From Acidimicrobiales bacterium (GTDB taxonomy: Bacteria > Actinomycetota > Acidimicrobiia > Acidimicrobiales > Poriferisodalaceae): a stretch of DNA of 64,000 nucleotides. This document shows, in pieces, positions 1-64,000 of the stretch; the first letter of the stretch is position 1, and each line of letters begins with the position of its first letter. The notes beneath the pieces were generated by a model. That model saw only the letters and a program-made list of their open reading frames with translations. It did not search any database and had not been told where the DNA came from. A program made the position numbers and the translations under genes. The stretch lies in NCBI GenBank assembly GCA_965213585.1, contig CBDBZP010000005.1, forward strand, positions 1,329,376 through 1,393,375, in the 5' to 3' direction.

Positions 1-621
1 CCAGTCGCCGTCGAGCGGGCCGGGTCGCTCCCCCGCCGCAGCGCGCAGAAGTTCGACGGTGTCGGCGTCGAAGCAGGCCTCACCGTCGATCAGCTCGAAG
101 CCGACCTCCTCGGTGGCCAGACGGGTCGGGCACCCGGGCAGGGAACCGAGCTGGAACCGGCCGCCCGTCGCAGCGCCAACCGCGTCGGCCAGCACGGCAG
201 CGTCGAGCCCGGCCGCAGCGGCGGCGTCGGCCACGGCCCACACCTGGGCGCCCTGGTCGTTCCATCGGGTCCACGATCCGACTCGTAACTCTGACCGGCC
301 CGCCGAGCCGCGAGCGGCCACCAACCGCTGCCCGGTGGCCGGATCCCGGCCCGACAGAAGCGCCTCCAACGCCTGCGGGTCCACCGTTCCGGCCAAGCCC
401 AGCCGGGTGGCCCCCTCGCCCAGCCACCGGCCCGGGCCCTCCACCGAGTCGGCGTAGTACACGCCCACCCCTGACCGGCCGTCGCCCGGAGCCCGGGCGT
501 CGGGTCGGGCCGTCGGGTCCGGTCGGGCGCCCTCGTGGAGGTAGCGGACCAGTCCCGCCGCCACCCCCGCCGCGGTTGTCGCACCGGCCGAGGTGCCCAG
601 CGGGGTCACCCGGATCAGCAC
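1..621 (-). CDS. MobF/TrwC-family conjugative relaxase, N-terminal part (gene continues beyond the left edge; start GTG at 621 or 630)
   Basis: Own minus-strand translation; absent from the ORF track because there is no stop in the window. It reads VLIRVTPLGTSAG...GVGVYYADSVEGPGRWLGEGATRLGLAGTVDPQALEALLSGRDPATGQRL. The PGRW-G-GA--LGL pattern is typical of TrwC-type N-termini and recurs in the fragment at 62440-62712. Confidence 0.7.
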   Translation of the reverse strand, partial: MLIRVTPLGTSAGATTAAGVAAGLVRYLHEGARPDPTARPDARAPGDGRSGVGVYYADSVEGPGRWLGEGATRLGLAGTVDPQALEALLSGRDPATGQRLVAARGSAGRSELRVGSWTRWNDQGAQVWAVADAAAAAGLDAAVLADAVGAATGGRFQLGSLPGCPTRLATEEVGFELIDGEACFDADTVELLRAAAGERPGPLDGDW

Positions 622-693
622 GCCGACCACTTCACCGGCCCGAGCCCATGGCTGCGCCGACCGGGCGCAGCCCCCGGAGGGGCCGCAGGCTCC

Positions 694-720
694 TGCAGGT
701 GCCGCTGAGCGGCACCTGCA
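694..720. promoter_or_regulatory. Perfect 12-bp-stem inverted repeat (tgcaggtgccgc-tga-gcggcacctgca) upstream of the relaxase gene; candidate oriT hairpin or operator
   Basis: Read directly from the DNA. It lies 70-100 bp 5' of the relaxase start, in a divergent intergenic region. Confidence 0.35.
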
Positions 721-790
721 AGTGTGTGTGTCATGGATACTTGTCGTAGTTGAGATGCCCTCGTCCCTTCGGCCTTGCTCGCAGCGTGGG

Positions 791-811
791 CCTCAATTGA
801 GGACTTGAGGT
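791..811. promoter_or_regulatory. Perfect palindrome CCTCAATTGAGG followed by a TTGAGGT half-site
   Basis: Same motif family as the cluster at 2061-2751. Sits in the relaxase/990-1826 intergenic region. Confidence 0.45.
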
Positions 812-989
812 CGGCACCGACACTGAGCCGATGCATCCCGGTGGGCCGGCCCTGGGCCGGCCCACCGGTCGACAGGACCGGCGTCTGCCTGGCGGGCCGT
901 CCGGCGCGACGACAGGCTGCGGGCAAGCGCCGCCTCGGTGCGCTCGCCGCTGCGGGCGACGGCGGGCATGTGGGTGTTCGCCAGGGCGG

Positions 990-1826
990 TCACAGCCGGC
1001 GTCCGCATGCGGGCCGGGCCTCCGTCGTCGGGCGGGGCGCCGGTCGGGTGGGGACGGTGAGGCGGGCGTGGGTGACCTGGACCAGTTCCGACAGGGCGAC
1101 CACGGCGCCCGGAGCGGCTGCGGGGACCGTCATCGACACGGCCACCTCGACGCTCCGGCCGTCGGGACGCCGTAGGGCGACCAGGCCGGCTTCGCTCAAC
1201 CGGCCCAGCGACCGGTCCAGCCCGGCCGGGCGACTCCCCGCCGCTGCGGCCACCTCGCCGGCGGCGACGGCGTCGAGGCCGTCGGCGACAGCGCGGGCCA
1301 GGTGCCGGTAGACGGCGACGTCGCGGGGCAGGACCACCCCGGCGCCGATCACGTCGAGCACGTAGGCGTCGGACCAGACGAACCGCAGGGCCCGGTCACG
1401 GCCGACCAGGTGCAGCAACGGGCCCGGGGGCGGGCCGGTGCCCGACAGCGGCCCGCCGGCTCCCAGCCGGCGCACCAGGGCCGGCAGGCCCGCCATCTGG
1501 GCGGGGGTGAGGTCCGGTACCGACATGGCCACCTCGGCCCGCACGGCGGCGTCAGGGCGGCCTGGCGGGCCGATACGGACCAGCCCGGCCTGTTCGGTGC
1601 GGCGGAGCAGGCGGCCCAGCTCGTCCTGGTCGACGCACACCGCCCGGGCCAGCGACCCCACCGTGATGACCCCCAGGTCTTGTTCGGCGGCCCGGGCCAG
1701 CTGCCGGTACAGGCGCACACCGGCCGGGCCCAGCGCCGTGGCCGACATCACGTCGGCGACGTAGGCGTCTGACCATGCGTGACGGCCCCGCCTTCGGTGT
1801 ACAGCTGCGACCTCGATCATTGCCAT
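990..1826 (-). CDS. Hypothetical protein built from two tandem homologous modules (possibly winged-helix-like DNA binding)
   Basis: ORF 990..1955. ATG at 1826 (MAMIEVAAV) is the likely start. Two internal repeats each contain WSDAYV-DV ... VYR-LARA ... LGRL-EAGLV-- ... P. Confidence 0.6.
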   Translation of the reverse strand: MAMIEVAAVHRRRGRHAWSDAYVADVMSATALGPAGVRLYRQLARAAEQDLGVITVGSLARAVCVDQDELGRLLRRTEQAGLVRIGPPGRPDAAVRAEVAMSVPDLTPAQMAGLPALVRRLGAGGPLSGTGPPPGPLLHLVGRDRALRFVWSDAYVLDVIGAGVVLPRDVAVYRHLARAVADGLDAVAAGEVAAAAGSRPAGLDRSLGRLSEAGLVALRRPDGRSVEVAVSMTVPAAAPGAVVALSELVQVTHARLTVPTRPAPRPTTEARPACGRRL

Positions 1827-2060
1827 GACCCCCCGAGAGGCCGGGCCGCCGCCCCCCGTTGCGCCCCTCCAACCGCCGCACCCCCCCCGGCTGCCCCCGG
1901 GTGCGGCGGTGGCCACGATTCCACCCCCGCCCGCCCGGCGCTGCGGCAACGACACCGGGCCCCTGGGGCGGGCTCGCCGTCAGGGCGGCGGCCACCCGGC
2001 CCGAGTTGCCGCCCGGTCCGCCGATCTCGCTGCCGTCCGCTCGGACGGGCTGGTTCTTGA

Positions 2061-2751
2061 CCTCAGTTGAGGTGGCCGGCGGCCTCAGTTGAGGTGACCG
2101 GCGGCGGGTTGAGGTCCCGGCCGTCCTGCCCCGAGGCTGCAGTCGACGCCCGCCGTCCCCTCGAGGTCGGCGGGCACCTCAATTGAGGCGCTGAGGACGG
2201 TCGAGGCGCTGGTCAGCGGCCTCGCCGGGTCGTGACCGGTCCGGACTGGGGGTGCCGGTTGAGGTGCGACTTGAGGTCTCAGTTGAGGTCCCCGTCGGCA
2301 GGTTGAGGTCCCCTCCTGCGGGACCCGCCGGGCGTCGATCAGCGGCCTGGCCGGAGGGTCCAACCCAGGCCGGTGCCCGCCCACGGCGACCGCGCGGCGG
2401 TGCCGGCGGGGTCCTGGCCGGCGACCTCAATCGGGGAAATCTTCCCGGTTGAGGTGTCGGCGTAGCTGCCGCTGAGGTCCGGTGACAGGTGGGTGTGGTT
2501 CTGGTGCTCTCCCCAACCCAGGAGGAGATCACCGTGGCCCACACCTACCAATCAGCGACCGGGGTCCCATGGGCGCGCTACCAGCCCCTGGCCGACGTGA
2601 GGACGGTCGAGGCGCTGGTCAGCGGCCTCGCCTCGTGACCGGCCTGGGGGTGCCGGAGGGACCAGGTTGAGGTCCCCTCCCGCCCCCGTCGGCGGTGCCG
2701 GCCGGGGTCCTGGCCGGCGACCTCAATCGGGGAAATCTTCCCGGTTGAGGT
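2061..2751. repeat. Iteron field: at least 12 TTGAGGT half-sites, several forming CCTCA(A/G)TTGAGG palindromes
   Basis: TTGAGGT at 2067, 2089, 2109, 2259, 2271, 2283, 2303, 2449, 2667 and 2745. Variants at 2183 (TTGAGGC) and 2472 (CTGAGGT). Palindromes at 2061-2072, 2083-2094 and 2177-2188. Confidence 0.85.
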
Positions 2752-2895
2752 GTCGGCGTAGCTGCCGCTGAGGTCCGGTGACAGGTGGGTGTGGTTCTGG
2801 TGCTCTCCCCAACCCAGGAGGAGATCACCGTGGCCCACACCTACCAATCAGCGACCGGGGTCCCATGGGCGCGCTACCAGCCCCTGGCCGACGTG
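2193..2895. repeat. Tandem duplication: unit 2193-2599 (about 407 bp) repeated as 2600-2895 (about 296 bp, with an internal deletion)
   Basis: Near-identical blocks 2396-2599 and 2691-2895. gaggacggtcgaggcgctggtcagcggcctcgcc occurs at 2193 and again at 2600. Confidence 0.85.
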
Positions 2896-3630
2896 CTCGA
2901 CGGCCAGTGGGAACACACCATCGCCGGCCGCCGTCGGCGCATCGACCGACGCTGGGCCCAGGCCCACCCCCGACTGGACGTCGCAAGCGCCGTCGACCGC
3001 TCCCACCCCGACGCCGACGAGCTCCTCGACGTGCTGCTCGGTCTGGCCGCCGCCGGCGACCCCGCTGCGGGCCCGGCCATCCTCAAGCGGCACTGCCCCG
3101 CCCTCGTGGCCGTGGCCCGGTCCCTGGACCTGCACCGCTCGTCGGGCCCCAACCGGCCCGGACCCGACGAGATCCTCGTGGCCGACGCCGCCGGGATCGC
3201 CTGGATGGCGTTGGCCACCATCGTCCGTCTCCGACCCCGCCGTCCCGGCGTGCGGCTGCTCTACGAGTTCCGTCGCCAGCTCCTGACCGCCATCCTGGGC
3301 CGCCGCTCAGACACCGTCACCCCCGTCGTAATACCTGTGCTCGCCGGTGACGGTGTCGCCCACAGCCTCGACCGGGCCGCCGCCGAGGGCCGCATCGCCC
3401 CGACCGAGGACACCGCCGTCGCCAACGTGCTCTGCGACCAGATCCTGGCCGCGCTGAGCACCCCCGCGGTCGCCGCTGTCATGGCCGCCGCCCAGGGCCA
3501 CCTCTGCACCCGAGACGCGACAGCATCGGCCACAGCGAAGCGGTCCCGCCTCCACCGGGCCCGCCGCCAGGCCCGCGCCGGCCTCGGTGACGCCATCAAC
3601 GTCGCTCGCTCGACCGAGCAGGCGGCGTGA
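2830..3630 (+). CDS. Hypothetical protein (possible regulator); start GTG 2830 behind an AGGAGG site
   Basis: ORF 2785..3630. caggaggagatcaccGTG gives a good RBS. The sequence is helical and Arg-rich at the C-terminus. No motif recognised with confidence. Confidence 0.6.
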   Translation: MAHTYQSATGVPWARYQPLADVLDGQWEHTIAGRRRRIDRRWAQAHPRLDVASAVDRSHPDADELLDVLLGLAAAGDPAAGPAILKRHCPALVAVARSLDLHRSSGPNRPGPDEILVADAAGIAWMALATIVRLRPRRPGVRLLYEFRRQLLTAILGRRSDTVTPVVIPVLAGDGVAHSLDRAAAEGRIAPTEDTAVANVLCDQILAALSTPAVAAVMAAAQGHLCTRDATASATAKRSRLHRARRQARAGLGDAINVARSTEQAA

Positions 3631-3859
3631 GCGGGTCGCCGTTCAGCACTACCTTGACACGGCCGCTGCGCCCGGTCGGCCATACAACCGGCGCCGAGCG
3701 CGGAACCGTCGAGCCCGCTGGTCTGCCCCGGCTCGGAGGCTGGCAGCCGCAGCCGGCACTGCCGGGCCGAGACCCTCGCCTGGGCTCTCGCGGCGGCCGG
3801 CGTGGCATCGTCGCTCCGTGAGCGATGTCAACTCGGGGACGGGTGACAGCTTCGACCCG

Positions 3860-4360
3860 ATGCCGATCCTGCGGGTCCTCGACGATCACGGCGTGGACTA
3901 CATCGTCATCGGTGGCGTCGCGGCCCGGGCCCACGGTGCCCGCCGGATCACCTTCGACCTTGACGTGGTCACCGAACGGAGCCGACAGAACCTGCAGCGC
4001 CTCGCCACCGCCCTCATCGAGCTCGGTGCTCGCCTGCGGGTCGCGAACCTGGCCGAGGACCTCGACCTGCCCCATCTCAACGCCGACCTGCTCGCCGGGT
4101 GGCGCAACGTGACCTGGTCCACCCGCTACGGGCCCTTCGACGTCCTCGGCGACGTCCCCGGCCCCGGCCGCCAGCGCTACGACTACGACCGCCTCTCGAC
4201 CAACGCCGTCCGCACCATCCACACCGACCCCGACGGTCGCCTGGCGGTGTGGGTGGCCGGCCTCGATGACCTCGTTGACTCCAAGAGAACCGTCGGCCGC
4301 CCCAAGGATCTCGAGGCGCTCAGCGAACTCGAACAGCTCAGGCGCCGGCGCCGGCGCTGA
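3860..4360 (+). CDS. Minimal nucleotidyltransferase-fold protein (MNT-like)
   Basis: MPILRVLDDHGVDYIVIGGVAARAHGARRITFDLDVV matches the hG[GS]x9-13DhD minimal NTase pattern. In-frame ATG at 3860 of ORF 3587..4360. Confidence 0.65.
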   Translation: MPILRVLDDHGVDYIVIGGVAARAHGARRITFDLDVVTERSRQNLQRLATALIELGARLRVANLAEDLDLPHLNADLLAGWRNVTWSTRYGPFDVLGDVPGPGRQRYDYDRLSTNAVRTIHTDPDGRLAVWVAGLDDLVDSKRTVGRPKDLEALSELEQLRRRRRR

Positions 4361-4387
4361 CGAGCCGGCCCGACCAGGCCGTTGTGG

Positions 4388-4597
4388 CTAGCGGGCCCGC
4401 CTGGTGGGCGGGGCGGCCGCTTCGTGGCTGAGCCGGGCCTCGGCCCTGGCCACGTGACGGTCGATCGCAGCCTGGGCCTTCTCGACGGTGTCGAGCCGTT
4501 CGCCGCGCTCGTCGATGCTCACATCGTCAGAGGTGGGAGGGCCGGCGCCGTCGAGCAGCGTCGCCCAGTCGACGATGAGATCAGGCTCGTCCGCCAT
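4388..4597 (-). CDS. Small acidic hypothetical protein (69 aa)
   Basis: ORF track only. Convergent with the NTase gene. No recognisable motif. Confidence 0.3.
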   Translation of the reverse strand: MADEPDLIVDWATLLDGAGPPTSDDVSIDERGERLDTVEKAQAAIDRHVARAEARLSHEAAAPPTRRAR

Positions 4598-4746
4598 CGG
4601 CCCATCCTACCGGCCGGGTTCCGAGCTCGACCTAGGTGTGCAGTGCGGGAGGTTGTCCCGGGCGGTCGCAGTGAGGGCGCGACGGGGGTGGACCAGCCGA
4701 GGGCGCCGTGGGCTCGGTGGTGATTGTAGCTATGCGGGTGATTCCG

Positions 4747-5393
4747 TCAACCCCTGTGGGGGAAGACATCGCCGCAGCGCACCGTCAGCACCATGGCGAA
4801 AGCGGATGCGCAGCTGCAGATCTCGTCGGCACGCGCCGGTGAGGCGGTGTCCTTGCTGACGGTGTAGCCGGGCGCACCGTCTGGGAGGAGCACGGCGCTG
4901 TTGTGTGCGCTTCGGCGGTCTCCATGGACCACGCTGTTGAAGTCGTCGAGGAGGTCCTTCAAGCCGGCGGTGACGATCGCGGGGGGGACGTTGTCGCGCC
5001 CGCCGATAGTCCGTAGACGGGTTTGGAGGCTTGGCCGTGACGAGTGAGGCCAGCCGCTCTGCCAGCTGGTGATGGCTTCGTCGTGGTCGATCAGGTAGGT
5101 GAACGTGCTGACGCGTTCGATGAGCGGGCGGAGCAGGATCCGAGCGGCCAACAGGTAAGCCTGCCGAATGAGCTCTCGCACGCTGAAGGCGACCGAGCAT
5201 GCGCCCGGCACGATCTCACTGGCGGCCTGTTGGATGGGTGTGAGGTCGTTGCTTCGAGTCCAGGGGCCGATGCGGTGTTGCTCGGCAGCCAGGGTGCGAA
5301 GGACCTGGTCGAAGAAGAGCAGGCTGGGGCGGCCAGGTAGGGCTCATTGTCCGGAGTGAAGATCGTGGGCGGCCCGGAGGCGTCGGCGGTCAC
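4747..5393 (-). pseudogene. Frameshifted hypothetical gene coupled to the recombinase remnant
   Basis: GTG at 5393 overlaps the upstream stop (GTGA). The frame MTADASGPPTIFTPDNEPY is lost near 5335 and continues in the frame of ORF 4747..5211 (LPGRPSLLFFDQVLRTLAAEQHRIGPW...SVRELIRQAYLLAAR...). Confidence 0.5.
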
Positions 5394-5881
5394 GAGGCCT
5401 CCTGGTCGTCGAGACGGTCCAGGAGTCCATCGAAGATCTTCTGTCGGCCGATCTTGCCCTTGTCGGCGGCGTCGTCGCGTTCGCGCTGGACGGTGGGTCG
5501 GAACTCGACGGTGGTGACGAAGAACGTGCAGGTCTCACAGATCGACTCGAAGTGGCAGTCCATCTCGACTGATCGTGCGCAATAGCCGTTACCCAGCATG
5601 CGGCGATGCATCTCGCCGCGGAGTTTGCGCATCTCGGTGCCCTCGTCGTCGGCGTCGACCTGGCGGGGCTGGTCATAGAGGGCTTCGACCTTCTCGGTCA
5701 CGGCGAAGTACTCCTCGGCGACCTTTAGGTCGAACGCCGTGGCCAGCACCCTGTTCCGCCGTGCCCGGGCAGTCACCAGCTCGACGTAGGCGTCGAGCAG
5801 CGGATGGTCGAGTGTGATCACGTCGCCGGCCTCACCTCCAGCGGGTCGAACGAGGCACGGCATGAACGCCACCTCACCCAC
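5390..5881 (-). pseudogene. Tyrosine recombinase/integrase remnant with a large internal deletion
   Basis: An N-terminal piece (LDAYVELVTARARRNRVLATAFDLKV) is joined directly to the characteristic C-terminal tail (MLGNGYCARSVEMDCHFESICETCTFFVTTVEFRPTVQRERDDAADKGKIGRQKIFDGLL). The catalytic core is absent. GC is visibly lower here. Confidence 0.55.
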
Positions 5882-5998
5882 GGTTCCAACCCGCCCGAAC
5901 CCAGTGGTGGATCACCCCGGTGGGGGCAGCCCGGTAGCATCTTGGGTGTGGGCAGTGCCGACCCGTTCTCGCGCCGTCGTGGCATCCGGAGCGCTGTC

Positions 5999-6184
5999 GT
6001 GGCCGCCGAGGTCGGCTCTGGTCGCCTCGAGAGAGCGGAGCCCGACGACGACGTGGTCGCCCTCGCCGATGCGTTGATGTCGGGCGAGTTGAGCGTGGCG
6101 GAGTTCGAGGCCGCGGTCGACGCCCACCAGGACGCCGTGGTCGCCGAGTCCCGGCTGCGGGAGTTCGTCCCCCGGAGCGGGTGA
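5999..6184 (+). CDS. Putative small antitoxin partner of Fic (start uncertain)
   Basis: The short ORF end overlaps the fic start (GTGA at 6181-6184). The position matches VbhA-type antitoxins, but I could not see a clean inhibitory S/TxxxE(G/N) motif. Confidence 0.4.
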   Translation: MAAEVGSGRLERAEPDDDVVALADALMSGELSVAEFEAAVDAHQDAVVAESRLREFVPRSG

Positions 6185-6831
6185 GCTTCGATCCGTATCT
6201 GCGGCCCTCTGGGGTGCTGCGCAACACTTTGGGGCTCGATGACGCCGTGGCCCTCACCCGGCTCGAGGCCAACGCCGTCCTGCGGGGCTGCGTCGTCATG
6301 TTCCGCCGGCCCGATGTCGTCGCAGCGTCATGGGATCTCGGCCATCTGCAGCGGCTCCACCGGTTGCTGTTCGGGTCGATCTACCCGTGGGCCGGGGAGC
6401 TTCGCACGATCGACATCGCCAAGGGCACGACACGGTTCGCCAACGCCGGGTACCTCCAGACGGCTGCGGCCGACACCTTTGGTCGCCTCCTCGATCCCCG
6501 AGCCCGCTTCCAGGGCCTCGACCGGGACGACACGGTGTTGGCTGCGTCGGCGTTGTTGGCGGAGCTGAACCTCCTGCACCCGTTCCGTGAAGGCAACGGT
6601 CGGGCGCAGCGGGCGTTCCTGCAGCTTCTCGTCCTCGAGACCGGTTCGGTGATCAGGTGGGACCGCGCGACCCCGGAGGAGAACGTGGCCGCGTCGATCC
6701 GGTCGGTGAGCGACGACGACGCGTTCGTCGACATCCTCGACCGCATCCTCGAACCGGCCGACGCCATCTCCCTCCCTCCCGTGAACCCTCGCAAAGGGCG
6801 GGGTGTCGACCCGGCGGGTCCCTCCCGGTAG
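6181..6831 (+). CDS. Fic family protein (AMPylase-type toxin)
   Basis: Canonical Fic motif HPFREGNGRAQR (HxFx[D/E]GNGRxxR) in ORF 6181..6831. Confidence 0.9.
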   Translation: MSFDPYLRPSGVLRNTLGLDDAVALTRLEANAVLRGCVVMFRRPDVVAASWDLGHLQRLHRLLFGSIYPWAGELRTIDIAKGTTRFANAGYLQTAAADTFGRLLDPRARFQGLDRDDTVLAASALLAELNLLHPFREGNGRAQRAFLQLLVLETGSVIRWDRATPEENVAASIRSVSDDDAFVDILDRILEPADAISLPPVNPRKGRGVDPAGPSR

Positions 6832-7135
6832 CCGCGGGCCTCCGCCGCCGTCGGTCGGGGTGGCGTGCTGGATCCCCGCCCCTGACGTGATCGCAGCCTG
6901 GTCTCCGAGACGGCGACCCGTCGTGCGGCCTGCGGGCGTGACCCCGGCGGGGGAGGGAATCTCCGGCGGAGGCTTGACGAGCGTTCGTTGGGGGTGTAGA
7001 GATTTCCGCTCGAGGAGCAAGCCGCCTACCGCCGGTCCTCCTGCCTACGGGCAGAGTGGTGTGCCCCTTACGTGGGTAGCGCGACGGATCACCCCGAACG
7101 GGGATGATCGTCCCTGTGCACGGAAGGAGGCATGC

Positions 7136-7798
7136 GTGCGTCGCTTGATCCAACCTCGTCGACTGACGACCCGCCAGATGGCTCTCGGTCTGGTGGCCGC
7201 TGTGGCGATGGCCGGGTGTTCGGGCAGTAGCGCCGACACCGGCCCGGTCGTCACGACCATCCCGGCCCTGACAACGGTGGAGTCCACCGCTCCGGTCACC
7301 GCCTCGACCGTCACGTCGACCACCACCACGTCGATCACGGCACCCCCCACGACGGAGGTGCCGACGACGACAACCCTCCCGCCGGAGGAGGCCGCCGCTC
7401 GGGAAGCGGCCGAGATGTTCGTGCCGGCGACCGACGCTGCGTGGGGGATCGTTCCTGTCGGAACCCCGAATGCTCAGCACCCGGAGCTCCTGCGCTGGGT
7501 AGCGCCACCCGTTCTCGACAACATCCAGCGGACGTTGGAGACGGCCGCCGAGCTCGGGCGGTACTCGGAGGGCGAGTCCACGTTCGAGATCCTTGGTGAT
7601 CTCCGAGCCCAAGGCGACGGGTCGTTCTGGGCGGCGTTCTGTCTCTTCGAGGACAACGCTGTCTTCGAGGCCGACGGGACGGTGCAGAGCCCTCCGGCGA
7701 CGGAACCGCAGCTCTACCGGTTGGTGCTGGTGGAGACCGAGGCGGGCTGGGCGACGAGTGAGTTCATCCGCATCGACGGTGAGACATGCGAGCTGTAG
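7136..7798 (+). CDS. Putative lipoprotein with a Thr-rich linker
   Basis: GTG 7136 behind ggaaggagg. Lipobox-like LVAAVAMAGC, followed by the stretch TVTSTTTTSITAPPTTEVPTTTTLPP. Confidence 0.65.
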   Translation: MRRLIQPRRLTTRQMALGLVAAVAMAGCSGSSADTGPVVTTIPALTTVESTAPVTASTVTSTTTTSITAPPTTEVPTTTTLPPEEAAAREAAEMFVPATDAAWGIVPVGTPNAQHPELLRWVAPPVLDNIQRTLETAAELGRYSEGESTFEILGDLRAQGDGSFWAAFCLFEDNAVFEADGTVQSPPATEPQLYRLVLVETEAGWATSEFIRIDGETCEL

Positions 7799-8643
7799 CC
7801 GCCTGCTGCATGGTGGTCGCAGTCATCATGGCGACAGCTGGCCCAGCCGCTGCCCCTCGACTCGATCCCGACGTGTCGGGGACGTCGAGTGGGGGGTCGG
7901 TGACGGTCACGTCGTATGAGCAGTCGGGCGGGATGGGCAACGGCGGGTCGCCGTGCGTGTACTCGGTGGTGCCGACGGTGGAGCTGCCGGGCTGGGTGGA
8001 GCCGGTGGGCGGCGGGACCGGCGATGTCGGTGTCGAGGACGACCGGCGGTGGGTGGTGGTGCGTTGTCCGAACGCGCCGGGGTTCAACGGGGTGGCCGAC
8101 ATCTACGAGCTGGGCGACACCCCGCCGGTGTCGCTGCTGGTGGGGATGGCCCGCCGGCTGCTGGTCCTACCCAAGGCCCAGGCGGACATGGACCCGACAC
8201 CGGATTTCGGGGTGGCCCAGGCGGCGGTGGCGCTGTGGGTCGATGACAGCATCTGGGTCGAGCATTCGGTGACGGCGTCGCTGCCGGGGATCTCGGCCAC
8301 GTTGACGGCGACGCCGGTGCAGGTGATCTGGGATATGGGGGAGGGCTCGGATCACAAGGGGGCCGACCGGTACGTGTACTGCGGGGGTCCGGGGGAGCCG
8401 TTCCACGCCGAGCGGCTGTCCCGGGAGGCGTCCACGTCGTGCTCCTACCGGTACACGACCACCTCGGGCCGCCAGCCCGACCTGCGGTTCCAGGTGGTGC
8501 CGTGGGTGGAGTGGACCCTGCGGTGGGTGTGCGAGCCGGGCTGCGGGTCGGGGTCCCTCGACAACCTCGTCATGGGCGGCGACCCCGTGGGTGTGCGGGT
8601 GGGCGAGATCCAGGCGTTGGGCACCAACGGAGGAGTGAGCTGA
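7786..8643 (+). CDS. Secreted hypothetical protein
   Basis: Signal-peptide-like MRAVAACCMVVAVIMATAGPAAA. Overlaps the upstream stop. First gene of the Tad operon block. Confidence 0.65.
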   Translation: MRAVAACCMVVAVIMATAGPAAAPRLDPDVSGTSSGGSVTVTSYEQSGGMGNGGSPCVYSVVPTVELPGWVEPVGGGTGDVGVEDDRRWVVVRCPNAPGFNGVADIYELGDTPPVSLLVGMARRLLVLPKAQADMDPTPDFGVAQAAVALWVDDSIWVEHSVTASLPGISATLTATPVQVIWDMGEGSDHKGADRYVYCGGPGEPFHAERLSREASTSCSYRYTTTSGRQPDLRFQVVPWVEWTLRWVCEPGCGSGSLDNLVMGGDPVGVRVGEIQALGTNGGVS

Positions 8644-8644
8644 C

Positions 8645-9442
8645 ATGACCGCCACCCAGACCCGAACCGACCCCCCCGCCGGTGGGCAGCCGCGACCGGC
8701 TGGTCTGCCGCTGAGCGGGCGGGTCAGGCCCCGGCGTCTGCCGTGGGCGGTGCTGGGGGTGATGGTGGTGGCCGGCGCGGGGCTGGCCTTCGCCATGTGG
8801 GCCGGCGCGCTGGGTGACCGGGTCCAGGTCCTGGCCGCTGCCGGTGACCTCGAGCCCGGCGAGGTCCTCGACCGGGGGGACCTGCGGGTGGTGGAGCTGG
8901 CCGGCGGCGACGGGGCCGCGGTCGTGGCGGCCGCCGACGCTGACCGTCTGGTGGGTCTGACCGTCCTGGGTCCGGTCCCGGCCGGGGCGCTGCTGGCGGG
9001 GGCCATGTTCGATGACCGTGACCCGCTCGGGCCCGGGGAGGTGATCGCCGGCGCCGTCCTGGCGCCCGGCCAGTACCCCGACGCGGGACTGCGACCGGGG
9101 GAGGTGGCGGTGCTGGTCCGTCCCGAGGTCACCGGCGCCGCCGGTCAGGCCCGGGCGGGCCGCCCGCTGGGGGTGGCCACGGTGTGGTCGGTTGACCCGC
9201 TGGCCCAGGCCGAGTCGCTGCTGGTCGGGTTCCGGGTCGACGCCGGCGTGGCCATGGCGGTGGGCGCCGCCGCCGCCGACGGGGAGCTGCGGATGCTGTC
9301 CGCTGACCCGGCCGGCGTCGACGCCCTGCTGGCCGACCTCGAGGCCGCCCACGCCGTCACCTTCGAGGTGGCCGCCTCCGAGGCGGCCGCCGCCACCGAC
9401 GCCGGCCCGGAGCAGGCCGCCGGGGCCGGGGTGGGGGAGTAG
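8645..9442 (+). CDS. cpaB: Flp pilus assembly protein CpaB/RcpC-like
   Basis: An N-terminal TM segment is followed by a SAF-like region (GEVLDRGDLRVVEL...). Its position immediately upstream of the cpaE/cpaF homologues fits. Confidence 0.7.
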   Translation: MTATQTRTDPPAGGQPRPAGLPLSGRVRPRRLPWAVLGVMVVAGAGLAFAMWAGALGDRVQVLAAAGDLEPGEVLDRGDLRVVELAGGDGAAVVAAADADRLVGLTVLGPVPAGALLAGAMFDDRDPLGPGEVIAGAVLAPGQYPDAGLRPGEVAVLVRPEVTGAAGQARAGRPLGVATVWSVDPLAQAESLLVGFRVDAGVAMAVGAAAADGELRMLSADPAGVDALLADLEAAHAVTFEVAASEAAAATDAGPEQAAGAGVGE

Positions 9443-9444
9443 CG

Positions 9445-10215
9445 GTGTTGTCGGTGGCGGTGTGCTCGCTGCGGGGGGCGCCGGGGGCGTCCACCGTGGC
9501 GGCCGGGCTGGCGGCGGCGTGGCCGGTGACCGACGCCGGTCGGGTGGTCCTGGTCGAGGCCGACCCGGCCGGTGGGGTGCTGGCTGCCCGGTGGGCGCTG
9601 AGCGAGAACCCCGGTCTGTTGGACCTGGCCGCCCGGAACCGGGCGGGGGACCTCGCCGCGGTGGAGGCGGCCGCGCAGGCCTGGACCGACACGGCCGGGG
9701 TGGTGGTGGCCCCCACCGACCCTGACGCCGTGGCCGGGTTGTTGGCGTCGGCGTCGGGGCAGGTGGTCGACACCCTGGCCGGTCTGGGGGTGCCGGTGGT
9801 GGTCGACGTCGGGCGTCTATCGAGGAAGTCGATGGCGCTGCCGCTGGCGGTACGGGCGGCCCGCGCCGTGGTGGTGTGCCCGAGACGCCTCGACGCGGCG
9901 GCGGGGATGGCGCCCTGGGCGGCCCGTCTGGTCGACACCGGCGCCCGCCCCGTGCTCGTCGCCGTCGGCGACGGCCCCTACTCCCCGGCCGAGGTGGCCG
10001 CCTCGGCCGGCCTCGAGCTGGCCGGGGTGCTGCCTTCGGACCGGCGGGGGGCCGCCGCGCTGTGGGCCGGGGACCGGCGCCGGCTGCGGCGCTCGGTGCT
10101 GTGGCGGGCGCTGCGCCAGCTCGCCGCCGACCTCGCCGCCGCCACCACTACCGCCGTTTCGGTCGTACCGGAGCCGGTGCGGCTGGTGTCACCAACCGAA
10201 GGAGACTCACCATGA
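9445..10215 (+). CDS. ParA/MinD-like ATPase of the TadZ/CpaE type (degenerate P-loop)
   Basis: VAVCSLRGAPGASTVAAGLAAAW...VVLVEADPAGG. The gene order also matches Tad loci. Confidence 0.6.
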   Translation: MLSVAVCSLRGAPGASTVAAGLAAAWPVTDAGRVVLVEADPAGGVLAARWALSENPGLLDLAARNRAGDLAAVEAAAQAWTDTAGVVVAPTDPDAVAGLLASASGQVVDTLAGLGVPVVVDVGRLSRKSMALPLAVRAARAVVVCPRRLDAAAGMAPWAARLVDTGARPVLVAVGDGPYSPAEVAASAGLELAGVLPSDRRGAAALWAGDRRRLRRSVLWRALRQLAADLAAATTTAVSVVPEPVRLVSPTEGDSP

Positions 10216-11546
10216 CCACCACCGCCGTCGATCAGCGGGAGCGGGCCTGGCTGGTGGGACGCCTGGCCGGTGACGTGCAGGCCGCGGTCGTCGACGGGTT
10301 GGGTCAGGCGGCCGAGTCCGCAGCCGACGATGACGCCGCCCGTGTGCGGGCCGTTGACGCCGCCCACGCCGCGCTGGCCGACATCAACCGGGCCCGCCTG
10401 GCCGCCGGGGAGGTGCCCCTCGACCACGACGTCGAGATCGACGTGATCGACACGGTGCTCGACAACTTGTACGGCACCGGGATCTTCGCCCCCTACCTGC
10501 GCGGCGAGGACCTCGAGGACTTCGTGGCCAACGGACCCGGCCGCGTGTTCGTCCGCCGGGCCGGCGGCGACGGCTGGGAACCGGCCCCACCCCTCGGCGT
10601 CGACGAGGCGGGCCTGATCGAACAGGTGAGGGCCCTGGCCGCCCGGGCCCGCACCGAGCGACGCTTCGACGCCGCCAGTCCCATCGTCGACCTCCGCCTC
10701 CCCGACGGGTCCCGCCTCAACGCCGTCATGGACGTCACCGCCACGGTCACGGTGTCGATCCGCCGCCACCGCCACCTCGACATCACCCTCGACGACCTCG
10801 TCGCCCTAGGCACGCTCGACAAGGCCCTGCACGGCTTCCTGGCCGCGGCGGTGGCCGCCGAGCTGAACATCGTCGTCACCGGCGACCAGGCGTCGGGCAA
10901 GACGACCCTGACGCGGGCCCTGCTGGGCGAGGTCGGCCCCCGGGTGCGTCTGGCCACCATCGAGGACCGCCTCGAGCTGCAGCTGTCCGCCAACCCGGAC
11001 CGGTTCCCCAACGTCGTCGAGTCAGAGACCCGCCTGGCCAACGCCGAGGGTCAGGGGGAGGTGACCATGCGGACCCTGGTCCGGGCCGCCCTCACCCAGG
11101 CCACCGACCGGGTCGTCGTCGGGGAGGTCCGCGGTGACGAGATCATCGACATGCTCGACGCCATGAGCCTGGGGGCCAGGGGGTCCCTGTGCACCCTGCA
11201 CACCCTGGGGTCGGCTGAGGCCATCAACCGGATCTGCACCCTGTGCGCCCGGGCCCCCGAACGCCTCCCCCGAGACGTCGCCCAGCAGCTCATCCGCGAC
11301 GCAGTGCAGCTCATCGTGCACCTCGAACAGCTCCCCAACGGGCGCCGGGTGGTGCACTCGGTCCGGGAGGTCACCACCTACCGGGACTCCGACGGGCTGC
11401 AGACCAACGAGATCTTCGCCCCCGACCACCACGGCCGGGCCTGCCCCGCCCACCCCCCCGAGGCCCGCACCATGGCCCGCCTCGTCGCCGTCGGCTTCGA
11501 CGACACCGTCCTGTTCCAGCCGGCCGGGTTCTGGGACCAGCCGTGA
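10212..11546 (+). CDS. cpaF: CpaF/TadA secretion ATPase
   Basis: ATG 10212 overlaps the upstream stop. Walker A VVTGDQASGKTTL. The segment RVVVGEVRGDEIIDMLDAM...GSLCTLH is typical of VirB11/CpaF ATPases. Confidence 0.9.
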   Translation: MTTTAVDQRERAWLVGRLAGDVQAAVVDGLGQAAESAADDDAARVRAVDAAHAALADINRARLAAGEVPLDHDVEIDVIDTVLDNLYGTGIFAPYLRGEDLEDFVANGPGRVFVRRAGGDGWEPAPPLGVDEAGLIEQVRALAARARTERRFDAASPIVDLRLPDGSRLNAVMDVTATVTVSIRRHRHLDITLDDLVALGTLDKALHGFLAAAVAAELNIVVTGDQASGKTTLTRALLGEVGPRVRLATIEDRLELQLSANPDRFPNVVESETRLANAEGQGEVTMRTLVRAALTQATDRVVVGEVRGDEIIDMLDAMSLGARGSLCTLHTLGSAEAINRICTLCARAPERLPRDVAQQLIRDAVQLIVHLEQLPNGRRVVHSVREVTTYRDSDGLQTNEIFAPDHHGRACPAHPPEARTMARLVAVGFDDTVLFQPAGFWDQP

Positions 11547-11574
11547 CCCCCCACGCCGTCGACGGGGCCCGCTG

Positions 11575-12432
11575 ATGGTGCCGCTGATCGGGGCGCTGTT
11601 CGGTGCCACCATCGGGCTCGGGGTGCTGATCGTCGTGGGGGCGGTCACGGGCCGCTTCGACCGCACCGCCCTCACCGCCGGTGGGCGCCTGGGCCGCCTG
11701 GTCGGCGCCGAACGGCCCCTGCTGTGGGCCGCCGTGTGGGTGACCGTGTTCGTGGTCGTCTGGGCGGCCACCGGGTGGGTGGCGGGCGGGCTGATCGCCG
11801 TGATCGTGGCCCGGGTCGTGCCCCGCATCGTGGCCACCCGCCGCCGGCGGGCCGCGCAGGTAGCCCGCATCGAGGCGATCGCGTCGTGGTGTGAGATGCT
11901 GCGCGACACCATCTCGGCCGCCTCGGGCCTGCACGAGGCCATCCGGGTCACCGCCCGGGTCGCCCCCGAACCGGTCGCCGGGCCCGTCGGCCGTCTGGCT
12001 GCCCGCCTGCACCACGTCCCCCTGGAACGGGCCCTGCGGTCCTTCGCCGACGAGGTCGACCACCCCATTGGTGACCTGGTGGTGGCCAGCCTCCTGCTCG
12101 CCGCCGGCGGCCAGGGCGGCTCCATGGCGGGCCAGCTCACCGAACTGGCCGGCACCGCCCGCGCCAACGCCACCATGCGCCTCCGGGTCGAGGCCTCCCG
12201 GGCCCGGGTCTACACCGGAGCGTCGACGGTGGGCGGGGTGTTCGCCGTGTTCGCGGTCGGGCTGGTGGTGCTGAACCGCTCCTACCTGGCGCCCTTCGAC
12301 GACGCCGCCGGTCAGCTGGTCCTGCTCGTCATCGCCGCCATGATCCTGGGGGGCTGGGCTGCGATGTACCGGCTGGGGGACTTCACCGAGATGCCCCGGG
12401 TCCTGCACCGCCCCGACGGCGGGCCCCGGTGA
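11575..12432 (+). CDS. tadB: TadB-like type II secretion F-family membrane protein
   Basis: Polytopic membrane protein directly after cpaF. Confidence 0.8.
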   Translation: MVPLIGALFGATIGLGVLIVVGAVTGRFDRTALTAGGRLGRLVGAERPLLWAAVWVTVFVVVWAATGWVAGGLIAVIVARVVPRIVATRRRRAAQVARIEAIASWCEMLRDTISAASGLHEAIRVTARVAPEPVAGPVGRLAARLHHVPLERALRSFADEVDHPIGDLVVASLLLAAGGQGGSMAGQLTELAGTARANATMRLRVEASRARVYTGASTVGGVFAVFAVGLVVLNRSYLAPFDDAAGQLVLLVIAAMILGGWAAMYRLGDFTEMPRVLHRPDGGPR

Positions 12433-12463
12433 CCGGCCCGGCGGCCTCGAACCGGGACCGGTC

Positions 12464-13336
12464 GTGCTGACCGGCCTGGGGTTGGGGGCGCTCACCGGCC
12501 TGGGGGTGTGGCTGGTGGGCCGGGGTCTGACCCCGGCCCGGCGGCCGCTGGCGACCGACCTGGCCGCCCTGGCCGCCCCCGCCGGGCTGGCGGCGGGGCC
12601 GCCCGCCCGGCGACGGGACCGGTCGGTGGCGGCGCTGGTGGGCCGGGCCGGGGTGGACTTCTCGCACCTGGCCGCCGACCTGGCCGTGTGCGGGCGCACC
12701 GTCGAACGTCACGCCACCGAACGGCTCGGCTTCGCCGTGTTCTTCGCGGCCCTGCCCGCCGTCGCCTGGGCCGCCGCCGGGGCGGTGGGGGTGTGGCTGT
12801 CACCGGCGCTGGTGGCCGTGGTGGCGGCCGCCGTGGGGGCGGCCGGGTGGGCGTTCCCGGCCATCGAGCTGCGGTCCCGGGCCCGGGCCCGGCGCCGGGA
12901 GTTCGCCTCCGCCCTGGGCGTGTACCTGGATCTGGTGGCCATCAGCCTGGCCGGCGGAGCGGGCGTGCAGACCGCCCTACGCCGTGCCGCCGAGGTGGCC
13001 GACGGGTGGTCCTTCGCCGAGATCCGCCACACCCTGGCCGTGGCCCGCCTCACCCGTACCTCCCCCTGGGACGCCCTGGGGGCCATGGCCCGGCGCTTCG
13101 CGCTCCCCGAGCTGTTGGAGCTGACCTCCAGCCTGGCGCTGGCCGGCACCTCCGGTTCCCGGGTCCGCGACTCCCTGGTGGCCAAGGCCCAGAGCTTCCG
13201 GGCCCATGACCTCGCCGAGACCGAACGGAAGGCCCAGGCGGCCTCCGAGAAGATGTCAGCACCGGTCGTGCTGATGCTCACCGGCCTGCTCCTGCTCATC
13301 GGCTACCCGGCCGTGCGGGCGCTCATGTCGGTGTGA
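12464..13336 (+). CDS. tadC: TadC-like type II secretion F-family membrane protein
   Basis: Second F-family paralogue. GTG start at 12464. Confidence 0.8.
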   Translation: MLTGLGLGALTGLGVWLVGRGLTPARRPLATDLAALAAPAGLAAGPPARRRDRSVAALVGRAGVDFSHLAADLAVCGRTVERHATERLGFAVFFAALPAVAWAAAGAVGVWLSPALVAVVAAAVGAAGWAFPAIELRSRARARRREFASALGVYLDLVAISLAGGAGVQTALRRAAEVADGWSFAEIRHTLAVARLTRTSPWDALGAMARRFALPELLELTSSLALAGTSGSRVRDSLVAKAQSFRAHDLAETERKAQAASEKMSAPVVLMLTGLLLLIGYPAVRALMSV

Positions 13337-13369
13337 CACCCACCAACCCGCCCAGAAAGGGCCACGCCC

Positions 13370-13570
13370 ATGACCATTACCCGACTGACCGCCACCCTGG
13401 CCGCCGCTGCGGCCGTCATCTCGGCCCGAGCGGCCGACGCCCGCGCCGACGACCGGGGTGGGATCACCCCCCAGACCGTCGTCGTGGCCGTCTTCGCCGC
13501 CCTGGCCATCACCGTCGGGGCGATCATCACCGCCGTGGTGGTCGCCAAGGCCAACAGCATCAGCCTCTGA
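13370..13570 (+). CDS. Small Flp/DUF4244-like putative pilin (66 aa)
   Basis: Leader ...ADARADDRGG, then the hydrophobic helix ITPQTVVVAVFAALAITVGAIITAVVV. It sits where actinobacterial Tad loci carry the pilin. The usual EY after the cleavage Gly is missing. Confidence 0.5.
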   Translation: MTITRLTATLAAAAAVISARAADARADDRGGITPQTVVVAVFAALAITVGAIITAVVVAKANSISL

Positions 13571-13596
13571 GCTGCCGCCCCCAGGACCCATCCCCG

Positions 13597-14091
13597 GTGA
13601 CCGCCACGAGCAGGCCCGGGTCCGCCCCCCACCACTTCGGTGTCGGGGGCGGGCCCGGACCCGGCCAGCACCCGTCAAGGCCGCCCGCTGCCCGGTCACG
13701 GATCGGCGCGCTGCGGGCCCGGGCCGCCGCCGACGACTGCGGTCTGGTCTCGGTCGTGCTGCTCGTCCCGCTGGTGGTGCTCATGGTGCTCCTCCCGGCC
13801 CAGCTGGCCATGGTCTGGCACGCCAACAACGTCGTCGAAGCGGCCGCCGTGGACGGCCTGCGGGCCGCCCAGGGCGGCGGGGACGGCCCCGCCACCGCCG
13901 CCGGGATCATCGGCGGCGCCAACCGGGGCGGCCTCCTCGACGACGTGCACATCGCCGTCGACGCCGGCCCGGTGACCGTCACCGCCACCGTGTCGGGCGC
14001 CGTGGCGTCCATTCTGCCCGTGGGCGGGTGGCGGGTCACCGCCACCGCCTCGGGACCGGTCGAACGGTTCATCGGCGAGGCCAACCGATGA
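13597..14091 (+). CDS. TadE-like pseudopilin (start uncertain; first in-frame GTG used)
   Basis: Frame of ORF 13333..14091: DDCGLVSVVLLVPLVVLMVLLPAQLAMVWHANNVVEAAAVDGLRAA. Confidence 0.55.
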   Translation: MTATSRPGSAPHHFGVGGGPGPGQHPSRPPAARSRIGALRARAAADDCGLVSVVLLVPLVVLMVLLPAQLAMVWHANNVVEAAAVDGLRAAQGGGDGPATAAGIIGGANRGGLLDDVHIAVDAGPVTVTATVSGAVASILPVGGWRVTATASGPVERFIGEANR

Positions 14092-14528
14092 CCCCCGCCG
14101 GCGGCCGCACAGACCGGTGGGTGCGGGCTCGCAGCGAGGACCGGGGGACCATGACCGTCGAGGTGGCGGTGCTGGCGCTGCCGCTGATGCTGGTGGCCGG
14201 GTTCGTGGTCCTGGTCGGCCGTCTCGGCGGCGCCGACGCCGATGTCGGTCAGGCCGCCCGTGACGCAGCCCGGGCCGGGAGCCTCTACCTGCCCGACCGG
14301 GCCCGCCCCGAAGCGGTCGCCGCCGCCCGGTCAGCGCTCGACGCCTCCGGTACCGCCTGCGTGGACCTGACCGTGGCGGTGACCACCAGCGGCCGGCCCG
14401 GGGATCTGGCCACCGCCACCGTCACCTGCGTGGTGCGGGTCAGCGAGTTCCCCCTCCTCGGCCCCGTCGCCAAGACCGTGACCGCGACGGCCGCTCACCC
14501 CATCGACTCGTGGCGGGCCGACCCGTGA
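14088..14528 (+). CDS. TadE-like pseudopilin
   Basis: ATGA overlap with the upstream gene. EDRGTMTVEVAVLALPLMLVAGFVVLVGRL...AARDAARAGS. Confidence 0.65.
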   Translation: MTPAGGRTDRWVRARSEDRGTMTVEVAVLALPLMLVAGFVVLVGRLGGADADVGQAARDAARAGSLYLPDRARPEAVAAARSALDASGTACVDLTVAVTTSGRPGDLATATVTCVVRVSEFPLLGPVAKTVTATAAHPIDSWRADP

Positions 14529-14959
14529 CCGTGGCCCCGCCGGGCCCGCCTCGGCTGGACCGCCGGGATGACCGGGGGTCGGTATCGGTCATGGTGGTGA
14601 TCCTGCTGGTGCCCCTGGTGGGCCTGGCCGGGCTGGCCTTCGACGGCGGTCAGGCCCTCGCCGCCCGCCGCGACGCCGCCGACGTGGCCTTCTCCGCCGC
14701 CCGGGCCGGCGCCCAAGCCCTCGGCGACGAGACCGGCGGGTTCGTCGACGCCGCCCCCGCGGCCGCTTCCGCCCGGGCTGCCGCCGCCGCCGGCGGCTGG
14801 CCCGCCGTCACCGTCACCGTGACCGGCCCTGACGTGACCGTCACCGTGACCGGCACCGTCGACTACGCCCTCCTCGGCCTGCTCGGCGTCCGGTCCGGTC
14901 CCGTCACCGCCACCGCTACCGCCACCGCCACCTGGGGGGTCCTCGATGCCGTCACCTGA
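14525..14959 (+). CDS. TadG/TadE-like pilus assembly protein
   Basis: GTGA overlap. DDRGSVSVMVVILLVPLVGLAGLAFDGGQALAARRDAADVAFSAARAGA. Confidence 0.65.
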   Translation: MTVAPPGPPRLDRRDDRGSVSVMVVILLVPLVGLAGLAFDGGQALAARRDAADVAFSAARAGAQALGDETGGFVDAAPAAASARAAAAAGGWPAVTVTVTGPDVTVTVTGTVDYALLGLLGVRSGPVTATATATATWGVLDAVT

Positions 14960-17900
14960 GCGACGGGTCACCCGCCGGCGTCGTCTCGCCGATGCCGCCA
15001 CCGGTCTCGGCGCCGCCGCCGCCATCGCCGCCCTCGTCGTCGGTGTCCCCGCCGCGCTCCTGGCCGTGGTCGGCTCGCCCCTGCCGGCCGGTGTGGCGTC
15101 CTGGGAGGAGATCTCCGCCGCCCTCGAATCGGGCCAGATCGCCGAGTCCACCATCGTCAAGGCCGTCTCCTGGCTGGTGTGGGCCGCCTGGGCGCAGCTC
15201 ACCCTGGTTCTCGCCGTCGAGGTGGCCGCCCTGGCCGCCAACCGCACCCCCCGCCCCGTCGGTCCCGCCGGCATGCATCACCTCGCCGCCCGCCTGGTGT
15301 CGGCAGCCACGCTCACCTGGGCCGCCATCGGCGGGCTCAGCCCCGCCGGGGCCAACCCACCCATGCCCGGACCTGTCGCCGCCGCCCGCTACGACCAGCC
15401 CACCCCCACCCCCGCCGTCGAGATCGACGCCGTGGCGCCGGGACCGGTGTCGGTGCTGGCCGGGCGGGTGCACCGGGCCACCCACGGTGACACCTGGACC
15501 AGCCTGGCCGGCGCCTACCTCGGTGACCCTGCCGCCTGGGGTCGCCTCCTCGACGCCAACCGGGGCCGCACCGTCGCCGCCGGCACCACCGTGGCGGCGG
15601 CCGGGCCCATCCACGCCGGCTGGGAGCTCCTCATCCCGGCCGCCACCCCCGACCGTCTCTCCGTGCCCGTCACCGCCCGCCTCAGGGCCCTGGACCCCGA
15701 CCTGGGCGACGACCCGGCCCCCGACGAACGCCTCTACACCGTCGCCTGCGGTGACAACCTCTGGGACATCGCCGAAACCCACCTCACCGGCGCCTGGGGC
15801 CGCCCGCCCGAGGACCCCGAGACCTTCCGGTACTGGACCGAGCTCATCGACCACAACATCGCCGCCCTCGACGACAACCCCGACCTCATCCACCCCGGCG
15901 ACCAGCTCGTGCTGCCCTCCCTTAGCCCCGTCCCCGCCGCACCCCCCGCCGCCAGCCCCGGACCGGCCGACGACCCCGCCCCCCCGGACCCGCCGGCGCC
16001 CGACGCCGAGGCTGCGCCCCCCCAGACGACCGACAGCAACACCGCGGCAGACCAGGACCCCGAGGCGCTGCCCGACACGGACGACGTCGACCCGCCGGCA
16101 GCCGTCGAGGCCGGGCCGGGGCAGTGGCCGGCCACAGCAGACGCACCCCCGACCGCTCCGTCGGCCGTGGCCGTCACGGGCCCGTCGGTCCTGCTGCCCC
16201 CGCCACCACCGCCGCCCCGGCCCGATCCGCTCCCGGCCGCCGCCGCCGCCGACCACCCTGCCGTCGCCGACGGCGCCGCCCTGATCCCCCAGCCCGGGCC
16301 CGACCGGGCCGACAGCCCCACCCCGCCCGAGAGTCCCGGCGGTGAGCTGACGCCGCCGACCGAGCGGGGGGTGCGGATCGGTGAGCTGGTCGCCGGTCTC
16401 GGCGTGGCCGCCGCCGGCCTGGCCGCCGGGGTGTTGTGGTCGCTGCGGCGCCGGCGACGCGCCGTCATGGCCCGCCGGCCCGCCGGTCACCTCGTCGAAC
16501 CGGTCCCCGACGCCGCCGCCGACACCGAACGGGCCCTCGCCGACGTGGCCGCCACCGACGACGACCTGGAATGGACCGCACGGGCCATCGCCTCCCTCGC
16601 CGTCGCCTGCCCCCGCCCCGGCGCCCCCGTCGCCCAGCCGCTGCTGTCCCAGTACGCCGACGGGGTCCTCGAGGTCATGGTCACCCCCCCCATGGTCGAC
16701 CCCCCCGACCCGTGGCGGCCCCTGTCCGGCGGCCAAGTCGTCCGCCTCGACCGCTCCGTACCCACCGGCGAACTGCCCGACCCGGGCGACATCTACCCGG
16801 CCCCGGGATGGGTGACCCTCGGCGGAGGTGACACCGTGGCCCGCCTCAGCCTCGAAGCCGTTGGCGCACTCAACGTCAGCGGCGACAACCCCGACGGGCT
16901 CGTCGCCTCCATGGTGGCCGAGTTGTGCACCGGGCCCGGCGCCGCCCAGGTGCTGCTGTCGAGCCCCGAACCCGACCCCGTCTTCGACGTGTTCGACACC
17001 GTCCGACGCCTCCCCCTCGACGACGCCGACGGCGAGCTGCGCCGCTGGATGGGCGACATCGACGAGCACCTGCGCTCCTACCGGGTCCCCACCGCCCTCA
17101 CCGCCCGGGCCGGCGGCACCGGTGACCCCTGGCCCGTGCTCGTGCTCATCACCCGGACCGCCCCATCGGCCGAACTCGTCGAGCTGGCCGCCCGCGGCGG
17201 CCGCGCCGTCGCCGTCGTCGGCGTCGACTGCCTGCCCGCCGCACCCGTCCAGGTCCGCCTCCACGGCGACCAGGTCACCATCGACCCGTGGGCGCTCACC
17301 TACACCGCCCAACGCCTCACCCCCCACACCGTCACCGCCGTGGCCCGCCTCTGGGACCACGCCGGCGCCGACCCCGTCCCCGTCGAACTGTTCGACCACC
17401 CCGACCCTCATGACACCGCAGCGGGCCCCGACCCCGACGCGCCCGCCGACCAGCCCCCACCAGACCCCGACCCCGCAACCCTCCCAGCCGACCGCGACAG
17501 CCGCCCGGCGGTACCGGCGGAAGCGACCGGACCCGGTGACGACGACGACCCCGACCCCGACTCCGCCCCCACCCCCGCCACCGAGCCGGGCCAGGGGCGT
17601 GACCCGGTGCCGATCGTCGCCTCCACCCTCGCCCCCGTCGTCCGCCTCGGCGAGGAGCACTTCGCCGACCCCGACATCGACGTCGAGGTCCGGGTCCTCG
17701 GCCCCGTCGACGTCATCGGCGGCCCCGCCAGCCTGCGGGGCGTCAACCTGGCCCTCCTCGCCTACCTGGCCACCCGCACCGACCCCGTCACCCTCGACGC
17801 CATCCGCGACGCCGTCTGGGGCGGCGCCGCCGTCAACCCTCAACGCGTCTACACCGCCGCCAGCACCCTGCGCACCGCCATCGGCCCCGACGCCCTCCCC

Positions 17901-18386
17901 GGCGCCGGCGAACACGGCTACCAGCTCACCCGAGGGACCGTCACCACCGACCTGGCCCGCTTCCAGTACCGGGTCATCTACGCCGACCGGACCGGCACCG
18001 ACGCAGCCGTCTGCACCCTCGTCCAGGCCCTCAGCCTCGTACGCGGGCAACCCTTCTCCGCCACCACCGCCGAGGACCAGTGGTGGCGCTGGGCCCACGA
18101 CGAATCCCTGGCGTCAGCCACCGAAGCCCACATCGCCGACATCGCCCACCGCGTCTCCTGGCTGGCCCGCGAGGAACGGCGCGACCTGGACCTGGCCCAG
18201 TGGGCCGCCGAACAGGGCCTGGCCGCCAGCCCCCACTGCGACCGCCTCGTCGGCGAGCTCATGCGCGCCCACCTCGCCGCCGGGCGGCGGACCACCGCGG
18301 CGCGCATCCTCGCCGACCACGACGAGGCCATGGCCAACCTCGGTCTCACCGCCGACGACGACCTCCGCGCCATCCTCGCCCCCTGA
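14946..18386 (+). CDS. Large membrane protein: two LysM-like segments, a Pro-rich spacer, a second TM segment and a C-terminal SARP/BTAD-type winged-helix regulator domain
   Basis: LysM-like HRATHGDTWTSLAGAYLGDPAAWGRLLDANRG and YTVACGDNLWDIAETHL...LIHPGDQLVLP. C-terminal VEVRVLGPVDVIGG...LALLAYLATR...YQL...TDLARFQ resembles OmpR/SARP plus BTAD. Confidence 0.8.
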   Translation: MPSPERRVTRRRRLADAATGLGAAAAIAALVVGVPAALLAVVGSPLPAGVASWEEISAALESGQIAESTIVKAVSWLVWAAWAQLTLVLAVEVAALAANRTPRPVGPAGMHHLAARLVSAATLTWAAIGGLSPAGANPPMPGPVAAARYDQPTPTPAVEIDAVAPGPVSVLAGRVHRATHGDTWTSLAGAYLGDPAAWGRLLDANRGRTVAAGTTVAAAGPIHAGWELLIPAATPDRLSVPVTARLRALDPDLGDDPAPDERLYTVACGDNLWDIAETHLTGAWGRPPEDPETFRYWTELIDHNIAALDDNPDLIHPGDQLVLPSLSPVPAAPPAASPGPADDPAPPDPPAPDAEAAPPQTTDSNTAADQDPEALPDTDDVDPPAAVEAGPGQWPATADAPPTAPSAVAVTGPSVLLPPPPPPPRPDPLPAAAAADHPAVADGAALIPQPGPDRADSPTPPESPGGELTPPTERGVRIGELVAGLGVAAAGLAAGVLWSLRRRRRAVMARRPAGHLVEPVPDAAADTERALADVAATDDDLEWTARAIASLAVACPRPGAPVAQPLLSQYADGVLEVMVTPPMVDPPDPWRPLSGGQVVRLDRSVPTGELPDPGDIYPAPGWVTLGGGDTVARLSLEAVGALNVSGDNPDGLVASMVAELCTGPGAAQVLLSSPEPDPVFDVFDTVRRLPLDDADGELRRWMGDIDEHLRSYRVPTALTARAGGTGDPWPVLVLITRTAPSAELVELAARGGRAVAVVGVDCLPAAPVQVRLHGDQVTIDPWALTYTAQRLTPHTVTAVARLWDHAGADPVPVELFDHPDPHDTAAGPDPDAPADQPPPDPDPATLPADRDSRPAVPAEATGPGDDDDPDPDSAPTPATEPGQGRDPVPIVASTLAPVVRLGEEHFADPDIDVEVRVLGPVDVIGGPASLRGVNLALLAYLATRTDPVTLDAIRDAVWGGAAVNPQRVYTAASTLRTAIGPDALPGAGEHGYQLTRGTVTTDLARFQYRVIYADRTGTDAAVCTLVQALSLVRGQPFSATTAEDQWWRWAHDESLASATEAHIADIAHRVSWLAREERRDLDLAQWAAEQGLAASPHCDRLVGELMRAHLAAGRRTTAARILADHDEAMANLGLTADDDLRAILAP

Positions 18387-18423
18387 CCTTGGGCGCCGCG
18401 GATCCGGCGGCGATGCGGATCAG

Positions 18424-19032
18424 TCAGGGCCCGTCCCTGAGAACCTCGAGCGCTGCGACCGCCTCGTCCAGCTCACACCTGCGGCTGGGCCACAGCCGCT
18501 CCTCGACGGCTCGTCGAGCTGCAGCGACAACCTCAGGGACCGCCTCGCTGTAGACGTCCAGGCTGCTGGCGTCGAAGGCGACGAGGACGGCTACCGGCAA
18601 GACGATCGCGAAGAACGCCTCAGGTCCGCCACCGGGCCCGATCATCGTGGGAGCGCGGCGGGCGGCGTGGGCGTTGATCGCAGCGAGCTGCTCGAGGCCC
18701 CGACAGATCGGGTCCGCTGCGAGGAAGTGCACGGTGCCGACGCCAGCCATGGTGGCCGCCGACCGGCACAGCAGACACGGCTCCAGCGTCGTGTAGAGCC
18801 GGAACTCTGTGTAGTCGCCGAGGGGCAGTTGGGCGAGCACGTCCATCTCAGCGTGGGCGATGCTCGTGTTACGCAATCGCCCCGCAGGAGCGTCGGCTTC
18901 GCCGATCCGGTTGCGCCCCTCGGCGACGATGCGGTCGTCGGCATCGACCAGTACCGCTCCCACGGGAAACGAACCCGCTCTGAACGCTTCCCACGCAAGT
19001 TCCAGCGATCGTCGCATCGGAGGATGAACCAC
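18424..19032 (-). CDS. Zinc-dependent nucleoside/nucleotide (CDA-fold) deaminase
   Basis: HAEMDVL ... LEPCLLCRSA (H-A-E and P-C-x-x-C zinc motifs). Opposite strand to all neighbours. GC visibly lower. Confidence 0.8.
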   Translation of the reverse strand: MVHPPMRRSLELAWEAFRAGSFPVGAVLVDADDRIVAEGRNRIGEADAPAGRLRNTSIAHAEMDVLAQLPLGDYTEFRLYTTLEPCLLCRSAATMAGVGTVHFLAADPICRGLEQLAAINAHAARRAPTMIGPGGGPEAFFAIVLPVAVLVAFDASSLDVYSEAVPEVVAAARRAVEERLWPSRRCELDEAVAALEVLRDGP

Positions 19033-19170
19033 CCGGCGAGACTGTCACGACCCCGGGCACCTCGGGCGCACGGACCCCAGCTCAGCGGGAACCACAGGGG
19101 CGCCCACGCCCGGTCGACGGAACCAGCCGGTGCGACAGAGGAGCGCAGCGCTGGCCTCTTGGGGTGAGCG

Positions 19171-21621
19171 ATGGGCGCCCCGAGCAACGATGCCACCGAC
19201 ACGACCGCCGTGCTGGCCGCCGCCGTCGCCGCCGCCGGCGGGGTGTCGGCCGGGGTGGTGTGGGCGGCGGCGCAGCTGACCCAGCGGGCGGCGACAGGGC
19301 GGTGGGCGCCGATTGATCTGGCCGGCACCGTCGCAGCACTACCGCGGCTTCCTTCCACGGCCGCCCGCCCGGCTGGGGCATGGGAGCACACCGCTGGCCT
19401 GGTTCTGCCGCCCGGGTTGTTCTGGGTCGCTGTCGTCGTGGTCGCCGCCCCCGCCGTGGCCACGGCCGTCGCGATCGCACGCCGGGCGAGCCGGTGGGGG
19501 GCCGGCTCGGTGCCCCGTCGGCGTCTCGGCGTCGACGCCAACCCGTGGCTGGCCAGCTCCGCCCAGCTCGCTGCGCTGACCACCACCCGCTCGGGGGCGG
19601 CGGGCCGGTTCATCCTGGCCCGCCACGGCCGCCGTCTGCTGGCCACGCCCACCGGGCGGGCCTCGGCGCGGGACCGGGCCCGGCGCCGGCCCCCCGGCGG
19701 GCGGGGGGCTGTGGCCATCATCGGCCCCTCCCAGTCCGGCAAGACCACCACGGTCATCGCCGGGCTCCTGGACTGGGACGGGCCGGTGGTGTGCTCGTCG
19801 GTCAAGACCGACCTCATCGGCCCCACCATCGGCTGGCGGTCCACCCTCGGGCCCGTCGCCGTGTTCGATCCCGCCAACGCCACCCCCAATGACACCTGCG
19901 CCTGGTCGCCGCTGCGCACCGCCTCCGACTTCGTCGGCGCCGTCGAGGCCGCCCGGCGCATCTCCGAGGCCACCCCCCGCAACTCGGGGTCCGTCACCAA
20001 CGAGTCCTTCTGGGACAACCTGGCCCAGCAGCTCCTCGGTACCTGCCTGTGGGCCGCCGCCCGAGGCGGGCGGACCATGGGCGACGTGGTCGCCTGGGTG
20101 GCCACCCACGACGGTGTGGACCCCGAACGCTCCGATCTGTTGGGCCTCCTCGCTCGTTTGGCCCCGCCCGGGCACCCCGGGCCCCTCGCCCCCCGCCCCG
20201 CCGCCATGCCCGAGGACCCCGATGCCCGGGCGGCGTGGGAGGACTACGACCAGGCCCTCCAGCCCCTGGCCGGGATCCGGGCCGCCCCACCCGACACCCG
20301 CTCCAGCGTCTACATCACCGCCCAGACGCTGCTGTGGCCCTGGTCCCAGCGCACCGGCGCCGCCTCCGCGCAGGGCCGCAGCGTCGACCTGGGCTGGCTC
20401 TACGCCGACCCCGACACCGGCCGGCCACGCCCTGCCAGCCTGTACCTGTCGGCCCCTCTGGGCGCCCAGGCCCGCTACGCGCCCGTCATCGGCGGACTCC
20501 TCGGTGACCTCATCGACCAGGTCTTCGCCCACCACGCCCGCACCGGCGAACGCCTCGACCCGCCCCTGCTGGTCGTCATCGACGAGGCGGGCCAGACCCC
20601 CCTCGAGCAGCTCCCCCAGATCGCCGCCACCGTCGCCGGTCTGGGTGTGCAGCTCGTCACCGTCTGGCAGTCCAAGGCCCAGCTCGACACCGTCTACGGC
20701 ACCGGCGCCGACACCGTGTTGACGAACCACCCCACCAAGCTGTTCTTCTCGGGGCTGTCCGACTCCGCCACCCTCGCCTACCTGCGGGACCTCACCGGCG
20801 TCGAGCACGTCCCCACCCGCAGCCTCACCCGCCCGGCCGGGCTGCTCGCCACGGGCGGACGTTCGGAGAACGCCACCACCCACGAGCTGTCTCTCCTTCC
20901 CGCCCACGTCATCCGCCAACAGGCCCGCGGTCACGCCCTGCTCGTGCACGCCAACCTGGCCCCCGCCGCCGTCGCCGGCCGTCACGCCCCCAGCGACCGC
21001 CACCTCCGCCGACGGGCCCGCACCCCCCTGCCCGCCGGCACCCCCACCATCGGCCCCACCGCACCAGCCGACCCTCCGGCCGGGCCGGGCGACCGGTCCG
21101 TGACCCATCACCCCGACGGGCGGCCGGCCCCACCCGGCGTCGACCCCGCCACCGGTGAGATCCTCGAACCCAGCCCACCCCCAGCACGCGCTGCCGGTGC
21201 TGACGGCGGGGCCGGGAGCTACGTCTACCCGCCCGGCGTGACCGTCTTCTCCCACCCGCCGGCCGGCCCCGACGGCGACCAGGACGACCCCGACCCGTGG
21301 TCCGCCGACGTGGTCGACCCCGTCCTCGACGACCCCACCCTGGCCGGCACCCAGCTCAGCTTCGACCTCGACCTCGACCTCGACCCCGACCCGCCCGGAC
21401 CCGACGGCCCGGCCGGCGACGGGTCCGCAGCCGCCGGCGACAGCGGGGACGGTCCCGCTGACCTTTACCTCGACCTCGACGGTTGGGGCCCGGTCGAGGA
21501 CCTCGACCTCGACGGCTACGGGCCCGCCGACGGCGCCGACCCCTGGCCCCCGACGACGGCACCGGCGGCGACGGTGACAGCGCTGGGCGACCGTCACTGC
21601 CCGGAGCAGGGCCCACGGTGA
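19171..21621 (+). CDS. Type IV coupling protein (VirD4/TraG family) with a long acidic Pro/Asp-rich tail
   Basis: Walker A AIIGPSQSGKTTT. Walker B PLLVVIDEAGQ. The stretch GVQLVTVWQSKAQLDTVYG is also typical. Confidence 0.85.
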   Translation: MGAPSNDATDTTAVLAAAVAAAGGVSAGVVWAAAQLTQRAATGRWAPIDLAGTVAALPRLPSTAARPAGAWEHTAGLVLPPGLFWVAVVVVAAPAVATAVAIARRASRWGAGSVPRRRLGVDANPWLASSAQLAALTTTRSGAAGRFILARHGRRLLATPTGRASARDRARRRPPGGRGAVAIIGPSQSGKTTTVIAGLLDWDGPVVCSSVKTDLIGPTIGWRSTLGPVAVFDPANATPNDTCAWSPLRTASDFVGAVEAARRISEATPRNSGSVTNESFWDNLAQQLLGTCLWAAARGGRTMGDVVAWVATHDGVDPERSDLLGLLARLAPPGHPGPLAPRPAAMPEDPDARAAWEDYDQALQPLAGIRAAPPDTRSSVYITAQTLLWPWSQRTGAASAQGRSVDLGWLYADPDTGRPRPASLYLSAPLGAQARYAPVIGGLLGDLIDQVFAHHARTGERLDPPLLVVIDEAGQTPLEQLPQIAATVAGLGVQLVTVWQSKAQLDTVYGTGADTVLTNHPTKLFFSGLSDSATLAYLRDLTGVEHVPTRSLTRPAGLLATGGRSENATTHELSLLPAHVIRQQARGHALLVHANLAPAAVAGRHAPSDRHLRRRARTPLPAGTPTIGPTAPADPPAGPGDRSVTHHPDGRPAPPGVDPATGEILEPSPPPARAAGADGGAGSYVYPPGVTVFSHPPAGPDGDQDDPDPWSADVVDPVLDDPTLAGTQLSFDLDLDLDPDPPGPDGPAGDGSAAAGDSGDGPADLYLDLDGWGPVEDLDLDGYGPADGADPWPPTTAPAATVTALGDRHCPEQGPR

Positions 21622-22472
21622 GGCCACCGTTCCGGTACTTCGGCGGCAAGACGCAGCTGGCCGGCTGGATCGCCGCCCAGCTGCCCCCGCACCGCACCTA
21701 CGTCGAACCCTTCGCCGGCAGCGCAGCCGTGCTGTTCGCCAAGACCCCCTCACCCAACGAGGTCCTCAACGACCTCGACACCAACCTCGTCACCCTCCTG
21801 CGGGTCATACGGGACCGGCCCGACGAGCTGACCGCCCGCCTCGAGCTCACCCCCTGCGCCCGGGCCGAGTTCCTCGCCTGCCGGGACCGCCTCACCGCCG
21901 CCGGACCCGCAGATGACCTCGAACGGGCCCGGGCCACGTTCGTGCTCATCACCCAGTCCGTCTCGGGGACCACCCGCGCCGGGACCGGCTGGTCCACCTC
22001 CACCCGCACCGGCACCAACCGGGCCCGCACCGTGCAAGCCGGCCTGACCCGCCTGCGGGCCGCCGCTGACCGCCTGTCCGGGGTGATCCTCGACAACCGG
22101 CCCGCCGTCAAGATCATCGACCTCTACGGCACCCCTGACGCCGTCATCTATGCCGATCCCCCCTACCTCGGTGCTGTCCGCCACCGCCCCGACGGCACCA
22201 CCACCCCCACCGCCGGCGCCTACACCGTCGAGATGATGGGCGAGCCCGACCACCGGGCCCTCGCCACCGCCCTCAACAGCACCCCCGCCGCGGTGCTGGT
22301 GTCGGGCTACGCCAGTGACCTGTACGACGACGACCTCTACGCCGGCTGGTACCGCACCGAGATTGGCGTCACCACCCGCGCCGCCAACCACACCCAACCC
22401 TCCCGCAACCGGGCTCGGGCCGTCGAGGTGATCTGGTCCAACCGGCCCCTCGGCACCGGGCGGCTGTTCTGA
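21618..22472 (+). CDS. DNA adenine methyltransferase (Dam/D12 class), with no partner endonuclease seen
   Basis: FRYFGGKTQLAGWI, EPFAGSAAV and YADPPYLG. GTGA overlap with the coupling protein gene. Confidence 0.9.
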   Translation: MRPPFRYFGGKTQLAGWIAAQLPPHRTYVEPFAGSAAVLFAKTPSPNEVLNDLDTNLVTLLRVIRDRPDELTARLELTPCARAEFLACRDRLTAAGPADDLERARATFVLITQSVSGTTRAGTGWSTSTRTGTNRARTVQAGLTRLRAAADRLSGVILDNRPAVKIIDLYGTPDAVIYADPPYLGAVRHRPDGTTTPTAGAYTVEMMGEPDHRALATALNSTPAAVLVSGYASDLYDDDLYAGWYRTEIGVTTRAANHTQPSRNRARAVEVIWSNRPLGTGRLF

Positions 22473-23065
22473 TGGGCGCCCACCCCGACCGACACGGGCC
22501 CACCCCGCCGCCGGCGGGCCCGTCCCCCCACACCCCCGACCGCAGCGAAGCGTCCCAGCACGCCCGGGCACGCCCCCCGGCCGGGCCCGTGACCCGCATC
22601 GGGGTCCGCCTGGGACCCGACCCCTACGCCGAACCCGGCGCCGTGCCCATCGGCTCGGCCTACACCCAGCAATGGTGGCTGCCCGTCCTCGGGCCCACCT
22701 GCACCTGCCTGCTCGCCCACGCCGCCCGCCACGCCGACACCTACACCGCCGACTGGCAGTGGCCCGCCGTCGACGACCTCGCCGTGGCCGTCGGCCTCGG
22801 CGCCAAACCCCGCCACGGGTTCAACAGCCCCCTCCTACGGGCCCTGGACCGCCTCGCCCAGTTCCAGGTCGCCACCTGGGTCAGCACCCCCCGCTCCGCC
22901 ACCGACGACGCCCGCATCGCCATCCACGACACCGTCCGCCTCGTCCCCGAACCGGCCACCCGCCGCTGGCCCGACGCCATGCGCGCCGACCACGCCGCCG
23001 ACCTCGCCGACCTCGCCCGCACCCGGCGCACCCCACCCGCCGCCCACCAACCCCGCCGACGGTAA
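22472..23065 (+). CDS. Hypothetical protein
   Basis: ORF track. Coupled to dam by a 1-nt overlap. No motif recognised. Confidence 0.5.
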   Translation: MGAHPDRHGPTPPPAGPSPHTPDRSEASQHARARPPAGPVTRIGVRLGPDPYAEPGAVPIGSAYTQQWWLPVLGPTCTCLLAHAARHADTYTADWQWPAVDDLAVAVGLGAKPRHGFNSPLLRALDRLAQFQVATWVSTPRSATDDARIAIHDTVRLVPEPATRRWPDAMRADHAADLADLARTRRTPPAAHQPRRR

Positions 23066-23079
23066 GGAGCACCCCCGCC

Positions 23080-23952
23080 ATGACCCACCCCGACACCACC
23101 CCCGGCGACCCGATCGACCCGGCCCTGGGCGACGCGATCCGAGGCCGCCTCGGCTGGTTCGCCCCGAGCGGTGTCCAGGCCAAACTCCTGGCCGCATCCC
23201 TTCACGGCCACGAACTCACCTACCCGCGCCTGTTCGCCACCCTGGCCCGCATGCCCGACGTCCTGGCCGGGCCCCGCCCCGACCGGGACGGCTACGTCGT
23301 CGCCCTCACCGCGCCCACCCGGCTCCCGGCCCGGAACCTCATCACCACCGATATCGAGGCGGCCTGCGTGCGTGCCCTTCACCAGAAGGCCCCCACCACC
23401 ATCACCAGCGCCCGCGACCTGCACGTCCTGGCCGAGATCGCCCCCCACGCCACAGCACTGGCCGGCGCAGCCGGCCACCTGGCCCGGCCCGCCGCCCAGG
23501 TCCTCGACGGCGTCGGCGCCTACCACCACTACAACCGGGACCTCCCCGCCGCCGAGACCGCCCTCGTCGCCGCCCTCGCCCACCACACCACCGCCGGCGG
23601 CCCCCACAGCCGCCCCGCCGCCGACACCCTCCGCGCCCTCGCCGACGTCCACCTCGACGCCGGCAACACCACTACCGCCCTCACCGCCCTCCAGGCCGCC
23701 ACCGCCGCCTACGAGACCGCCTGCGGGCCCCGCAGCCCCGAAGTCGCCGAAACCGCTCTCACCGTCGCCGGCGTCTACGCCACCGGGGGCCGTCCCGACC
23801 TGGCCCGCGAGCTCCTCGACGAGATCGACCGCCGCCTCGACGCCCCCGCCGGTCACCCCCTCCGCCAAGACCTCGACGACGAGCTCGCCCGCCACCCCCC
23901 ACCGGCCCGGCCCGCCCGGCACCTCGCCACCGTCCCCGCCCCGGCCCGATGA
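23080..23952 (+). CDS. TPR-like repeat protein
   Basis: ATG 23080 behind taaggag. The C-terminal half has Ala-rich helical repeats (TLRALADVHLDAGNTTTALTALQAATAAYE...). Confidence 0.55.
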   Translation: MTHPDTTPGDPIDPALGDAIRGRLGWFAPSGVQAKLLAASLHGHELTYPRLFATLARMPDVLAGPRPDRDGYVVALTAPTRLPARNLITTDIEAACVRALHQKAPTTITSARDLHVLAEIAPHATALAGAAGHLARPAAQVLDGVGAYHHYNRDLPAAETALVAALAHHTTAGGPHSRPAADTLRALADVHLDAGNTTTALTALQAATAAYETACGPRSPEVAETALTVAGVYATGGRPDLARELLDEIDRRLDAPAGHPLRQDLDDELARHPPPARPARHLATVPAPAR

Positions 23953-24383
23953 GCGACCCCGACCCGCACCACCAGGGCCACGCGCACCCCGCTGCCGCCG
24001 TCGGACCCCGCGCCGCAGCCGACGAGGTCGCCGACGCCACCCGGCGACTCAACCACACCCTCACCGGCACGAGATGGCTCACCGTCGCCGACCTGTACGG
24101 CATCGTCGGCTCCCTCGACCAGGCCGCCACCCGCATCCAGAACACCCTCGGCGTCCTCGCTGCGGGAGTCGACGCCCACCGCACCATTGGCGGTCACCGC
24201 CACGACCACCACGCCGACCCCGCCACCGAGCTGGCCGACGCCCGAGCCCACCTCGAGCGCTCCGTCGCCTACACGGCCGCCATCAGCAGCTTCCTGGGCC
24301 AGGCCCAAGCCGGACTCGGCCACCTGACCGAACCGAACCCGTCACGACCGGAGCCAGGACCCAGCACCGCCCGCGTCCGGTAA
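23949..24383 (+). CDS. Hypothetical protein
   Basis: ORF track. ATGA overlap with the upstream gene. Confidence 0.5.
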   Translation: MSDPDPHHQGHAHPAAAVGPRAAADEVADATRRLNHTLTGTRWLTVADLYGIVGSLDQAATRIQNTLGVLAAGVDAHRTIGGHRHDHHADPATELADARAHLERSVAYTAAISSFLGQAQAGLGHLTEPNPSRPEPGPSTARVR

Positions 24384-24439
24384 CGCCGCTATCCTGCACC
24401 CGCACCGGGAGGCGACGCCGACAGGGACGGGCCTGCCGC

Positions 24440-24718
24440 CGTCAAGATGGCTTTGGCTCGGCGCTGTTCGGCGTTCTCCCGCTTCAACCGCTTGACCCCG
24501 GCCGCCTCGGCGCCGGTCACCCCCGGCCGACGGCCGGCGTCGGTCTCGCCTGACGAACGCACTTCCGCACCGTCTCAGCCGTCGGGCCCAGCTTCTCGGC
24601 CACCGCACAGATCGTCTCCCGCTGCGAACTGTGCTCGTGCTCATGGTCGAGCACCATCCGCACCGCCCGCTCCCGGCATCTCCACCGGGTACCGACCCGG
24701 CGTGCGCTGGTGTGTCAT
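24440..24718 (-). pseudogene. IS3-family transposase OrfA remnant (at least 2 frameshifts, no OrfB)
   Basis: Own translation across frames: ...RERAVRMVLDHEHEHSSQRETICAVAEKLGPTAETVRKCVRQAE/TDAGRRPGVTGAEAAGVKRLKRENAEQRRAKAIL. Confidence 0.7.
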
Positions 24719-24828
24719 CGCTCCATCCTCTCAATGCGTGGAGCCTCCGCCAGACCCGGGGGCGCTTCAATGTCACACCCCGCTCCTATAATGAGGGCCG
24801 TTCAAACAAGAGCGAAAGGCGGCCGTCC

Positions 24829-25995
24829 ATGGCCTTCGAAGTGTCCGACCGCGGCTTCATCTTCTGGCCTGTCGGCTGCGGTGACAGCACCACGATCAAG
24901 GTGAACGACAACGTCTTCCTGCAGGTCGACCTTCGCCACACCGAGAAATCCGAGGACGACGACGAGCCGACCAGCCCCGTCGTCGACGAGCTCATGGAGC
25001 TCCTGCCGGAGATCAAAGGCACGAAGTACCTGGCGGTGTTCGCGCTCACCCACCCCGATCTCGATCACTGCCAGGGGTTTCAGATCCTCATGGAGAAGGT
25101 CGAGGCCGGCGAGCTCCGCATCGGCGAGCTGTGGTTCACGCCACGGATCTTCCGCGAGTACGACACCGATGAGGGCCTGTCCGAGGACGCCCAAGCGTTT
25201 TGCGACGAGGCGACCCGGCGGGTCGAGGCCATGGTCGGCAAGTCCGAGGACGAGATCGAGTCCGGCGACCGGGTAATGGTCATCGGGAACGACGACATCC
25301 TCGACGATGACGACTACAAGCAACTGCCTGACCGGTTCAAGACCCATCCGGGCCAGAACATCGTCGTGCTCGACGGAGCGAGCCACGAGGGCACGTTCCG
25401 GGCGTTCATTCACGCGCCGTTCGGCGACGACTCCGCCGGCGAGCGGAACCGGACGAGCCTCGCGATGCAGGTGACCCTGACCGACGGTGAAGGGTCAGGA
25501 CAAGTCCTTCTGTTCGGGGACCTCGACTACCCGGCGCTCAAGCGGATCTTCGACTACAGCGACGCCGAGGACCTTGCTTGGGACGTGCTCCTCGCGCCGC
25601 ACCACTGCTCGAAGTCCGCCATGTATCTCCAGGAGGAATTTGACGAACAGGCCGTCCTGAAGAAGGACATCGTAGTCGCCATGACCGACGCCGCCGGCGA
25701 GACCGGTTGGGTCGTCTCCTCCTCCGTGAAGGTGCCGGCCACGAACCAGCCGGGCGACAACCCGCCGCATGCGAAGGCAAAGGCGCAGTACGAGGCAATC
25801 GCCCCGGACGGGTTCCTGTGCACTGGCGACGACGGAGGCAGCGACGACCCGATCGTGTTCGCGGTCGGCGCCACCGGAATCTCGCTCCTCACGTCTGTCG
25901 ATGCCGGTGAGTCGAAGGTTGCGGCCGCGATCACGGCGGCTCGGGGCGGAACCGAGCCGCACGGGCAACAGGTCGGCTTCGGCCGACCGGCATGA
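24829..25995 (+). CDS. Metallo-beta-lactamase-fold protein (first gene of the cassette)
   Basis: ATG 24829 behind gaaagg. Motif LTHPDLDHCQG (25048-25068), an HxHxDH-like site. Later FGDLD and LLAPHHCSKS. GC visibly lower than the surroundings. Confidence 0.8.
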   Translation: MAFEVSDRGFIFWPVGCGDSTTIKVNDNVFLQVDLRHTEKSEDDDEPTSPVVDELMELLPEIKGTKYLAVFALTHPDLDHCQGFQILMEKVEAGELRIGELWFTPRIFREYDTDEGLSEDAQAFCDEATRRVEAMVGKSEDEIESGDRVMVIGNDDILDDDDYKQLPDRFKTHPGQNIVVLDGASHEGTFRAFIHAPFGDDSAGERNRTSLAMQVTLTDGEGSGQVLLFGDLDYPALKRIFDYSDAEDLAWDVLLAPHHCSKSAMYLQEEFDEQAVLKKDIVVAMTDAAGETGWVVSSSVKVPATNQPGDNPPHAKAKAQYEAIAPDGFLCTGDDGGSDDPIVFAVGATGISLLTSVDAGESKVAAAITAARGGTEPHGQQVGFGRPA

Positions 25996-28900
25996 CACCA
26001 GGGCAGGTACAGGCTGAAGCTGAGCTGCGACGAATCGCTGCGGCGTCTCCAGGAGCGATCGAGATCGACAGCATCACTCACACCGGAAGCTCGATGGTCG
26101 CTGTCGTCGGTGTCGACTGCCGCGGCTTCGACCACGTCGAGGGCGGCATCAAGCTCCGGCAGCGTGAATGGTTCGATATCTCGGTCCCGGCGAAGTTCCC
26201 GTTCAAGCCGCCTTCGGCGTGGGTACGTCACGAACGTTGGGCCGGGGCTCCGCACGTTCAGTGGAAGCGGTCCCTCTGTCTCTACGTCGCTACGGCCGTT
26301 GAGTGGAACCCGTCCGACGGCATGTACGGCTTCCTCGACCGCCTCGTCCGCTGGCTACGTGAAGCAGCGCTGAACCAGCTCGACCCTGTCGGAGGTCCCC
26401 AGCATCCCCCCGTTGCGTACCCGTCGCCCGGAACCCCACTCTTCATCCCACGCGTTGATACCCCGGCCGTCGGTCTTGCGTCGTGGGCTGGGTTCGCCGA
26501 GTTCACGTCCCCGGCTGACCGTCGCCACGACCTCGTCGGGTGGCACAAGATCGGCAGCGACAACCTGCGGCCGGAGGCCCGTTACGCGGCAGCTGTCCTC
26601 CTCAACGAGCCTCTGCCGTTCGAGTTCCCGAGGTACCTCGGCCACCTCATCCGTGATCTCGAACGCGGACGGTTCGACAAGGACGTGCTGTACCTGCTCC
26701 TCGGGATCGCCGCTCAGCGCCTGAAGGAGGACGAGCCGCTGTACGTCGTCATTGGGACGCCGATGCGGGCCACGGCAGAAGGCGAACCTCGCCAGCATCT
26801 CGCCGTGTGGCGGCTCGATGCCGAGCCTGCGGACTCGTTCAAGACGCTGCTCATCGACGCCGGCGACAACCAACGGATGAGGGAGCTGCTGGCGCGGCTT
26901 GAAGAAGCCGTCGACAAGTGGGCGCAGGTCGCGCCGGTCGAATGGTGCAAGGTCCGTGAGGCACGGCCAGAGGTCACACAGGACCGCGCTAGTGGGTCGC
27001 CCCTGCGGGTATTCGAGGGGCGGAAGGTCGCCGTATGGGGTTGCGGAGCGATCGGCTCCCACGTCGCCGAGATTCTCGTGCGGGCAGGCGTCGCTCACCT
27101 CGTGCTCCGCGATAGCGGGATCGTCGCACCGGGTGTCCTCAGCCGGCAGTGGTTCGACGACTCCGACATCGGTGAGAGCAAGGCAGCCGCGCTGAAGGAC
27201 CACCTTCTTGCCATCAACCCCGACCTCCAAGTTGACGCCCACCACGGCGACGTCATCACCGACAGCGGGATCGAGTCCGACTGGACCGACGGCGCCTCGC
27301 TGGTGGTCGAAGCGACCGCAAACAACGCGGTCTCTCGGTACCTCGAAACACGCCGGATGAACTCGTCTCGCGCCGCGCATGTCGCAACCCTGGTGTTCGG
27401 GCACACCGCTGAGCACGGGCGCGCCACGTTCATCCCATCCGAATCAGGTGCCGGGCCGGCGGACGCCGCACGGAACGCCAAACTCGCCGCCCTCCGGAAC
27501 CCGGACCTCCGAGCGTTCGCCGACGAGTTCTGGCCCGACCCGCCGCGCACCGCCTACTTCCAGCCCGAGCCTAGGTGCTCGGAACCGACCTTTACGGGCT
27601 CCGAGGCAGAGGTCTCGGCGTTGACGGCGTACATGGTCGGCTTCGTCGCACAGGAATTTCATTCGGGACAGGAGTCGATCTCGGCGTTCTACGCGTCGGT
27701 CGCAGACGATGGCCCCAACAGCTCCGTCGTCCGGTTCGCCGCCGACCTCGTGCTCAACGAACCCTTCGGCGGCTACGAGGTTCGAATCGCGGCCTCCGCC
27801 CTCGCTGAGCTTCGGGCCTGGACGCGGCGAAGCGAACGGAACGCGCCGGGCCACGAAACAGGAGGAGTCCTCTTCGGGGAACGGGACGACGCCCTGCAAG
27901 TCATCTGGGTCACCGATATCCTCGGTCCTCCGCCGGACAGCCAGGCGTCGCCGTGTGCGTTCATTTGCGGCATTGATGGGGTCGACGATGCCGCTGCGTA
28001 CTTTCAAACACGCGCTCGCGATTCGTCGTCGCCGATTGGCATGTGGCACACCCACCCCGACGGCCCCCCGCGTCCGAGCCCGACCGATCGCGGCGGCATG
28101 GCACAGCTCGTAGGCAACGACGACCGGCCCCTGCCGAAGCAGCTGTTGCTCATCGTCGGCGGCAGCCGGGAGTCGCACAACCTCGCGGCGTACACGTATG
28201 ACAGCGACACGCCGCCGCCAGCGACGTTCGAGGTCGCCACTCGGCCCCTGCCGGTGGACGGGCGACCTCCCCATCGGATTGGCCTCGCCCTTTCAGGGGG
28301 CGGCTTCCGAGCCGTCGCGTTCCACCTCGGCGTTCTCCGTGGCCTACACGACCGGGGCGTCCTCGAGCACGTGGACGTGGTGTCCTCGGTGTCGGGCGGC
28401 TCGATCATCGCTGCGATGTGGGCGTACAGCGACGACTCGTTCGAGGAGTTCGACGCCCGAGTCGTATCACTGCTCAAAGGCGGCCTGACCGGGAAGCTCC
28501 TCGGCGTTGCACTGCGCCGAGGGCCGCAAGCCGCAGCGTCGAGCGTCGTCGCAGCAGCCGGCTCAGCGTGGAACCTCGCCGCCGGGATCGCCCGACGTGT
28601 CACGGGGACAGCGAGACGACCCGCCGAGCCGCCGTTCCGGCGTGCGGTGACACGCACGCGGGCCCTCGAGGACGTCTTCGCCGCCCGCTTGTTCGGACAG
28701 GCAACGGTTGACGAGCCACTGCGGCCCCTGGCGACCGTCATCAACGCCGCCGAGCTCCGGAGCGGCAACGCGTTCCGCTACGGCAGTGCAGAAGGCGGCT
28801 CCAGCCGCTTCGGCCGGCTCACCGGGCCGGCGCCGACAGTCGCGCGCGCTGTAACCGCCAGCGCCGCCTACCCCGTCGCGTTCCCCGCGATGGACGACGT

Positions 28901-29402
28901 GCTCGCCTTCACCGGCTTCGACGGCACCGAGCGCACGGAGCGCGTCCTTCTCACTGACGGAGGCGTCTACGACAACCTCGGCGTCACAGCTCTTCAACCC
29001 GGCCGGAAACCCCGCTACAGCACGAACGTTCACCCGGTGGACTTCATCGTGTCCGCCGACGCCGGCTATGGCGTCCTTGACACCGACAAGTGGCCGTTGT
29101 GGTGGCCCACACGGATGAAGCGATCCTTCGAGTCCGTGTATCGGAAGGTCCAGGACGCCGGTAGGGGCCTCCTGCACGAGCACCGTGACAACAGAAAGAT
29201 CCGCGGGTTCGCGCTTCCGTTCCTCGGCATGAACGACCGGGCGCTACCGCTCCGGCCACCCGACCTCGTGCCGCGCGACGCCGTCGCCGGATACCCGACG
29301 AACTTCGCAGCGATGACCGACGACGACCTCGCGCTCCTCACCCTGCGCGGCGAACAGCTCGTGCGGCTCACGATCGAAGCGCACTGCCCCGAGATCGCGT
29401 GA
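25992..29402 (+). CDS. Four-module fusion protein: E2-like + E1-like (ThiF/MoeB) + JAB/JAMM peptidase + patatin-like phospholipase
   Basis: E2-like APHVQWKRSLCLY (Cys96, 26277-26279). E1 Rossmann VAVWGCGAIGSHVAEILVRAGV...LSRQ (27039-27056) and Cys529 (27576-27578). JAMM E622 plus HTHPDGPPRPSPTD (28047-28088). Patatin GGGFRA (28296-28313), SVSGG (28386-28400) and DGG (28956-28964). ATGA overlap with the MBL gene. Confidence 0.9.
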   Translation: MTPGQVQAEAELRRIAAASPGAIEIDSITHTGSSMVAVVGVDCRGFDHVEGGIKLRQREWFDISVPAKFPFKPPSAWVRHERWAGAPHVQWKRSLCLYVATAVEWNPSDGMYGFLDRLVRWLREAALNQLDPVGGPQHPPVAYPSPGTPLFIPRVDTPAVGLASWAGFAEFTSPADRRHDLVGWHKIGSDNLRPEARYAAAVLLNEPLPFEFPRYLGHLIRDLERGRFDKDVLYLLLGIAAQRLKEDEPLYVVIGTPMRATAEGEPRQHLAVWRLDAEPADSFKTLLIDAGDNQRMRELLARLEEAVDKWAQVAPVEWCKVREARPEVTQDRASGSPLRVFEGRKVAVWGCGAIGSHVAEILVRAGVAHLVLRDSGIVAPGVLSRQWFDDSDIGESKAAALKDHLLAINPDLQVDAHHGDVITDSGIESDWTDGASLVVEATANNAVSRYLETRRMNSSRAAHVATLVFGHTAEHGRATFIPSESGAGPADAARNAKLAALRNPDLRAFADEFWPDPPRTAYFQPEPRCSEPTFTGSEAEVSALTAYMVGFVAQEFHSGQESISAFYASVADDGPNSSVVRFAADLVLNEPFGGYEVRIAASALAELRAWTRRSERNAPGHETGGVLFGERDDALQVIWVTDILGPPPDSQASPCAFICGIDGVDDAAAYFQTRARDSSSPIGMWHTHPDGPPRPSPTDRGGMAQLVGNDDRPLPKQLLLIVGGSRESHNLAAYTYDSDTPPPATFEVATRPLPVDGRPPHRIGLALSGGGFRAVAFHLGVLRGLHDRGVLEHVDVVSSVSGGSIIAAMWAYSDDSFEEFDARVVSLLKGGLTGKLLGVALRRGPQAAASSVVAAAGSAWNLAAGIARRVTGTARRPAEPPFRRAVTRTRALEDVFAARLFGQATVDEPLRPLATVINAAELRSGNAFRYGSAEGGSSRFGRLTGPAPTVARAVTASAAYPVAFPAMDDVLAFTGFDGTERTERVLLTDGGVYDNLGVTALQPGRKPRYSTNVHPVDFIVSADAGYGVLDTDKWPLWWPTRMKRSFESVYRKVQDAGRGLLHEHRDNRKIRGFALPFLGMNDRALPLRPPDLVPRDAVAGYPTNFAAMTDDDLALLTLRGEQLVRLTIEAHCPEIA

Positions 29403-29930
29403 ACTCGCACCCGTCACCGCTGGAGACGGCATCGCTCCCGCACGCGAATGTTTATAAGAGCCCTCAACGAAACAGGCCGCCCGCTGCCTATGACCGTCGA
29501 CGCTCTACGCCATGCACAATCGACTGGGAGATCGGTACGGCGGTCCCGCCCCAAGTGGCGAGATCCGGTGACCCACCGGAGCAGCCCCAATGTGCCGTTG
29601 GCGGACATGGGTGGCGAGCGCCCGGAACGGCACGACGGCCGACGCAACGGCTCGTGCGCGACTCGGCGTTCGTCACGCTGCGTACAGGCCGGGACGAGGA
29701 CTCTGTCGGCGTGAGTGCGCGGTTCCTACTAGTCGCTGACGGCCCCTCCGCCTCGCGTGCTGGCGGTGACGTCTCGCTGTTCGGAGCCGAACCACCTGAC
29801 GATGGTGGTCCGTCGTCGTCGGACCCGGCAGGGCGGGCCGTGACCGACCCGCTCAGCGTAGGCCAGCCGGCCATCGGGTCGACCCGGTCCGTGGGTGGCA
29901 CCCGCCGTGGGCTGCGGGATCACCGACGGG

Positions 29931-31136
29931 TCAGTTGCCCGGGGTCCTTCCGCCGGCAGCGTCGCCTCGGCGACCCGTGGTTGGGGGCGGCGCGATCTGG
30001 GCGGTGATCCAGGCGGCCAGGCCGGGGAGGGCGAACTCGACGTGGCCGTAGCCGGCCGGGGTGAGGAGATGGTGCTCGCGAATGAGGCTGTCGCGCACCG
30101 GTGAGAGCTGGCGGTGGGTGCGACCCAGGGCCTCGGCGATGGCGCCGGTCGGCACTCGCTCGACGCCGAGCGACGCCGCTGCGGTCAGGTAGCGCTGCTC
30201 TCCGGGGCTCAGTCGATCCCACCGGCCGGCGTAGAGGTTGCGTTCGAGCTGGCGGGCCGCCTCGGCTGCGCCGGTGCGGGCGTGGGCCACGCCGACGACG
30301 TCGATGTCGGCGGCGGCGTCCCAGGTGTGCTTGCCTGCCAGTTGGATGGCGTAGGGGTAGCCGCCGGTGGCGGCCCACAGCACGTCGAGGGCGTCAGGGT
30401 GCACGTCTCTCCCCGCTCGCAGGAACGGCGCCTCCAGCGCGTCAAGGGTCCCGTCCCGGTCGAGGTTGGCCAGCACCGTCAGGTCCTGACGCTCGATGAA
30501 GGTCGTCCCTGGGGTGGCGGCGAGAACCTCGCGAACGTGGGGTAACCCGGCGGCCAGCAACGCCACCGGGAGGCGCCGCTGGTTGGCGACGAGCTGCAGT
30601 GTGCCCGACAGCGCAGCCAGGTCGGCGGCGGAGGCGCCTTGGAGCTCGTCGACGACCAGGAGCACTGACAGGCGCCGCTCGGCGGCCTGGCGGCCGAGGT
30701 CCTCGACGAGCGCCGTCACAGAACGGGCCGGGACGGGCTGGGACCTTGTGAACTCGGCCCGGGCGCCGCCCAGTGGGGTGGTGGCCTCGATGCTGGCGGG
30801 CCGCACGCTGCGCCCGGCCCGGCGCAGCGTGCCGACCAGTCGGGGCTCGAGGCCCGGGAGCTGCTCGGCGAGCATCTGGGCTAGACCCCAGTCGGGGCGG
30901 CCCGCCCAGTTCAGGTCCAGCCAGCCCCACTCGTCGATGACGTGACGGCGGACGTGGTCCAACAGCACGGTCTTGCCCGTCCCGCGGGGCCCGACGACGA
31001 TGGTGTGATACTCGCCCCGGCCCGGGCCCCGCTGGAGGTTCATCAGGATCTGGTGGATCAGCTCGCCCCGCCCGGCCAGCACCGGCGGGGCCACCCCGTA
31101 GCCGGGGTTGAACGGGTTCTCGCCGTAAGACTCCAT
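29931..31136 (-). CDS. AAA/ORC-like ATPase with a C-terminal winged-helix domain
   Basis: Walker A VVGPRGTGKTVLL. Walker B LLVVDELQ. C-terminal LSPGEQRYLTAAASLG...IAEALGRTHRQLSPVRDSLI. Confidence 0.75.
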   Translation of the reverse strand: MESYGENPFNPGYGVAPPVLAGRGELIHQILMNLQRGPGRGEYHTIVVGPRGTGKTVLLDHVRRHVIDEWGWLDLNWAGRPDWGLAQMLAEQLPGLEPRLVGTLRRAGRSVRPASIEATTPLGGARAEFTRSQPVPARSVTALVEDLGRQAAERRLSVLLVVDELQGASAADLAALSGTLQLVANQRRLPVALLAAGLPHVREVLAATPGTTFIERQDLTVLANLDRDGTLDALEAPFLRAGRDVHPDALDVLWAATGGYPYAIQLAGKHTWDAAADIDVVGVAHARTGAAEAARQLERNLYAGRWDRLSPGEQRYLTAAASLGVERVPTGAIAEALGRTHRQLSPVRDSLIREHHLLTPAGYGHVEFALPGLAAWITAQIAPPPTTGRRGDAAGGRTPGN

Positions 31137-31231
31137 AAGACTCCGGCCCTCGGTGCGAAGGAGGAATGTGCTGAGCTGGTTCTAGACTGTACTAGACTGT
31201 TGTTTGCGGCTGGGGCGGCGGGCTACGGGCC

Positions 31232-33478
31232 TCACGGGTCGCTGCGGGGCCCGATGGGCGCTCGGGCCAGGACGATGTCGTCGAGGTAGAGGTGGGTGGG
31301 GCGGTCGACGCCGGCGGGGCCGCCGTAGAAGGTGTCCATGCGGATCTCGTTGATTCCCCAGCCGAAGGTCTGGTGGGTGGGCCCGTAGAAGGTGACGGTC
31401 AGGTCGAGGCCTTCGGTGCCGTTGACCCAGCCGGTGATGCGGCCGTCGTGGCGGCCGGGGGTGTTGATCCGGTAGCGGACCTCGATGGTGTTCCACGCCC
31501 CTTTGGTGAGCCGCAGGGGGGCGCCGTTGGGGCGGCGGAAGTAGGGGTCGATGCCGACGTAGCGGCCGTCGGGGCGGGGGCCGTCGCTGATGTGCTCGCT
31601 GCCGGCGGCCCAGACGTAGAAGTAGCCGACGAGCGCGCACCCGGAGCGCCACATGAGCCGGCCCGACCAGGCCGACTGGTGGTAGGTGCCGCCACCTGAG
31701 CCGGATCCGGGTGCGGTGCCGGCTCTCGGGTTGCCGGCCAGGCCGGGGAGCTTCCCGCCGACGGTGTCGCACCCGAAGTCGCCCGGGACGTAGAGCCGGT
31801 AGCGGAGGTACAGCTCGTCTTCCCAGGCCCGGGGGTGACCGAGGGCGGTGAGGGTCTGGTGGTAGCGGGCCCCGAACTTGGCTGAGTCGGTGTGGGCGGG
31901 CTGGCTGTGGGGGTTGAAGTCGACCCGCAGGGCTTGGCCGTGACCGCCGGGCGGGGCGGGCACGGCGCGGAGGCGCCGCCCGTCGGGGCCGGTGCCGTCG
32001 TCGGGCCCGAACGTGGCCGAGATCCCGTAGTCGGCCCACCAGCGCGGTCCGGGGTGGTCGTAGGTGCCCATCCAGATGACGTCGGCCCGGCCGGCGAGGC
32101 GGGCCTCGGCGGTGGGGGTGTCGGCGTCGCCCAGCACCCGCCCGGGGACCGCCGACGCCCCGGCTACGTCGCCAGGGTCAGCCGGGGGCGCGGGTGGTGG
32201 CGGCGGGGGGGTCTCGAACGCGACGTGAAAATGGTGGCGGTGGAGGCTGTTGGTGAACCAGCCCGGCCGGCGGGCCAGGTCGGCCCAGGGCTGGCCGACC
32301 TCGTCGGGGCTGAGCAGGTCAGCGGGCCGCCCGGCCAGGTAGTCGGCTAGGGCCCGGGCGTGGGGGTTGGTGGCGGTGACGGGCACCGCCGGGCTGTCGG
32401 CGGGTCCGACCAGGGCGATGTCGGTGGCCCGCCCGTAGTAGTGGTTCGAGACCGAGCAGCCCGGCCCGGTGTTGGCGCCGCCGGGGAGGACGGCGCAGCG
32501 GGAGTGGCCGGTGGCGAAGTTGATCAGGTGCAGCCGCCACCGCCCGGCCAGCTCGGCCAGGAGGGCCACGAGGCGCCAGTCCACCGTGCCCGCTTCGAGG
32601 TCGGCCCGGGCGGCGGCGCTCATGGTCACGTTCGGGTGCGCCAGGAGCACGGCCACCTCGACGGGACCGCCGCCGGTGAGGGTGTAGCGGGCGGCCCAGG
32701 CCAGGACGTCGTCGGCGTAGACGCTCGAGCGGTTGTAGGCCCACAGGGCCCGGCGTTCGTCGTTCTCGTCGTCGATGCGGCCTCCGGCGGCGTGGCAGAG
32801 GTAGTCGGCGGCGCCGACGGCGGCGTCGGGGTAGGTGTGGGGGCTGGCGGTGCCGTCACCGTCGGCGTCGACACCCCACGCGGCCCAGGTGGCGGTGATG
32901 AACTGCATGGGTCCGGTGGCCCGGTCCCAGCGGGGGTCGTCGTGCCAGGGGCTCCCCCCGGCCGGGACGGCGATGGCGGCGACGCCTGGTGAGCCGTCGA
33001 GGGCGGGGCCGACGATGGGTGGGGTGACGTCGAGGTCGGCGGTGAGGGTGGCGCTCCCGTAGCGGCCGTGGTCGGACTCGATCTTGGCCACGGCGGCGAG
33101 GAGCTGCCAGCGCAGCCCCGGGCAGCGGGCGGCGGCGTCGGCGTAGACGCCGAGGAGCACGGCGGGGATGTCGGCGACGGCGCCGCCGGCGACGGCGGGC
33201 TGGGTGAGACGGGGGGCGGCCACCAGCAGCGGCAGACCCATCGTCGTGGCCAGCATCCCGGTGACCGCGGCGGCGGCCACGATCGCTCTGGGGCGGCCTC
33301 GCCGTTGCTGTCGGCGGCGGGCGACCCAACGGAGGGCGGGCAGGGCGGGACCGGTCACGTCTCTCCCGAGAGTCCACCCGGCAGCCCGGGTGCCGCCCGC
33401 TCGGGTCCGGCGCCCATGTGGGCGGTAGCGGCGCGACGGATCGGCGGGGGGCGGCCTCTTGGGGTTGGGAGGCGCCAC
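31232..33478 (-). CDS. Three-domain cell-wall hydrolase: lytic transglycosylase + LAS/M15-type metallopeptidase + C-terminal polysaccharide-lyase/concanavalin-like domain
   Basis: SLT-like LLAAVAKIESDHGRYG...GPMQF. LAS motifs SNHYYGRATDI and HRHHFHVAF. The C-terminal part GGTYHQSAWSGRLMWR...WNTIEVRYRINTPGRHDGRITGWVNG resembles the PL14-like fold. Confidence 0.75.
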   Translation of the reverse strand: MAPPNPKRPPPADPSRRYRPHGRRTRAGGTRAAGWTLGRDVTGPALPALRWVARRRQQRRGRPRAIVAAAAVTGMLATTMGLPLLVAAPRLTQPAVAGGAVADIPAVLLGVYADAAARCPGLRWQLLAAVAKIESDHGRYGSATLTADLDVTPPIVGPALDGSPGVAAIAVPAGGSPWHDDPRWDRATGPMQFITATWAAWGVDADGDGTASPHTYPDAAVGAADYLCHAAGGRIDDENDERRALWAYNRSSVYADDVLAWAARYTLTGGGPVEVAVLLAHPNVTMSAAARADLEAGTVDWRLVALLAELAGRWRLHLINFATGHSRCAVLPGGANTGPGCSVSNHYYGRATDIALVGPADSPAVPVTATNPHARALADYLAGRPADLLSPDEVGQPWADLARRPGWFTNSLHRHHFHVAFETPPPPPPAPPADPGDVAGASAVPGRVLGDADTPTAEARLAGRADVIWMGTYDHPGPRWWADYGISATFGPDDGTGPDGRRLRAVPAPPGGHGQALRVDFNPHSQPAHTDSAKFGARYHQTLTALGHPRAWEDELYLRYRLYVPGDFGCDTVGGKLPGLAGNPRAGTAPGSGSGGGTYHQSAWSGRLMWRSGCALVGYFYVWAAGSEHISDGPRPDGRYVGIDPYFRRPNGAPLRLTKGAWNTIEVRYRINTPGRHDGRITGWVNGTEGLDLTVTFYGPTHQTFGWGINEIRMDTFYGGPAGVDRPTHLYLDDIVLARAPIGPRSDP

Positions 33479-33514
33479 CGCAGGGGTGCGCCGCCCGAGA
33501 CCGAGAGGAGTCGA

Positions 33515-33802
33515 ATGGTGATGCCGGCACAGGCGGTAGTGGCCCAGGTGGGGGGCAGCCCGGACAACTCAGGGCCGGGTTCGGAGCTGATCCAGCAGGC
33601 CACGAACTGGCTGATGTCCTACGGGCTGTGGGCGTGCCTGGCGGCCGTGCTGGCCGGCGCCGCCCTGTACGCCCTGGGCCAGTCGTCGGGCTCGTACGGG
33701 GGTGGGGGCACCGGCAAGAAGATGATCATCGGCGGCGCCGCCGGCGCCGCCATCATCGGGCTGGGCCCGTCGGTCATCAACGCCGTCTTCAACGCCACCT
33801 GA
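33515..33802 (+). CDS. Small two-TM membrane protein (possible VirB2/TrbC-like pilin analogue)
   Basis: ATG 33515 behind gagaggag. Reads ATNWLMSYGLWACLAAVLAGAALYALG...GGGGTGKKMIIGGAAGAAIIGLGPSVI. Confidence 0.5.
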   Translation: MVMPAQAVVAQVGGSPDNSGPGSELIQQATNWLMSYGLWACLAAVLAGAALYALGQSSGSYGGGGTGKKMIIGGAAGAAIIGLGPSVINAVFNAT

Positions 33803-33808
33803 TCGCCG

Positions 33809-34501
33809 GTGGCCCGCACCCGCTTGCTGATCGTCGCCGCCGTGGCCCTGGTGACCGGGGCCGCCGCCGGGCGCCTGACCGCCCCCAGCCCCCACCCCGA
33901 CACCGAACCTGACCGGCCCGCCGGGACGACCGTCGACGTGGAGGCGCCGGCGGCGGACGGGTGGGCGGGGCTGGTGGGCCGGGTGGTGGAACTCAACGAC
34001 GCCAACCAGGCCTGGGTGTACTCGACCGACGCCGACGTCGCCGCCGAGGTGGCGGCGATGACGGCGCCGGGGGCCCGGGACGGGATCGTCACCGACGTGA
34101 CCGCCCAGCTGGGCGGGCTACGGGACCGGCTGGACCGCCGGGCGCCGGTGTGGTGGGTCTCGCGGACGCTGGCGGTGCGGGTCACCGACGCCGACTTCGA
34201 AGCGGGGACGGCCACGGCCGAGGCGTGGGCGGTCCACGTCCTGTCCCAGCGCGGCACCGTCGACCCGACCGTCACCTGGACCCTCACCGCCCTGGACCTG
34301 GTCCGCGTCGACGGGGTGTGGCTCCTGGCCGCGGTGTCAGACGGCCCGGGACCCGCCCCGGCCCCCGGGCCGGGGGCGTGGCATGTCGACGCCGTCACCC
34401 TCGACGCCCGCCTGGACGGCTTCGCGCTCATCGGCGCCGACGGCGGCCCCCAGTTCCCCCCGCCCCCCAGCCCCGGCGACGGGCGGGAGGGGGGACGGTG
34501 A
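33809..34501 (+). CDS. Membrane-anchored hypothetical protein
   Basis: GTG 33809. A single N-terminal TM segment. Confidence 0.5.
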   Translation: MARTRLLIVAAVALVTGAAAGRLTAPSPHPDTEPDRPAGTTVDVEAPAADGWAGLVGRVVELNDANQAWVYSTDADVAAEVAAMTAPGARDGIVTDVTAQLGGLRDRLDRRAPVWWVSRTLAVRVTDADFEAGTATAEAWAVHVLSQRGTVDPTVTWTLTALDLVRVDGVWLLAAVSDGPGPAPAPGPGAWHVDAVTLDARLDGFALIGADGGPQFPPPPSPGDGREGGR

Positions 34502-35604
34502 GCGGGCGTCCGGCCGGTGCGTGGGTGCTGGCGTTCAACCCGTTCGAGCTGCTGGACACGGCGGTGGGCTGGATCGCGGGGCGGGCCGGGGACGTGATCG
34601 CCGGCACGGCCGAGGGGATGCTGAACCTGGTGGCCGGCTGGGTCATCGACGGGGCCTTCTACGTGACCGGCCTGGTCTTCGACGCCGTGTTCGCGGTCAG
34701 CTCCCCGCAGTTGACCTCACCGTGGTTCTCGGGGCCTACGGGCCCGTACCGGATGATGGTCAACGTCGGCGCCAGCCTCCTGGTCGGCGCGGTGTGCGTG
34801 GGGGTCATCCGGGGGGTCGCCACCGGCGACGTGGGCGCCATGACCCGACGGTTCGCGCTGGGCCTGCCCGGGGCGGCGTTCATCCTGGCCACGGTGGTGG
34901 TGTTCGCCCAGGTGGGCGTGGACGTCGTCGACGAGCTGTCGGCATGGGTGTGGGACACCGGCGGCACCAACGCCGAAGCCCTCGCCGACGGGCTGCTGGG
35001 GATCAGCGACCAGGTGGCGGCCACCTCGGGGGTGATCCCGCTGGTGATGGTGGTCGTGGCGTTCGTGTTGATGGTGGCCGCCCTGTTGGTGTTCGTGGTG
35101 CTGATCGTGCGCTCGGCGCTGATCTACCTGCTGGTGGCACTCATCCCCCTGGCCGTGGTGGCGCTGGTCACCGGCCACCGGGCCGTGTTCGCCAAGACCA
35201 TGGAGCTGCTGGTGGCCTTCGTGGCCGCCAAGCTGGTGGTGGTCCTGGCGTTGGTGCTGGGCACGGCCGCCTTCACCGGCACCGGCGCAGCCGAGTTCAC
35301 CAGCCCCCCTCCGGGCGGACCCGACGGCACCCCCGCCGCGCTGGTCGCCACCGTCGACGGCTGCGACGACACCGCGGCGGCGACGTGCGTGGCCGACACC
35401 ACCGGCCTGGCTCAGGCCATCGGGGCCATGTTCGTGGGGGTGGTGGCGTTCGGGTTGGGGACCTTCAGTCCGTGGCTGCTGATGCGGCTCATGCCCGGCG
35501 GGGAGGCCACCCAGACCGCCCACCCGTCCCCGGGGGGGATCATGCACGTCGCCCACACCGCCGGCACCCTGCGGCCCCGCCCCCGCCCGACCCGGGGGGC
35601 CTGA
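34498..35604 (+). CDS. Polytopic membrane protein, VirB6/TrbL-like by position and topology
   Basis: GTGA overlap with the upstream gene. At least 6 hydrophobic segments. Confidence 0.55.
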   Translation: MSGRPAGAWVLAFNPFELLDTAVGWIAGRAGDVIAGTAEGMLNLVAGWVIDGAFYVTGLVFDAVFAVSSPQLTSPWFSGPTGPYRMMVNVGASLLVGAVCVGVIRGVATGDVGAMTRRFALGLPGAAFILATVVVFAQVGVDVVDELSAWVWDTGGTNAEALADGLLGISDQVAATSGVIPLVMVVVAFVLMVAALLVFVVLIVRSALIYLLVALIPLAVVALVTGHRAVFAKTMELLVAFVAAKLVVVLALVLGTAAFTGTGAAEFTSPPPGGPDGTPAALVATVDGCDDTAAATCVADTTGLAQAIGAMFVGVVAFGLGTFSPWLLMRLMPGGEATQTAHPSPGGIMHVAHTAGTLRPRPRPTRGA

Positions 35605-35607
35605 GCG

Positions 35608-37125
35608 GTGCCCACGACGACCGGCCCCGCCGGCCCGCCCCGGGTGGGGGAGGGGCGGGTGCTGGCCTTCACGTTCGCCTCCCACCGGGGCGGCGGCCTG
35701 TTCCTCGGGCTGGGGGCAGCCCAGCTGGGAATCCTCGCCGTCGGCCTGGCCGTGGGGTTCGCCGGCTTCCGGGCCGGCGCCCCCGCCGCCGCGCTGGGCG
35801 CCCTGGCGGTGGCGGCCACCCTGGCCCTGGGCCAGGTCGGCGGCCTGTACCTGTGGGAGCACACCCGAGCCCTAGCCGTCGGCGCCCTGGCCGCCGCCAC
35901 CCGACGCCGCTGGCAGGCACCACCGGCCTCGCATCACTTGGGCCCGGTCCCCGGCGTCGAGGCGTCCCTGCCGGGGTGCCTGGCCGGGGTGGAGCTGCGC
36001 TCAGGGACCGGGCCCCTCTCCGGCGCCGGGCTCGTCTACGACCGCGCCGACCGGTCCCTGACCGTCACCGTCGGGGTCCCCGGGGTGGCGTTCACCCTGC
36101 TGTCGGGCGACGAGCAGCTGGGCCTGCTGGCCGGCTGGGGGGAGGTGCTACGCGCCTTCGCCACCGAACGGGGCCCGGTCGTACGGGTCGGCTGGTCTGA
36201 CTGGGCGGTCCCCGCCGCGCTGGCCGACCATCACGCCTGGGCCGCCACCCAACCGGGCGGACCCCCCGCCGCCCGGGACTCCTACACCGCCCTGCTGGGC
36301 GGGGTGGCCGGTGAGGCCACCAGTCACGACGTCACCGTCACCGTCACCGTGACCGCGGCGCGCTCCCGCCCGGCCGGCAGCGGCCGACCCGGATCGGCCG
36401 CCCACCTCGACCGCCTCGAGCACCTCGCCGCCCAGGCCGCCGCCGACCTGACCGCCGCCCTGCGCCAGGCCGGGCTGTCACCCACCGAACCGCTGACCGC
36501 CACCCAGATGGCCCTTGCCGTCCGGGAACGAGTCGACCCCTTCGGGTGGCGGCCCGACCCCGCCGTCGGAACCCTGGTGGACCGCCTCGGGCTGGGCGCC
36601 GTGGGCCCCGCCCGAGCGGACCTGGCCCGCCGCCACCTCACCGTCGACGCCGCCTCCCACCGCGTCTACCAGATCCTCCAGCTCCCCCAGACCCCCCTGC
36701 CCGCCGACTGGTTCCGGCCCGTCCTGCAGACCACCGGGCTCCGCCGGGCCATCACCGCCGTCCTCGAGCCCGTCGCCCCGTCGCTCAGCCGCCGGCGTAC
36801 CGCCCGGGAGATCCTCCGCCTCGAATCCGACGCCGACACCCGCGTCGAACGGGGCTTCCGGGTCTCAGCCGCCCACCGACGCGCCGTCGCCGACGCCGAA
36901 ACCCGAGAACAAGAACTCATTTCCGGGTTCCCCGAGTACACGGCCGCCCTGTTCGTCTGCGTCACCGCCCCCGACCCCGACCACCTCGACGAGGACTGCG
37001 CCACCCTCGAAGCCACCGCCCGCCAACACGGCCTCCTGCTACGACCCCGCGACGGCGAACACGACCTGGCCTGGGCCACCAGCCTGCCCCTCGGTCTCGG
37101 TCTCACCCCCGCCGGACTCCAATGA
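35608..37125 (+). CDS. SCO6880-like conjugation membrane protein
   Basis: An N-terminal double TM segment (GGGLFLGLGAAQLGILAVGLAVGFAGF) precedes a large soluble domain. It sits immediately upstream of the VirB4-like ATPase, as in actinobacterial ICEs. Confidence 0.55.
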   Translation: MPTTTGPAGPPRVGEGRVLAFTFASHRGGGLFLGLGAAQLGILAVGLAVGFAGFRAGAPAAALGALAVAATLALGQVGGLYLWEHTRALAVGALAAATRRRWQAPPASHHLGPVPGVEASLPGCLAGVELRSGTGPLSGAGLVYDRADRSLTVTVGVPGVAFTLLSGDEQLGLLAGWGEVLRAFATERGPVVRVGWSDWAVPAALADHHAWAATQPGGPPAARDSYTALLGGVAGEATSHDVTVTVTVTAARSRPAGSGRPGSAAHLDRLEHLAAQAAADLTAALRQAGLSPTEPLTATQMALAVRERVDPFGWRPDPAVGTLVDRLGLGAVGPARADLARRHLTVDAASHRVYQILQLPQTPLPADWFRPVLQTTGLRRAITAVLEPVAPSLSRRRTAREILRLESDADTRVERGFRVSAAHRRAVADAETREQELISGFPEYTAALFVCVTAPDPDHLDEDCATLEATARQHGLLLRPRDGEHDLAWATSLPLGLGLTPAGLQ

Positions 37126-38492
37126 GCACCCCACCGGCCACCCACCGGCCCGACCCCGGCGGCGGCGGCGGTGACGGCGACGGCGCCGGGGGCGGGCGGG
37201 CCCGGCGGCGGCTGCGGGCCGGGCGACTGCGAACCACCACCGCGCACCTGTGCTCCATCTACCCCTGGTCGGTCGAAGACGACCTCGGCCACCGGGGCGT
37301 CTACTGGGGCACCGACGCCCTCTCCGGCGGGGGCCCCATGTTCTGGGACCCCTTCGAGGCCTACCACCACCTCCCCGACGGGCCCACCAACCCCAACGTG
37401 TTCATCGTCGGCGCCCCCGGCAACGGCAAATCCGCTCTCGTCAAGACCGGCCTGTGGCGCATGCACGCCCTCTACGGTCCGGCCCGCTGGTGGGCGATCT
37501 GTGACCCCAAAGGCGAATACGTCGACCTGGCCCACGCCATCGGCGCCGAACACCTCCGCCTCGCCCCCGGCGGCGTCTGCCGCATCAACCCCCTCGCCGC
37601 CGGGCCCGCCGGCGGCGCCGACCCGGCCCGCCGAGCCCGCCGCCACCACGGCCTCCTCCGGGCGCTGTGCGCCCTCGGGATGGGCGAAACACCCAGCCAG
37701 GAAGCCGACGCCGTCCTCTACGCCACCGCCCGCCACCTCAACACCGGTCCCCACACCACCCCCAGCCTGGCCGACGCCCGCACCCTCCTCCACCAGCCCC
37801 CACCCCAGGTTCTCGACGCCGCCCGCCTCGACGACCCCACCCACGCCCGGGCCGTGACCCGGCCCCTGGTGCTGGCCCTGGACCGGCTACTGGGCAACGA
37901 GCTGGCCGGCATGTTCGACGGCACCGACCCCGTCCCCGTCAACTGGACCGCCCCCGGCCTCGTCCTCGACCTGTCCGCCGTGTTCGGCGACACCGACGTC
38001 TTGTCGGTGGTCATGGTGGCCGCCACCGGCTGGCTGACCGAACTCATGGGCACCCCCGGACCCCAACGGGTCCAGGTCTTCGACGAGGTCTGGGCGCTCC
38101 TACGCGATCCCGCCGCCACCCGGCACCTGCAGCACTGCTGGAAGCTGGGCCGCACCTACGGGGTCGCCAACATCGCCGTCTGCCACCGGCCCTCCGACCT
38201 CACCGCCCAATCCGACGACGGCACCGCCCTATCCAAGATCGCCGCCGGACTCCTGGCCGACACCGCCACCAAGATCCTGCTCCGCCAGGACCCCGACCAG
38301 CTCGCCCACGCCCAGGTCGCCTTCGGTCTCTCACCCGCCGAGGTGGCCGTGGTAGCCGGCCTGCGTCGCGGGGAGTCGCTGTGGCGCACCGGGGAACGCT
38401 CCGCCCGCCTCACCCACCGCTACCACCACACAGAAGCCGCACTCATCGACACCGACGCCCGCATGCGTCACCCCGACGAGCAGCGGCTGTGA
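37122..38492 (+). CDS. VirB4-like conjugation ATPase (SCO6881-like)
   Basis: ATGA overlap. Walker A IVGAPGNGKSAL. Walker B RVQVFDEVWALL. Confidence 0.8.
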   Translation: MSTPPATHRPDPGGGGGDGDGAGGGRARRRLRAGRLRTTTAHLCSIYPWSVEDDLGHRGVYWGTDALSGGGPMFWDPFEAYHHLPDGPTNPNVFIVGAPGNGKSALVKTGLWRMHALYGPARWWAICDPKGEYVDLAHAIGAEHLRLAPGGVCRINPLAAGPAGGADPARRARRHHGLLRALCALGMGETPSQEADAVLYATARHLNTGPHTTPSLADARTLLHQPPPQVLDAARLDDPTHARAVTRPLVLALDRLLGNELAGMFDGTDPVPVNWTAPGLVLDLSAVFGDTDVLSVVMVAATGWLTELMGTPGPQRVQVFDEVWALLRDPAATRHLQHCWKLGRTYGVANIAVCHRPSDLTAQSDDGTALSKIAAGLLADTATKILLRQDPDQLAHAQVAFGLSPAEVAVVAGLRRGESLWRTGERSARLTHRYHHTEAALIDTDARMRHPDEQRL

Positions 38493-39640
38493 ACCGCTGG
38501 CCGGGTCCGCGCCCGTCGTCGCCGGACCGGCCGGCGGCCCGCTGGGACCGCGCCGAGATCCTGGCCCGCACCGACCTGGCCGCCCTCGCCGACGAGCTCA
38601 TCGGCGGCCGCAAAGGCCACGGCACCGCCGCCCGCTGGCCATCCCCCGTACCCGGCCACCCCCAGACCGGGCGCACCCCACCCATGAGCATCTTCACCGA
38701 CCGCTCCGGCGTCCAGCGCTTCACCTGCTGGTCCACCGGCACCTCCGGCACCGCCATCGACCTCCTCATCGTCACCCGCAACATGGGCGCCGGCGACGCC
38801 CTCGCCCTCCTCGCCCACCGGGCCGGCCTGCACCGCCCCCACACCATCCCCGCACCCGCCGCCCGGGCCCGGCCGGCGCCCCGCACCCAACCGCCCGAGC
38901 CGGTCACCGACCTGGCCCGCCTGCGCCGCTACCTGACCGCCACCCACCACCAGCTCCGCTCGGCCGCAGGCGCCGAGGCCCGGGACTGGATCTCCGACCG
39001 GTGGGGCATCGACACCGCCAGCGTCGCCCGCCACGGCCTCGGCCTCGACACCCACCCCCGGGTCCTGGCCCGCTCACCGGCCGGCGCCGTCGTCCTACCC
39101 GTCCGCGACCAGACCGGGCGGGCCGTCTACTACCAGGCCCGGCTCCTCTCACCCGGACCCGACCAACCCAAGTACCTCAACCCACCCAACCGCGTCGCCA
39201 CCAACCCCCTCATCGGCTGGGTCCGGCCCCCCCGGCCCCGGCCCGGGCCCCTCGTCATCTGCGAAGGCGTCCCCGACGCCATCGCCGCCGCCGACGCCGG
39301 CTACCCCGCCGCCGCCCTCATCGGCGTCGCCGCCGCCCGCAACCCCGCCGTCGCCGCGACCCTCGCCTCCCACCTCGACCACCACGGCGCGATCGTCGCC
39401 CTCGACGCCGACCCCGCCGGACGCGCCGCCGCCGCCCACCTCACCGCCACCCTCACCCACGGCGCGGCCGGGCCGGTCGGCGAGATCGTCACCTACCACC
39501 ACAGCGACCTGGCCGCCTGGCGGCTCGCTACCGGACCCCACTGGGCCGACACGCTCGCAGCCTGCGTCACCAACGCCGCCCACCGGCCCGACCTTGCCAC
39601 CCTCGAACGGTCCGGCCCCGGCCGGGCCCGCAGCCGGTAG
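38489..39640 (+). CDS. DnaG-like primase with a Toprim domain and a cysteine-poor zinc-finger-like N-terminus
   Basis: GTGA overlap. Toprim PLVICEGVPDAIAAADAG ... IVALDADPAG. The N-terminal WPSPVPGHPQTGRTPPMSIF...FTCWSTGTSGTAIDLL resembles a CHC2 finger with its ligands replaced. Confidence 0.7.
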   Translation: MNRWPGPRPSSPDRPAARWDRAEILARTDLAALADELIGGRKGHGTAARWPSPVPGHPQTGRTPPMSIFTDRSGVQRFTCWSTGTSGTAIDLLIVTRNMGAGDALALLAHRAGLHRPHTIPAPAARARPAPRTQPPEPVTDLARLRRYLTATHHQLRSAAGAEARDWISDRWGIDTASVARHGLGLDTHPRVLARSPAGAVVLPVRDQTGRAVYYQARLLSPGPDQPKYLNPPNRVATNPLIGWVRPPRPRPGPLVICEGVPDAIAAADAGYPAAALIGVAAARNPAVAATLASHLDHHGAIVALDADPAGRAAAAHLTATLTHGAAGPVGEIVTYHHSDLAAWRLATGPHWADTLAACVTNAAHRPDLATLERSGPGRARSR

Positions 39641-39703
39641 CACCATGACGACGATACGTCAATGCTGTTGACGCAACGCCTGGGTGGGAGGAGGATGGGG
39701 ACG

Positions 39704-40021
39704 ATGCCCGCACCGCTCCCCGGCCCGGTGCTGCCGCTGATCGGGGGATCGACCCGCTCCCAGCTGGCTAGCGTCGCGGTCGTGCCCGGCGGCCGGCCCC
39801 CCACCTACGGTCACGACACCGCCGACCTCCTCGACCAGATGTCCGCCCTGGCCGACGACCACGCCGCCGCCACCGCCGTCGTCGAGGACCTCCGGGCCCG
39901 GCGCATCGCCCTGGCCCAAGAGGCCGCCCGCCGGGGCGCGTCCGGCGGAGTCATCGCCGCCGCCCTGCGGGTCAGCCGCCAGCAGGTCCACCACTGGATC
40001 GGCCCCCGGAACCCGGCATGA
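39704..40021 (+). CDS. Small protein with a C-terminal helix-turn-helix
   Basis: ggaggagg lies 9-12 nt before ATG 39704. C-terminal GGVIAAALRVSRQQVHHWI. Confidence 0.5.
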   Translation: MPAPLPGPVLPLIGGSTRSQLASVAVVPGGRPPTYGHDTADLLDQMSALADDHAAATAVVEDLRARRIALAQEAARRGASGGVIAAALRVSRQQVHHWIGPRNPA

Positions 40022-40767
40022 CCGCCCCCACCCGCCAGCAGTCCGCCATACCCGCCCTCGACCCGCCCGGTCTGACCGTCGCCCGCAGCCCCGCCGACCG
40101 GCGCGCCGCCCAAGTGGCCGGCATGCAAGCCCGCCTCCGTCGAGCCCGCCGCTACGGCGACAACGGGCCGTCCCCACGCTGGCTCCACCTCGGCGCCATC
40201 GTGGCCGGGGTCCTCGCCCGGGGAGACCCCCGCCGCACCATCTACGTCACCTCACCCGTAGCCGCCAGCATCTTCGTCGTACCAGCCCGGCTCGGCCGCT
40301 ACGCCGTCACCCGGGCAGCGGCGTTCCTCGCCGCCTGCGCCGTCATCTTCCTCGCCGCCTTCTCCGGCGCGCTGATCGCCGCAACCGTCCCCGCCCCCGC
40401 CGTCCTGATCGTCGTCGCCCTGACCTTGGCCGTCCTAGTCGTCCCTGCCACCTGGATGGGCGACTCGCTACGGGCCCTGCACATCACCACGATGGTCGCC
40501 CGGTTCCCCTTCCCCCTCACCCACTACAGCTACGGACTCGGTCGCAGCCCCGACCACCAACCCGGCGGCGGCGCCGCCTACCTGGCCTCCCTCCACGCCT
40601 GGATCGACACCATCCCCGGAGGCTGCGTCGGCGGCCACGTCGACGACAACACCGACGACTGGGCCCGCCTCCGGGACTGGTACCTCGCCCACGGCCGCAC
40701 CCTCGTCGACCCCGACGACCCCCACGAACGCCGCACCTACCACCCCCACCCCCCGCCACCGTCGTGA
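40018..40767 (+). CDS. Membrane protein, hypothetical
   Basis: ATGA overlap. Several TM segments. Confidence 0.5.
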   Translation: MTAPTRQQSAIPALDPPGLTVARSPADRRAAQVAGMQARLRRARRYGDNGPSPRWLHLGAIVAGVLARGDPRRTIYVTSPVAASIFVVPARLGRYAVTRAAAFLAACAVIFLAAFSGALIAATVPAPAVLIVVALTLAVLVVPATWMGDSLRALHITTMVARFPFPLTHYSYGLGRSPDHQPGGGAAYLASLHAWIDTIPGGCVGGHVDDNTDDWARLRDWYLAHGRTLVDPDDPHERRTYHPHPPPPS

Positions 40768-41213
40768 GCGCCGCCGAGATCGCCGTCGCCGCCGCCGGGC
40801 TCACCGGCCCCGCCATCGCCTCCGTCATCGACGCCCGACACCACCGCCTCCCCACCCCGCTCCTGCACGCCTCCACCGCCGCCGTCACCATCGTCATCGC
40901 AGCCGCCACCACCGCCGGCCAGCCCGCCAGCCGAGCCATCACCGCGGCAGTCGTAGCCGTCGCCGTCGCTGCGCCGGCCGCCGTGCTGTGGTGGATCGCC
41001 CCGGCACACATCGGCTTCGGCGACGTCCGCCTCCTCGCCGTCGCCGCCCTCACCATCGCCTGGATCGACCCCACCCTGGTCTGGGTCTGGCTCCTCGCCG
41101 CCCTCACCCTCACCGGCATCTGGGCAGCGCTCACCCGCTCCCGCCTCATCGCCTTCGGCCCCCCACTCACCGCCGCCGCCCTCGCAGCAGCAGGCATCGC
41201 CCTCAGCGGGTAG
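40764..41213 (+). CDS. A24-family prepilin peptidase (TadV/CpaA-like)
   Basis: First Asp in SVIDARHHRLP, second in the GFGDVRL (GxGD) motif. Polytopic membrane protein. Confidence 0.7.
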   Translation: MSAAEIAVAAAGLTGPAIASVIDARHHRLPTPLLHASTAAVTIVIAAATTAGQPASRAITAAVVAVAVAAPAAVLWWIAPAHIGFGDVRLLAVAALTIAWIDPTLVWVWLLAALTLTGIWAALTRSRLIAFGPPLTAAALAAAGIALSG

Positions 41214-41490
41214 AGCGACGAGCGATCCCCCTCCGATGCAGGACGTCTGCCATAGGAGCTCGGCGCCGCCGTCGCCGGGCGTTGAGCGCACGGGAACGGA
41301 CAACTCGGGCGTCCCAGACCGGCACGTCGGGGATGGTGCGCCGGAACCCGGCGGTCGACGGATAGGGGGCGCTCTGCCCGTGCCTGGATAGCGGCGGTCT
41401 TCCCGCATGCAGCTTCGCGGTGTCGGACCCCGCCGCCTCGACAACCGGCAAGTCATCGATCGCGTGACCGATGTTTCGTAACATCGTGCG

Positions 41491-43980
41491 ATGGCCTCGA
41501 AGTCACAGCGGCGTCGCGCAACCAAGCGCAAGCGTGCGCTGCACCGCGCACGCGCTTTGCGAGCGGAGGACCTCCCGACGCTACCTCGGCCGCTTCGGCT
41601 GGCAGCCGAGGGCTACGAGCGGATGGCCAAGCTCGTGGGCCAGTCCGCCAGCGAGGCGGAGGCGCGCGACACTCTCGAGAGGCAGCTGCGAGCTGCGGTG
41701 GAGCGAGTCGTGGAGCTAACGGAGCGCTTCGACGCATTCGATGTCATCGAGTGTCTCAAGATCTCGGAAACTCTCTTCGATCCAGAGACGTACTGCGAGA
41801 CGGAGAACGAGGGCATGGCCGCAGTGATCGAGCTAGCTGCGGCGATCCTCTCCTGTCGCGGCACGCGGTACCCGGACGCAGAGCATCTGGCAACGAGCCG
41901 TCAGCCCGACGAGGTAATCGACGACGTCCGTGCCGCCTGCCGGGAGATCCTTGATGTCGGGTCGATGGCCCTCTTGCTCGATGGGCTGACCGCGTCGGAT
42001 GATCAGGCGAAGCTTGCGATGTCTGCTGCACTCCGTGAGGTCTTCGTTCGCAACTTGATCTATGAGCACATGCTCGTTGACACGCTCTCCGGGCTCTTCG
42101 ACGAGCCGGCCGTCGAGCTGGCCTGTCGTCAGACAATCGGGTGTTCGGGTGCCGAGGTGCGAAGCGTGGTGTCCGCGCTTCAGGAGATGCATGCGGGGGC
42201 CTGGCACGCACGATTCGCCTCTGCAGCGGAGTTCATGAACTTTTTGACGGAAGCGCACGCTGTCCGGGTAGCCGAGGCCGAAGCGGCGGATGCGGCCGGC
42301 GATCCGCTGCGAGCGATCGACGATGCTGAGCGGGAGCGAGCTCGCGAGCTGCACGACGCTGCATGGGAGAGGCCAGCGGACGCTGCTGTTGTGGACGTAC
42401 TCGCCGTGTCGAGCCGGACAGGTCTTCCCCCTGAGGTGGTCTCGACCGCCGTTCAGCTCCTTTCGCAGCCGATGACCTCCGGGAACCCTGTGACGGCTGC
42501 GAAGGCACTTCTGTCCGGCCGAGCTCCGTTTCGTACGCGACCTATGCTGAGCGATCCAGACGGCTCGGTGATGGCCGTCCACGAGAGTCTGGTGCTGGCA
42601 GGCGTCCGAGATCGGATGGAGGGGAAGCTCAAGAACTCGACGGGGTGGAATCTCTACGCCAAGCACCGCGGTGAGTTCCTAGAGACTGTCAGCCTTCGGC
42701 ATCTTCAGACGTTGCTCCCAGGCGCGAGTGTATACTCGTCATTGAAGTACTTCGTGCCGGATCCGACGAACGACGAGCCAACCCCAGCGACGTACACGAA
42801 GCTGGTCGAGGGCGACGGCCTCCTGCTGTTGGACGACATCGCGATAGTCCTTGAGGCGAAGGCCGGTGCCTTCGGCACCGAGGCACGGGCGGGCAACCGA
42901 AGTCGGCTCAGGTCCGACCTTCGCAAGCTGTTGACCGAGGCGGCGGCGCAGTCGGCGCGATTACGGGAGCGCCTCGACCGTGACGGTGGTATTCGGCTGC
43001 AGGATGGAAGCTGGCTGGACCTCACGAGCGTACGAGAGGTTCATCAGGTCTTGGTCACTCTCGAGGACCTCTCATCTATCGCCACCGAGACCGTCGAGCT
43101 TGTGACAGCTGGACTGCTGAGCATCGACGACGTGCCCTGGACCGTGTCGGTGCACGACTTGCGCATCATCGCCGAACTCATCGAACGGCCCGCCGAGTTT
43201 CTGCTGTACCTTCGTCGGCGCACCGCTCCAACGGTGACCTCGTTCCACCATGCGGTAGACGAGCTCGACTTATTCCTCGAGTTCTTCGCCCACGGTCTGT
43301 ATGTCGAGCCGGACCCTGAGGAGGTCTACGCCCGCATGCCGCACCTCGGCGAGCCGTCCGTTGCCGATCGCCGACGGTTCAAAAAGCAGGGCGTGACCAT
43401 CCTTGCCAGCCGAACCGACGCACTCGATGCCTGGTATTTCCACAACCTGGGGATCCGTCGGACAGAAGCGCCGAAGCCAAAGCACAACGCAAACCCGAAG
43501 GTGCGGGAGCTCGTCGACTCGCTCGAGCGGCTGCGGCCGGACGGTTGGCTGGCGACCGGTGCGACGCTCCTTGGTGCCTCATCGGCACTACAGGACCGAT
43601 TCGCCAAGATGGCGCCCGACCTTCGGCGACTCACAGGGCGTGACCATAAATCCCACTCGTACACGACGTTCTCGGCTGGTGACGGTAACGACACCGTCCT
43701 GCTGGTTTGGGTGACGCTTGCGAAGACTGAGTCAGTGGCCTCGGCGACGCAACGGCTGCGCGCCTACATGCTCGCCAAGAAGCATCAGATGCAAGCGGTC
43801 ACGGCGGCGTGCATGATCTTCGGTACCGATCAGCTGCCGCTAGCACTGCTCTACGAGAACAAGCCCCCAGGCCCAGACCTCGATCTCGACGCCGTGATTG
43901 CCCGGTCCGACCTGCGTCCGCCGACTGCGGGGGTCGACCCGAGACCTGGGCGAGGAGCCCGTCGAAGGCCTCTGCGGTGA
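41491..43980 (+). CDS. Large hypothetical cargo protein (829 aa) with a possible PD-(D/E)xK-like motif
   Basis: Clean long ORF in a lower-GC segment. GDGLLLLDDIAIVLEAKAG (about 42810-42870) resembles a D...ExK nuclease core. No other motif recognised. Confidence 0.7.
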   Translation: MASKSQRRRATKRKRALHRARALRAEDLPTLPRPLRLAAEGYERMAKLVGQSASEAEARDTLERQLRAAVERVVELTERFDAFDVIECLKISETLFDPETYCETENEGMAAVIELAAAILSCRGTRYPDAEHLATSRQPDEVIDDVRAACREILDVGSMALLLDGLTASDDQAKLAMSAALREVFVRNLIYEHMLVDTLSGLFDEPAVELACRQTIGCSGAEVRSVVSALQEMHAGAWHARFASAAEFMNFLTEAHAVRVAEAEAADAAGDPLRAIDDAERERARELHDAAWERPADAAVVDVLAVSSRTGLPPEVVSTAVQLLSQPMTSGNPVTAAKALLSGRAPFRTRPMLSDPDGSVMAVHESLVLAGVRDRMEGKLKNSTGWNLYAKHRGEFLETVSLRHLQTLLPGASVYSSLKYFVPDPTNDEPTPATYTKLVEGDGLLLLDDIAIVLEAKAGAFGTEARAGNRSRLRSDLRKLLTEAAAQSARLRERLDRDGGIRLQDGSWLDLTSVREVHQVLVTLEDLSSIATETVELVTAGLLSIDDVPWTVSVHDLRIIAELIERPAEFLLYLRRRTAPTVTSFHHAVDELDLFLEFFAHGLYVEPDPEEVYARMPHLGEPSVADRRRFKKQGVTILASRTDALDAWYFHNLGIRRTEAPKPKHNANPKVRELVDSLERLRPDGWLATGATLLGASSALQDRFAKMAPDLRRLTGRDHKSHSYTTFSAGDGNDTVLLVWVTLAKTESVASATQRLRAYMLAKKHQMQAVTAACMIFGTDQLPLALLYENKPPGPDLDLDAVIARSDLRPPTAGVDPRPGRGARRRPLR

Positions 43981-44114
43981 CGGCCTGAGTCCGCGATTGG
44001 TAGGCGAAGTCGCCCTCGAACACGCTGAGCCGCTCCAGCGACGGCCCTGCCACCTACCGCCGGCTGGATGGCGCCATCAACTCGGCCAGAACGTCGCCGG
44101 CGCTCCGTGGCCCG

Positions 44115-44438
44115 CTACTGGTGCGCCGGGTCCGAGCGAGCCCCGTCGGCATCGGACGGGCGCTGGGGGGGCCAGTCGATCCGGCCGCCGATCAGTTGCT
44201 CGAGAGCGGCTCGCGGGACACGCAGTCGGCGTCCCAAGCGGACCACGGGTAGACCGTTGCGGCCTCCCGAGTCGAGGAACTCGTGGGCGAGGTCGTACGC
44301 ACAAGTCCGCCCCACCCTCAGCACCACGGCGGCCTCCTCAACGGACAGCAGCGGTGGTGCCGGCGATCGAACGGCCGGTTCCGCTGGCAGACGGTCGCGA
44401 AGGGGCGAGCAGGGACGGTCGCGGTGCGGGCGGGCCAT
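44115..44438 (-). CDS. Excisionase-family/MerR-like HTH DNA-binding protein
   Basis: LLSVEEAAVVLRVGRTCAYDLAHEF...LPVVRLGRRLRVPRAALEQLI. Adjacent to the tRNA-like repeat. Confidence 0.65.
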   Translation of the reverse strand: MARPHRDRPCSPLRDRLPAEPAVRSPAPPLLSVEEAAVVLRVGRTCAYDLAHEFLDSGGRNGLPVVRLGRRLRVPRAALEQLIGGRIDWPPQRPSDADGARSDPAHQ

Positions 44439-44672
44439 GAGCACAATTAGAGGCCGGCTCATCGAGAATGCGTTGCAAGATCGGGTTCGGGCATGCCGGG
44501 GCCCAGCGCCATGGGCCGTCCCGTTCTCGGCCCGGGGTGCACGAAAGGTGCACGGACGCCGCCGGACGGGCCCGGATCAGCCGGATCGGCGGCGCCCGCC
44601 CGAGGGGCGTTCTGCCTGGTCACGGCGTACGAAGGCGCACTTGGACGGACTCCGCCGGAAGGGCCGGACGCA

Positions 44673-44716
44673 ACTTCTAATCCGACGGTCGCAGGTTCGA
44701 ATCCTGCCGGGGGCGC
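44673..44716 (+). repeat. tRNA 3'-half-like sequence (anticodon loop to discriminator), putative att site and right end of the ICE
   Basis: acttctaatccgacggtcgcaggttcgaatcctgccgggggcgc contains a canonical T-arm (GCAGG-TTCGAAT-CCTGC). No matching 5' half or CCA. Nearly identical to 47295-47338. Confidence 0.7.
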
Positions 44717-44774
44717 TGCGAATTACCAGGTCAGCAGCCTGGACGGCTCGGGGCGGCAGGCCCGAAACCGCAGT

Positions 44775-44816
44775 TGTCCCATCTCTGTCCCATCAATCGG
44801 TCCAGGCTTGTCCCAT
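44775..44816. repeat. Three TGTCCCAT motifs (44775, 44786, 44809)
   Basis: Read from the DNA. A homologous pair lies at 47169 and 47181. Confidence 0.6.
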
Positions 44817-44837
44817 GGCCCGGGGGAGCATCCGCCT

Positions 44838-46300
44838 GGAGGTTGTCCCGGTAGTCGTGGAAGTTGAGGTGGCGGTCCCCCGCTCGAGACCTGCCGGCTG
44901 GTAGGTGTCGGGCGACCGCCAAGTCACTCGACAGCAAGGGACCACCACCTGTGACCAAGAACTACCAGACCACCACCGCGCCCGACATGATCGACGAGAC
45001 GCTGGCGATGCCGGCCGAGGTGACCGTCGCCCTGGCCGAGATCGGCGGCGCCGCCCGGGAGGGCCTGCTGGCCCTGGCGGTAGCCACCGGCCTCGAGGTG
45101 ATGGGCGCCATGATGGAGGAGTCCGTGTGCGCCCTGGCCGGCCCCAAGGGCCGCCATGACCCCGACCGGACCGCGGTCCGCCACGGCAGCGAGGACGGCT
45201 CGGTCGTCCTCGGCGGGCGGCGGGTGCCGGTGCGCCGGCCCCGGGTCCGTACCGCCGACGGCACAGCCGAGCTGGCGGTGGGCGCCTATGAGGCGTTCAC
45301 CGGCTCGGATCTGCTCGAAGCGCTGGCGTTGGAGCGGATGATGGCCAAGCTGTCCACCCGCCGCTACTCCGCCGGGCTTGAACCCGTCGGCGCCGCCGTC
45401 GAACAGAGAGCGAATTCGACGTCGAAGAGTTCGATCTCTCGGCGGTTCGTGGCCCGCACCGAGACGGCCCTGGCCGAGCTGATGGCCGCTGACCTGTCCG
45501 GTCACGACATCGTGGCCCTGATGATCGACGGCGTGCACTTCGCCGGGCACTGCTGCGTCGTGGCCCTCGGGATCAGCATCGACGGCACCAAGATCCCCCT
45601 CGGCCTGGTCGAGGGCGACACCGAGAACACCACCGTCGTCCGGGACCTTCTCGCCGGGCTGCGGGACCGGGGCCTGGACACCACCCGCCCGGTGCTCGTC
45701 GTCATCGACGGCGCCAAAGCCCTCGCCGCCGGGGTACGGGCCGTGTTCGACCACCCCGTCATCCAACGCTGCCAGCTCCACAAGATCCGCAACGTCGAAG
45801 CCCGCCTCCCCAAGTCGACTGCGCCCACGGTGGCCAAGAAGATGCGGGCCGCCTACCGCTGCACCGATCCGCTCACCGCCGAGGCGACCCTCGAAGCGCT
45901 CGTCCGTGACCTCACCCGGTCCCACCCCGGCGCGGCGGGGTCGCTCCGGGAGGCCCTGGCCGAGACGCTGACCGTCAACCGGCTCGGGGTGCCACCCACC
46001 CTGGCCCGGACCCTGCGGTCGACCAACGCCATCGAGTCGATGATCGAGATCTGCCGGGACCACAGCTCGAACGTCAAGCGCTGGCGTGACGGCCAGATGG
46101 TGCTGCGCTGGTGCGCCGCCGGCATGGGCGAGGCCGCCCGCCAGTTCCGACGGGTCAACGGCCACCTCCACCTCCGAGCCCTCCGCCAGACCCTCGACGA
46201 CCACACCACCGGCCGTGTCACACCCCCATGCCATGATGAGGAAGCCGCCTGAACCACACCGGGCCGCCACCGAAGTTCCACGAAACTCGGGACATCCTCC
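44838..46300 (+). mobile_element. IS256-family insertion sequence
   Basis: Imperfect terminal inverted repeats: ggaggttgtcccggtagtcgtggaagttgaggtggcgg (44838-) against the reverse complement of 46261-46300 (ggaggatgtcccgagtttcgtggaacttcggtggcgg). They enclose the transposase gene. Confidence 0.8.
44951..46252 (+). CDS. IS256-family (Mutator-like) transposase
   Basis: GTG 44951. MIDGVHFAGHCCVVALGISIDGTKIPLGL..., VIQRCQLHKIRNV and TNAIESM are typical of the family. Confidence 0.9.
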   Translation: MTKNYQTTTAPDMIDETLAMPAEVTVALAEIGGAAREGLLALAVATGLEVMGAMMEESVCALAGPKGRHDPDRTAVRHGSEDGSVVLGGRRVPVRRPRVRTADGTAELAVGAYEAFTGSDLLEALALERMMAKLSTRRYSAGLEPVGAAVEQRANSTSKSSISRRFVARTETALAELMAADLSGHDIVALMIDGVHFAGHCCVVALGISIDGTKIPLGLVEGDTENTTVVRDLLAGLRDRGLDTTRPVLVVIDGAKALAAGVRAVFDHPVIQRCQLHKIRNVEARLPKSTAPTVAKKMRAAYRCTDPLTAEATLEALVRDLTRSHPGAAGSLREALAETLTVNRLGVPPTLARTLRSTNAIESMIEICRDHSSNVKRWRDGQMVLRWCAAGMGEAARQFRRVNGHLHLRALRQTLDDHTTGRVTPPCHDEEAA

Positions 46301-46303
46301 CTG

Positions 46304-46960
46304 CTAGCTCCCGACGTCCCGAGACACGCCGCCCCCTCCGCCGGGGACACGGCCACCATCGGCCACCTCACCGCCGCCGGCTGGGCCGTCGACGTCGTCG
46401 ACGACGACACCCTTACCACCGGCACCGCCGAGGCCGCCGACGCCGTCATCGTGTCCCGTGACGCCACCACCGCCACCGTCAACACCCACCTCACCGCAGC
46501 CCGGGTCCCCGTGGTCGCCTCCAACTCCCAGCTCTTCGACGACCTGGGTCTCACCACCGGCACCGGCACCACCACCCAGAACCGGACCGCCCTGACCATC
46601 ACCAGCGCCGCCCACCCCGCCGCCGGGGGGGCCAGCGGCACCGTCGGGGTCTTCGGGGGCAGCCGCAACATCGTCACCGTCCCCACCGCCGACGTCGCCG
46701 CCAACGCCACCATCATCGCCACCGCCGCCGGCCAACCCGACCAGGCCGCCCTCGACGCCGGCCAGGACGGCGCCGACGGCCAACCCGCCCCCGCCCCCCG
46801 GGCCGCCTGGTGGGCCACCAACACCAACACCACCGCCCACACCCCCGGCGCCTGGGACCTCCTCGACGCCACCCTCACCTGGGCCACCACCACCCCCGGC
46901 ACCACCACCACCCGCCGCTACAGCCCCGACGGGCTCCTCGCCGCTTCACACGGCAGATCT
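46304..46960 (+). pseudogene. Start-less fragment of a secreted/repeat protein, truncated at both ends
   Basis: The in-frame reading begins right at the IS256 end (APDVPRHAAPSAGDTATIGHLTAAGWAVDVVDDD...) and ends in ...RRYSPDGLL, after which composition changes. Confidence 0.45.
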
Positions 46961-47168
46961 CACGCACTTGGTGACACGGGCCGGACGGCGACGCATTCTG
47001 CGGACCGCGCATCGGACGGACCTGACCAGGCCTTTTCGGACTCGACGGGTCCCGGCGAACGGCTGTCAAGGCCCTTGCGTTCCGCAGGCTCGCCACCGTG
47101 ATCGCCGACGCTTGCGTTCGGATCTCGGGGGCGGTCCGTCAGTCAGTCGTGGCCCCCGTGCGGGGTCC

Positions 47169-47188
47169 TGTCCCATCAGTTGTCCCAT
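47169..47188. repeat. Two TGTCCCAT motifs (47169, 47181)
   Basis: tgtcccatcagttgtcccatcaa is homologous to 44775-44797. Confidence 0.6.
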
Positions 47189-47294
47189 CAACTCGGCGGC
47201 ATGGGCTCGGACGGGGGCGGATGGGAAAGCGCTGGGAGTGGACTTGACCTGGTCAAACAGGACGGGCCCGGACTGGACGGACGGCTCGGCGGAC

Positions 47295-47341
47295 ACTTCC
47301 CATCCGACGGGTCGCAGGTTCGAATCCTGCCGGGGGCGCCA
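47295..47341 (+). repeat. Second tRNA 3'-half-like sequence, ending in CCA (putative outer att/original tRNA 3' end)
   Basis: acttcccatccgacgggtcgcaggttcgaatcctgccgggggcgcca. I could not fold an acceptor 5' strand (gcccccg), D-arm or anticodon stem upstream, so it is not called as a tRNA gene. Confidence 0.6.
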
Positions 47342-47394
47342 GTCGAGTGGCGGCGGCTCCCTGGCCGGATATCAGATCGGATAAGATTCGGACG

Positions 47395-48078
47395 GTGACC
47401 GCTCCCGTCCCTCGCTTGGCCGAGGTCCTGGCCAGCGCCGCCCGGCTTCAGGAGATCGTGCCCGGAGCCGTCCTGGTCGGGGGTACCGCTGCGGCCCATT
47501 ACGCAGGACACCGCCTGTCGACGGATCACGACCACGTCGTCGCCGACCTGGCCGACCGGTTCGAGACGGTCCTCGCCAACCTCGAGGCGTTGGGTGACTG
47601 GACCACGGCGCGGGCCCAGGCGGGTCGGATCATCCTCGGTGAGCTGGGCGGAATCGAGACGGGGATCAGACAGCTACGGCGGAGCCGCCCCCTCGAGGTG
47701 GAACAGGTCGAGATCGGTGGACGCCCCCTGACCGTTCCCACCGCGACGGAGACGCTGCGCGTCAAGGCATGGCTCGCGCTGACCCGCAACCAGACCCGCG
47801 ACTACCTCGACATCGCCGCCCTGGCGACACTGATCGGCCCGTCTGCGGCGGCGGCAACCCTGGCTGCCATGGACGACTACTACGCCGACGTCTACGAGGG
47901 TGACGATCGCGTTGCCACGCAGGTCGCTCGACAGCTCGCCGACCCCCGGCCCCGTGACGAGAGGACGGTCGACAGCCTGCGGACCTATCGCCGCCTCGAT
48001 CCGCGCTGGCACCGCTGGGACGACGTGGTCGCCGTGACGCGCGACGTGGCGCGCTCGATGCTGGAGGTGGAGCCGTGA
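47395..48078 (+). CDS. AbiEii/AbiGii-like nucleotidyltransferase (putative type IV toxin); start uncertain
   Basis: AVLVGGTAAAHYAGHRLSTDHDHVVADL fits the GGTA...R-S-D-D pattern of the family. Confidence 0.55.
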   Translation: MTAPVPRLAEVLASAARLQEIVPGAVLVGGTAAAHYAGHRLSTDHDHVVADLADRFETVLANLEALGDWTTARAQAGRIILGELGGIETGIRQLRRSRPLEVEQVEIGGRPLTVPTATETLRVKAWLALTRNQTRDYLDIAALATLIGPSAAAATLAAMDDYYADVYEGDDRVATQVARQLADPRPRDERTVDSLRTYRRLDPRWHRWDDVVAVTRDVARSMLEVEP

Positions 48079-48560
48079 GCGCACCGACCCCGACCAGCCG
48101 GCTTCGCTTCCGCAACGTCGACGTCGATCCGGACGAGCCCGTCGCCGGCTGGCCACACGAGGCGATCCACACCGCCCTCGAACGGGGCACGCTCGCCGAC
48201 TGGCGGCGCATCGCCGCCGAGATCCGCCGCTCGCCCTGGGGGCCGGTGGCCCGCACGGTCGAGGGCATCGTGGCGTGGGGCGAGCTGTACGGCGTCGATC
48301 CCCTCATGGCAGCCGTCATGGAGCGGGCCCGCGCCGAGGTCACGATGGCCGGCCGTCGCCGCTTCGCCGACCACCTCCGAGCGCAGCGCGAGCACTCGGG
48401 TCTGACGCTGCGCGAGCTCGCCGCCCTCGCCGGCACCAGCGCCTCCCGCCTCAGCGCCTACGAGAACGCGCGGGTCTCGCCGACCACCGACGTGGTGGCC
48501 CGGCTCGAGCACGCCGCTGCCGTGGCCCGGCCGGGCGTGGGGACCGGCGCCGACCCGTAG
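48075..48560 (+). CDS. XRE-family HTH protein coupled to the NTase gene
   Basis: GTGA overlap. C-terminal LTLRELAALAGTSASRLSAYENARVSPTTDVVARL. Confidence 0.7.
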   Translation: MSAPTPTSRLRFRNVDVDPDEPVAGWPHEAIHTALERGTLADWRRIAAEIRRSPWGPVARTVEGIVAWGELYGVDPLMAAVMERARAEVTMAGRRRFADHLRAQREHSGLTLRELAALAGTSASRLSAYENARVSPTTDVVARLEHAAAVARPGVGTGADP

Positions 48561-48565
48561 AGTCC

Positions 48566-49786
48566 GTGGGCGTGGAGGGGGGCGTCGACTCGGCCCGGGC
48601 GTGGCGGGTGGCCACGGCGGCATCGGTGATCGTCGGGGTCTCGTTCGGCACGATCTACTCGTTCGGGGCCTTCTTCGACGCCATGGCCGACGAGTTCGCC
48701 GCCGGGCTCGGCACCACCTCCATCGTGTTCAGCGTCACCGTGTTCCTCTTCTTCGGGACCGGTGCGGCGTCCGGGTTCGCCGCCGACCGCTGGGGCGCAC
48801 GGCCCCTCGTGTGGGTGGGCGGCGCCATGTTCGCCGCCGGGCTGGCCGCCACGTCACAGGTGACGGCGCTCTGGCAGGGACACCTCACCTACGGGCTCGG
48901 GCTCGGCCTGGGGGGCGGGCTGTTCCTGTCACCGCTGTTCGCCATCTCGGCCGCCTGGTTCGACCGCCGGCGGGCCGTGGCGCAGGGCCTCGTGGCCACG
49001 GGCAGCGGGCTCGGCACCCTGCTCCTGCTGCCACTCGCCGAGCGGGTGATCGACGGTGCGGGATGGCGCGACGCCTACCTCGTCCTGGCCGCCATCACGG
49101 CGGTGACGTTCCTCGTCGGCGGCGTCCTGATCGAGCGGCCGCCGGTACCGCCGGCCCGCCCCGGGTTCGCCCGGGTGAGGGCGGTGCTGACCACCCGGGC
49201 GTTTCGTCGCCTCGGCCTCGCCGGCACCCTGCAGTCGGGCTCGATGCTGTCGGCCTTCGCCTTCCTCGTCCCCTTCACGACCGACGACGGGGTCAGCTCG
49301 TCGACGGCCGCGCTGCTGGTCGGACTCATCGGGGCGTCGAGCATCGTCGGGCGGCTGGCGCTGACGGGTCTCGCCGGACAGGTCGGCCCCGTGCGCATGC
49401 TCCAGCTGTCGTTCGTCGTGCAGCCGATGGCCTTCCTCATCTGGTGGCTGGCCGGCGACAGCGTGCCGCTCCTCGTGCTCTTCGTGGTCGTGTTGGGCGT
49501 CGCCTACGGCGGGTTCGTGGCGCTGATCGGCGTCGTCACCGCCCACCTCTTCGGCGTCGAGGGGCTCGGCGCCATCATGGGCTGGGTCTACCTCGCCGGC
49601 GGGGCCGGGAGCCTCGTCTTCCCGCCCCTCGTCGGCTTCATCGCCGACGCCAGCTCGACCCACACGCCACCGATCCTCACCGCCGCCCTGCTCTCGGCCG
49701 TCGGGGCGGCGGTGCTGCTCGGACTGCAACGGGAGCCGGTCGGTGACCCCGGACCAGTAGTTGCCGCCGCCCCCCCGGCGTGGTAA
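48566..49786 (+). CDS. MFS transporter
   Basis: About 12 hydrophobic segments. The start is GTG 48566 or 48572. Confidence 0.8.
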   Translation: MGVEGGVDSARAWRVATAASVIVGVSFGTIYSFGAFFDAMADEFAAGLGTTSIVFSVTVFLFFGTGAASGFAADRWGARPLVWVGGAMFAAGLAATSQVTALWQGHLTYGLGLGLGGGLFLSPLFAISAAWFDRRRAVAQGLVATGSGLGTLLLLPLAERVIDGAGWRDAYLVLAAITAVTFLVGGVLIERPPVPPARPGFARVRAVLTTRAFRRLGLAGTLQSGSMLSAFAFLVPFTTDDGVSSSTAALLVGLIGASSIVGRLALTGLAGQVGPVRMLQLSFVVQPMAFLIWWLAGDSVPLLVLFVVVLGVAYGGFVALIGVVTAHLFGVEGLGAIMGWVYLAGGAGSLVFPPLVGFIADASSTHTPPILTAALLSAVGAAVLLGLQREPVGDPGPVVAAAPPAW

Positions 49787-49796
49787 CAGAGCGATC

Positions 49797-50984
49797 ATGA
49801 CCATCCATGACGGGATCGACTGGTCCACCGACTTCGACGTCGGGGACCCGGGTTACCAGGCCGACCCGTTCGAGGTCTGGGACGAGCTGCGGGCGACGTG
49901 TCCGGTGGCCCGCACGCAGCGCCGGGGCGGCGCCGTCCTGCTCACCCGCTACGACGACATCGCCGCCGTCGCCCACGACGTCGAGACCTTCTCCAACGTC
50001 GATCCGAGCGTGCTCCCGCTCGTGCCCGGGGCGGGGCTCCTGACGGCGCCTCCCATCACGTCGGATCCGCCCTTCCACACCGAGTCCCGGCGGATCCTGC
50101 TGCCCTTCTTCAGCCCCCGGGCCGTGGATCAGCTGGAGCCGGCCACACGGGACATCTGTGACGCCCTCGTGGACGAGCTGGCCGGCTGCGACACCGCCGA
50201 CGCCGCCGCCGACTACGCCCGCCACATCCCGGTGCGGGTCATCGCCCACATGCTGGGCGTTCCGCCCGCCGAGGAGGACCGCTTCACCGACTGGGCCGTG
50301 CGGATCTTCCAGGGCGGAACGGAGGACCAGAGGGTCATCCGCGCCGCCGTCCGGGAGGTCCTCGCCTACTTCGCCGAGCAGGTCGAGTCCCGGCGGGTCG
50401 AACCCCGCGACGATCTGATCAGCCACCTGCTGGAGGCCGAGCTGGACGGCGCGCCGTTGACCGACCGGCACATCCTCGGGTCGTGCTTCCTCCTGCTCCT
50501 GGCCGGGATCGACACGACCTGGTCGGCCATCGGGTCGAGCCTGTGGCACCTGGCCGCCCACCCCGCCGACCGCGACCGTCTCGTGGAGGACCCCGGCGCC
50601 ATCCCCACCGCCGTCGAGGAGCTGCTGCGGGCCTACGCCCCCGTCACCATGGCCCGGGTCACCACCACCGACACCGAGATCGCCGGCTGCCCGGTCGGCG
50701 CCGACGACAAGGTGCTGCTCTCGTTCCCGGCCGGCAACCGCGACCCGGACCGGTTCGACCGGGCCGACGAGGTCGTGATCGACCGGGAGCGCAACCGCCA
50801 CTTCGCCTTCGGGATCGGCATCCACCGCTGCATCGGCTCCAACGTGGCCCGCATGGAGCTGCGTGTCGCGCTCGAGACCTGGCTGGCCCGCTTCCCCCGC
50901 TTCACCCTCCGGCCCGGTGCCGAGGTGCGCTGGAACGGCGTGCAGGTGCGCGGTCCCCGGGAGGTGCCCGTCACGCTGGGCTGA
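49797..50984 (+). CDS. Cytochrome P450
   Basis: Heme loop FGIGIHRCIGSNVA. I-helix LLLLAGIDTT. EELLR motif. Confidence 0.9.
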   Translation: MTIHDGIDWSTDFDVGDPGYQADPFEVWDELRATCPVARTQRRGGAVLLTRYDDIAAVAHDVETFSNVDPSVLPLVPGAGLLTAPPITSDPPFHTESRRILLPFFSPRAVDQLEPATRDICDALVDELAGCDTADAAADYARHIPVRVIAHMLGVPPAEEDRFTDWAVRIFQGGTEDQRVIRAAVREVLAYFAEQVESRRVEPRDDLISHLLEAELDGAPLTDRHILGSCFLLLLAGIDTTWSAIGSSLWHLAAHPADRDRLVEDPGAIPTAVEELLRAYAPVTMARVTTTDTEIAGCPVGADDKVLLSFPAGNRDPDRFDRADEVVIDRERNRHFAFGIGIHRCIGSNVARMELRVALETWLARFPRFTLRPGAEVRWNGVQVRGPREVPVTLG

Positions 50985-51011
50985 CGGCACCCGATCTGGG
51001 AGGCTGGCGGC

Positions 51012-51905
51012 GTGACCAGCGCCCGCACCCATGACCCCGCCGGGGCGACCGGACGTGACCTCCGGTTCCACCCGGCCGACCCCTCCGCGGCCCGGACGCT
51101 GACGGTCGACCAGATCGACCACTACAACGCCGCCGGCTTCGTGGCCCCCGTCACCGTGTACGGCCCGGAGGAGGCGGCCCGCCTCCGCGCCTACGTGGAC
51201 GACCTGCTCGCCGCCGTGCTCGGCGCCGCCGACCGCCGCAACTCCTACTCCGTCAACAGCTACCACGTGGTCTGCGCCGGCCTGTGGGACATCGTCACCG
51301 AGCCCCGCATCGTGGCGCTGGCGCAGGACATCCTCGGCCCGGGGCTCGTCTGCTGGGGCTCGCACCTGTTCGCCAAGCTCCCCGACGACGGCAAGGTCGT
51401 CCCGTTCCACCAGGACGGCATCTACTGGCCGCTCACCCCGTCGCGCTCGGTCACCGTCTGGCTGGCCATCGACGATGCCGACGCCGGCAACGCCGCCATG
51501 CAGTTCGTCCCGGGGAGCCACACCGTCGGTCCGATCGAGCACGAGGGCCTGGCCCTCGACGGCAGCCGGGTCCTCGGGCACCAGGCCACCGGCATGGCGT
51601 CCCGGCCGGAGCGTTACGTGAACACGCTCGCCGCCGGCCAGGCGTCGCTGCACAGCGACCTGCTCCTGCACGGTTCCGACGCCAACGGGTCCGACCGTCG
51701 CCGCGCCGGCCTGACCCTGCGGTACGCAGCGGCCGACGTCCGCCTCATCGACGGCTACGACGTGTGGCGCAAGAGCGCCGTGCACGTCGGCGACGGTGAT
51801 CCGTCCGGGTTCTGGTACGACCGGGCGCGACCCGACGGTGAGCACCCTGATCGCATGGCCGACTTCTGGGGTGAGTTCGACGGCCAGCCCCTCCCGACGG
51901 GTTGA
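51012..51905 (+). CDS. Phytanoyl-CoA dioxygenase (PhyH) family Fe(II)/2OG oxygenase
   Basis: VPFHQDGIYWPL and FVPGSH ... LHGSDAN pattern. Confidence 0.75.
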   Translation: MTSARTHDPAGATGRDLRFHPADPSAARTLTVDQIDHYNAAGFVAPVTVYGPEEAARLRAYVDDLLAAVLGAADRRNSYSVNSYHVVCAGLWDIVTEPRIVALAQDILGPGLVCWGSHLFAKLPDDGKVVPFHQDGIYWPLTPSRSVTVWLAIDDADAGNAAMQFVPGSHTVGPIEHEGLALDGSRVLGHQATGMASRPERYVNTLAAGQASLHSDLLLHGSDANGSDRRRAGLTLRYAAADVRLIDGYDVWRKSAVHVGDGDPSGFWYDRARPDGEHPDRMADFWGEFDGQPLPTG

Positions 51906-53110
51906 TCGGAGTGCCGGCCGGTCTGACCGGAGACGGGTTCACGGTCGCCGTCGGGGAGGAGACGTCGGACCCGCTCGTCCTGCGCCGGGGGGTCGAGCAC
52001 CGGGTCGACGAGCTGGCCGACAGCGAGCACCTCGACCGCCTCGACGCCGACCTCGCCGACGTGGCCGCCCTCGGCGTGACCGTCGTCCGCTACGGCATGC
52101 CGTGGCGGCTGACCGAGCCCACGCCCGGAACCTACGACTGGTCGTGGTGGGACCGTGCCCTCGCCGCCTGTGACCGCCACGGTCTCGACCCGGTCGTCGA
52201 CCTGTGCCACTTCGGCCTGCCCGACCACCACCGGGGGTTCTGCCATCCGGCCTGGGTCGACGGTTTCGTCCGCTACGTCGAGGCGTTCCTGGCCCGGTAT
52301 CCGGAGCCGACGATGTTCTGCCTCGTCAACGAGCCGCACACGACGGCGCTGTTCTCGGGCCGCCTGGGGTTGTGGAACGACCGGCGGCGCAGCCCGGAGG
52401 ACTTCGCACTCGCACTCGCGCACTGCGCCCTCGCCAACCTGGAGGGCTTGACCCGGGTCCGCTCCGACCGGGACGGCTGGTGGGTCGGCGCCGAGGCCGT
52501 GACCTGCCCGGCCGTCGACGTCGACCGGCTCGACGACCGGACCCGTCGTCAGGTGGCGCTGGCCCGGGCCACATGGGACCTGCACCTCGGCCACCCCCTC
52601 GACCCGGAGCTGGAGTCGGTTTTCGCGGCGGTGCCCGACACCGTCCGGGCGCGCCTCGACGAGCTGGCCACCACCGACCACGTCGTCGCCGGCCACGACC
52701 TCTACCCGGTGTCGGTGGTGGGCGGTACCGGACCCTCCCGGACCGACCGGGTCGACGCGTACCGGCGCTGGGCCACGGACTGGTGGGAGCGGTACCGCGT
52801 GCCGTTCTGGGTGGCGGAGACGTCGAACCTCGGCCTGCCCGTCGCCGAGCAGGTGGGCTGGCTCGACGACCTGACCGACGGCCTCCGGCGGCTCCGGGAC
52901 GACGGTCTGCCGGTGCGGGGCCTCTGCTGGTACAGCCGGGGCGACCAGTTCGACTGGCAGACGGCGCTGGTGGAGCCGACCGGCGCCGTCACCGAGGTGG
53001 GCCTGTTCGACCAGGAGCGGCGGCCCCGCCCCGTGGCCGGACGGCTGGCCCGGCTGGCCCGCGACCGTGACTGGTGGAACGGGCCGCCACGGCCGAGACT
53101 GGTGAGGTGA
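51902..53110 (+). CDS. GH1-like TIM-barrel glycosyl hydrolase family protein
   Basis: VVRYGMPWRL, LVNEPHT and FWVAETS (candidate acid/base and nucleophile Glu). Confidence 0.55.
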   Translation: MIGVPAGLTGDGFTVAVGEETSDPLVLRRGVEHRVDELADSEHLDRLDADLADVAALGVTVVRYGMPWRLTEPTPGTYDWSWWDRALAACDRHGLDPVVDLCHFGLPDHHRGFCHPAWVDGFVRYVEAFLARYPEPTMFCLVNEPHTTALFSGRLGLWNDRRRSPEDFALALAHCALANLEGLTRVRSDRDGWWVGAEAVTCPAVDVDRLDDRTRRQVALARATWDLHLGHPLDPELESVFAAVPDTVRARLDELATTDHVVAGHDLYPVSVVGGTGPSRTDRVDAYRRWATDWWERYRVPFWVAETSNLGLPVAEQVGWLDDLTDGLRRLRDDGLPVRGLCWYSRGDQFDWQTALVEPTGAVTEVGLFDQERRPRPVAGRLARLARDRDWWNGPPRPRLVR

Positions 53111-53457
53111 CCAGCGCCACCCGGGCCCCGGGCCCCGGCCCGACCCCCGAACCCGTCGCCGCCGACGACGACGCCCAGCGGGTCTTCAGCACCTCGATCG
53201 TCATCTCGGCCATCCGCTGCACCCTGACCTACGTCATCTTCCCGTTCGTGGCCCCCCTCGTCGGCATCGCCTCCGGGGTCGGGCCCACGGTCGGCATCGT
53301 GGTGGGGACGGTGGCCATCGCCTTCAACGTGCTCAGCATCCGCCGGTTCTGGCGGGCTCGGCACCCCTGGCGACTTCCGGTGACGGCCCTGAACGCAGGG
53401 ATCATCGTGTTGCTGGTAATCCTCGTGGTCATCGACATCGGAAGTCTCACCGGCTGA
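53107..53457 (+). CDS. Small membrane protein, hypothetical
   Basis: GTGA overlap. Three hydrophobic segments. Confidence 0.5.
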   Translation: MTSATRAPGPGPTPEPVAADDDAQRVFSTSIVISAIRCTLTYVIFPFVAPLVGIASGVGPTVGIVVGTVAIAFNVLSIRRFWRARHPWRLPVTALNAGIIVLLVILVVIDIGSLTG

Positions 53458-53486
53458 GGCTCCGGTGAACCAGCGGGGAGCGGGTC

Positions 53487-54353
53487 ATGGACGAGTCAGG
53501 GACGCAGACCGGAGGGTCGTCGCGACGCCGCCGTGCGGTGGCGATCGGCGCCGGGGTGGTGGTGCTGGCCCTGATCGCAGCGGGCGTCGGCATCTGGTGG
53601 TTCTTCCGGGACGACGCGCCCGACGAGGTGGCCCTCGAGGCCGGGGTGGTGGCGGCCGAGCAGGCGCAGGCCACGACGGCCCCCGTGACCTCCGCCGCGA
53701 CGGTGGCCAGCACCGACCCGCCGGCGACATCGGCCGTCGAGGAGGTCGCAGCGACGGCCGACCCCCCGGTGACGACGGCCGCGGCCGTCGAGGGCATCGA
53801 GGGGATCTGGACGGTCGACACGTCGCTCGGTGAGTTCGACTTCGAGTCGGCCACCGGCAGCTTCGTCGGGTTCCGGGTGCAGGAGGAGCTGCGTGGCATC
53901 GGCTCGACCACCGCCGTCGGTCGGACCGGGGCGGTCGAGGGCACCATCGAGATCGCCGGCACCACCGTCGACTCGGCCCGGATCGAGGCCGACCTGAGCC
54001 AGCTCGGCACGAACGACTCCCGCCGCGACCGGGCGGCGCGGGGGGCGCTCAACGCCGACGAGCACCCGCTCGCCACGTTCGTCCTCACCGAGCCGATCGA
54101 GCTGGGGGAGCCCGCCGTCGGAGGCGACCCGGTCACGACCACGGCGGTGGGCGACCTCACCGTCAACGACGTCACGAGCTCCGTCACGATCCCGGTCGAG
54201 GCCCAGCTCGTCGACGCCGTCATCGTCGTGGTCGGCTCCCTCGACGTGGTGTTCTCCGACTACGACGTGGCCGTCCCCGAGGCCCCCATCGTCGTGAGCG
54301 CCGAGGACGAGGGGATCATGGAGCTCCAGCTCCTCTTCACCCGCGGCGACTGA
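53487..54353 (+). CDS. YceI-family protein with an N-terminal membrane anchor
   Basis: WTVDTSLGEFDFESATGSFVGFRV...TNDSRRDRAARGALNADEHPLATF...GDLTVNDVTSSV. Confidence 0.8.
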   Translation: MDESGTQTGGSSRRRRAVAIGAGVVVLALIAAGVGIWWFFRDDAPDEVALEAGVVAAEQAQATTAPVTSAATVASTDPPATSAVEEVAATADPPVTTAAAVEGIEGIWTVDTSLGEFDFESATGSFVGFRVQEELRGIGSTTAVGRTGAVEGTIEIAGTTVDSARIEADLSQLGTNDSRRDRAARGALNADEHPLATFVLTEPIELGEPAVGGDPVTTTAVGDLTVNDVTSSVTIPVEAQLVDAVIVVVGSLDVVFSDYDVAVPEAPIVVSAEDEGIMELQLLFTRGD

Positions 54354-54393
54354 CACGGGCAGGTGCCGCCGAGCGGCCACCCTGCCCGTGTCA
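54351..54393. terminator. 13-bp-stem hairpin between convergent genes (likely bidirectional terminator)
   Basis: tgacacgggcagg, then a 17-nt loop, then cctgcccgtgtca. Lies between the stops at 54353 and 54420. Confidence 0.6.
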
Positions 54394-54419
54394 GAGCGTC
54401 GGTCGCGACACCGAGGTGA

Positions 54420-55577
54420 TCAGCTCACGTCGGCTGCGAGCTGACCACGGACCACACCGGCCGGGTGATCGACGGAGTGCACGTTGACGTACACGTTCCC
54501 CTCGGCGATCTCGGCCATGAGGTCACCGACGGAGGCGCCCTGGAGCGGACCGATCAGGCTGGCGTCGGTGATGTCGCCGCTGACGACGATCCGTCCGCTC
54601 CGCGGGTCCGCCGCCGTGTCGAGGAGAATGGCCACGACCGGGCCGTTCTCACCGGGCTGACCGAGGTGCAGGTGAGCGGCGACGACCTCGTCGGCGTCGC
54701 GTACGGCGAGGCGGTACACGACGCCCTCGTTGCGGTCGACCCGCACGGCGGCGTCACCGGTGGTGGGGGTGTCGACCGGGGGGACCTCCGCCGCGCCGGT
54801 CAGATCGGTGGCGAAGCGACGATCGGGCAGCTCGGTGGCCTCGAAGGTGATGGTGGCCACCTGGTAGCCGGGGGCCAGGAAGTCGGCGTCGGCGAACCTC
54901 GGGTCGTCGAGGATGCCGCCGCTGCCGGGCCGGTTCAGGCCACGGTGGAACGCCACGCCGACGTTCTCGAACTGGCCCGTGTCGGGCTCGGTCTGACCGA
55001 AGGCGGCCGTGTTCTCGGGGATCTCGTCGTTCAGCTCCGAGCCGGCGTCGAGCACCATCTCACCGGCGATGGTGATGTCCTCGGCCACGAAGTTGCGGCC
55101 CCGGTCGAAGATCCGGTGGGCGAGCGGGTCGCCGTTGGCCACGAAGGCGTCGTTCGACGGGATCACCATCGAGGCGTAGCTGAAGTAGCGGCTCCGGGCC
55201 AGCGCCGGGTTCAGGATGAACGTGCGCGACGCCGATTCCCCCGGGGCGATCGGCCCGTTCGGGCCGAGAAGCGTGGCGTCGGTGCCGTTGTTGGTGGCGC
55301 CGAACAGGTCGGCGATCGGGCCGGTGTTGCCGTCCTCGGCCAGCCGCTCCAGCTCGGGCGAGATCGGCACGCCCCGGTCGTAGAGGTCGAAGCTGCCCCG
55401 GTGGAAGCCGACCCAGGCCGGCGTGAGCAGCCCGCCGTTCTCCGGCGCCTCGTTGGTGATGGTGACGGTGACGGCGTAGAGCGAGTCGTCGTCGGCCCCC
55501 GCGGCCGGGGCAACGAGGATCGCGGCCACCAACCCCAGGAGGGTGGTGAACAGGACGGTCAGTCGACGGATGGGCAT
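54420..55577 (-). CDS. Secreted spondin_N + CHRD domain protein
   Basis: Start MPIRRLTVLF with a signal peptide. Spondin_N-like LLTPAWVGFHRGSFDLY...SMVIPSNDAFV. CHRD-like AAHLHLGQPGENGPVV...VYVNVHS. Confidence 0.7.
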   Translation of the reverse strand: MPIRRLTVLFTTLLGLVAAILVAPAAGADDDSLYAVTVTITNEAPENGGLLTPAWVGFHRGSFDLYDRGVPISPELERLAEDGNTGPIADLFGATNNGTDATLLGPNGPIAPGESASRTFILNPALARSRYFSYASMVIPSNDAFVANGDPLAHRIFDRGRNFVAEDITIAGEMVLDAGSELNDEIPENTAAFGQTEPDTGQFENVGVAFHRGLNRPGSGGILDDPRFADADFLAPGYQVATITFEATELPDRRFATDLTGAAEVPPVDTPTTGDAAVRVDRNEGVVYRLAVRDADEVVAAHLHLGQPGENGPVVAILLDTAADPRSGRIVVSGDITDASLIGPLQGASVGDLMAEIAEGNVYVNVHSVDHPAGVVRGQLAADVS

Positions 55578-55949
55578 GGCGGCTCCCCTTTCGGATCGTG
55601 TGTGAGCCGCCGACGACAACCACCACCGACCCGGGGCCCACCTCACAGCGGAGCAGTGTTCCGCGCTTGTTCATCCCCGGACGGGGGACGTTCGGCTCAG
55701 GGGGGTCCGATCGCGAGGATGGCGGGGTCGCCCAGCTCCTCCCCGTCGGGGTCCTGGTACAAGACGTTGCCGTCGCGGTCGCGCACCCGGATGGCCCGGT
55801 TGCCCGTCACGACGGTGAAGGTGCGGTCCCTTCACGACCGGTGCTCCTGGCAGCACGACCTGCGCGGGCACCGGCTCCTCGCCGACCTGGAGGACGCCGT
55901 CGGCGCCGCCCGCGACCCCTTCGGCCGGCTCGATGACGGGCCCACCTTC

Positions 55950-56330
55950 GAGGTGGCCGCCACCCGGGCTGAGCCGGGGCGTCTCTACGCCGGCGGGACC
56001 ATGGCCTTCGGTGGCCCGGACGCGCCGGCCGACTCGTTCCCCTCGGTCGCGACCCGACCCGCGACGAGCGGGTGGCCGACGGCCTGGCCCGGCCGGCATC
56101 CGTCCCCGGCGACAGCGCCGTCAGCCGGGCCCACGCCCGCATCGCCGCTGTCCGAGTGGGCCGCCGTGCCCGTCGACGCCGGCTCGGCCAACGGCACGTT
56201 CCACCCCCGCCGGGACGGGGGGAATGGGCCCGCGTCGGACCCGACGACGTGGTGGTGCCCGACAACGACCACCGGATCCGGCTCGGGCCGACACCGAGCT
56301 CGGCTACACCAGGCTCCGGGTCCGCTGACC
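55950..56330 (+). pseudogene. Possible FHA-domain remnant spread over two frames
   Basis: SRAHARI (frame of ORF 56072), DAGSANGTF (frame of ORF 54465), then DDVVVPDNDHRIRLG (frame of 56072 again). These are the three FHA signature blocks, but they do not share one frame. Confidence 0.3.
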
Positions 56331-56391
56331 GTTGCTCAGCCCCGGTGACCGGTGGCGCCCGATCGTCGTGTCGATCCAATAGGTTCGCATC

Positions 56392-57465
56392 GTGGCCCTG
56401 CCGAGCGTCGACGGCTTCGAGGACGCTGAGGGCGCCGACGGCGCAGCACTCCCGGTCGAAGCGGGCCTGGCGGGCGGCCCAGACGGCACCGAGCGGGTGG
56501 CGTCGGGGCCGATGCCACGGCCGGAGGCGCTCGACCTGGGCCGCCGCCCGGCCCGGGCGCTGGCCGCCGCCCACGAGGCCGGCGTGCTGCACCGTGACCT
56601 CGAGCCCGAGAACGTCCTCTTGTCGGCGTGGGGTGAGCCCAAGCTGGTCGACTCCGGCATCGCCCGCATCGAGGGTGGCCACGAGACGGCCTCGGGGGTC
56701 GTGACGGCCAGCGTCGCCTACGCACCGCCCGAGGTGCTGGGCGGCCAGCGCCCCGATCAGCGCTCCGACGTCCACTCCCTGGCCGCCACCCTGTACACGC
56801 TGATCGCCGGGTCTCCGGCCTTCGCCCGCGACACCGACGAGGGGAACACGTCGATCATCGCCCGGGTCGCCGCCGAGGACCCGCTGGCGTTGCGACCCGC
56901 GGTCCCCGACGAGCTGGAGCGGGCCCTCGCGATGGCCATGGCGGAGGACCCGGCCGATCGGCCCCCCACGGCCGAGGCGTTCGCCTCCCTCCTCGACGCC
57001 GTCTCCACCGAGGCGGGCGGGAACGGGCCGGCTGCGGCCGTGCCCGCCGGCGACGCGGCGGTGGCCACGTTCGCCGGAACGGGCCCGTCGGCCCCTCCCG
57101 CCGACACCTCGCCGGCGGCGCCTCCACCCGGGGCCCCGGTGGCCCCTGGTTGCACACGACGAGCGGACCGACCGGCCTGGCTCCTGCCCGCCGCCCTCGG
57201 CGCCGCCGCCGGTCCGGAGGAGCCGGGGACCGTCGCCGTCGTGCTGTCCGGCGGTGACGACGACCCGTCGGCGTCACCCGCGAGCGCCGTCGACGACACC
57301 GCCGTCGTCGGCCCCTCCGGTGACCTCCGGATCGACCTCGGCGTCGGGGCCGTGCGGAGTGGCCGCGCGGTCGTCCTGGTCACGCACTACGGCGTGCCCC
57401 CCGTCGTCGGTGGGCCCGACACGCTGCTGTACGACACCGTCGAGACCCGCCTGGAGGCCCGGTGA
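56392..57465 (+). CDS. Ser/Thr kinase-like protein lacking a recognisable N-lobe (pseudokinase or pseudogene)
   Basis: HRDLEPENVLL (Lys replaced by Glu in HRDLKPxN), DSG in place of DFG, APPE present. No GxGxxG/VAIK region. An in-frame stop lies just upstream (about 56380). Confidence 0.55.
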   Translation: MALPSVDGFEDAEGADGAALPVEAGLAGGPDGTERVASGPMPRPEALDLGRRPARALAAAHEAGVLHRDLEPENVLLSAWGEPKLVDSGIARIEGGHETASGVVTASVAYAPPEVLGGQRPDQRSDVHSLAATLYTLIAGSPAFARDTDEGNTSIIARVAAEDPLALRPAVPDELERALAMAMAEDPADRPPTAEAFASLLDAVSTEAGGNGPAAAVPAGDAAVATFAGTGPSAPPADTSPAAPPPGAPVAPGCTRRADRPAWLLPAALGAAAGPEEPGTVAVVLSGGDDDPSASPASAVDDTAVVGPSGDLRIDLGVGAVRSGRAVVLVTHYGVPPVVGGPDTLLYDTVETRLEAR

Positions 57466-58745
57466 CGTCGACCTGGTTGGAGGAGCGGCGCCGGCGTGTG
57501 GCCGGGCGGTGGGACCTCGACGACGAGGTGGTGGTCGTCCCCGCCGGGGAGCCGCCGCTCGTCCCCGGGCGCGACTTCCCGTACCCGTTCATGGTCCACC
57601 CCGAGCACCGCTACCTCGCCGACGCCGACATCGCCGGGGCGGTGCTGGCCCACGACGGCGCCACCGGCGAGTGGGTGCTGTTCGCGCCCCGACCCGACGC
57701 CGACGACCGGGTCTGGCACGCCGCCGCGCCGCCGGTCGGTCGCGATCTGGCCGAGCTGCCCGACTGGCTGGCGGAGCGGTCCGGCCGTCCCGTGGTCGGG
57801 ATCGCCGACGACGAGCGCGCCGACCAGCCCCTCAGCGCCGCCCTCACCGACCTGCGCCGACGGAAGGACGACGAGGAGCTGCGCCGCCTCCGCTCCGCCG
57901 CCGCCGCCACCCGGGTCGGCTTCGAGCGGCTGGTCGAGGTGGCCCGCCCGGGCCGGACCGAGCACCAGGTCAGGGCCGAGCTCGACGCCGCCTTCCTCGC
58001 CGCCGGGGGGGAGCGGACGGCCTACGACTCCATCGTGGCCACCGGCCGCAACGGCGCCGTCCTGCACTTCGCGCCGGGCCCCACCGAGCTGCGGGCCGGA
58101 GACCTGCTCCTCGTCGACGCCGGTGCCGAGGTGGGCGGCTACGCCTGCGACGTGACCCGCACGTTCGTGGTGGGCGCCGATGCCACCGAGGTGCAGCGTG
58201 ATCTCTGGGAGATCGTCCGGTCGGCCCAGGCCCAGGGGGTCGAGGCGTGCGTGCCGGGGGTCGAGTACCGGGAGCTGCACCTCGACGTGGCCCGCTCCAT
58301 GGCGGGCGGGCTCGTCGAGCTGGGTCTGCTGCGGGGATCGCCGGCCGATCTGGTGGCGACGGGGGCTGCGGCGTTGTTCTTCCCGCACGGCGTCGGGCAC
58401 CTGCTGGGGCTGGCCGTGCACGACCCCGGCGGGTACGCCCCCGGGCGGGAGCGGTCGCCGGCCGCCGGCCTGCGCTACCTCCGGACCGACCGGCCCCTGG
58501 AGGAGCGCATGGTGGTCACGATCGAGCCGGGCGTGTACTTCATCGAGGTGCTGCTCACCGACCCGGAGGTGCGGGCCCGCCATGGCGCCGCCGTCGACTG
58601 GGACCGCGCCGAGGAGCTGCTCGACCTGGGCGGCATCCGCATCGAGGACACGGTCCTCGTGACGGCCGACGGCGGTGAGCCCCTCACCGGTGACATCCCC
58701 AAGGTGCTCGCCCCCCACGCCACCGGGGCGCCGGTCGCGGGCTAG
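57462..58745 (+). CDS. M24-family Xaa-Pro aminopeptidase
   Basis: GDLLLVDAGAEVGGYACDVTRTF, HGVGHLLGLAVHD, VVTIEPGVY and GGIRIEDTVLV. Confidence 0.85.
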   Translation: MTSTWLEERRRRVAGRWDLDDEVVVVPAGEPPLVPGRDFPYPFMVHPEHRYLADADIAGAVLAHDGATGEWVLFAPRPDADDRVWHAAAPPVGRDLAELPDWLAERSGRPVVGIADDERADQPLSAALTDLRRRKDDEELRRLRSAAAATRVGFERLVEVARPGRTEHQVRAELDAAFLAAGGERTAYDSIVATGRNGAVLHFAPGPTELRAGDLLLVDAGAEVGGYACDVTRTFVVGADATEVQRDLWEIVRSAQAQGVEACVPGVEYRELHLDVARSMAGGLVELGLLRGSPADLVATGAAALFFPHGVGHLLGLAVHDPGGYAPGRERSPAAGLRYLRTDRPLEERMVVTIEPGVYFIEVLLTDPEVRARHGAAVDWDRAEELLDLGGIRIEDTVLVTADGGEPLTGDIPKVLAPHATGAPVAG

Positions 58746-58779
58746 CGGGCGGCCGGCCCGGCGCCGGCTCCGGGCCGGC

Positions 58780-59637
58780 TCAGGAGAAGGCGGGGAGGAT
58801 GTCGTCGGCCCAGTCGTCGAGGAGGGGCAGGCACACGTCGGCCGACGCCGGCGGGAGGCCGAGCATCACCCGGTCGAGGCCCTGGTCGGCCAGGCCGGAG
58901 ATGAAGTCGACGTCCGGCTTGGCTCCGAACATGGCGAGGTGCAGGCCGTCGAAGTCCCGCCCGGCGGCGTCGCATGCCTGGCGCAGACCGCTCAGCCCGT
59001 CGGCGAGGGAGTGTCGGCCGCCGATCGGCATCCACCCGTCGGCGTAGGACACCACGGCGTCGAACATCTTCGGTCCGGCCCCGCCCCCCAGGATGATGCG
59101 GGGGTGGGGTTCCTGCAGCGGCTTCGGCCAGGCCCACGACGGTTCGAGCGACACGTGCTCGCCCTGGTAGGACGCCTCGTCGGAGGTCCAGAGGGCCTTC
59201 ATCAGCGCGATCTTCTCCCGGACGATCTCCCGCCGCTTCCCGAAGTCGACGCCGTGGGTGGCCATCTCCTCCTTGTTCCAACCGAAGCCCACGCCCAGGT
59301 CGAAGCGGCCCCCGGAGATCAGGTCGAGCGAGGCGACCTCCTTGGCCAGCCAGACGGGGTCCCGCTGGGCCACGAGGGTGATGCCCGTCCCCAGCCGGAT
59401 CCGCTCCGTCACCGCCGCGCAGGCGGACAGGGCGACGAACTGGTCGTAGGTCCTCGAGTACTCCTCGGGCAGGGGCGGCGCGTCCTTCATCAGCCCCCAG
59501 GGGGTCTCCCGGCTGGAGGGGATGTGGGAGTGCTCGGGGAACCACAGGGACTCGAAGCCCCGGGCCTCGACCTCCCGGGCCAGCTCGACCGGCGCGATGG
59601 CCTGGTCGGTCGGAAAGATCAGCACGCCGATGTCCAC
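58780..59637 (-). CDS. LLM-class (luciferase-like) F420-dependent oxidoreductase
   Basis: MDIGVLIFPTDQAIAPVELAREVEARGFESLWFPEHSHIP... is a typical N-terminus of the family. Confidence 0.85.
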   Translation of the reverse strand: MDIGVLIFPTDQAIAPVELAREVEARGFESLWFPEHSHIPSSRETPWGLMKDAPPLPEEYSRTYDQFVALSACAAVTERIRLGTGITLVAQRDPVWLAKEVASLDLISGGRFDLGVGFGWNKEEMATHGVDFGKRREIVREKIALMKALWTSDEASYQGEHVSLEPSWAWPKPLQEPHPRIILGGGAGPKMFDAVVSYADGWMPIGGRHSLADGLSGLRQACDAAGRDFDGLHLAMFGAKPDVDFISGLADQGLDRVMLGLPPASADVCLPLLDDWADDILPAFS

Positions 59638-59699
59638 GGTTCCCCCTCGTTTGGTGGTGTGCTTAACCGTAGGTCAGCCGCCGTAGGATCACGGCCCGA

Positions 59700-59776
59700 C
59701 GGGGAGTGGCGCAGCTAGGTAGCGCACCTGCTTTGGGAGCAGGGGGTCGCCGGTTCGAATCCGGTCTCCCCGACCA
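59700..59776 (+). tRNA. tRNA-Pro (anticodon TGG)
   Basis: Hand fold. Acceptor CGGGGAG/CTCCCCG. D stem GCGC/GCGC. Anticodon stem CCTGC/GCAGG with loop TTTGGGA. T arm GCCGG-TTCGAAT-CCGGT. Ends in ACCA. 77 nt. Confidence 0.9.
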
Positions 59777-59959
59777 GTCTGACCAGGCATGATGCAGTCC
59801 GAGGCCGGTAGCCGACGGGCCGATGTATCAGCGATGTATCAGGTGGCTGGCTCGGTATCAACTGGTCGGAGGTGCGGGATGGGGTGGAAGGCGACGGGGC
59901 AGCCGACGGTGCGTCGCCAGCGCGACAAGTGGTGTTGCGGGTCGACGGCATCGACACGT

Positions 59960-60975
59960 CGACGGGCAAGCACCGCCCCCCGGCAGCTGGGAACGTTCGC
60001 GTCGCAGCGGTCGGCGCTGCCGGCTCGGTGACTGGCCGACCGTCCTGGCGGAGGCGTGCGCCGTCGGGGACGGGTCGGGAGATGTCGACGCAGAGCCGTT
60101 CGGTGGCGGTGCGGGTGGCCCAGTCGAGGAAGGCGACCACGCGGTCGGCGGGGAGGTGGGCGTCGGTGGGCAGGGCGGCGGCGATCTCCCGGGTCAGCTC
60201 GGCCGGCCGCCACGTCGACTGCCGCTCCGACAGCGCAGCGACGGCGTCGTTGGCGGCCCGCTCGACGGCCCGGGCATCCAGCGGCCGGGGAGTGGCCCGG
60301 CGCGTGGCGTCATCGACCATCCGGCGAGGGTCGACGCCGAGGCCAGCGGCTCGAGCTGCCCACTCGGCCCGCAGGTCACCGGCCACGGCCTTCTTGGCGG
60401 GGCGGCTGTCGAGGACAGCTTCTCGTTCGAGCCGCCACCGCTCCCGGGGCGTCGGCTCCCGCCCGAACGTCCCAACGAACCGTTCCCGCTTCACGGCTAT
60501 CCGGCGGGCGATGTCACCGGTCCGGGACGAGAACACGGCCATCACCTCGTCGGGAACTCCGGCGATGTCGGCGATGCCGTTCACGACAGGCCCCCAGGCC
60601 ACGCCGAGGCGGCGGGTCAGCTCGGCTCGGAGGGTGGCGTGGTAGACGGCCGACAGGGTCCGCTGGTCCAACTTGAGCGCCCGAGCGTCGTGGGTGAGCC
60701 ACCGGCCGTCGGGGGAGCGGACCCGGTTGGCCACCACCAGGTGGGTGTGCAGCTGGGGATCGCCGGCCCGAGAGGTGTGCTGGCGGAACGTGGCGGTGAG
60801 GGTGCCGTCTGCATCGGGCACGGCCACCTCGCCGTCGATGCGGTAGCGGGTGTGGGCGTGGGCCTCGATCCAGTCCGCCACGACTGCGACGGCGGTGTCG
60901 TGGCCGCCGAGCACGTGGGCGCGGACGATGTCGTCGCCGAGGCGAACAGCGTCGACACCGACTACTGGGGGTCCA
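59960..60975 (-). pseudogene. TrwC/MobF relaxase, central fragment (no helicase part; 3' end abuts tRNA-Pro)
   Basis: FRQHTSRAGDPQLHTHLVVANRV (relaxase His triad) in ORF 59715..61031. The ORF tail is merely the antisense of the tRNA. Confidence 0.75.
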
Positions 60976-60979
60976 CCAC

Positions 60980-62439
60980 TGCGGTCTGCCTGATGGGTTG
61001 GGCTGTGGTGGAGCCGTCGATGGGTGAGCACACGACACTGACCGAGCCGCTGAGCTCTTACCCAAGAGAGTGCCCCTGTCGATGAGCGGAGAGGTTGGAA
61101 CGGCTCATGTGATGGCGTGCCGCGAGCACTTCCAGTAGTCCGCCGCCGGTCTCTTCTGGCTCGACACGACCCGATCCCGATGAGACGAGGTGCAGATGAT
61201 CTTCGTAGGTGATGACTGGTCCGAAGCTCACCATGATGTCGAGCTGCAGGACGAAGACGGGAAGTGCCTGGCGCGGGGTCGGCTACCCGAGGGAGTCGAT
61301 GGCTTGGCGGCGTTGCACCGGCTCATCGCTGAACACGGCCGTGATGCCGGCGAGGTCGTGGTCGGTATAGAGACCGATCGGGGGTTGTGGGTTCAGGCGC
61401 TCGTCGCTGCGGGGTACGAGGTGCACGCGATCAACCCGTTCGCAGCCAGCCGTTACCGGGAGCGGCACAGCCCCTCGGGTGCGAAGTCCGACCCAGGAGA
61501 TGCTGCGATGCTCGCATCGATCGTTCGCACCGACCGCCAGCACCACCGCGTCGTCGCCGGCGACAGCGCACTCGCAGAAGGAATCAAGATCCTGGCGCGT
61601 GCTCATCAGAACATGATCTGGTCACGTCAGCGCGAAGCCCGTCGGCTGCGGGCTCTGCTCCGCGAGTTCTACCCGGCGGCCATGGCCGCGTTCGACGACC
61701 TGACCAGCACCGACGCACTGTCGGTGCTGGCGGTAGCGGCGTCGCCGGCCGCAGGGTCCAAGATGACCCCGAAGCGGGTCGCCGCCGCATTGCGTGCTGG
61801 GGGCCGCCAACGCAGCGCCGGTGTCAGGGCCGGCGAGATCGTCACTGCCCTCCGCAGCGATCACCTCGAAGCGCCGCCCGAGATCGTCGAGGCGTCCGCT
61901 GCTGTGGTCGCCGCTCTCGTCGCAACCATCGCGACCATGGGCCAGCAGATCGAAGCATTGGATGCCGCCCTCGAGACACACTTCGAGCAACACCCGAACG
62001 CTGAGATCATCCGCAGCCTGCCCGGCCTTGCGACAGTGCTGAGCGCCCGCGTGCTCGGCGAGTTCGGCGATGACCCCACCCGCTACGCCGACGCCAAGGC
62101 GAGACGGAACTACGCCGGCACATCGCCGATCACGCGGGCATCAGGCAGGAGCCACGCTGTGCTAGCTCGCGTCGGCCGCAACCGACGCCTCGCAGCGGCG
62201 TGCCACTGGTGGGCGTTCAATGCGCTCAACACATCGTCCGGAGCACGGGCGTACTACGACGAACGCCGCGCACGGGGCCAGAGCCACAACCAAGCCAGCC
62301 GGGCCCTCGCGAACAAGCTCGTCGGCATCCTCGACGGCTGCCTCAGCAACGGCCAGCTCTACGACGAGCAACGAGCATGGCCGAATAGATCCCCCGACTC
62401 GGAGGCGCCCGCCGCTTGACGGCTACGAGCATGTGATGT
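60980..62439 (+). mobile_element. IS110-family insertion sequence interrupting the relaxase gene (borders approximate)
   Basis: The relaxase reading frame stops after ...FDVTASAPK at 62440 and resumes near 60975. An IS110 transposase lies between. GC is lower. Confidence 0.7.
61190..62419 (+). CDS. IS110-family transposase
   Basis: MIFVGDDWSEAHHDV..., PGVGALTA-like LPGLATVLSARVLGEFGD, and YAGTSPITRASG. Confidence 0.9.
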   Translation: MQMIFVGDDWSEAHHDVELQDEDGKCLARGRLPEGVDGLAALHRLIAEHGRDAGEVVVGIETDRGLWVQALVAAGYEVHAINPFAASRYRERHSPSGAKSDPGDAAMLASIVRTDRQHHRVVAGDSALAEGIKILARAHQNMIWSRQREARRLRALLREFYPAAMAAFDDLTSTDALSVLAVAASPAAGSKMTPKRVAAALRAGGRQRSAGVRAGEIVTALRSDHLEAPPEIVEASAAVVAALVATIATMGQQIEALDAALETHFEQHPNAEIIRSLPGLATVLSARVLGEFGDDPTRYADAKARRNYAGTSPITRASGRSHAVLARVGRNRRLAAACHWWAFNALNTSSGARAYYDERRARGQSHNQASRALANKLVGILDGCLSNGQLYDEQRAWPNRSPDSEAPAA

Positions 62440-62712
62440 CTTCGGCGCCGACGCCGTCACGTCGAAGCCCCGGACGGAGCCCTCGCCGTAGTGGCGACCG
62501 AGCGGCAGGTCGTAGGGCTGGTTCGGGTCGAGGCCGGCCATGACCCGCAGGAAGGTGTCGTCGTCGATGTCGCCGCTCAGGCCGAGCTGCTCGGCGCCTC
62601 GGCCCCGCCAACGACCGGGCGGTTCGTCGCCGTCGAGGTAGTAGCCGCCCAGCGCCTCGACGTGGTAGGCCCCCGCCTCGGGGCCCTTCAGGGTCGTGAC
62701 CCGCACCGTCAC
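62440..62712 (-). pseudogene. TrwC/MobF relaxase, N-terminal fragment
   Basis: MTVRVTTLKGPEAGAYHVEALGGYYLDGDEPPGRWRGRGAEQLGLSG...SVRGFDVTASAPK, then IS sequence. Confidence 0.8.
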
Positions 62713-63705
62713 CGGCCCCGGCCTCCGCCGTCCGGTCGGGCGGCCTCGATCGGGACCGCCTCAACGGGCGTGCACCCGTCTGTGCTCGTTGGCGGTGGAG
62801 TGGTGCTCCGGTAGCGCAGTGCTGTCGAGGTGTGCCCATCACCCCTTACGTGAGGCCAGCCGGGGCCCGAGGTGTTGCAGGGTGTCCCTCGCCGGGGGGC
62901 GTGCTCAGCGCGTCCGTGTGCTCCGAAACTCGCCGTCCTCATCGCCGCCGACTCGGCCGGGCTGGGGGTCGTGTACGTCGTGGCGTTCGTGGTCGGCGCC
63001 GGCGAGGTCGCCGTCGATTCGGCCTCCCAGGCCGCCATCCCCCGCCTTGCCGCCGGCGGTCACCCGGTGGTGAAGAAGCCGAGTGAGATGGTCTGGATGC
63101 CGGTCTCATCGAGGGCGAGGACCTCGACCTCGTAGAGGGTGCCGGGCTGCAGGAACCCGTCGGCGACGAGGAGCTCGGTGACCTCGGGGGAGACGTGGAC
63201 GCGGCGCCAGGCTGGGTGCGGCCCGTTCAGCTCGGGCTTGCCGCGCCGTCACCGCCGGCGTGGTCCTGCGCCGCCGCCGCTGGCCGGAGGCGTTGGCCGA
63301 CGGCATGGCGTGCCGGCTGCTCCTCGACCCGAACACGCATCACTGGACCGCCGGGCTCCTCCTCGGCTTCCTCGCCCGGGAGACCCGGCGCACCGAGCGT
63401 CCCGTGGCGAAGCGCCGCGAGCGCAGTCGTGGTCGGGGTCGCAGCGGTCGACATCGGTGCAGGGGGGACGGTCGCCGCGCTTCGTTTCGCCGTGCTCACC
63501 GGCGTGGCCCTCCTGGCTCTAGAACCCAGGCCCGTGACCCGGGACTGCACGGCGGCGGCCGGATGGAGTGTCGATGCTCCGGCGGCGCGCAGCGGCGACT
63601 GAGGCCGACTCGGGCGGGAGCGGACGCGACAGGACCCGGCAAGCGGTCCGGAGGCTTGCCGGGTCCTGGTCTTACGGGGGCTAGGGCGGGGTCTGCCCGT
63701 GAGGA

Positions 63706-64000
63706 TCAGTCGTCGTCTTCGGTCTCGCCGGCGTCGCTCTCGGTGCCGATGACCTCGAAGTCCTCGGTGAGGTGGACGTCGACCTCGTCACCGTTGTCGA
63801 GGGTGACCTCGACCTCGTAGAAGCCCTCCTCGTCGCCGACCTCGGTGTCAGTCACCCGACCCTCGCCGGTGTGCTCGAGCGCAGCCGTAGAGGCCGGCTC
63901 GAGTGCGTCGCCGGTGATGGGGACTTCGTTCTCGTCGTCGTCGTCGAAGGCGCCGCCCGCGTAGGCGATGCCGGTACCACCGGCGACCATGGCCACGGCG
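63706..64000 (-). CDS. PepSY-domain protein (N-terminus probably beyond the right edge)
   Basis: ITGDALEPASTAALEHTGEGRVTDTEVGDEEGFYEVEVTLDNGDEVDVHLTEDFEVIG. Confidence 0.7.
   Translation of the reverse strand, partial: AVAMVAGGTGIAYAGGAFDDDDENEVPITGDALEPASTAALEHTGEGRVTDTEVGDEEGFYEVEVTLDNGDEVDVHLTEDFEVIGTESDAGETEDDD

Follow-up and report, generated by a model that had tools for sequence, protein, structure and literature searches.

A TTGAGGT site array beside a tandem winged-helix gene and a candidate oriT in a putative conjugative element of an Acidimicrobiales bacterium

Gene layout of the relaxase-proximal region

The window, i.e., the entire 64-kb stretch of DNA that was analyzed, opens within a relaxase gene and covers part of an element that is located on a 3.6-Mb contig and equipped with T4SS, T4CP and relaxase genes, features that make it plausibly an ICE. 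Its transfer genes encode a TrwC relaxase, a VirD4-type coupling protein and a VirB4-like/SCO6880-family T4SS; neither an integrase nor an att site was seen in the window. The nearest relative of the relaxase is encoded on an Iamia plasmid (Acidimicrobiia). The features of the region next to the relaxase gene are listed below; L001 denotes a related metagenomic locus.

1–633, minus strand: 5′ part of a TrwC/MobF-family relaxase gene (PF08751, E = 1e-11), extending beyond the window
694–749, plus strand: oriT candidate, a perfect inverted repeat with 13-nt arms (694–720) followed by GTGTGTGTGTCATGGATACTTGTCGTAG (dG -16.5, z -5.0)
750–811: relaxase-proximal cluster, with TTGAGAT at 750–756 (a perfect TTGAGGT in L001), the palindrome CCTCAATTGAGG at 791–802 and TTGAGGT at 805–811
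838–868, minus strand: perfect inverted repeat with 15-nt arms (dG -21.9, z -6.3), kept in L001
990–1826, minus strand: tandem winged-helix protein gene (278 aa), an orphan encoding the candidate binder
2060–2115: Cluster A, two 22-bp tandem units, each with an abutting inverted pair CCTCAG-TTGAGGT (2061–2073 and 2083–2095), and a lone TTGAGGT at 2109–2115
2176–2197: Cluster B, the composite ACCTCAATTGAGGcgCTGAGGA, in which a half-site is offset by 8 bp from a perfect palindrome, with the same architecture at 790–811
2259–2309, plus strand: Cluster C, four direct TTGAGGT copies (2259, 2271, 2283, 2303), the third within TCTCAGTTGAGGT; kept in L001
2424–2478: Cluster D, an inverted repeat with 12-bp arms, ACCTCAATCGGG-N8-CCCGGTTGAGGT, plus CTGAGGT at 2472–2478 (fold z = -3.8); almost unchanged in L001
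2598–2895, plus strand: 296-bp partial tandem duplication, a shortened second copy of 2192–2597 (D1, 193 nt, 100%; D5, 35 nt, 100%)
2830–3630, plus strand: orphan gene with a 266-aa product, a GTG start preceded by AGGAGGA, divergent from the winged-helix gene

Judging by its sequence layout, an inverted repeat plus a TGTC-containing motif 5′ of the relaxase gene, the stretch at 694–749 is a candidate oriT of the MobF/TrwC type. The inverted repeat is followed by GTGTGTGTGTC/ATGG and TACTTGTCGTAG, upstream of the TrwC relaxase. The stretch has the lowest GC content of the region (52–58%), and is almost unchanged in L001. The Iamia plasmid relaxase is likewise preceded by an inverted repeat and a TGTGTG..TGTC arrangement, and R388, with IR2 followed by TTGTCT (IR2-TATTGTCT), has this layout in common with the window. 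The cluster at 750–811 directly abuts the oriT-like hairpin and its TGTC motif. The second inverted repeat, at 838–868, lies 120 nt 3′ of the winged-helix gene stop and is terminator- or attenuator-like, without a U-tract.

For the winged-helix gene, a longer reading frame from a GTG at 1955 was rejected in favor of the ATG at 1826, as no codon GC pattern is seen in the extension and L001 departs from it at about 12 of the 43 codons. A sigma-70 scan for promoters gave no match, and the TANNNT -10 element is absent everywhere in 600–3000. No Rfam RNA family was found in 1–6000.

Enrichment, architecture and conservation of the TTGAGGT sites

Counted on both strands of the 64-kb window, exact TTGAGGT occurs 17 times, against a mean expectation of 1.93 in dinucleotide shuffles (maximum 6). 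Thirteen of these copies lie at 2067–2751 (2067, 2089, 2109, 2176 on the minus strand, 2259, 2271, 2283, 2303, 2424 on the minus strand, 2449, 2667, 2720 on the minus strand and 2745), which confirms the dense field of heptamers and palindromes described in the initial annotation; with the single copy at 805, 14 of the 17 fall within 750–2751. The density in the control region beside the relaxase gene is about 140 times that elsewhere. The other 61 kb of the window hold only three copies (37735, 39174 and 44864), all within ORFs. Palindrome-like sites with up to two mismatches number seven in the whole window and are all located between 791 and 2732, as are all of its CCTCARTTGAGG palindromes. 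Neither a heptamer cluster nor a palindrome precedes the Tad/T4SS genes or any other operon in the remaining 61 kb; any control exerted through these sites would therefore be local, confined to the divergent promoter region and the relaxase/oriT region, and the earlier proposal of a master operator of the ICE is too broad.

The conserved unit is merely about 9 bp long, RG-TTGAGGT-S, with flanks of about 0–0.7 bits per position. The heptamers occur in mixed orientation at irregular spacings of 0–146 bp and form abutting inverted pairs, direct repeats 12–22 bp apart and one inverted repeat with 12-bp arms. In Cluster A, the cluster nearest to the winged-helix gene, the heptamers at 2067, 2089 and 2109 are spaced by 22 and 20 bp, and the palindrome CCTCAGTTGAGG is found at 2061–2072 and 2083–2094; the near-identical 22-bp tandem units at 2061–2104 are two and no more. 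The perfect palindrome of Cluster B (2177–2188) is the same CCTCAATTGAGG as at 791–802. The composite of palindrome and half-site has one instance in the field and another 40 bp away from the oriT-like motif, the latter having been correctly noted before at 791–811. The tandem spacings reported for Cluster C also proved correct, at 12, 12 and 20 bp. In Cluster D, the 32-bp inverted repeat (2424–2455) is positioned 79–110 bp 5′ of the ancestral start codon (2534) of the rightward gene, the last exact TTGAGGT ending 79 bp upstream of this codon.

Part of the field is repeated: 2407–2599 recurs perfectly at 2703–2895, and 2192–2226 at 2598–2632. The related locus holds a single copy, and the extra stretch is therefore read as a 296-bp partial tandem duplication. 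Within it lie the heptamers 2667, 2720 and 2745 and a CTGAGGT (2768), as well as the beginning of gene 2830–3630 and its ribosome-binding site. As the duplication provides three of the 13 heptamers, the non-redundant count is ten in 389 bp (2067–2455). It also left the first copy (2534–2638) as a truncated 34-codon ORF. The field had been described as non-coding, which is mostly right, although 2534–2599 duplicates the opening 22 codons of gene 2830–3630 and the span is thus not wholly non-coding. The rest of the field seems non-coding, with no codon-position GC pattern and with indels relative to L001 that are not multiples of three. In older internal duplications, D2 and D6, the heptamers are intact, while the spacers have drifted to about 77% identity.

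L001, an 18-kb metagenome contig with 84–91% identity to the window, is the only relative found. It has kept the array and lacks the duplication; its nine TTGAGGT copies (0.6 expected) fall in the same two intergenic regions. In one pairwise alignment of the window with this single relative, identity is 91% at the heptamer positions defined in the window and 73% in the remainder of the field (Fisher p = 6e-4). The array is thus confined to intergenic regions next to a putative regulator gene and is kept in the relative, as an operator array would be.

Further relatives were sought in several collections. With both neighboring proteins as queries, tblastn against 72,556 plasmids gave no match, and among 5.8 billion proteins, word-indexed searches recovered the source genome and one ENA contig and nothing else. 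When phmmer was run exhaustively against 1.84 billion representatives, the sole addition was a 149-aa single-module protein (P0005) on a 519-bp contig, and a profile built from five winged-helix modules found nothing further. The viral contig collection holds no relative. When the genome contig collection was scanned with CCTCAATTGAGGNNYTGAGG, 29 matches were obtained against roughly 35 estimated by chance from the collection size; none of them bears a TTGAGGT cluster like that of the window or L001, and the source genome is not among them. Metagenome contigs were searched with a triple 12-bp tandem pattern; in blastn comparisons with the window's first 9 kb, no matching locus besides L001 and L002 shows resemblance. 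The high-GC loci inspected are (GGTTGA)n-type microsatellites, and the pattern was a poor choice. A blastn search of the oriT-like region and the heptamer field against plasmids gave short, chance-level matches only.

The candidate binder and readings of the array

The 990–1826 protein consists of two winged-helix modules that are 40% identical (E = 3e-10) and separated by a Pro/Gly-rich linker. In an AF2 model of moderate confidence (mean pLDDT 58, 70–82 in the module cores and below 50 in the linker), both modules show the secondary structure H-H-b-H-H-b-b. The family matches are all sub-threshold: Pfam gave PF12802 MarR_2 (E = 1.6e-4, 22.2 bits versus a cutoff of 27) and NCBIfam gave NF033788 ArsR (15 bits versus a cutoff of 55). 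Foldseek matched the model to ArsR, MarR, NolR and Rv0880 (probability 0.9–1.0, about 100 columns, E from 6e-3 to 0.1), and a PDB profile search gave matches of the MarR/ArsR kind at E 0.05–1. These results are consistent in kind with a predicted MarR/ArsR-like winged-helix fold that includes a recognition helix. The best full-length fold matches are weak and include a Geobacillus DnaB primosome protein (E = 7e-4, TM 0.32) and RepA_N (4pql, 5kbj), and several proteins annotated as replication initiators in the viral library match at E = 0.01–0.06. The recognition helices of the two modules differ (QDELGRLLRR versus PAGLDRSLGR), and the modules may therefore not both read the same heptamer. The single-module relative P0005 fits an ancestral homodimer that bound palindromes. 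A 135-aa gene upstream of the Iamia plasmid relaxase was considered as a homolog of the winged-helix modules and rejected (hhalign probability 3%).

We hypothesize, and consider somewhat better supported than its negation, that the heptamers are half-sites for an element-encoded, sequence-specific DNA-binding protein, most likely the product of the adjacent gene 990–1826, and that they form a combined operator and relaxosome-accessory array. Each winged-helix module would read one RG-TTGAGGT-S half-site, and the flexible Pro/Gly linker could allow one polypeptide to span abutting inverted pairs (CCTCAR-TTGAGG), direct repeats 12–22 bp apart or more distant half-sites. The field of about 400 bp between the divergent genes may nucleate a cooperative multi-protein complex, which would autoregulate the winged-helix/relaxase transcription unit and repress the rightward gene 2830–3630. 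The same protein could occupy the smaller cluster at 750–811 and tune relaxase expression, nicking or both, in the manner of a relaxosome accessory protein. The general idea of a nucleoprotein platform, put forward in the initial annotation, is upheld by the local enrichment, the conservation of the heptamers in L001 and the adjacent tandem winged-helix protein, its specific functions less so. Of the two binders named there, the two-module protein is a reasonable choice, while the product of 2830–3630 has no detectable DNA-binding domain.

More than ten sites exceed the need of a simple repressor, and no promoter was located in 600–3000 that the sites would overlap; both observations speak against the operator reading. 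The rightward gene product, or a protein encoded beyond the window, would be an alternative binder to the 990–1826 protein.

The surplus of sites suits a centromere or StbA-like maintenance site, where a protein that coats or bridges the arrays would, without a dedicated NTPase, position the element or segregate it when excised or in plasmid form; like R388 StbA on stbS, this protein might balance vertical stability against conjugation, which is compatible with an operator role. Short-repeat arrays in two or more sets, in a divergent region beside a transfer operon and an oriT, recall R388, the candidate binder is of the HTH/winged-helix type, and TubR/tubC offers another array bound by a winged-helix protein. 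However, no match to ParA, ParM or TubZ was found in the flanking genes or the next genes up to 8 kb, no StbB-like ATPase lies beside the array, and neither StbA, ParB, ParR nor TubR is among the top 50 fold matches of the 990–1826 model. Regular direct repeats make up stbDR, parC and tubC, unlike the heptamers with their irregular spacing and mixed orientation. We regard a maintenance site as unlikely, and the partition centromere suggested earlier, if of the classical kind, is likewise unlikely, with no adjacent ParA, ParM or TubZ partner.

Another binder altogether, i.e., the 2830–3630 product, an excisionase/recombination directionality factor or a host protein, would make the array a set of promoter elements or recombination arm-type sites. 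Gene 2830 is indeed the conserved divergent partner, kept in the relative, and the missing canonical -10 element would suit a dedicated sigma factor. By eye, its product faintly resembles an ECF sigma factor; in BLASTP, its C-terminal ...AKRSRLHRARR... aligns opposite the RpoE region 4.2 helix at E = 0.13. This candidate assignment was rejected, as Pfam, NCBIfam, PDB phmmer searches of either half and BLASTP against RpoE do not support it. The product, predicted to be all-helical, has no match in Pfam, NCBIfam, PHROGs or PDB, and its AF2 model (pLDDT 42) is unreliable, its quality precluding a fold search. Heptamers that occur in either orientation and as abutting palindromes do not resemble promoter elements, and no integrase or element end lies nearby. 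A different binder is accordingly improbable in our judgment.

In a more novel reading, the 400-bp field, the oriT-proximal cluster and the covalently duplicated winged-helix protein might constitute an undescribed, NTPase-independent control device of an Acidimicrobiia-type conjugative element. With its two flexibly linked modules, one polypeptide would connect the field to the oriT-proximal sites, 1.3 kb distant, and so tie relaxosome assembly to the maintenance or replication of the element after excision, a StbA- or initiator-like function in an unrelated orphan family. We give this only a small chance of being correct.

The replication origin named in the initial annotation is poorly supported. 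In an iteron-type (theta) origin, the 990–1826 protein would be a Rep initiator whose monomers open the origin on direct repeats and whose dimers repress the rep promoter on inverted repeats. The tandem winged-helix architecture is typical of initiators, and the weak fold matches to the DnaB primosome protein and RepA_N, the viral initiator matches and the pair of 22-bp tandem units in Cluster A point the same way. Direct and inverted copies of one half-site coexist in the array, as they also do in pPS10 and F-type origins. Against this, neither neighboring protein matches a Rep family in Pfam, NCBIfam or PHROGs, and TM values are about 0.3, most matches being plain transcription regulators. 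The unit of 7–9 bp with uninformative flanks differs from an iteron of 17–22 bp, its orientation is mixed, and its spacing is irregular, between 8 and 146 bp. The DnaA box TTGTCCACA is absent at up to one mismatch throughout the 64-kb window, and the field, with a GC content of 63–85% in 60-nt windows, holds no AT-rich unwinding stretch. Moreover, T4SS-type elements usually replicate from oriT by means of the relaxase. An iteron origin is thus highly unlikely.

Finally, a functionless array, its heptamer density produced incidentally by segmental duplication of non-coding DNA, is extremely improbable and already disfavored: part of the array does derive from duplications (the 296-bp tandem and the older D2 and D6), but ten non-redundant copies persist once the recent one is removed, the heptamers are perfect where duplicated spacers diverged and better conserved than spacers in L001, and independent copies lie 1.3 kb away at the oriT candidate.

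Comparison with known systems

The closest parallel to the operator and relaxosome-accessory array that we favor is the control region of plasmid R388. There, StbA binds two sets of five 9-bp stbDR repeats in the divergent trwA-stbA region together with oriT, and this HTH-type protein, which lacks an NTPase partner, is a repressor that also switches the plasmid between conjugation and maintenance (bioRxiv 10.1101/2022.04.29.490116). The layout was checked in NC_028464, where oriT and the stbDR arrays lie between trwA-trwB-trwC and stbABC. Both loci have a MobF/TrwC relaxase operon running one way and a divergent gene the other, an inverted repeat with TGTC, and about ten short repeats that occupy the transfer operon's control regions. 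The small StbA protein serves as repressor and switch in R388, and by analogy such a role, again with no NTPase partner, is proposed for the window protein. The stbDRs, however, repeat directly and regularly, 9 bp each with 2-bp spacers; the units in the window are of 7–9 bp, in both orientations and 0–146 bp apart. No resemblance of the window protein to StbA or TrwA was found in sequence or fold, and the oriT candidate is situated between the winged-helix and relaxase genes rather than in the divergent region.

Relaxosome accessory proteins (TrwA of R388 with sbaA/B; TraM of F with sbmA-C, and TraY) provide a second parallel, the winged-helix gene likewise being located directly upstream of, and co-directional with, the relaxase gene. 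TrwA, TraM and TraY have repeated sites beside the nic-region hairpin and in the protein's own promoter region, a placement mirrored by the window sites at the candidate oriT and 5′ of the winged-helix gene. The three proteins adopt ribbon-helix-helix or TraM folds as opposed to the winged helix of the window protein, and most sites in the window are 1.3–1.7 kb from the oriT candidate.

MarR/ArsR repressors share the module fold and weak similarities with the window protein, as well as palindromic sites of 12–14 bp between divergent genes, one of which encodes the regulator. Unlike these homodimers with a dimerization helix bundle, the window protein carries two modules per chain, a covalent pseudo-dimer. 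It also has many more sites, including direct repeats, with no family-threshold match and no evident ligand-binding logic.

Iteron origins with WH1-WH2 Rep proteins (pPS10 RepA, F RepE and R6K pi) resemble the window in pairing a two-winged-helix protein with direct (22-bp, 2061–2104) and inverted repeats; the window differs from them in the absence of Rep homology, a unit that is too short and irregular, and the lack of an AT-rich region or DnaA box.

In an actinobacterial conjugative element, short repeats clustered at a cis-acting transfer locus are known from the Streptomyces clt locus, where direct 7–8 bp repeats are bound by TraB/TraA through a winged-helix-type domain in a higher-order complex (PMC4447253, PMC3583192). 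The clt locus serves an FtsK-like transfer of double-stranded DNA without a relaxase, in contrast to the window element with its TrwC relaxase, VirD4-type coupling protein and T4SS.

The regulation of relaxase/T4SS-type conjugative elements in high-GC Actinomycetota is almost wholly unexplored, and the locus offers a compact cis/trans pair: a 7–9 bp word and an orphan double winged-helix protein, together with a candidate oriT. If confirmed, the proposed pairing would establish where a rare family of elements has its control region and oriT, and would show a single-chain pseudo-dimer reading half-sites in several geometries. Set beside the systems above, the array is a real and new example of an ordinary kind, the binding-site arrays of mobile-element control regions.

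The TTGAGGT field and its anatomy

The heptamer TTGAGGT has 17 exact matches in the 64-kb window, both strands counted; dinucleotide-preserving shuffles of the window average 1.93 and reach at most 6. Thirteen copies fall inside 2067–2751, bearing out the dense field described in the initial annotation, and one lies at 805; the other three (37735, 39174 and 44864) are dispersed within ORFs at about chance level. All seven sites matching the 12-mer CCTCARTTGAGG with no more than two mismatches were located within 791–2732. Once degenerate copies are counted, about 20 half-sites are recognisable in 2060–2774. The tandem spacings listed in the initial annotation were right on re-examination of the sequence, and its perfect palindrome with a half-site near the relaxase gene is present as a composite site at 791–811. 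Apart from R at −2, G at −1 and S at +1, the heptamer flanks are nearly information-free, which makes this a unit of about 9 bp rather than an iteron of 17–22 bp.

Half-site clusters and degenerate half-sites in the field
2060–2115: cluster A, two tandem units of 22 bp, each containing an abutting inverted pair, and a single half-site
2176–2197: cluster B, perfect palindrome and, at an offset of 8 bp, a half-site
2259–2309: cluster C, four direct heptamers spaced 12, 12 and 20 bp
2424–2478: cluster D, inverted repeat with 12-bp arms, ACCTCAATCGGG-N8-CCCGGTTGAGGT, plus CTGAGGT
2060 (−), 2472, 2768: CTGAGGT
2082 (−): CTGAGGC
2183: TTGAGGC
2191: CTGAGGA

The architecture of cluster B recurs at 790–811 (duplication family D6), and the ancestral start codon at 2534 lies 79 bp downstream of the end of cluster D's final exact TTGAGGT (2449–2455).

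Duplication and conservation

Two perfect repeats were found in the field: 2703–2895 repeats 2407–2599 (193 nt, 100%), and 2598–2632 repeats 2192–2226 (35 nt, 100%). The sole related locus, on an 18-kb ENA metagenome contig (L001), lacks the duplication, and alignment with it identifies the single copy as the ancestral state; 2598–2895 is thus a partial tandem duplication of 296 bp, in which 2192–2597 is present a second time in shortened form, and it supplied the heptamers at 2667, 2720 and 2745. Because the duplicated stretch takes in the ribosome-binding site and opening 22 codons of gene 2830–3630 on the right, along with its presumed promoter/operator region, 2534–2638 is a truncated gene copy, an ORF of 34 codons. 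In the second copy, 'agggacc' stands where the triple heptamer and a stretch of about 70 nt would be, so the event was not a simple stutter. The earlier description of about 700 bp of non-coding DNA consequently fails for 2534–2638 but appears to hold for the rest of the field, where there is no codon-position GC pattern and indels relative to L001 are not multiples of three.

L001 is 84–91% identical in DNA sequence and 86–89% in its two proteins, and carries nine heptamers (0.6 expected), located in the two intergenic regions that hold them in the window. Heptamer positions defined in the window are unchanged at 64 of 70 sites, compared with 244 of 336 in the remaining field (Fisher p = 6e-4), and cluster D is almost invariant, as is the presumed promoter region. 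In the older internal duplication families D2 and D6, heptamers are still perfect, with spacers down to about 77% identity. Site turnover is also visible: the heptamer at 2067 has decayed in L001, and TTGAGAT at 750–756 of the window is a perfect TTGAGGT there. Taken together, these sequence comparisons indicate that selection acts on the heptamer word itself.

Flanking genes, a candidate oriT and the surrounding element

Features flanking the field
~633 to window edge (−): relaxase gene of the TrwC/MobF type, 5′ part (PF08751, E = 1e-11)
694–720: perfect inverted repeat, 13-nt arms, followed by GTGTGTGTGTCATGGATACTTGTCGTAG
750–811: heptamer cluster between the relaxase gene and 990–1826
838–868: perfect inverted repeat, 15-nt arms (dG −21.9 kcal/mol, z −6.3), between the winged-helix and relaxase genes
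990–1826 (−): winged-helix protein gene, upstream of and co-directional with the relaxase gene
2830–3630 (+): divergent gene right of the field, start GTG at 2830 preceded by AGGAGGA

The product of 990–1826 is built of a pair of homologous modules that share 40% identity across 89 residues (E = 3e-10), and it has a 149-aa single-module relative (P0005). Overall confidence in its AF2 model is modest (mean pLDDT 58), but both modules are predicted to be winged helices at pLDDT 70–82; the Pro/Gly-rich inter-module linker and C-terminal tail lie below 50. The protein could be placed in no named family, and its sub-threshold similarities all agree in direction: Pfam MarR_2 (22 bits, cutoff 27), NCBIfam ArsR and PHROGs phage 'transcriptional repressor' matches below family threshold, and MarR/ArsR chains both in Foldseek (E = 6e-3 to 0.1) and in a PDB profile search. 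Full-length fold matches to the Geobacillus DnaB primosome protein (E = 7e-4, with a TM of only 0.32) and to several phage proteins annotated as replication initiators (E = 0.01–0.06) mainly reflect tandem winged helices being common in initiators. The family is extraordinarily rare, numbering three members in some 15 billion proteins. Gene callers place the start of the winged-helix gene differently, giving 252, 278 or 321 aa; the leader upstream of it at 1827–1960 is extremely C-rich on the plus strand (80–87% GC) and holds an 11-nt inverted repeat, CCGCCGCACCC...GGGTGCGGCGG, at about 1873–1909.

The 2830–3630 product is a 266-aa orphan, all-helical in a very poor model and without family matches in Pfam, NCBIfam or PHROGs; its L001 homologue has an ATG start at the same place. 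By eye, the C-terminal AKRSRLHRARRQAR resembles ECF sigma region 4.2 and the N-terminal DELLDVLLGLAAAGDPAA region 2; profile, PDB and BLASTP comparisons gave nothing significant for this likeness. The TANNNT hexamer is absent from both strands of 600–3000, a 2.4-kb stretch in which at least three promoters must lie, and a sigma-70 consensus scan found no match either; promoters here must follow another rule.

Among plasmids, the relaxase N-terminus has a single relative (49% identity), encoded on an Iamia sp. plasmid (NZ_CP050949), which points to an Acidimicrobiia-like actinomycete as the probable host. Upstream of that relaxase gene (plasmid 5800–5860), an inverted repeat is followed by AATGTGTGCCTGTCGTATC; a perfect inverted repeat and then TGTGTG...YTGTCGTA precede both MobF relaxase genes (694–749 in the window). 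The window repeat and GTGTGTGTGTCATGGATACTTGTCGTAG lie in the region's least GC-rich stretch (52–58% GC) and are near-invariant in L001. The core of the R388 oriT, IR2 followed by TATTGTCT/ATAG, finds 100% matches in R388 itself and in further conjugative plasmids. Its position is upstream of trwA and its strand the one not carrying the trw genes, the relative orientation of the window motif. Given the L001 invariance and the agreement in layout and orientation with Iamia and R388, 694–749 is a reasonable oriT candidate, abutted by the heptamer cluster at 750–811, and the shared motif a candidate oriT signature conserved in Acidimicrobiia MobF elements. The repeat at 838–868 lacks a T-tract, and might serve as a terminator or attenuator between the winged-helix and relaxase genes.

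Element features elsewhere in the window
3824–4360: DUF6036 nucleotidyltransferase, accessory toxin/antitoxin-like
6181–6831: Fic/DOC protein, accessory toxin/antitoxin-like
8645–14528: Tad-type pilus genes (SAF/CpaB-like, CpaF ATPase, two TadB/C, two TadE-like)
19171–21621: VirD4-type coupling protein
24631–29402: 6A-MBL anti-phage system, MBL-fold protein (NCBIfam NF058524, E = 2e-79), then a 1136-aa fusion of E2, ThiF (E1), JAB and patatin domains
40764–41213: prepilin peptidase
44864–46252: Mutator-family transposase
47347–48078: AbiEii-like nucleotidyltransferase, accessory toxin/antitoxin-like
59700–59776: tRNA-Pro (TGG) gene
61190–62419: IS110-family transposase

The element is a relaxase/T4SS-type conjugative element on a 3.6-Mb contig. 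Cargo-like genes (the DUF6036 and Fic proteins) lie right of 2830–3630, with transfer genes beyond, among them those for a D12 methyltransferase, an SCO6880-family protein, a VirB4-like ATPase and a Toprim primase; L001 lacks the 3.8–5.9 kb segment separating the 2830 homologue from Fic. Since the Tad genes and prepilin peptidase are embedded in the relaxase/VirD4/VirB4-like/SCO6880-family region, a Tad-like pilus associated with conjugation is suggested in this actinobacterial element. No integrase was seen in the window, and the tRNA-Pro gene could mark an integration site. Window GC is about 74%; the 6A-MBL system, inside the element, has a GC content of about 66–70%, lower than its surroundings.

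Possible roles of the array and known counterparts

The heptamer statistics, the anatomy and conservation of the sites, the fold of the modules and the order of the genes are observed; which protein binds, which way it regulates and what it does at oriT we infer. We lean, with some reserve, towards an account in which the heptamers are half-sites of the tandem winged-helix protein. Flexible linkage would let its modules accept inverted, direct and distant half-site arrangements, and a multi-protein complex on the divergent region would autoregulate the winged-helix/relaxase unit and repress 2830–3630. At the oriT-proximal heptamers, the same protein may modulate relaxase expression or nicking. 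The "master operator of the ICE" proposed initially is too strong a term, as within the window no site precedes the Tad/T4SS operons.

An StbA-like, NTPase-independent switch between maintenance and conjugation is compatible with this account, and as an explanation in its own right we consider it unlikely; the initially proposed partition centromere found no support in comparison with classical centromeres. Binding by another protein, such as the product of the adjoining 2830–3630, seems equally doubtful. An iteron origin served by a new tandem winged-helix initiator is less probable still: the initiator fold matches are set against a short, irregular unit and the absence of a Rep family match, DnaA boxes and an AT-rich element, and the replication-origin option of the initial annotation is likewise poorly supported. 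That the array is a functionless by-product of duplication is very improbable; with duplicated copies removed, 10 exact heptamers remain in 389 bp.

The array is real, lends itself to experiment and comes from a little-studied group, but is conceptually unsurprising: we place the locus with the binding-site arrays in control regions of conjugative elements, a known class. What is unusual is the candidate single-chain, two-module binder and the rarity of the element. MarR/ArsR repressors are closest to the winged-helix protein in predicted fold, and individual features are shared with the relaxosome accessory proteins TrwA, TraM and TraY and with the Streptomyces clt repeats (PMC4447253, PMC3583192). 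The closest analogue in layout is the trwA-oriT-stbS-stbA region of R388, where two sets of five 9-bp repeats next to oriT are bound by the HTH protein StbA (bioRxiv 10.1101/2022.04.29.490116).

Follow-up and report, generated by a model that had tools for sequence, protein, structure and literature searches.

The window studied here, a stretch of 64,000 nucleotides from an Acidimicrobiales genome, contains two overlapping genes whose products combine the parts of a ubiquitin-type conjugation pathway with a phospholipase. A first-pass annotation had read them as a self-contained module in which conjugation gates the lipase, and had implied that it is new. Three questions arise: whether the pair belongs to a known system, what is conjugated if there is no ubiquitin-like (Ubl) gene nearby, and what the lipase contributes.

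The gene pair and its surroundings

The features of the locus are the following:

24829..25995, + strand: gene for an MBL-fold protein, 388 aa, start taken as ATG 24829
25939..25992, + strand: MBL protein, disordered C-terminal tail, aa 371-388, A-R-G-G-T-E-P-H-G-Q-Q-V-G-F-G followed by R-P-A; predicted to be trimmed by JAB and adenylated by E1
25975-25983, + strand: tail motif G383-F384-G385, invariant
25984-25992, + strand: tail extension RPA (3 residues)
25992..25995, + strand: ATGA stop/start overlap of the MBL gene and the fusion gene, translational coupling
25992..29402, + strand: E2-E1-JAB-patatin fusion gene, 1136 aa, 6A-MBL 'cap2_3' component plus C-terminal patatin
25992..26441, + strand: E2-like (Prok-E2_A/UBC) domain, aa ~1-150; Pfam PF14457, 1.1e-18 over aa 50-150; C96 and H88 invariant
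26997..27671, + strand: E1-like ThiF/MoeB adenylation domain, aa ~336-560; Pfam PF00899, 3.1e-19; also found by Foldseek
27771..28211, + strand: JAB/JAMM metallopeptidase domain, aa ~594-740; Pfam PF14464, 2.7e-11; PADLOC JAB, 2.4e-22
28278..29399, + strand: patatin-like phospholipase domain, aa 763-1136; Pfam PF01734, 2.8e-19; conserved helical C-terminal part

The domain order E2, E1, JAB, patatin, proposed for the 1136-aa ORF in the first-pass annotation, is borne out: all four Pfam matches score above the gathering threshold (Prok-E2_A 50-150, ThiF 345-453 and Prok-JAB 611-724 in the ligase part), and the motifs lie at the positions claimed. The overlap at 25992-25995 agrees with the translational coupling also proposed there. 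We place the true start of the fusion ORF at ATG 25992 and not, like the public annotation, at Met35, since the alignment with homologues begins at residue 1.

In the E2 domain, the motif HVQWKRSLCLY (aa 88-98) contains the catalytic C96. The E1 domain has GCGAIG at 350-355 (ATP loop), LSRQ at 383-386, which includes R385 and Q386, K397, and PRCSEP at 527-532 with C529. This cysteine sits on a flexible crossover loop, and residues 525-532 have a pLDDT below 50 in an AF2 model with an overall pLDDT of 84.1 and a pTM of 0.76. The JAB residues are E622, H686, H688, S696 and D699, and HTHPDGPPRPSPTD at 686-699 corresponds to the JAMM pattern HxHx7Sx2D. Among 48 homologues with 36-88% identity, C96, G350/G352/G355, R385, Q386, K397, C529, E622, H688, S696 and D699 are invariant, and H686 is present in at least 90%.

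Among PDB entries the ligase is closest to Cap2, both by sequence and by fold, and the analogy with Cap2 and Cap3 drawn earlier is well founded. The top Foldseek match of the fusion protein is the E. cloacae Cap2-CdnD complex: The E1 domain aligns with its counterpart in Cap2, to which the CdnD tail is bound (7tsq, TM 0.88), and Cap2 7to3 is also matched (6.6e-23). The closest solved structure is, in other words, Cap2 bound to a CD-NTase tail. The PADLOC model of Cap2-type E1-E2 proteins matches the fusion protein at 4.9e-88, and the JAB domain is equivalent to Cap3.

The MBL protein is matched weakly by Pfam (E 0.08). Its AF2 model (pLDDT 81.6) has as best PDB match the beta-lactamase-like domain of ComEC (9ic4, E 4e-10, TM 0.75); a search against viral structures with Foldseek gave nothing informative. 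The motif THPDLDH, already noticed in the first reading, lies at aa 74-80 and provides a variant of motif 2 (H75-x-D77-x-D79-H80); further metal-site residues are H195, D231 and H258/H259. In all 44 homologues compared, the metal ligands are unchanged. The features of the ComEC-like nuclease branch are all present, namely the MBL fold, the metal site of motif 2, here a variant, and the downstream His and Asp. The model thus suggests a ComEC-like phosphodiesterase/nuclease fold, with a predicted nuclease activity.

The pair lies among conjugation genes, as had been claimed: Pfam detects TraG/VirD4, a weak VirB4-like ATPase match, SLT and Tad pilus genes in the window flanks, where cyclase genes are absent. 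The GC content of the locus is lower (0.67 vs 0.755). The two-gene module is low-GC cargo within a conjugation gene cluster. A scan for promoters and terminators between 24300 and 30100 found none, a result that is uninformative at this GC content. The ORFs at 29399-30007, 23171-24553 and 23949-24383 have no Pfam match, and the translation of an ORF at 24342-24776 on the minus strand is of low complexity.

Relationship to the 6A-MBL family

The novelty implied by the first-pass annotation does not extend to the core of the module, which is already catalogued as a named defence system, an outcome that the annotation itself had listed as counting against its reading. Both proteins exceed the NCBI equivalog cut-offs for the 'anti-phage 6A-MBL system': The fusion protein scores 362.7 bits with NF058523 ('cap2_3'), a modest excess over the cut-off of 320, and the MBL protein 267.7 bits with NF058524 (cut-off 220). 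The arrangement corresponds to the type 6a operon described by Iyer, Burroughs & Aravind (2006), an E2-E1-JAB triple-module protein together with an MBL gene. Later papers cite 6A-MBL as a (jumbo-)phage defence system confirmed by experiment and as a Cap2-type pathway which conjugates its own enzyme; its anti-phage activity in P. aeruginosa is attributed to van den Berg et al. (2024). The core of MBL and E2-E1-JAB is known, and the architecture with a patatin is a variant. We should also note that such genes at present carry no label more specific than 'ThiF family adenylyltransferase', 'patatin-like phospholipase' or 'hypothetical protein'.

The window shares with 6A-MBL an MBL gene directly upstream of the triple-module gene, an MBL tail which ends in Gly plus a short optional extension in both clades, and a setting in mobile elements or defence islands. 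On the other hand, the two clades are deeply divergent (ligase ~23-27% identity, MBL ~25-31%), and the tail motif is VGFG in the window and PRAG in canonical 6A-MBL. The window protein has an extra 375-aa patatin after the JAB domain, beyond the NF058523 model, which covers only aa 52-715. The E. coli and Xanthomonas 6A-MBL systems that we inspected have two genes and a WYL regulator, without a lipase, and by its patatin (aa 763-1136) the window pair departs from the description 'two genes, no further enzymatic domain'. All considered, it is likely that the window pair represents the 6A-MBL anti-phage system in a variant formed by gene fusion, which travels as cargo in a conjugation cluster. 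Membership in the family predicts that it would protect against phages.

The MBL gene is directly upstream of the ligase gene in ~58 of 60 full-length homologous loci from many phyla. We have compared 80 loci by all-against-all clustering of their 6129 ORFs. Nothing is conserved beyond the pair except a second MBL gene in 9 loci, and no other family is conserved in more than 9 of the 80. A hidden third gene may accordingly be rejected. The second MBL protein is distantly Apyc1/ComEC-like and matches PADLOC PDC-M48B. Other genes adjoining homologous loci include CapP/CapH and WYL regulators, R-M genes, Dsr1, Pycsar, E2-CBASS and Cas1, as well as relaxases, integrases and transposases. An E2-E1-JAB protein is matched in 248 plasmid records, 129 of which are typed as conjugative.

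The C-terminal tail of the MBL protein

Pfam and PADLOC find no cyclase or Ubl gene among 145 flanking ORFs, and none is conserved around ~60 homologous loci. The absence of a CD-NTase or Ubl gene reported in the first-pass annotation stands, also across homologous neighbourhoods. What that annotation overlooked is that the MBL protein itself has a conserved C-terminal tail like that of a Ubl or a CD-NTase.

Residues 379-388 have a pLDDT below 50 in the AF2 model. In 116 of 120 MBL homologues the motif GFG stands 0-4 residues before the C-terminus, and some homologues terminate exactly at GFG or GYG. In the canonical 6A-MBL clade, PRAG plus 0-4 residues takes the place of GFG. The cGAS enzymes of type II CBASS also have a disordered, conserved C-terminus, and Cap3 cleaves them exactly after the last residue. 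By this analogy, and from the conservation of the tail, the part of the 'missing Ubl' is most likely played by the MBL protein, which would probably be the conjugated substrate. Two apparent natural fusions of MBL and the four-domain ligase, P0139 (1531 aa) and an ORF of locus L009 (1622 aa), were considered as 'Rosetta stone' evidence and rejected: They are frameshift merges, because MBL homology ends at about residue 315 and is followed by out-of-frame junk.

By homology to Cap2 and Cap3, we infer the following series of reactions. The fusion protein would unite Cap2 (E2 and E1) and Cap3 (JAB) in a single chain, and the MBL tail would play the role of ubiquitin in eukaryotes or of the CD-NTase tail in type II CBASS. 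The JAB domain would trim RPA after the invariant G-F-G. The E1 domain would then adenylate Gly385 and hold the tail as a thioester on C529, from which it would be transferred to C96 of the E2 domain and finally ligated to an amine on some target. The JAB domain would also undo the conjugation, keeping the system off in uninfected cells.

The comparison with type II CBASS is close in several respects. A Cap2-like E2-E1, a Cap3-like JAB and a patatin-type output are found in both, and in each the substrate, a probable one in the case of the window, is an enzyme whose conserved C-terminal tail is disordered, and no beta-grasp Ubl. Nevertheless, the CD-NTase of type II CBASS is found neither in the window nor in homologous loci, and the conjugated enzyme is here predicted to be an MBL hydrolase. 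Neither is there a CapV-type effector, and the parts corresponding to Cap2, Cap3 and the lipase form one chain in the window, unlike type II CBASS. The separate beta-grasp Ubl gene of the Bil/Bub systems is also absent: There is no conserved third gene, and no Ubl family in the flanks.

The MBL tail, [V/T]-[F/Y]-G with a short cleaved extension, presumably resembles the C-termini of ATG8/LC3. Cap2-type enzymes resemble ATG7 (E1) and ATG3/ATG10 (E2), and an attached lipid-acting domain is a further point in common with the ATG7/ATG3-ATG10/ATG8 pathway. The window differs from ATG8 conjugation in having no beta-grasp modifier and no sign of a lipid acceptor, so we treat the resemblance as a lead only.

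The 6A-MBL systems are among the least understood bacterial ubiquitin-like defence systems. A Ubl-like MBL tail found throughout the family (GFG or PRAG plus 0-4 residues) points to a probable substrate and to the residues to mutate.

The patatin domain and its possible role

The patatin domain has an intact active site. It contains an oxyanion loop GGGFRA at 769-774 (GGGxR/K), a GxSxG-type elbow SVSGG at 799-803 with the nucleophile S801, and DGG at 989-991 with the catalytic D989, the Asp of the DG[GA] motif. Residues G769-G771, R773, S801-G802-G803 and D989-G991 are invariant across 48 fusions. A proline-rich linker of ~25 residues joins it to the JAB domain.

This family of patatins comprises 1384 clusters, mostly stand-alone proteins of 363-410 aa. 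Four-domain fusions are found in at least 60 species of many phyla, also on plasmids. In many sister 6A-MBL operons the patatin is a separate third gene (among them loci L056, L061, L073, L077 and L079). Examples of three-gene operons are found in Agrobacterium leguminum pTiCFBP4996, plasmids of Sphaerotilus sulfidivorans and Bradyrhizobium sp. 26S5, Sandaracinus amylolyticus and Sphingobium yanoikuyae. These operons have the same three parts as the window, in identical order and with overlapping stop/start codons, and their patatin is equal in length to the fused domain and 44-58% identical to it. They differ in that the patatin is a separate polypeptide, while genes 2 and 3 form one ORF in the window. 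With the separate genes of L056 and L061, identity is 44-46% over the full length. The patatin is the best-conserved component between clades (44-46% vs ~25% for the others).

The first reading, two regulators and an effector in one polypeptide, is correct for the window but does not describe the only form: The one-chain protein is one point on a continuum of fusion and fission. The third position may also be occupied by a transmembrane protein (L098) or a Metallophos-like domain (P0119), or be empty, as in the two-gene systems of E. coli, Klebsiella and Xanthomonas. We read the patatin as a swappable effector, here fused to the ligase. The lipase is dispensable for the core mechanism, since the two-gene systems work without it. 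The fact that a large part of the family has a patatin, a transmembrane protein or a phosphoesterase as third component implies that the output is not necessarily the MBL protein alone. In a full-text literature search of partial coverage, which leaves an earlier description possible, no E2-E1-JAB or 6A system with a patatin was described. The link is undescribed in the literature found, and it is not unique to the window.

The patatin is not an orthologue of CapV. Models of CBASS phospholipases match only about its first 50 residues, which include the oxyanion loop (E ~7e-4), and no ligand-sensor domain is recognisable. There is hence no sign of activation by cyclic nucleotides as in type II CBASS, and the mode of regulation cannot be borrowed from CapV.

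Fusion to the ligase and protease places the patatin in the same complex as the MBL substrate, where it would act as a membrane-degrading output module. Phage infection would trigger a build-up of conjugated MBL protein, which would turn on the nuclease, the lipase or both and abort the infection. Conjugation may gate the lipase directly, as the first-pass annotation supposed. A possible form of this, which we propose tentatively, is a Cap2-type pathway that needs no messenger: The fused phospholipase would be activated by ligation of the MBL tail itself, with no cyclic nucleotide in between. Candidate acceptors are the fusion protein, a phage protein or, in the style of ATG8, the amine of membrane phosphatidylethanolamine. 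No lysine of the patatin domain is invariant across the 48 homologues, which makes a fixed acceptor site there unlikely.

A relay like that of CBASS seems rather improbable. The MBL protein, primed by conjugation through its tail, would make a diffusible small molecule, for instance one derived from a nucleotide or a nucleic acid, which activates the patatin allosterically, or the transmembrane effector in sister systems, and the fusion would be incidental. In its favour, the effectors found as third genes (patatin, transmembrane protein, phosphoesterase) are of the types used by cyclic-nucleotide systems, and the recurring second MBL gene could serve as an off-switch that degrades the signal. 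However, MBL-fold enzymes are hydrolases, we know of no MBL signal synthase, and the MBL model is structurally closest to a DNA nuclease domain. A separate effector is lacking in two-gene systems, and the patatin shows neither a sensor nor a match to CapV. That the effector has repeatedly been fused to the JAB end also suggests physical coupling rather than a diffusible signal. One paper does place 'MBL pathways' alongside type II CBASS and Pycsar, as pathways that conjugate 'their respective signaling enzymes'.

It is improbable that the MBL nuclease is the sole real killing effector, as it has to be in two-gene 6A-MBL systems, with the patatin as an accessory for membrane localisation, lipid remodelling or back-up and not a gated suicide lipase. 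The two-gene systems without a patatin, the metal ligands, still invariant in the patatin-bearing clade, and the predicted ComEC-like nuclease fold agree with such an arrangement. Against it, the catalytic dyad and the oxyanion loop of the patatin are invariant in 48 of 48 fusions, its high conservation between clades argues for a selected enzymatic role, and a transmembrane protein or a phosphoesterase can take its place, as is typical of effectors.

Very improbable is a function in the mobile element itself (post-segregational killing, i.e. addiction, entry exclusion, or rivalry between conjugative elements), suggested by the conjugation and Tad pilus genes around the locus and by the frequent plasmid homologues beside relaxases, integrases and transposases: Defence systems are commonly carried on mobile elements, the neighbours include bona fide defence genes and the defence-associated regulators CapH/CapP and WYL, no antitoxin-like partner is conserved near homologous loci, and anti-phage activity is reported for the family.

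If the messenger-free pathway is correct, the module, with sensor/substrate, ligase, protease and effector on two polypeptides, would be the simplest system for reconstituting the target of Cap2-type conjugation and the logic of its output. Even for type II CBASS, the literature still describes the in vivo target of Cap2 conjugation as unknown. In the fused form, one chain holds ligase, protease and effector, and only one partner protein has to be purified along with it.

Cultured hosts and plasmids with fused or three-gene versions are available, for example Streptomyces flavofungini JCM 4753 and Paraburkholderia ginsengiterrae DCY85. Further carriers are plasmids of Rhodococcus pyridinivorans and Streptomyces, and Agrobacterium pTiCFBP4996.

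The gene pair as a 6A-MBL system

The pair consists of an MBL-fold gene and a longer gene coding for an E2-E1-JAB-patatin protein, with the stop codon of the first overlapping the start of the second (ATGA).

Genes of the pair and Pfam domains of the fusion protein (all domain matches above gathering score)
24829–25995, + strand: MBL-fold protein, 388 aa
25992–29402, + strand: E2-E1-JAB-patatin fusion protein, 1136 aa
Fusion aa 50–150: Prok-E2_A, E 1e-18
Fusion aa 345–453: ThiF, E 3e-19
Fusion aa 611–724: Prok-JAB, E 3e-11
Fusion aa 765–1000: Patatin, E 3e-19

The first-pass annotation had assigned these four domains correctly, and all the motifs it quoted are found at the residues it gave. 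In an alignment of 48 full-length homologues (36–88% identity), the following residues are invariant: C96 and H88 of the E2 domain; G350, G352 and G355 of the E1 ATP loop, together with R385, Q386 and K397; C529 of the E1 crossover loop; E622, H688, S696 and D699 of the JAMM site, where H686 is kept in at least 90%; and, in the patatin domain, the oxyanion loop G769–G771 with R773, the nucleophile S801 and D989-G990-G991. AlphaFold models the full-length chain with confidence (pLDDT 84, pTM 0.76), and the loop carrying C529 is among the model's only disordered stretches, as is typical of E1 proteins. Its best PDB matches are complexes of Cap2, the type II CBASS ligase: Cap2 with CdnD from Enterobacter cloacae, and the E1 domain of Cap2 with a bound CD-NTase tail (TM 0.88). 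The analogy with Cap2 and the JAB peptidase Cap3 drawn from the sequence holds. The public protein entry, P0001 (1102 aa), begins at Met35, the additional N-terminal region being encoded by window positions 25992–26093. Since homologues align from residue 1, we place the start at the ATG at 25992.

The MBL protein is only weakly detected by Pfam. Its AlphaFold model (pLDDT 82) has an MBL fold, with the ComEC nuclease domain (9ic4) as best match, and the metal ligands H75-x-D77-x-D79-H80, H195, D231 and H258/H259 are invariant in 44 homologues.

Both proteins pass the curated cut-offs of NCBIfam equivalogs for 6A-MBL, an anti-phage system: NF058523 (cap2_3 protein, 363 bits, cut-off 320) and NF058524 (MBL-fold protein, 268 bits, cut-off 220). 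The core therefore belongs to a defence system that already has a name, and the novelty implied for it does not hold: The system in the window is a variant of 6A-MBL, not a new class. Later papers cite the Pseudomonas aeruginosa 6A-MBL as experimentally confirmed defence and list it with jumbo-phage defences. “MBL pathways” are also classed with type II CBASS and Pycsar, as systems whose own enzyme is conjugated by a fused E2-E1 protein.

Related loci were collected from species-representative genomes, 80 in all, about 60 of them with the full four-domain protein. These four-domain loci are found in Actinomycetota, Acidobacteriota, Chloroflexota, Alpha-, Beta- and Gammaproteobacteria, Spirochaetia, Cyanobacteria, Verrucomicrobiota, Planctomycetota, Gemmatimonadota and others. 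In about 58 of the 60 the MBL gene ends a few bases from the ligase start. No further gene family beside the pair is common to more than nine of the 80 loci. When 145 flanking ORFs were scanned with Pfam and PADLOC, neither a CD-NTase nor a ubiquitin-like protein was detected; the absence of both noted earlier for the window is general. Apparent single chains joining MBL, ligase and patatin (protein record P0139, 1531 aa; locus L009, 6621–11489) were rejected as frameshift merges in long-read assemblies.

The MBL tail as candidate substrate

The final 30 or so residues of the MBL protein are predicted to be disordered. They follow the pattern A-R-G-x4-P-x3-V-G-F-G, with G383, F384 and G385 invariant. 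In 116 of 120 MBL homologues GFG is followed by 0–4 variable residues (two in 45, four in 43, three in 20, one in five, none in three), and several proteins end exactly at GFG or GYG. The canonical 6A-MBL clade has the same tail design with another motif.

C-terminal tails of MBL proteins (a slash precedes the extension)
Window: ...QQVGFG/RPA
Canonical clade, E. coli plasmid: ...AAAPRAG/VSNQ
Canonical clade, Polaromonas: ...PPRAG
Canonical clade, Xanthomonas: ...APRAG/SPR
Canonical clade, Agrobacterium: ...PTRAG
Canonical clade, Bradyrhizobium: ...TPRAG

The MBL tail is flexible, and its conserved terminal glycine may be followed by a short extension. Ledvina et al. describe such a tail for type II CBASS CD-NTases, where it is taken into the adenylation site of Cap2 while Cap3 cleaves exactly behind the last residue. 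From this likeness we infer that the MBL protein's own tail takes the place of the missing ubiquitin-like protein. JAB would remove RPA, E1 would adenylate Gly385, and the tail would form a thioester on C529 and then on C96, from which the E2 domain would ligate it to an amine; JAB could also reverse the product. This proposed role of the tail was overlooked in the first-pass annotation, whose domains, Cap2/Cap3 analogy and effector idea stand. The best-supported reading, and a fairly probable one, is a 6A-MBL defence: the long protein would conjugate and deconjugate the MBL enzyme as its substrate, and the patatin fused to it would damage membranes as the output.

The patatin module and its control

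The patatin is the sole part foreign to standard 6A-MBL: The NCBIfam model spans aa 52–715 and leaves it outside. It is by no means unique: at 90% identity the four-domain proteins fall into about 100 clusters, at 50% into about 38 representatives, and some are on plasmids of Streptomyces, Rhodococcus and Rhizobium. In many operons a patatin of the same family is a separate third gene, directly before or after the MBL and E2-E1-JAB genes. These separate patatins have the same length as the fused domain (about 365–410 aa), 44–58% identity to it and the same C-terminal RGEQLT motif.

State of the patatin position in sister loci
Separate patatin, canonical clade (PRAG tails): Xanthobacter L056, L061, L073, L077, L079; Agrobacterium leguminum pTiCFBP4996; Sphaerotilus plasmid; Bradyrhizobium plasmid
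Separate patatin, window's clade (VGFG tails): Sandaracinus amylolyticus; Sphingobium yanoikuyae; L097; L099
238-aa predicted transmembrane protein: L098, 6364–7080, start overlapping the ligase stop codon
Metallophosphatase-like C-terminal domain fused to E2-E1-JAB: L081, 5001–8483 (P0119)
Empty: E. coli plasmid; Xanthomonas plasmid; L096

When the E2-E1-JAB part was placed in a neighbour-joining tree, the fused proteins enclosed both an unfused 801-aa group and the Metallophos variant. Identity between the two clades is 44–46% for the patatin (window 28278–29399 against L056 9189–10397 and L061 8383–9627), about 25% for the MBL protein and about 25–27% for the ligase. The higher value for the patatin may reflect either stronger constraint on the lipase or a more recent transfer of the lipase module between clades. 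Fused, separate, replaced or absent, and more similar between clades, the patatin behaves as a swappable effector module, like those of CBASS, which bears out the earlier proposal of an effector role. In the window's gene 25992–29402 the second and third components are joined in one chain. The patatin is not an orthologue of the CBASS patatin CapV, a possibility we rejected. In the literature that was searched we found no description linking a patatin with type 6a operons; an earlier mention is possible.

Three readings of lipase control are candidates. Conjugation, or the complex of ligase and substrate, may control the lipase directly, as favoured by the repeated fusion of patatin to the JAB end; a fixed acceptor site in the patatin domain is disfavoured, however, since no lysine there is invariant in the 48 homologues. 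A CBASS-like relay, in which the MBL enzyme makes a small molecule controlling the lipase, would fit the effector repertoire of the family, the “signaling enzymes” wording of a cited paper and the second MBL gene that recurs beside such modules and matches PADLOC PDC-M48B, but the MBL fold is of a hydrolase/nuclease type, and two-gene systems exist. The remaining candidate makes the MBL nuclease the main effector and the patatin an accessory.

The C-termini of ATG8/LC3 are ligated to phosphatidylethanolamine. The MBL tail, [V/T]-[F/Y]-G plus an extension, presumably resembles them, and an ATG8-style lipid acceptor might, speculatively, be imagined; the lipase would then have an obvious role. 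Cap2 has been likened to ATG7/ATG3/ATG10. The system in the window, a compact version made of two polypeptides, could open the target and the output logic of Cap2-type conjugation to direct tests.

Genomic context and other loci

Homologous loci lie amid integrases, transposases and relaxases, and adjoin known defence genes and defence-associated regulators. CapP/CapH are beside four or five of about 40 loci; other neighbours are WYL, R-M methylases, Dsr1, PD-Lambda-2, Pycsar, E2-CBASS and Cas1.

Genes around the pair in the window
18424–19032, – strand: cytidine/dCMP-deaminase-like ORF, also MafB19-like; flanks the module in the conjugation cluster
19171–21621: TraG/VirD4 coupling protein
21483–22472, + strand: Dam-type N6-adenine methyltransferase; flanks the module in the conjugation cluster
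29931–31136, – strand: AAA_16 ATPase; flanks the module in the conjugation cluster
31232–33478, – strand: SLT/PL14 protein
36546–38492: ATPase read as VirB4-like from a weak, below-threshold AAA_10 match

Tad pilus genes are found farther upstream. The pair has a lower GC content than its flanks (0.67 against 0.755) and lies amid conjugation genes, so its earlier description as cargo of a conjugative element is reasonable.

A second, shorter MBL-fold gene (about 270–290 aa, classical HxHxDH motif) adjoins 6A-type modules in both clades: L003 12009–12899, L046 11600–12418, L023 5890–6714, L084 7438–8289, L087 6183–6992 (Polaromonas CJ2 pPNAP01) and L092 6169–7026 (Sandaracinus). It recurs in nine of about 60 fused loci and is absent from the window. 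It matches PDC-M48B with 298 bits, with weak Apyc1, ComEC and Avs1a-type matches; an off-switch or an accessory nuclease are possible roles.

L086 (E. coli IncI plasmid pAMSC6) and L088 (Xanthomonas citri pCuR) carry 6A-MBL modules of two genes, each beside a divergent WYL regulator. Plasmids of enterobacteria often have E2-E1-JAB matches, Klebsiella accounting for 165 and Escherichia for 26 of 248 plasmid records. The annotation is limited to “ThiF family adenylyltransferase” and “hypothetical protein”.

Elsewhere in the window, an 829-aa ORF (41491–43980) without a Pfam match lies in a second patch of low GC (0.64). Next come a Mutator-family transposase (44864–46252) and an ORF for an AbiEii-like nucleotidyltransferase toxin (47347–48078); this region may be another cargo or defence locus. 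A tRNA-Pro (TGG) at 59700–59776 abuts a TrwC relaxase-domain ORF (59715–61031, – strand), followed by an IS110-family transposase (61190–62419, + strand), and may mark the edge of a second integrated element.

Follow-up and report, generated by a model that had tools for sequence, protein, structure and literature searches.

From MoeB to human UBA1, the aspartate that coordinates Mg-ATP is regarded as a hallmark of E1 catalysis, and a large, widely transferred defence family has replaced this residue only. The well-defined biochemical question raised by the locus described here, located in a window of 64,000 nucleotides from an Acidimicrobiales bacterium, is how Mg-ATP is held without the canonical Asp. 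The bases 27309-27323 read GAA GCG ACC GCA AAC, in frame with the open reading frame 25992-29402, and encode E-A-T-A-N (residues 440-444) in the E1-like domain of a fusion protein. Despite Ala443, this domain is probably a working adenylation domain, belonging to a cap2_3 protein with a fused patatin in a conjugative-element cassette.

Domain organization of the locus

The fusion protein contains the Prok-E2_A, ThiF, and Prok-JAB domains in order, followed by Patatin, all of which score over the Pfam cut-offs (Prok-JAB, 43.8 bits; patatin PF01734, residues 765-1000, 70.5 bits versus 27.7). Residues 52-715 match the NCBIfam model NF058523 '6A-MBL_cap2_3' with 362.7 bits (cut-off 320). In 6A-MBL anti-phage systems, this is the cap2_3 (E2-E1-JAB) component, here extended at its C-terminus by a patatin phospholipase. 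The three patatin motifs found in the sequence (Table 1) are kept in the family consensus, and Patatin-17 is among the Foldseek matches of the fusion protein model. The patatin fusion is common, with approximately 99 of the 121 homologues being at least 1100 residues long.

The stop codon of the MBL gene and the start codon of the fusion gene overlap (ATGA). The ATG at 25992 is supported as the start by the first 34 N-terminal residues of the fusion protein, which are kept in homologues. An MBL homologue is situated directly upstream of the fusion gene in 76 of 80 related loci from many phyla, and the T-H-x-D-x-D-H motif is invariant in the MBL protein. The 6A-MBL gene pair sits in a lower-GC cassette within a conjugative element, and the fusion gene is a typical representative of a known system and carries a family-wide active-site variant.

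Table 1. Positions of the features in the window, with the evidence for each
Feature	Position	Strand	Evidence
MBL-fold partner gene, 388 aa	24829..25995	+	NCBIfam NF058524 '6A-MBL_enzyme', 267.7 bits vs cut-off 220
Conserved V-G-F-G near the MBL protein C-terminus (residues 382-385)	25972..25983	+	Tail comparison
Variable R-P-A extension (3 residues) after MBL Gly385	25984..25992	+	Homologue tails
Fusion protein, 1136 aa: E2-like, linker, E1-like, JAB, patatin	25992..29402	+	Pfam and NCBIfam
Cys96, candidate E2 catalytic cysteine	26277..26279	+	Conservation
Glycine-rich nucleotide-binding loop G-C-G-A-I-G (residues 350-355)	27039..27056	+	Conservation, MoeB alignment
ATP-contacting D374, R385/Q386, K397	27111..27182	+	Invariance; MoeB columns; roles from PMC12355090
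E440-A441-T442-A443-N444	27309..27323	+	A443 in MoeB D130 column
Cys529 in F-x-P-E-P-G-C-S-x-P-T-F loop, candidate E1 catalytic cysteine	27576..27578	+	Invariance
JAB/JAMM peptidase domain, intact E622...H686-x-H688...S696-x-x-D699 site	27822..28163	+	Prok-JAB
Patatin-like phospholipase domain (GGGFR, VSGGS, DGGVYDN)	28284..28991	+	PF01734

Register and distribution of the motif

The preliminary description had aligned E-A-T-A-N by eye to the MoeB-type segment and placed an Ala at the second, Mg-coordinating Asp. Both claims agree with a profile built from 121 homologues and aligned to E. coli MoeB and ThiF. The family segment 'vvIDaTASeaV' aligns gap-free with 'LVLDCTDNVAV' of MoeB and 'VVLDCTDNMAT' of ThiF; E440 falls in the MoeB D127 column, and A443 stands opposite MoeB Asp130 and ThiF Asp127, the second Asp of the motif. 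The register is fixed by the flanks, since many family members carry 'DCTASSAVR' opposite 'DCTDNVAVR' of MoeB. Furthermore, the end coordinates of independent phmmer matches to MoeB (1jw9_B), ThiF (1zud), and SAE2 (1y8q_B) fit the same register. In the AlphaFold2 model, a strand (437-440) leads through a loop (441-444) into a helix (445-457), which is taken as the usual E1 layout for this motif; the mean pLDDT values of the 10-residue blocks over 431-460 are 92, 83, and 85. Hence, the position of the Mg-coordinating Asp after strand 5 (MoeB D130, hUBA1 D576) is occupied by Ala443 in the fusion protein.

The change had been treated as special to one protein; instead, it is clade-wide. In 347 of 347 distinct homologues, column 443 contains A, G, T, V, or N, mostly Ala or Gly, and never Asp or Glu. 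In the adjacent column 444 (+1), 92% of the 347 have Ser, Asn, or Asp; Asp is found there in 18, and S, N, A, T, V, or G in the other 329. Column 440 contains Asp in 310, Glu in 26, and Asn in 11. The family motif is D-x-T-A-S, with D-A-T-A-S as the consensus. EATAN itself is a minority variant of this motif. Meanwhile, the MoeZ-like and JAB-E1 proteins of the same genome retain the Asp, in DGADN and CCTDS, respectively.

The same feature occurs in CBASS. In four CBASS operons on actinobacterial plasmids, a DncV-like cyclase with a conserved GRAG at its end is encoded together with an E2-E1 enzyme, and the E1 motifs of these enzymes (DATIS, DATVS, DASVN, and DATAN) have no Asp at either column. 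In addition, a sample of 400 genomes from the class of a gammaproteobacterial 6A host was searched for Cap2-like E1 domains, which yielded approximately five matches of E2-E1 size; motifs such as DATAD, DATGE, and DASAN among them are suggestive, as far as the motifs themselves go.

Conserved active-site residues, the partner tail, and the magnesium site

The remaining catalytic residues are retained. G350, G352, and G355, as well as D374, R385, Q386, and K397, are invariant in the 121 homologues and in 146 representatives. In the profile alignment, the glycine loop aligns to the GLGGLG loop of MoeB, R385/Q386 to the R73 column, and K397 to the K86 column; the Gly loop of the E1 superfamily, with the Arg and the Lys contacting the ATP phosphates (MoeB G41, R73, and K86), is therefore present. 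Cys529 is found in 121 of 121 homologues and in 143 of 146 representatives, within a stretch (residues 522-532) with a pLDDT below 50 in the AlphaFold2 model, as expected for a mobile loop. Cys96 is present in 118 of 121 homologues, with gaps in the other three, and is located within an HVQW...LC.Y motif. The residues of the JAB motif are invariant or nearly so in the homologue alignment. This pattern of conservation indicates strong purifying selection on the complete catalytic set of the 6A-MBL enzyme.

The C-terminus of the MBL partner is also conserved. All 71 sequences compared have Gly385 and an aromatic residue at position 384, and V382 and G383 are each found in 58 of the 71. After G-[F/Y]-G, the homologues have 0-4 unconserved residues, and some stop exactly at the Gly. 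Judged from the alignment, V-G-[F/Y]-G plus a short variable extension looks like the tail of a ubiquitin-like precursor. The V-G-F-G is proposed as the site of adenylation and conjugation, and the JAB domain is proposed to remove R-P-A from the tail; the V-G-[F/Y]-G tail thereby points to a specific candidate substrate in 6A-MBL systems.

A course for the reaction can be proposed that parallels the handling of the cyclase by Cap2/Cap3 in type II CBASS. The JAB domain would trim the few residues after ...VGFG of the co-translated MBL protein. The E1 domain would bind Mg-ATP via the Gly loop, D374, R385/Q386, and K397, and adenylate the exposed carboxylate of Gly385. The acyl group would subsequently pass to Cys529 in the crossover loop, from there to the E2 residue Cys96, and finally to a target. 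In the Asp-less clade, Mg would be held without a loop carboxylate, and coordination may come from the ATP phosphates and water, from the polar +1 residue (Asn444 here, Ser in most homologues), or from D/E440 at the strand end.

A replacement for the missing Asp was sought by comparing the E1-domain columns of the 329 sequences without Asp or Glu at +1 with those of the 18 with Asp at +1. No E1-domain column was acidic specifically in the Asp-less group in this comparison. Apart from 444, the groups differ within the E1 domain at column 508 alone, which was rejected as a compensating acid, being acidic more often in the Asp-bearing group. Ser/Asn444 was rejected as a newly gained ligand: an N or S is already present at that column in canonical E1s (TDN, TDS), so the polar residue represents retention rather than compensation.

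In a special case of an active E1, the probability of which overlaps with that of the reading preferred here, the Mg site is complete and only locally rewired, with the carboxylate supplied from elsewhere by D/E440, D333, E526, or the other subunit of the dimer. This arrangement is possible but doubtful. Column 440 is fully conserved as D, E, or N, and the columns of D333, which adjoins the invariant R332, of E526 in the crossover loop, and of E452 are at least 94% acidic among homologues; however, these acids and those at 440 are equally conserved in the subgroup with Asp at +1, which is not the pattern of a compensating change. Glu440 is enriched with a non-polar +1 residue (12/26 versus 15/310), which hints at coupling between 440 and 444, but the association may be a single-clade effect. 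The solved E. cloacae Cap2 suggests that the site tolerates shifts, with its motif D-C-T-G-D-D having the Asp one position later. This Cap2 was rejected as proof of a working Asp-less site: it keeps an Asp one residue later, and a one-residue bulge would return that Asp to the D130 position. The text of the Cap2 preprint (bioRxiv 10.1101/2022.03.31.486616) names neither a Mg ligand nor an adenylation-site mutant.

The scaffold that had been offered as the second option, beside adenylation with a different geometry, is unlikely. Under this reading, the E1 domain is a pseudo-enzyme that binds the nucleotide and the MBL tail without adenylation, holding MBL, JAB, and patatin in place in the role of scaffold or sensor, and Cys96 and the JAB site serve something other than conjugation. 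The canonical Mg-binding Asp is missing family-wide, most members are also without a carboxylate at +1 (329/347), and the Asp-to-Ala change cripples canonical E1s: in hUBA1, D576A, equivalent to MoeB D130, lowers the Mg-ATP affinity and destabilizes the adenylate transition state (PMC12355090). However, the known inactive E1 halves (NAE1, SAE1, and the inactive adenylation domain of UBA1) carry degenerate ATP motifs, whereas here the glycine loop, D374, R385, Q386, K397, and Cys529 are invariant and the E2 Cys nearly so, with no evident reason for a scaffold to retain two thioester cysteines. The invariant C-terminal Gly of the partner, with its proposed trimmed extension, suits activation chemistry, and the Asp-less motif recurs in CBASS operons. 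Because of the otherwise intact catalytic residues, the conserved Gly tail, and the CBASS enzymes sharing the motif, adenylation with a different geometry is favoured over the scaffold.

A different chemistry or cofactor (another metal, another nucleotide, or adenylation followed by cyclization as in MccB, PaaA, and TcdA, with no thioester relay) would suit an active site that departs from the canonical form and the presence of MccB and PaaA among the structural neighbours, but is very improbable: both rank well below Cap2 in Foldseek, MccB-type enzymes generally keep the Asp, Cys529 and Cys96 point to a relay, and an E2 domain and a JAB peptidase would be superfluous for cyclization.

The chances fall a little short of even that a whole clade of 6a-type E1s, including some actinobacterial CBASS Cap2-like enzymes, adenylates without a side-chain carboxylate in the canonical Mg loop. 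If true, the clade would be a natural, active counterpart of ubiquitin E1s crippled by Asp-to-Ala mutation; E1 chemistry would not universally require the Asp, and another way to hold Mg-ATP would exist. For annotation, such E1 domains should not be called inactive on the motif alone.

Comparison with known systems

The 6A-MBL system corresponds to type 6a among the operons of Iyer, Burroughs and Aravind 2006 (PMC1779556); PMC13276650, bioRxiv 10.1101/2025.09.30.679545, and PMC11601596 refer to van den Berg et al. 2024 for its validation in P. aeruginosa. According to PMC11601596, the type II CBASS, Pycsar, and MBL pathways use fused E2-E1 proteins to conjugate their own enzymes. The present locus has the same two-gene core, a specialized MBL-fold protein and an E2-E1-JAB protein, both above the curated cut-offs. 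It differs in that approximately 370 residues of patatin, outside the NCBIfam model (665 positions), are fused at the C-terminus, and in that the present copy carries E-A-T-A-N versus the family consensus.

MoeB, ThiF, and the eukaryotic E1s (UBA1, SAE2, UBA5, and ATG7) have in common with the fusion protein the fold, the Gly loop, and the columns of the Arg (MoeB R73) and the Lys (MoeB K86) (PMC12355090). The Mg-binding Asp of MoeB, ThiF, and hUBA1 (D130, D127, and D576) is replaced by Ala here, whereas the next column keeps its polar N/S.

The closest structural resemblance is to E. cloacae Cap2 (7TO3, 7TSQ, and 7TSX), which shares the E2-linker-E1 fold with one Cys on the E2 hairpin and another on the E1 crossover loop. 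Cap2 7TO3 is the top structural match of the fusion protein model (Foldseek E 1e-23, 643 columns), and the E1 domain alone matches that of Cap2 with a TM of 0.76-0.84. In Cap2, the catalytic Cys548 is situated on the crossover loop, the crystal shows residues 533-546 as disordered, and the enzyme adenylates the C-terminus of the cyclase, a Cap2-cGAS-AMP intermediate having been seen (bioRxiv 10.1101/2022.03.31.486616). Both the type II CBASS Cap2/Cap3 and the 6A-MBL system are without a Ubl; the Gly-ended C-terminus of the partner enzyme is the substrate, presumptively so in 6A-MBL, and a JAB peptidase belongs to the system. The partner is a CD-NTase in type II CBASS and an MBL hydrolase here, and the JAB peptidase is separate there (Cap3) and fused here. 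No nucleotidyltransferase, as would mark a CD-NTase operon, was detected around the fusion gene. Compared with E. cloacae Cap2 and its displaced Asp, the 6A-MBL fusion protein has a loop without Asp, and this Asp-less loop is shared with some actinobacterial CBASS Cap2-like enzymes.

Alignment and spread of the E1 motif

The codons GAA GCG ACC GCA AAC encode E440-A441-T442-A443-N444, in frame with the 1136-aa fusion ORF. The preliminary description had aligned this EATAN by eye with the DxTDN of MoeB and ThiF, placing Ala at the site of the second Asp, and an E1-region HMM from 121 homologues, used to check that alignment, bears the reading out. E. coli MoeB and ThiF (from NC_000913), the two other ThiF-family proteins of the same genome and an E. 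cloacae Cap2 fragment (from a PDB search) were aligned to this HMM, and the motif stretch is gap-free in every sequence. The second Asp of the motif corresponds to MoeB position 130 and ThiF position 127; therefore, A443 falls in the column of D130, and E440 in that of D127. The register is fixed on both flanks, since the DCTASSAVR of many homologues matches the DCTDNVAVR of MoeB. In the AlphaFold2 model (mean pLDDT 80.4), residues 437–440 form a strand, 441–444 a loop and 445–457 a helix. MoeB G41, R73, K86 and D130 are equivalent to hUBA1 A478, R515, K528 and D576, and the hUBA1 D576A mutation reduces the affinity for Mg-ATP and makes the adenylate transition state less stable (PMC12355090).

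Features of the defence cassette and the fusion protein
Feature	Window position	Fusion-protein residues	Assignment
MBL gene	24829-25995 (+)		NCBIfam 6A-MBL_enzyme, 267.7 bits (cut-off 220)
Fusion gene	25992-29402 (+)	1-1136	NCBIfam 6A-MBL_cap2_3, 362.7 bits (cut-off 320)
E2-like domain		50-150	Prok-E2_A (Pfam, above cut-off)
E1-like domain		345-453	ThiF (Pfam, above cut-off)
EATAN motif	27309-27323	440-444
JAB domain		611-724	Prok-JAB (Pfam, above cut-off)
Patatin domain		765-1000	Patatin (Pfam, above cut-off)
Convergent ATPase	29931-31136		AAA_16

The family-wide loss of this hallmark E1 residue is real, and no description of it was found in the accessible literature. In a set of 80 loci, which span Acidimicrobiia, Solirubrobacterales, Acidobacteriota, Planctomycetota, Chloroflexota, Proteobacteria and Cyanobacteria, among others, the D130 column is Ala or Gly in 78, and 68 carry the motif D-x-T-A-S. 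The Asp is present in every canonical E1-like protein sampled for comparison (DCTDN, DATDN, DCSDN, DAIDS, DGADN, CCTDS), and these proteins also have Asn or Ser at the next position (+1), so the Ser/Asn of the 6A-MBL E1s is retained rather than new. EATAN itself is a minority spelling, with Glu440 paired with Ala-Asn in only two of the 347 sequences.

Residues at the motif columns among homologues
Set	Column 440	Column 443	Column 444
121 closest homologues	D101, E17, N3	A112, G8, V1	S91, A14, N12, V3, T1
146 representatives (50% identity clusters)	D136, N7, E3	A132, G10, T2, N1, V1	S107, N17, D17, A4, T1
347 distinct sequences, pooled	D310, E26, N11	Asp/Glu never	polar (S/T/N/D) in 320

In the same genome, a second, unrelated JAB-E1 fusion of 467 aa (region G000:C5:1194332-1195093) carries the canonical C-C-T-D-S motif. 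Because it adjoins a 394-aa ORF with no family assigned, this pair may be another conjugation-type system.

A known defence system as conjugative cargo

The fusion gene and the MBL gene constitute operon type 6a of Iyer, Burroughs and Aravind, in which a triple-module E2-E1-JAB protein lies beside a specialised metallo-beta-lactamase (PMC1779556). The fusion gene scores high and is a typical representative of this known defence system. Three papers cite 6A-MBL as a P. aeruginosa defence against phages or jumbo phages (PMC13276650; bioRxiv 10.1101/2025.09.30.679545; PMC11601596); 'MBL pathways', type II CBASS and Pycsar are grouped together, with a fused E2-E1 conjugating the signalling enzyme (PMC11601596). 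The cassette, at about 24-30 kb of the window, has 66-70% GC versus 75-77% in the flanking conjugative-element genes (19000-35000 examined), and its neighbours include a T4SS coupling protein, a Dam-type methylase, a TPR protein, an AAA ATPase and a lytic transglycosylase (SLT/PL14 hydrolase); thus, the cassette is cargo on a conjugative element.

The public record of the fusion protein (1102 aa) starts 34 residues later, leaving out 25992-26093. The longer start is better supported, because homologues conserve these 34 residues and the ATG at 25992 shares bases with the MBL stop codon. In four loci (L016, L068, L069 and L081), the fusion-protein match spans 4.4-5 kb versus 3.4 kb and the E1-bearing ORF is cut short; an insertion may have split the gene in these genomes.

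Catalytic residues and the MBL tail

From the missing Asp, the preliminary description had drawn two options, adenylation with a different geometry or a non-catalytic scaffold. The first, including a variant with a carboxylate supplied from elsewhere, is favoured by the conserved catalytic set and the Gly tail of the MBL partner, and the E1 is probably active. In the homologue alignments, G350/G352/G355, R364, D374, R385, Q386 and K397 of the E1, the crossover-loop C529 in F-x-P-E-P-G-C-S-x-P-T-F, the E2 C96 and the JAB residues E622/H686/H688/S696/D699 are fully or almost fully conserved. AlphaFold2 gives the C529 loop low confidence; in Cap2, the catalytic Cys548 lies on the crossover loop, and the crystal shows disorder at residues 533-546 (bioRxiv 10.1101/2022.03.31.486616).

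The strongest indirect evidence against a scaffold is the MBL partner; in 76 of the 80 loci, a homologue of it immediately precedes the fusion gene on the same strand. Its C-terminus follows the pattern ...A-R-G...P-P...V-G-[F/Y]-G, the last Gly being invariant (71/71). After it come 0-4 residues without conservation; some of the homologues stop exactly at this Gly, and the tail in the window reads ...QQVGFG/RPA. Such a pattern appears to be that of a ubiquitin-like precursor and of CBASS cyclase tails. A dead scaffold is unlikely, as it would make needless the two conserved thioester cysteines, the phosphate-binding residues and a substrate whose C-terminal Gly would be exposed by processing.

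In the MBL partner, T-H-x-D-x-D-H is invariant in place of the usual H-x-H-x-D-H, as are H195, D231, H258, C260 and H314, with H259 nearly so; the metal site is apparently specialised but intact.

With an active E1, the JAB domain would trim R-P-A from the MBL tail, the E1 domain would adenylate Gly385, and the acyl group would pass from the adenylate to C529, C96 and a target. The JAB domain would perhaps also reverse conjugation, as Cap3 does for CBASS, and the fused patatin domain would act as a membrane-attacking effector.

No column in the E1 domain turns acidic specifically in sequences without Asp at +1. The columns that stay acidic in all groups are E327, D333, D374, D392, D436, D440, E452, D491, E526 and E540, among which D/E440 (at the strand end), D333 (adjoining the invariant R332) and E526 (adjoining the catalytic Cys) are candidate replacement carboxylates. 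Among the 347 homologues, Glu440 is enriched with a non-polar residue 444 (12/26, versus 15/310 for Asp440), which could reflect functional coupling or a single-clade effect. The loss of the hallmark residue across the family is directly testable.

Comparison with Cap2 and CBASS operons

Cap2 (7TO3) is the best structural match of the fusion-protein model (E 1e-23, 643 columns), and the E1 domain alone matches Cap2 E1 structures with TM 0.76-0.84. In E. cloacae Cap2, Gly occupies the D130 column and an Asp follows at +1; a one-residue bulge could bring this Asp back to the canonical place, and Cap2 is therefore only a weak precedent for an Asp-less site.

E1 motifs in aligned proteins and in six informative operons obtained by a tblastn search of plasmids
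Sequence	Context	E1 motif	Partner C-terminus
Family consensus	HMM alignment	vvIDaTASeaV
MoeB	HMM alignment	LVLDCTDNVAV
ThiF	HMM alignment	VVLDCTDNMAT
JAB-E1 of same genome	HMM alignment	VVCCTDSH
E. cloacae Cap2	HMM alignment	VIIDCTGDDGV
Rhodococcus DK17 plasmid	6A operon	DATAD	...PVGFGR
Rhizobium leguminosarum plasmid	6A operon	DATAS	...KVGFGAE
Rhodococcus fascians plasmid	CBASS operon	DATIS	...GRAG
Streptomyces plasmid	CBASS operon	DATVS	...GRAG
Arthrobacter plasmid	CBASS operon	DASVN	...GRAG
Curtobacterium plasmid	CBASS operon	DATAN	...GRAG

Each of the four CBASS operons on plasmids encodes a DncV-like cyclase, an E2-E1 'ThiF family' protein and a SAVED effector, and none has an annotated Cap3/JAB gene. 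Their E2-E1 proteins lack the Asp and retain the GCG-x-x-G loop, the R-Q pair, the Lys and the G-C-S-x-P-T-F cysteine loop; the loop-Asp-less E1 is therefore a recurring, selected state among Cap2-like enzymes with different substrates.
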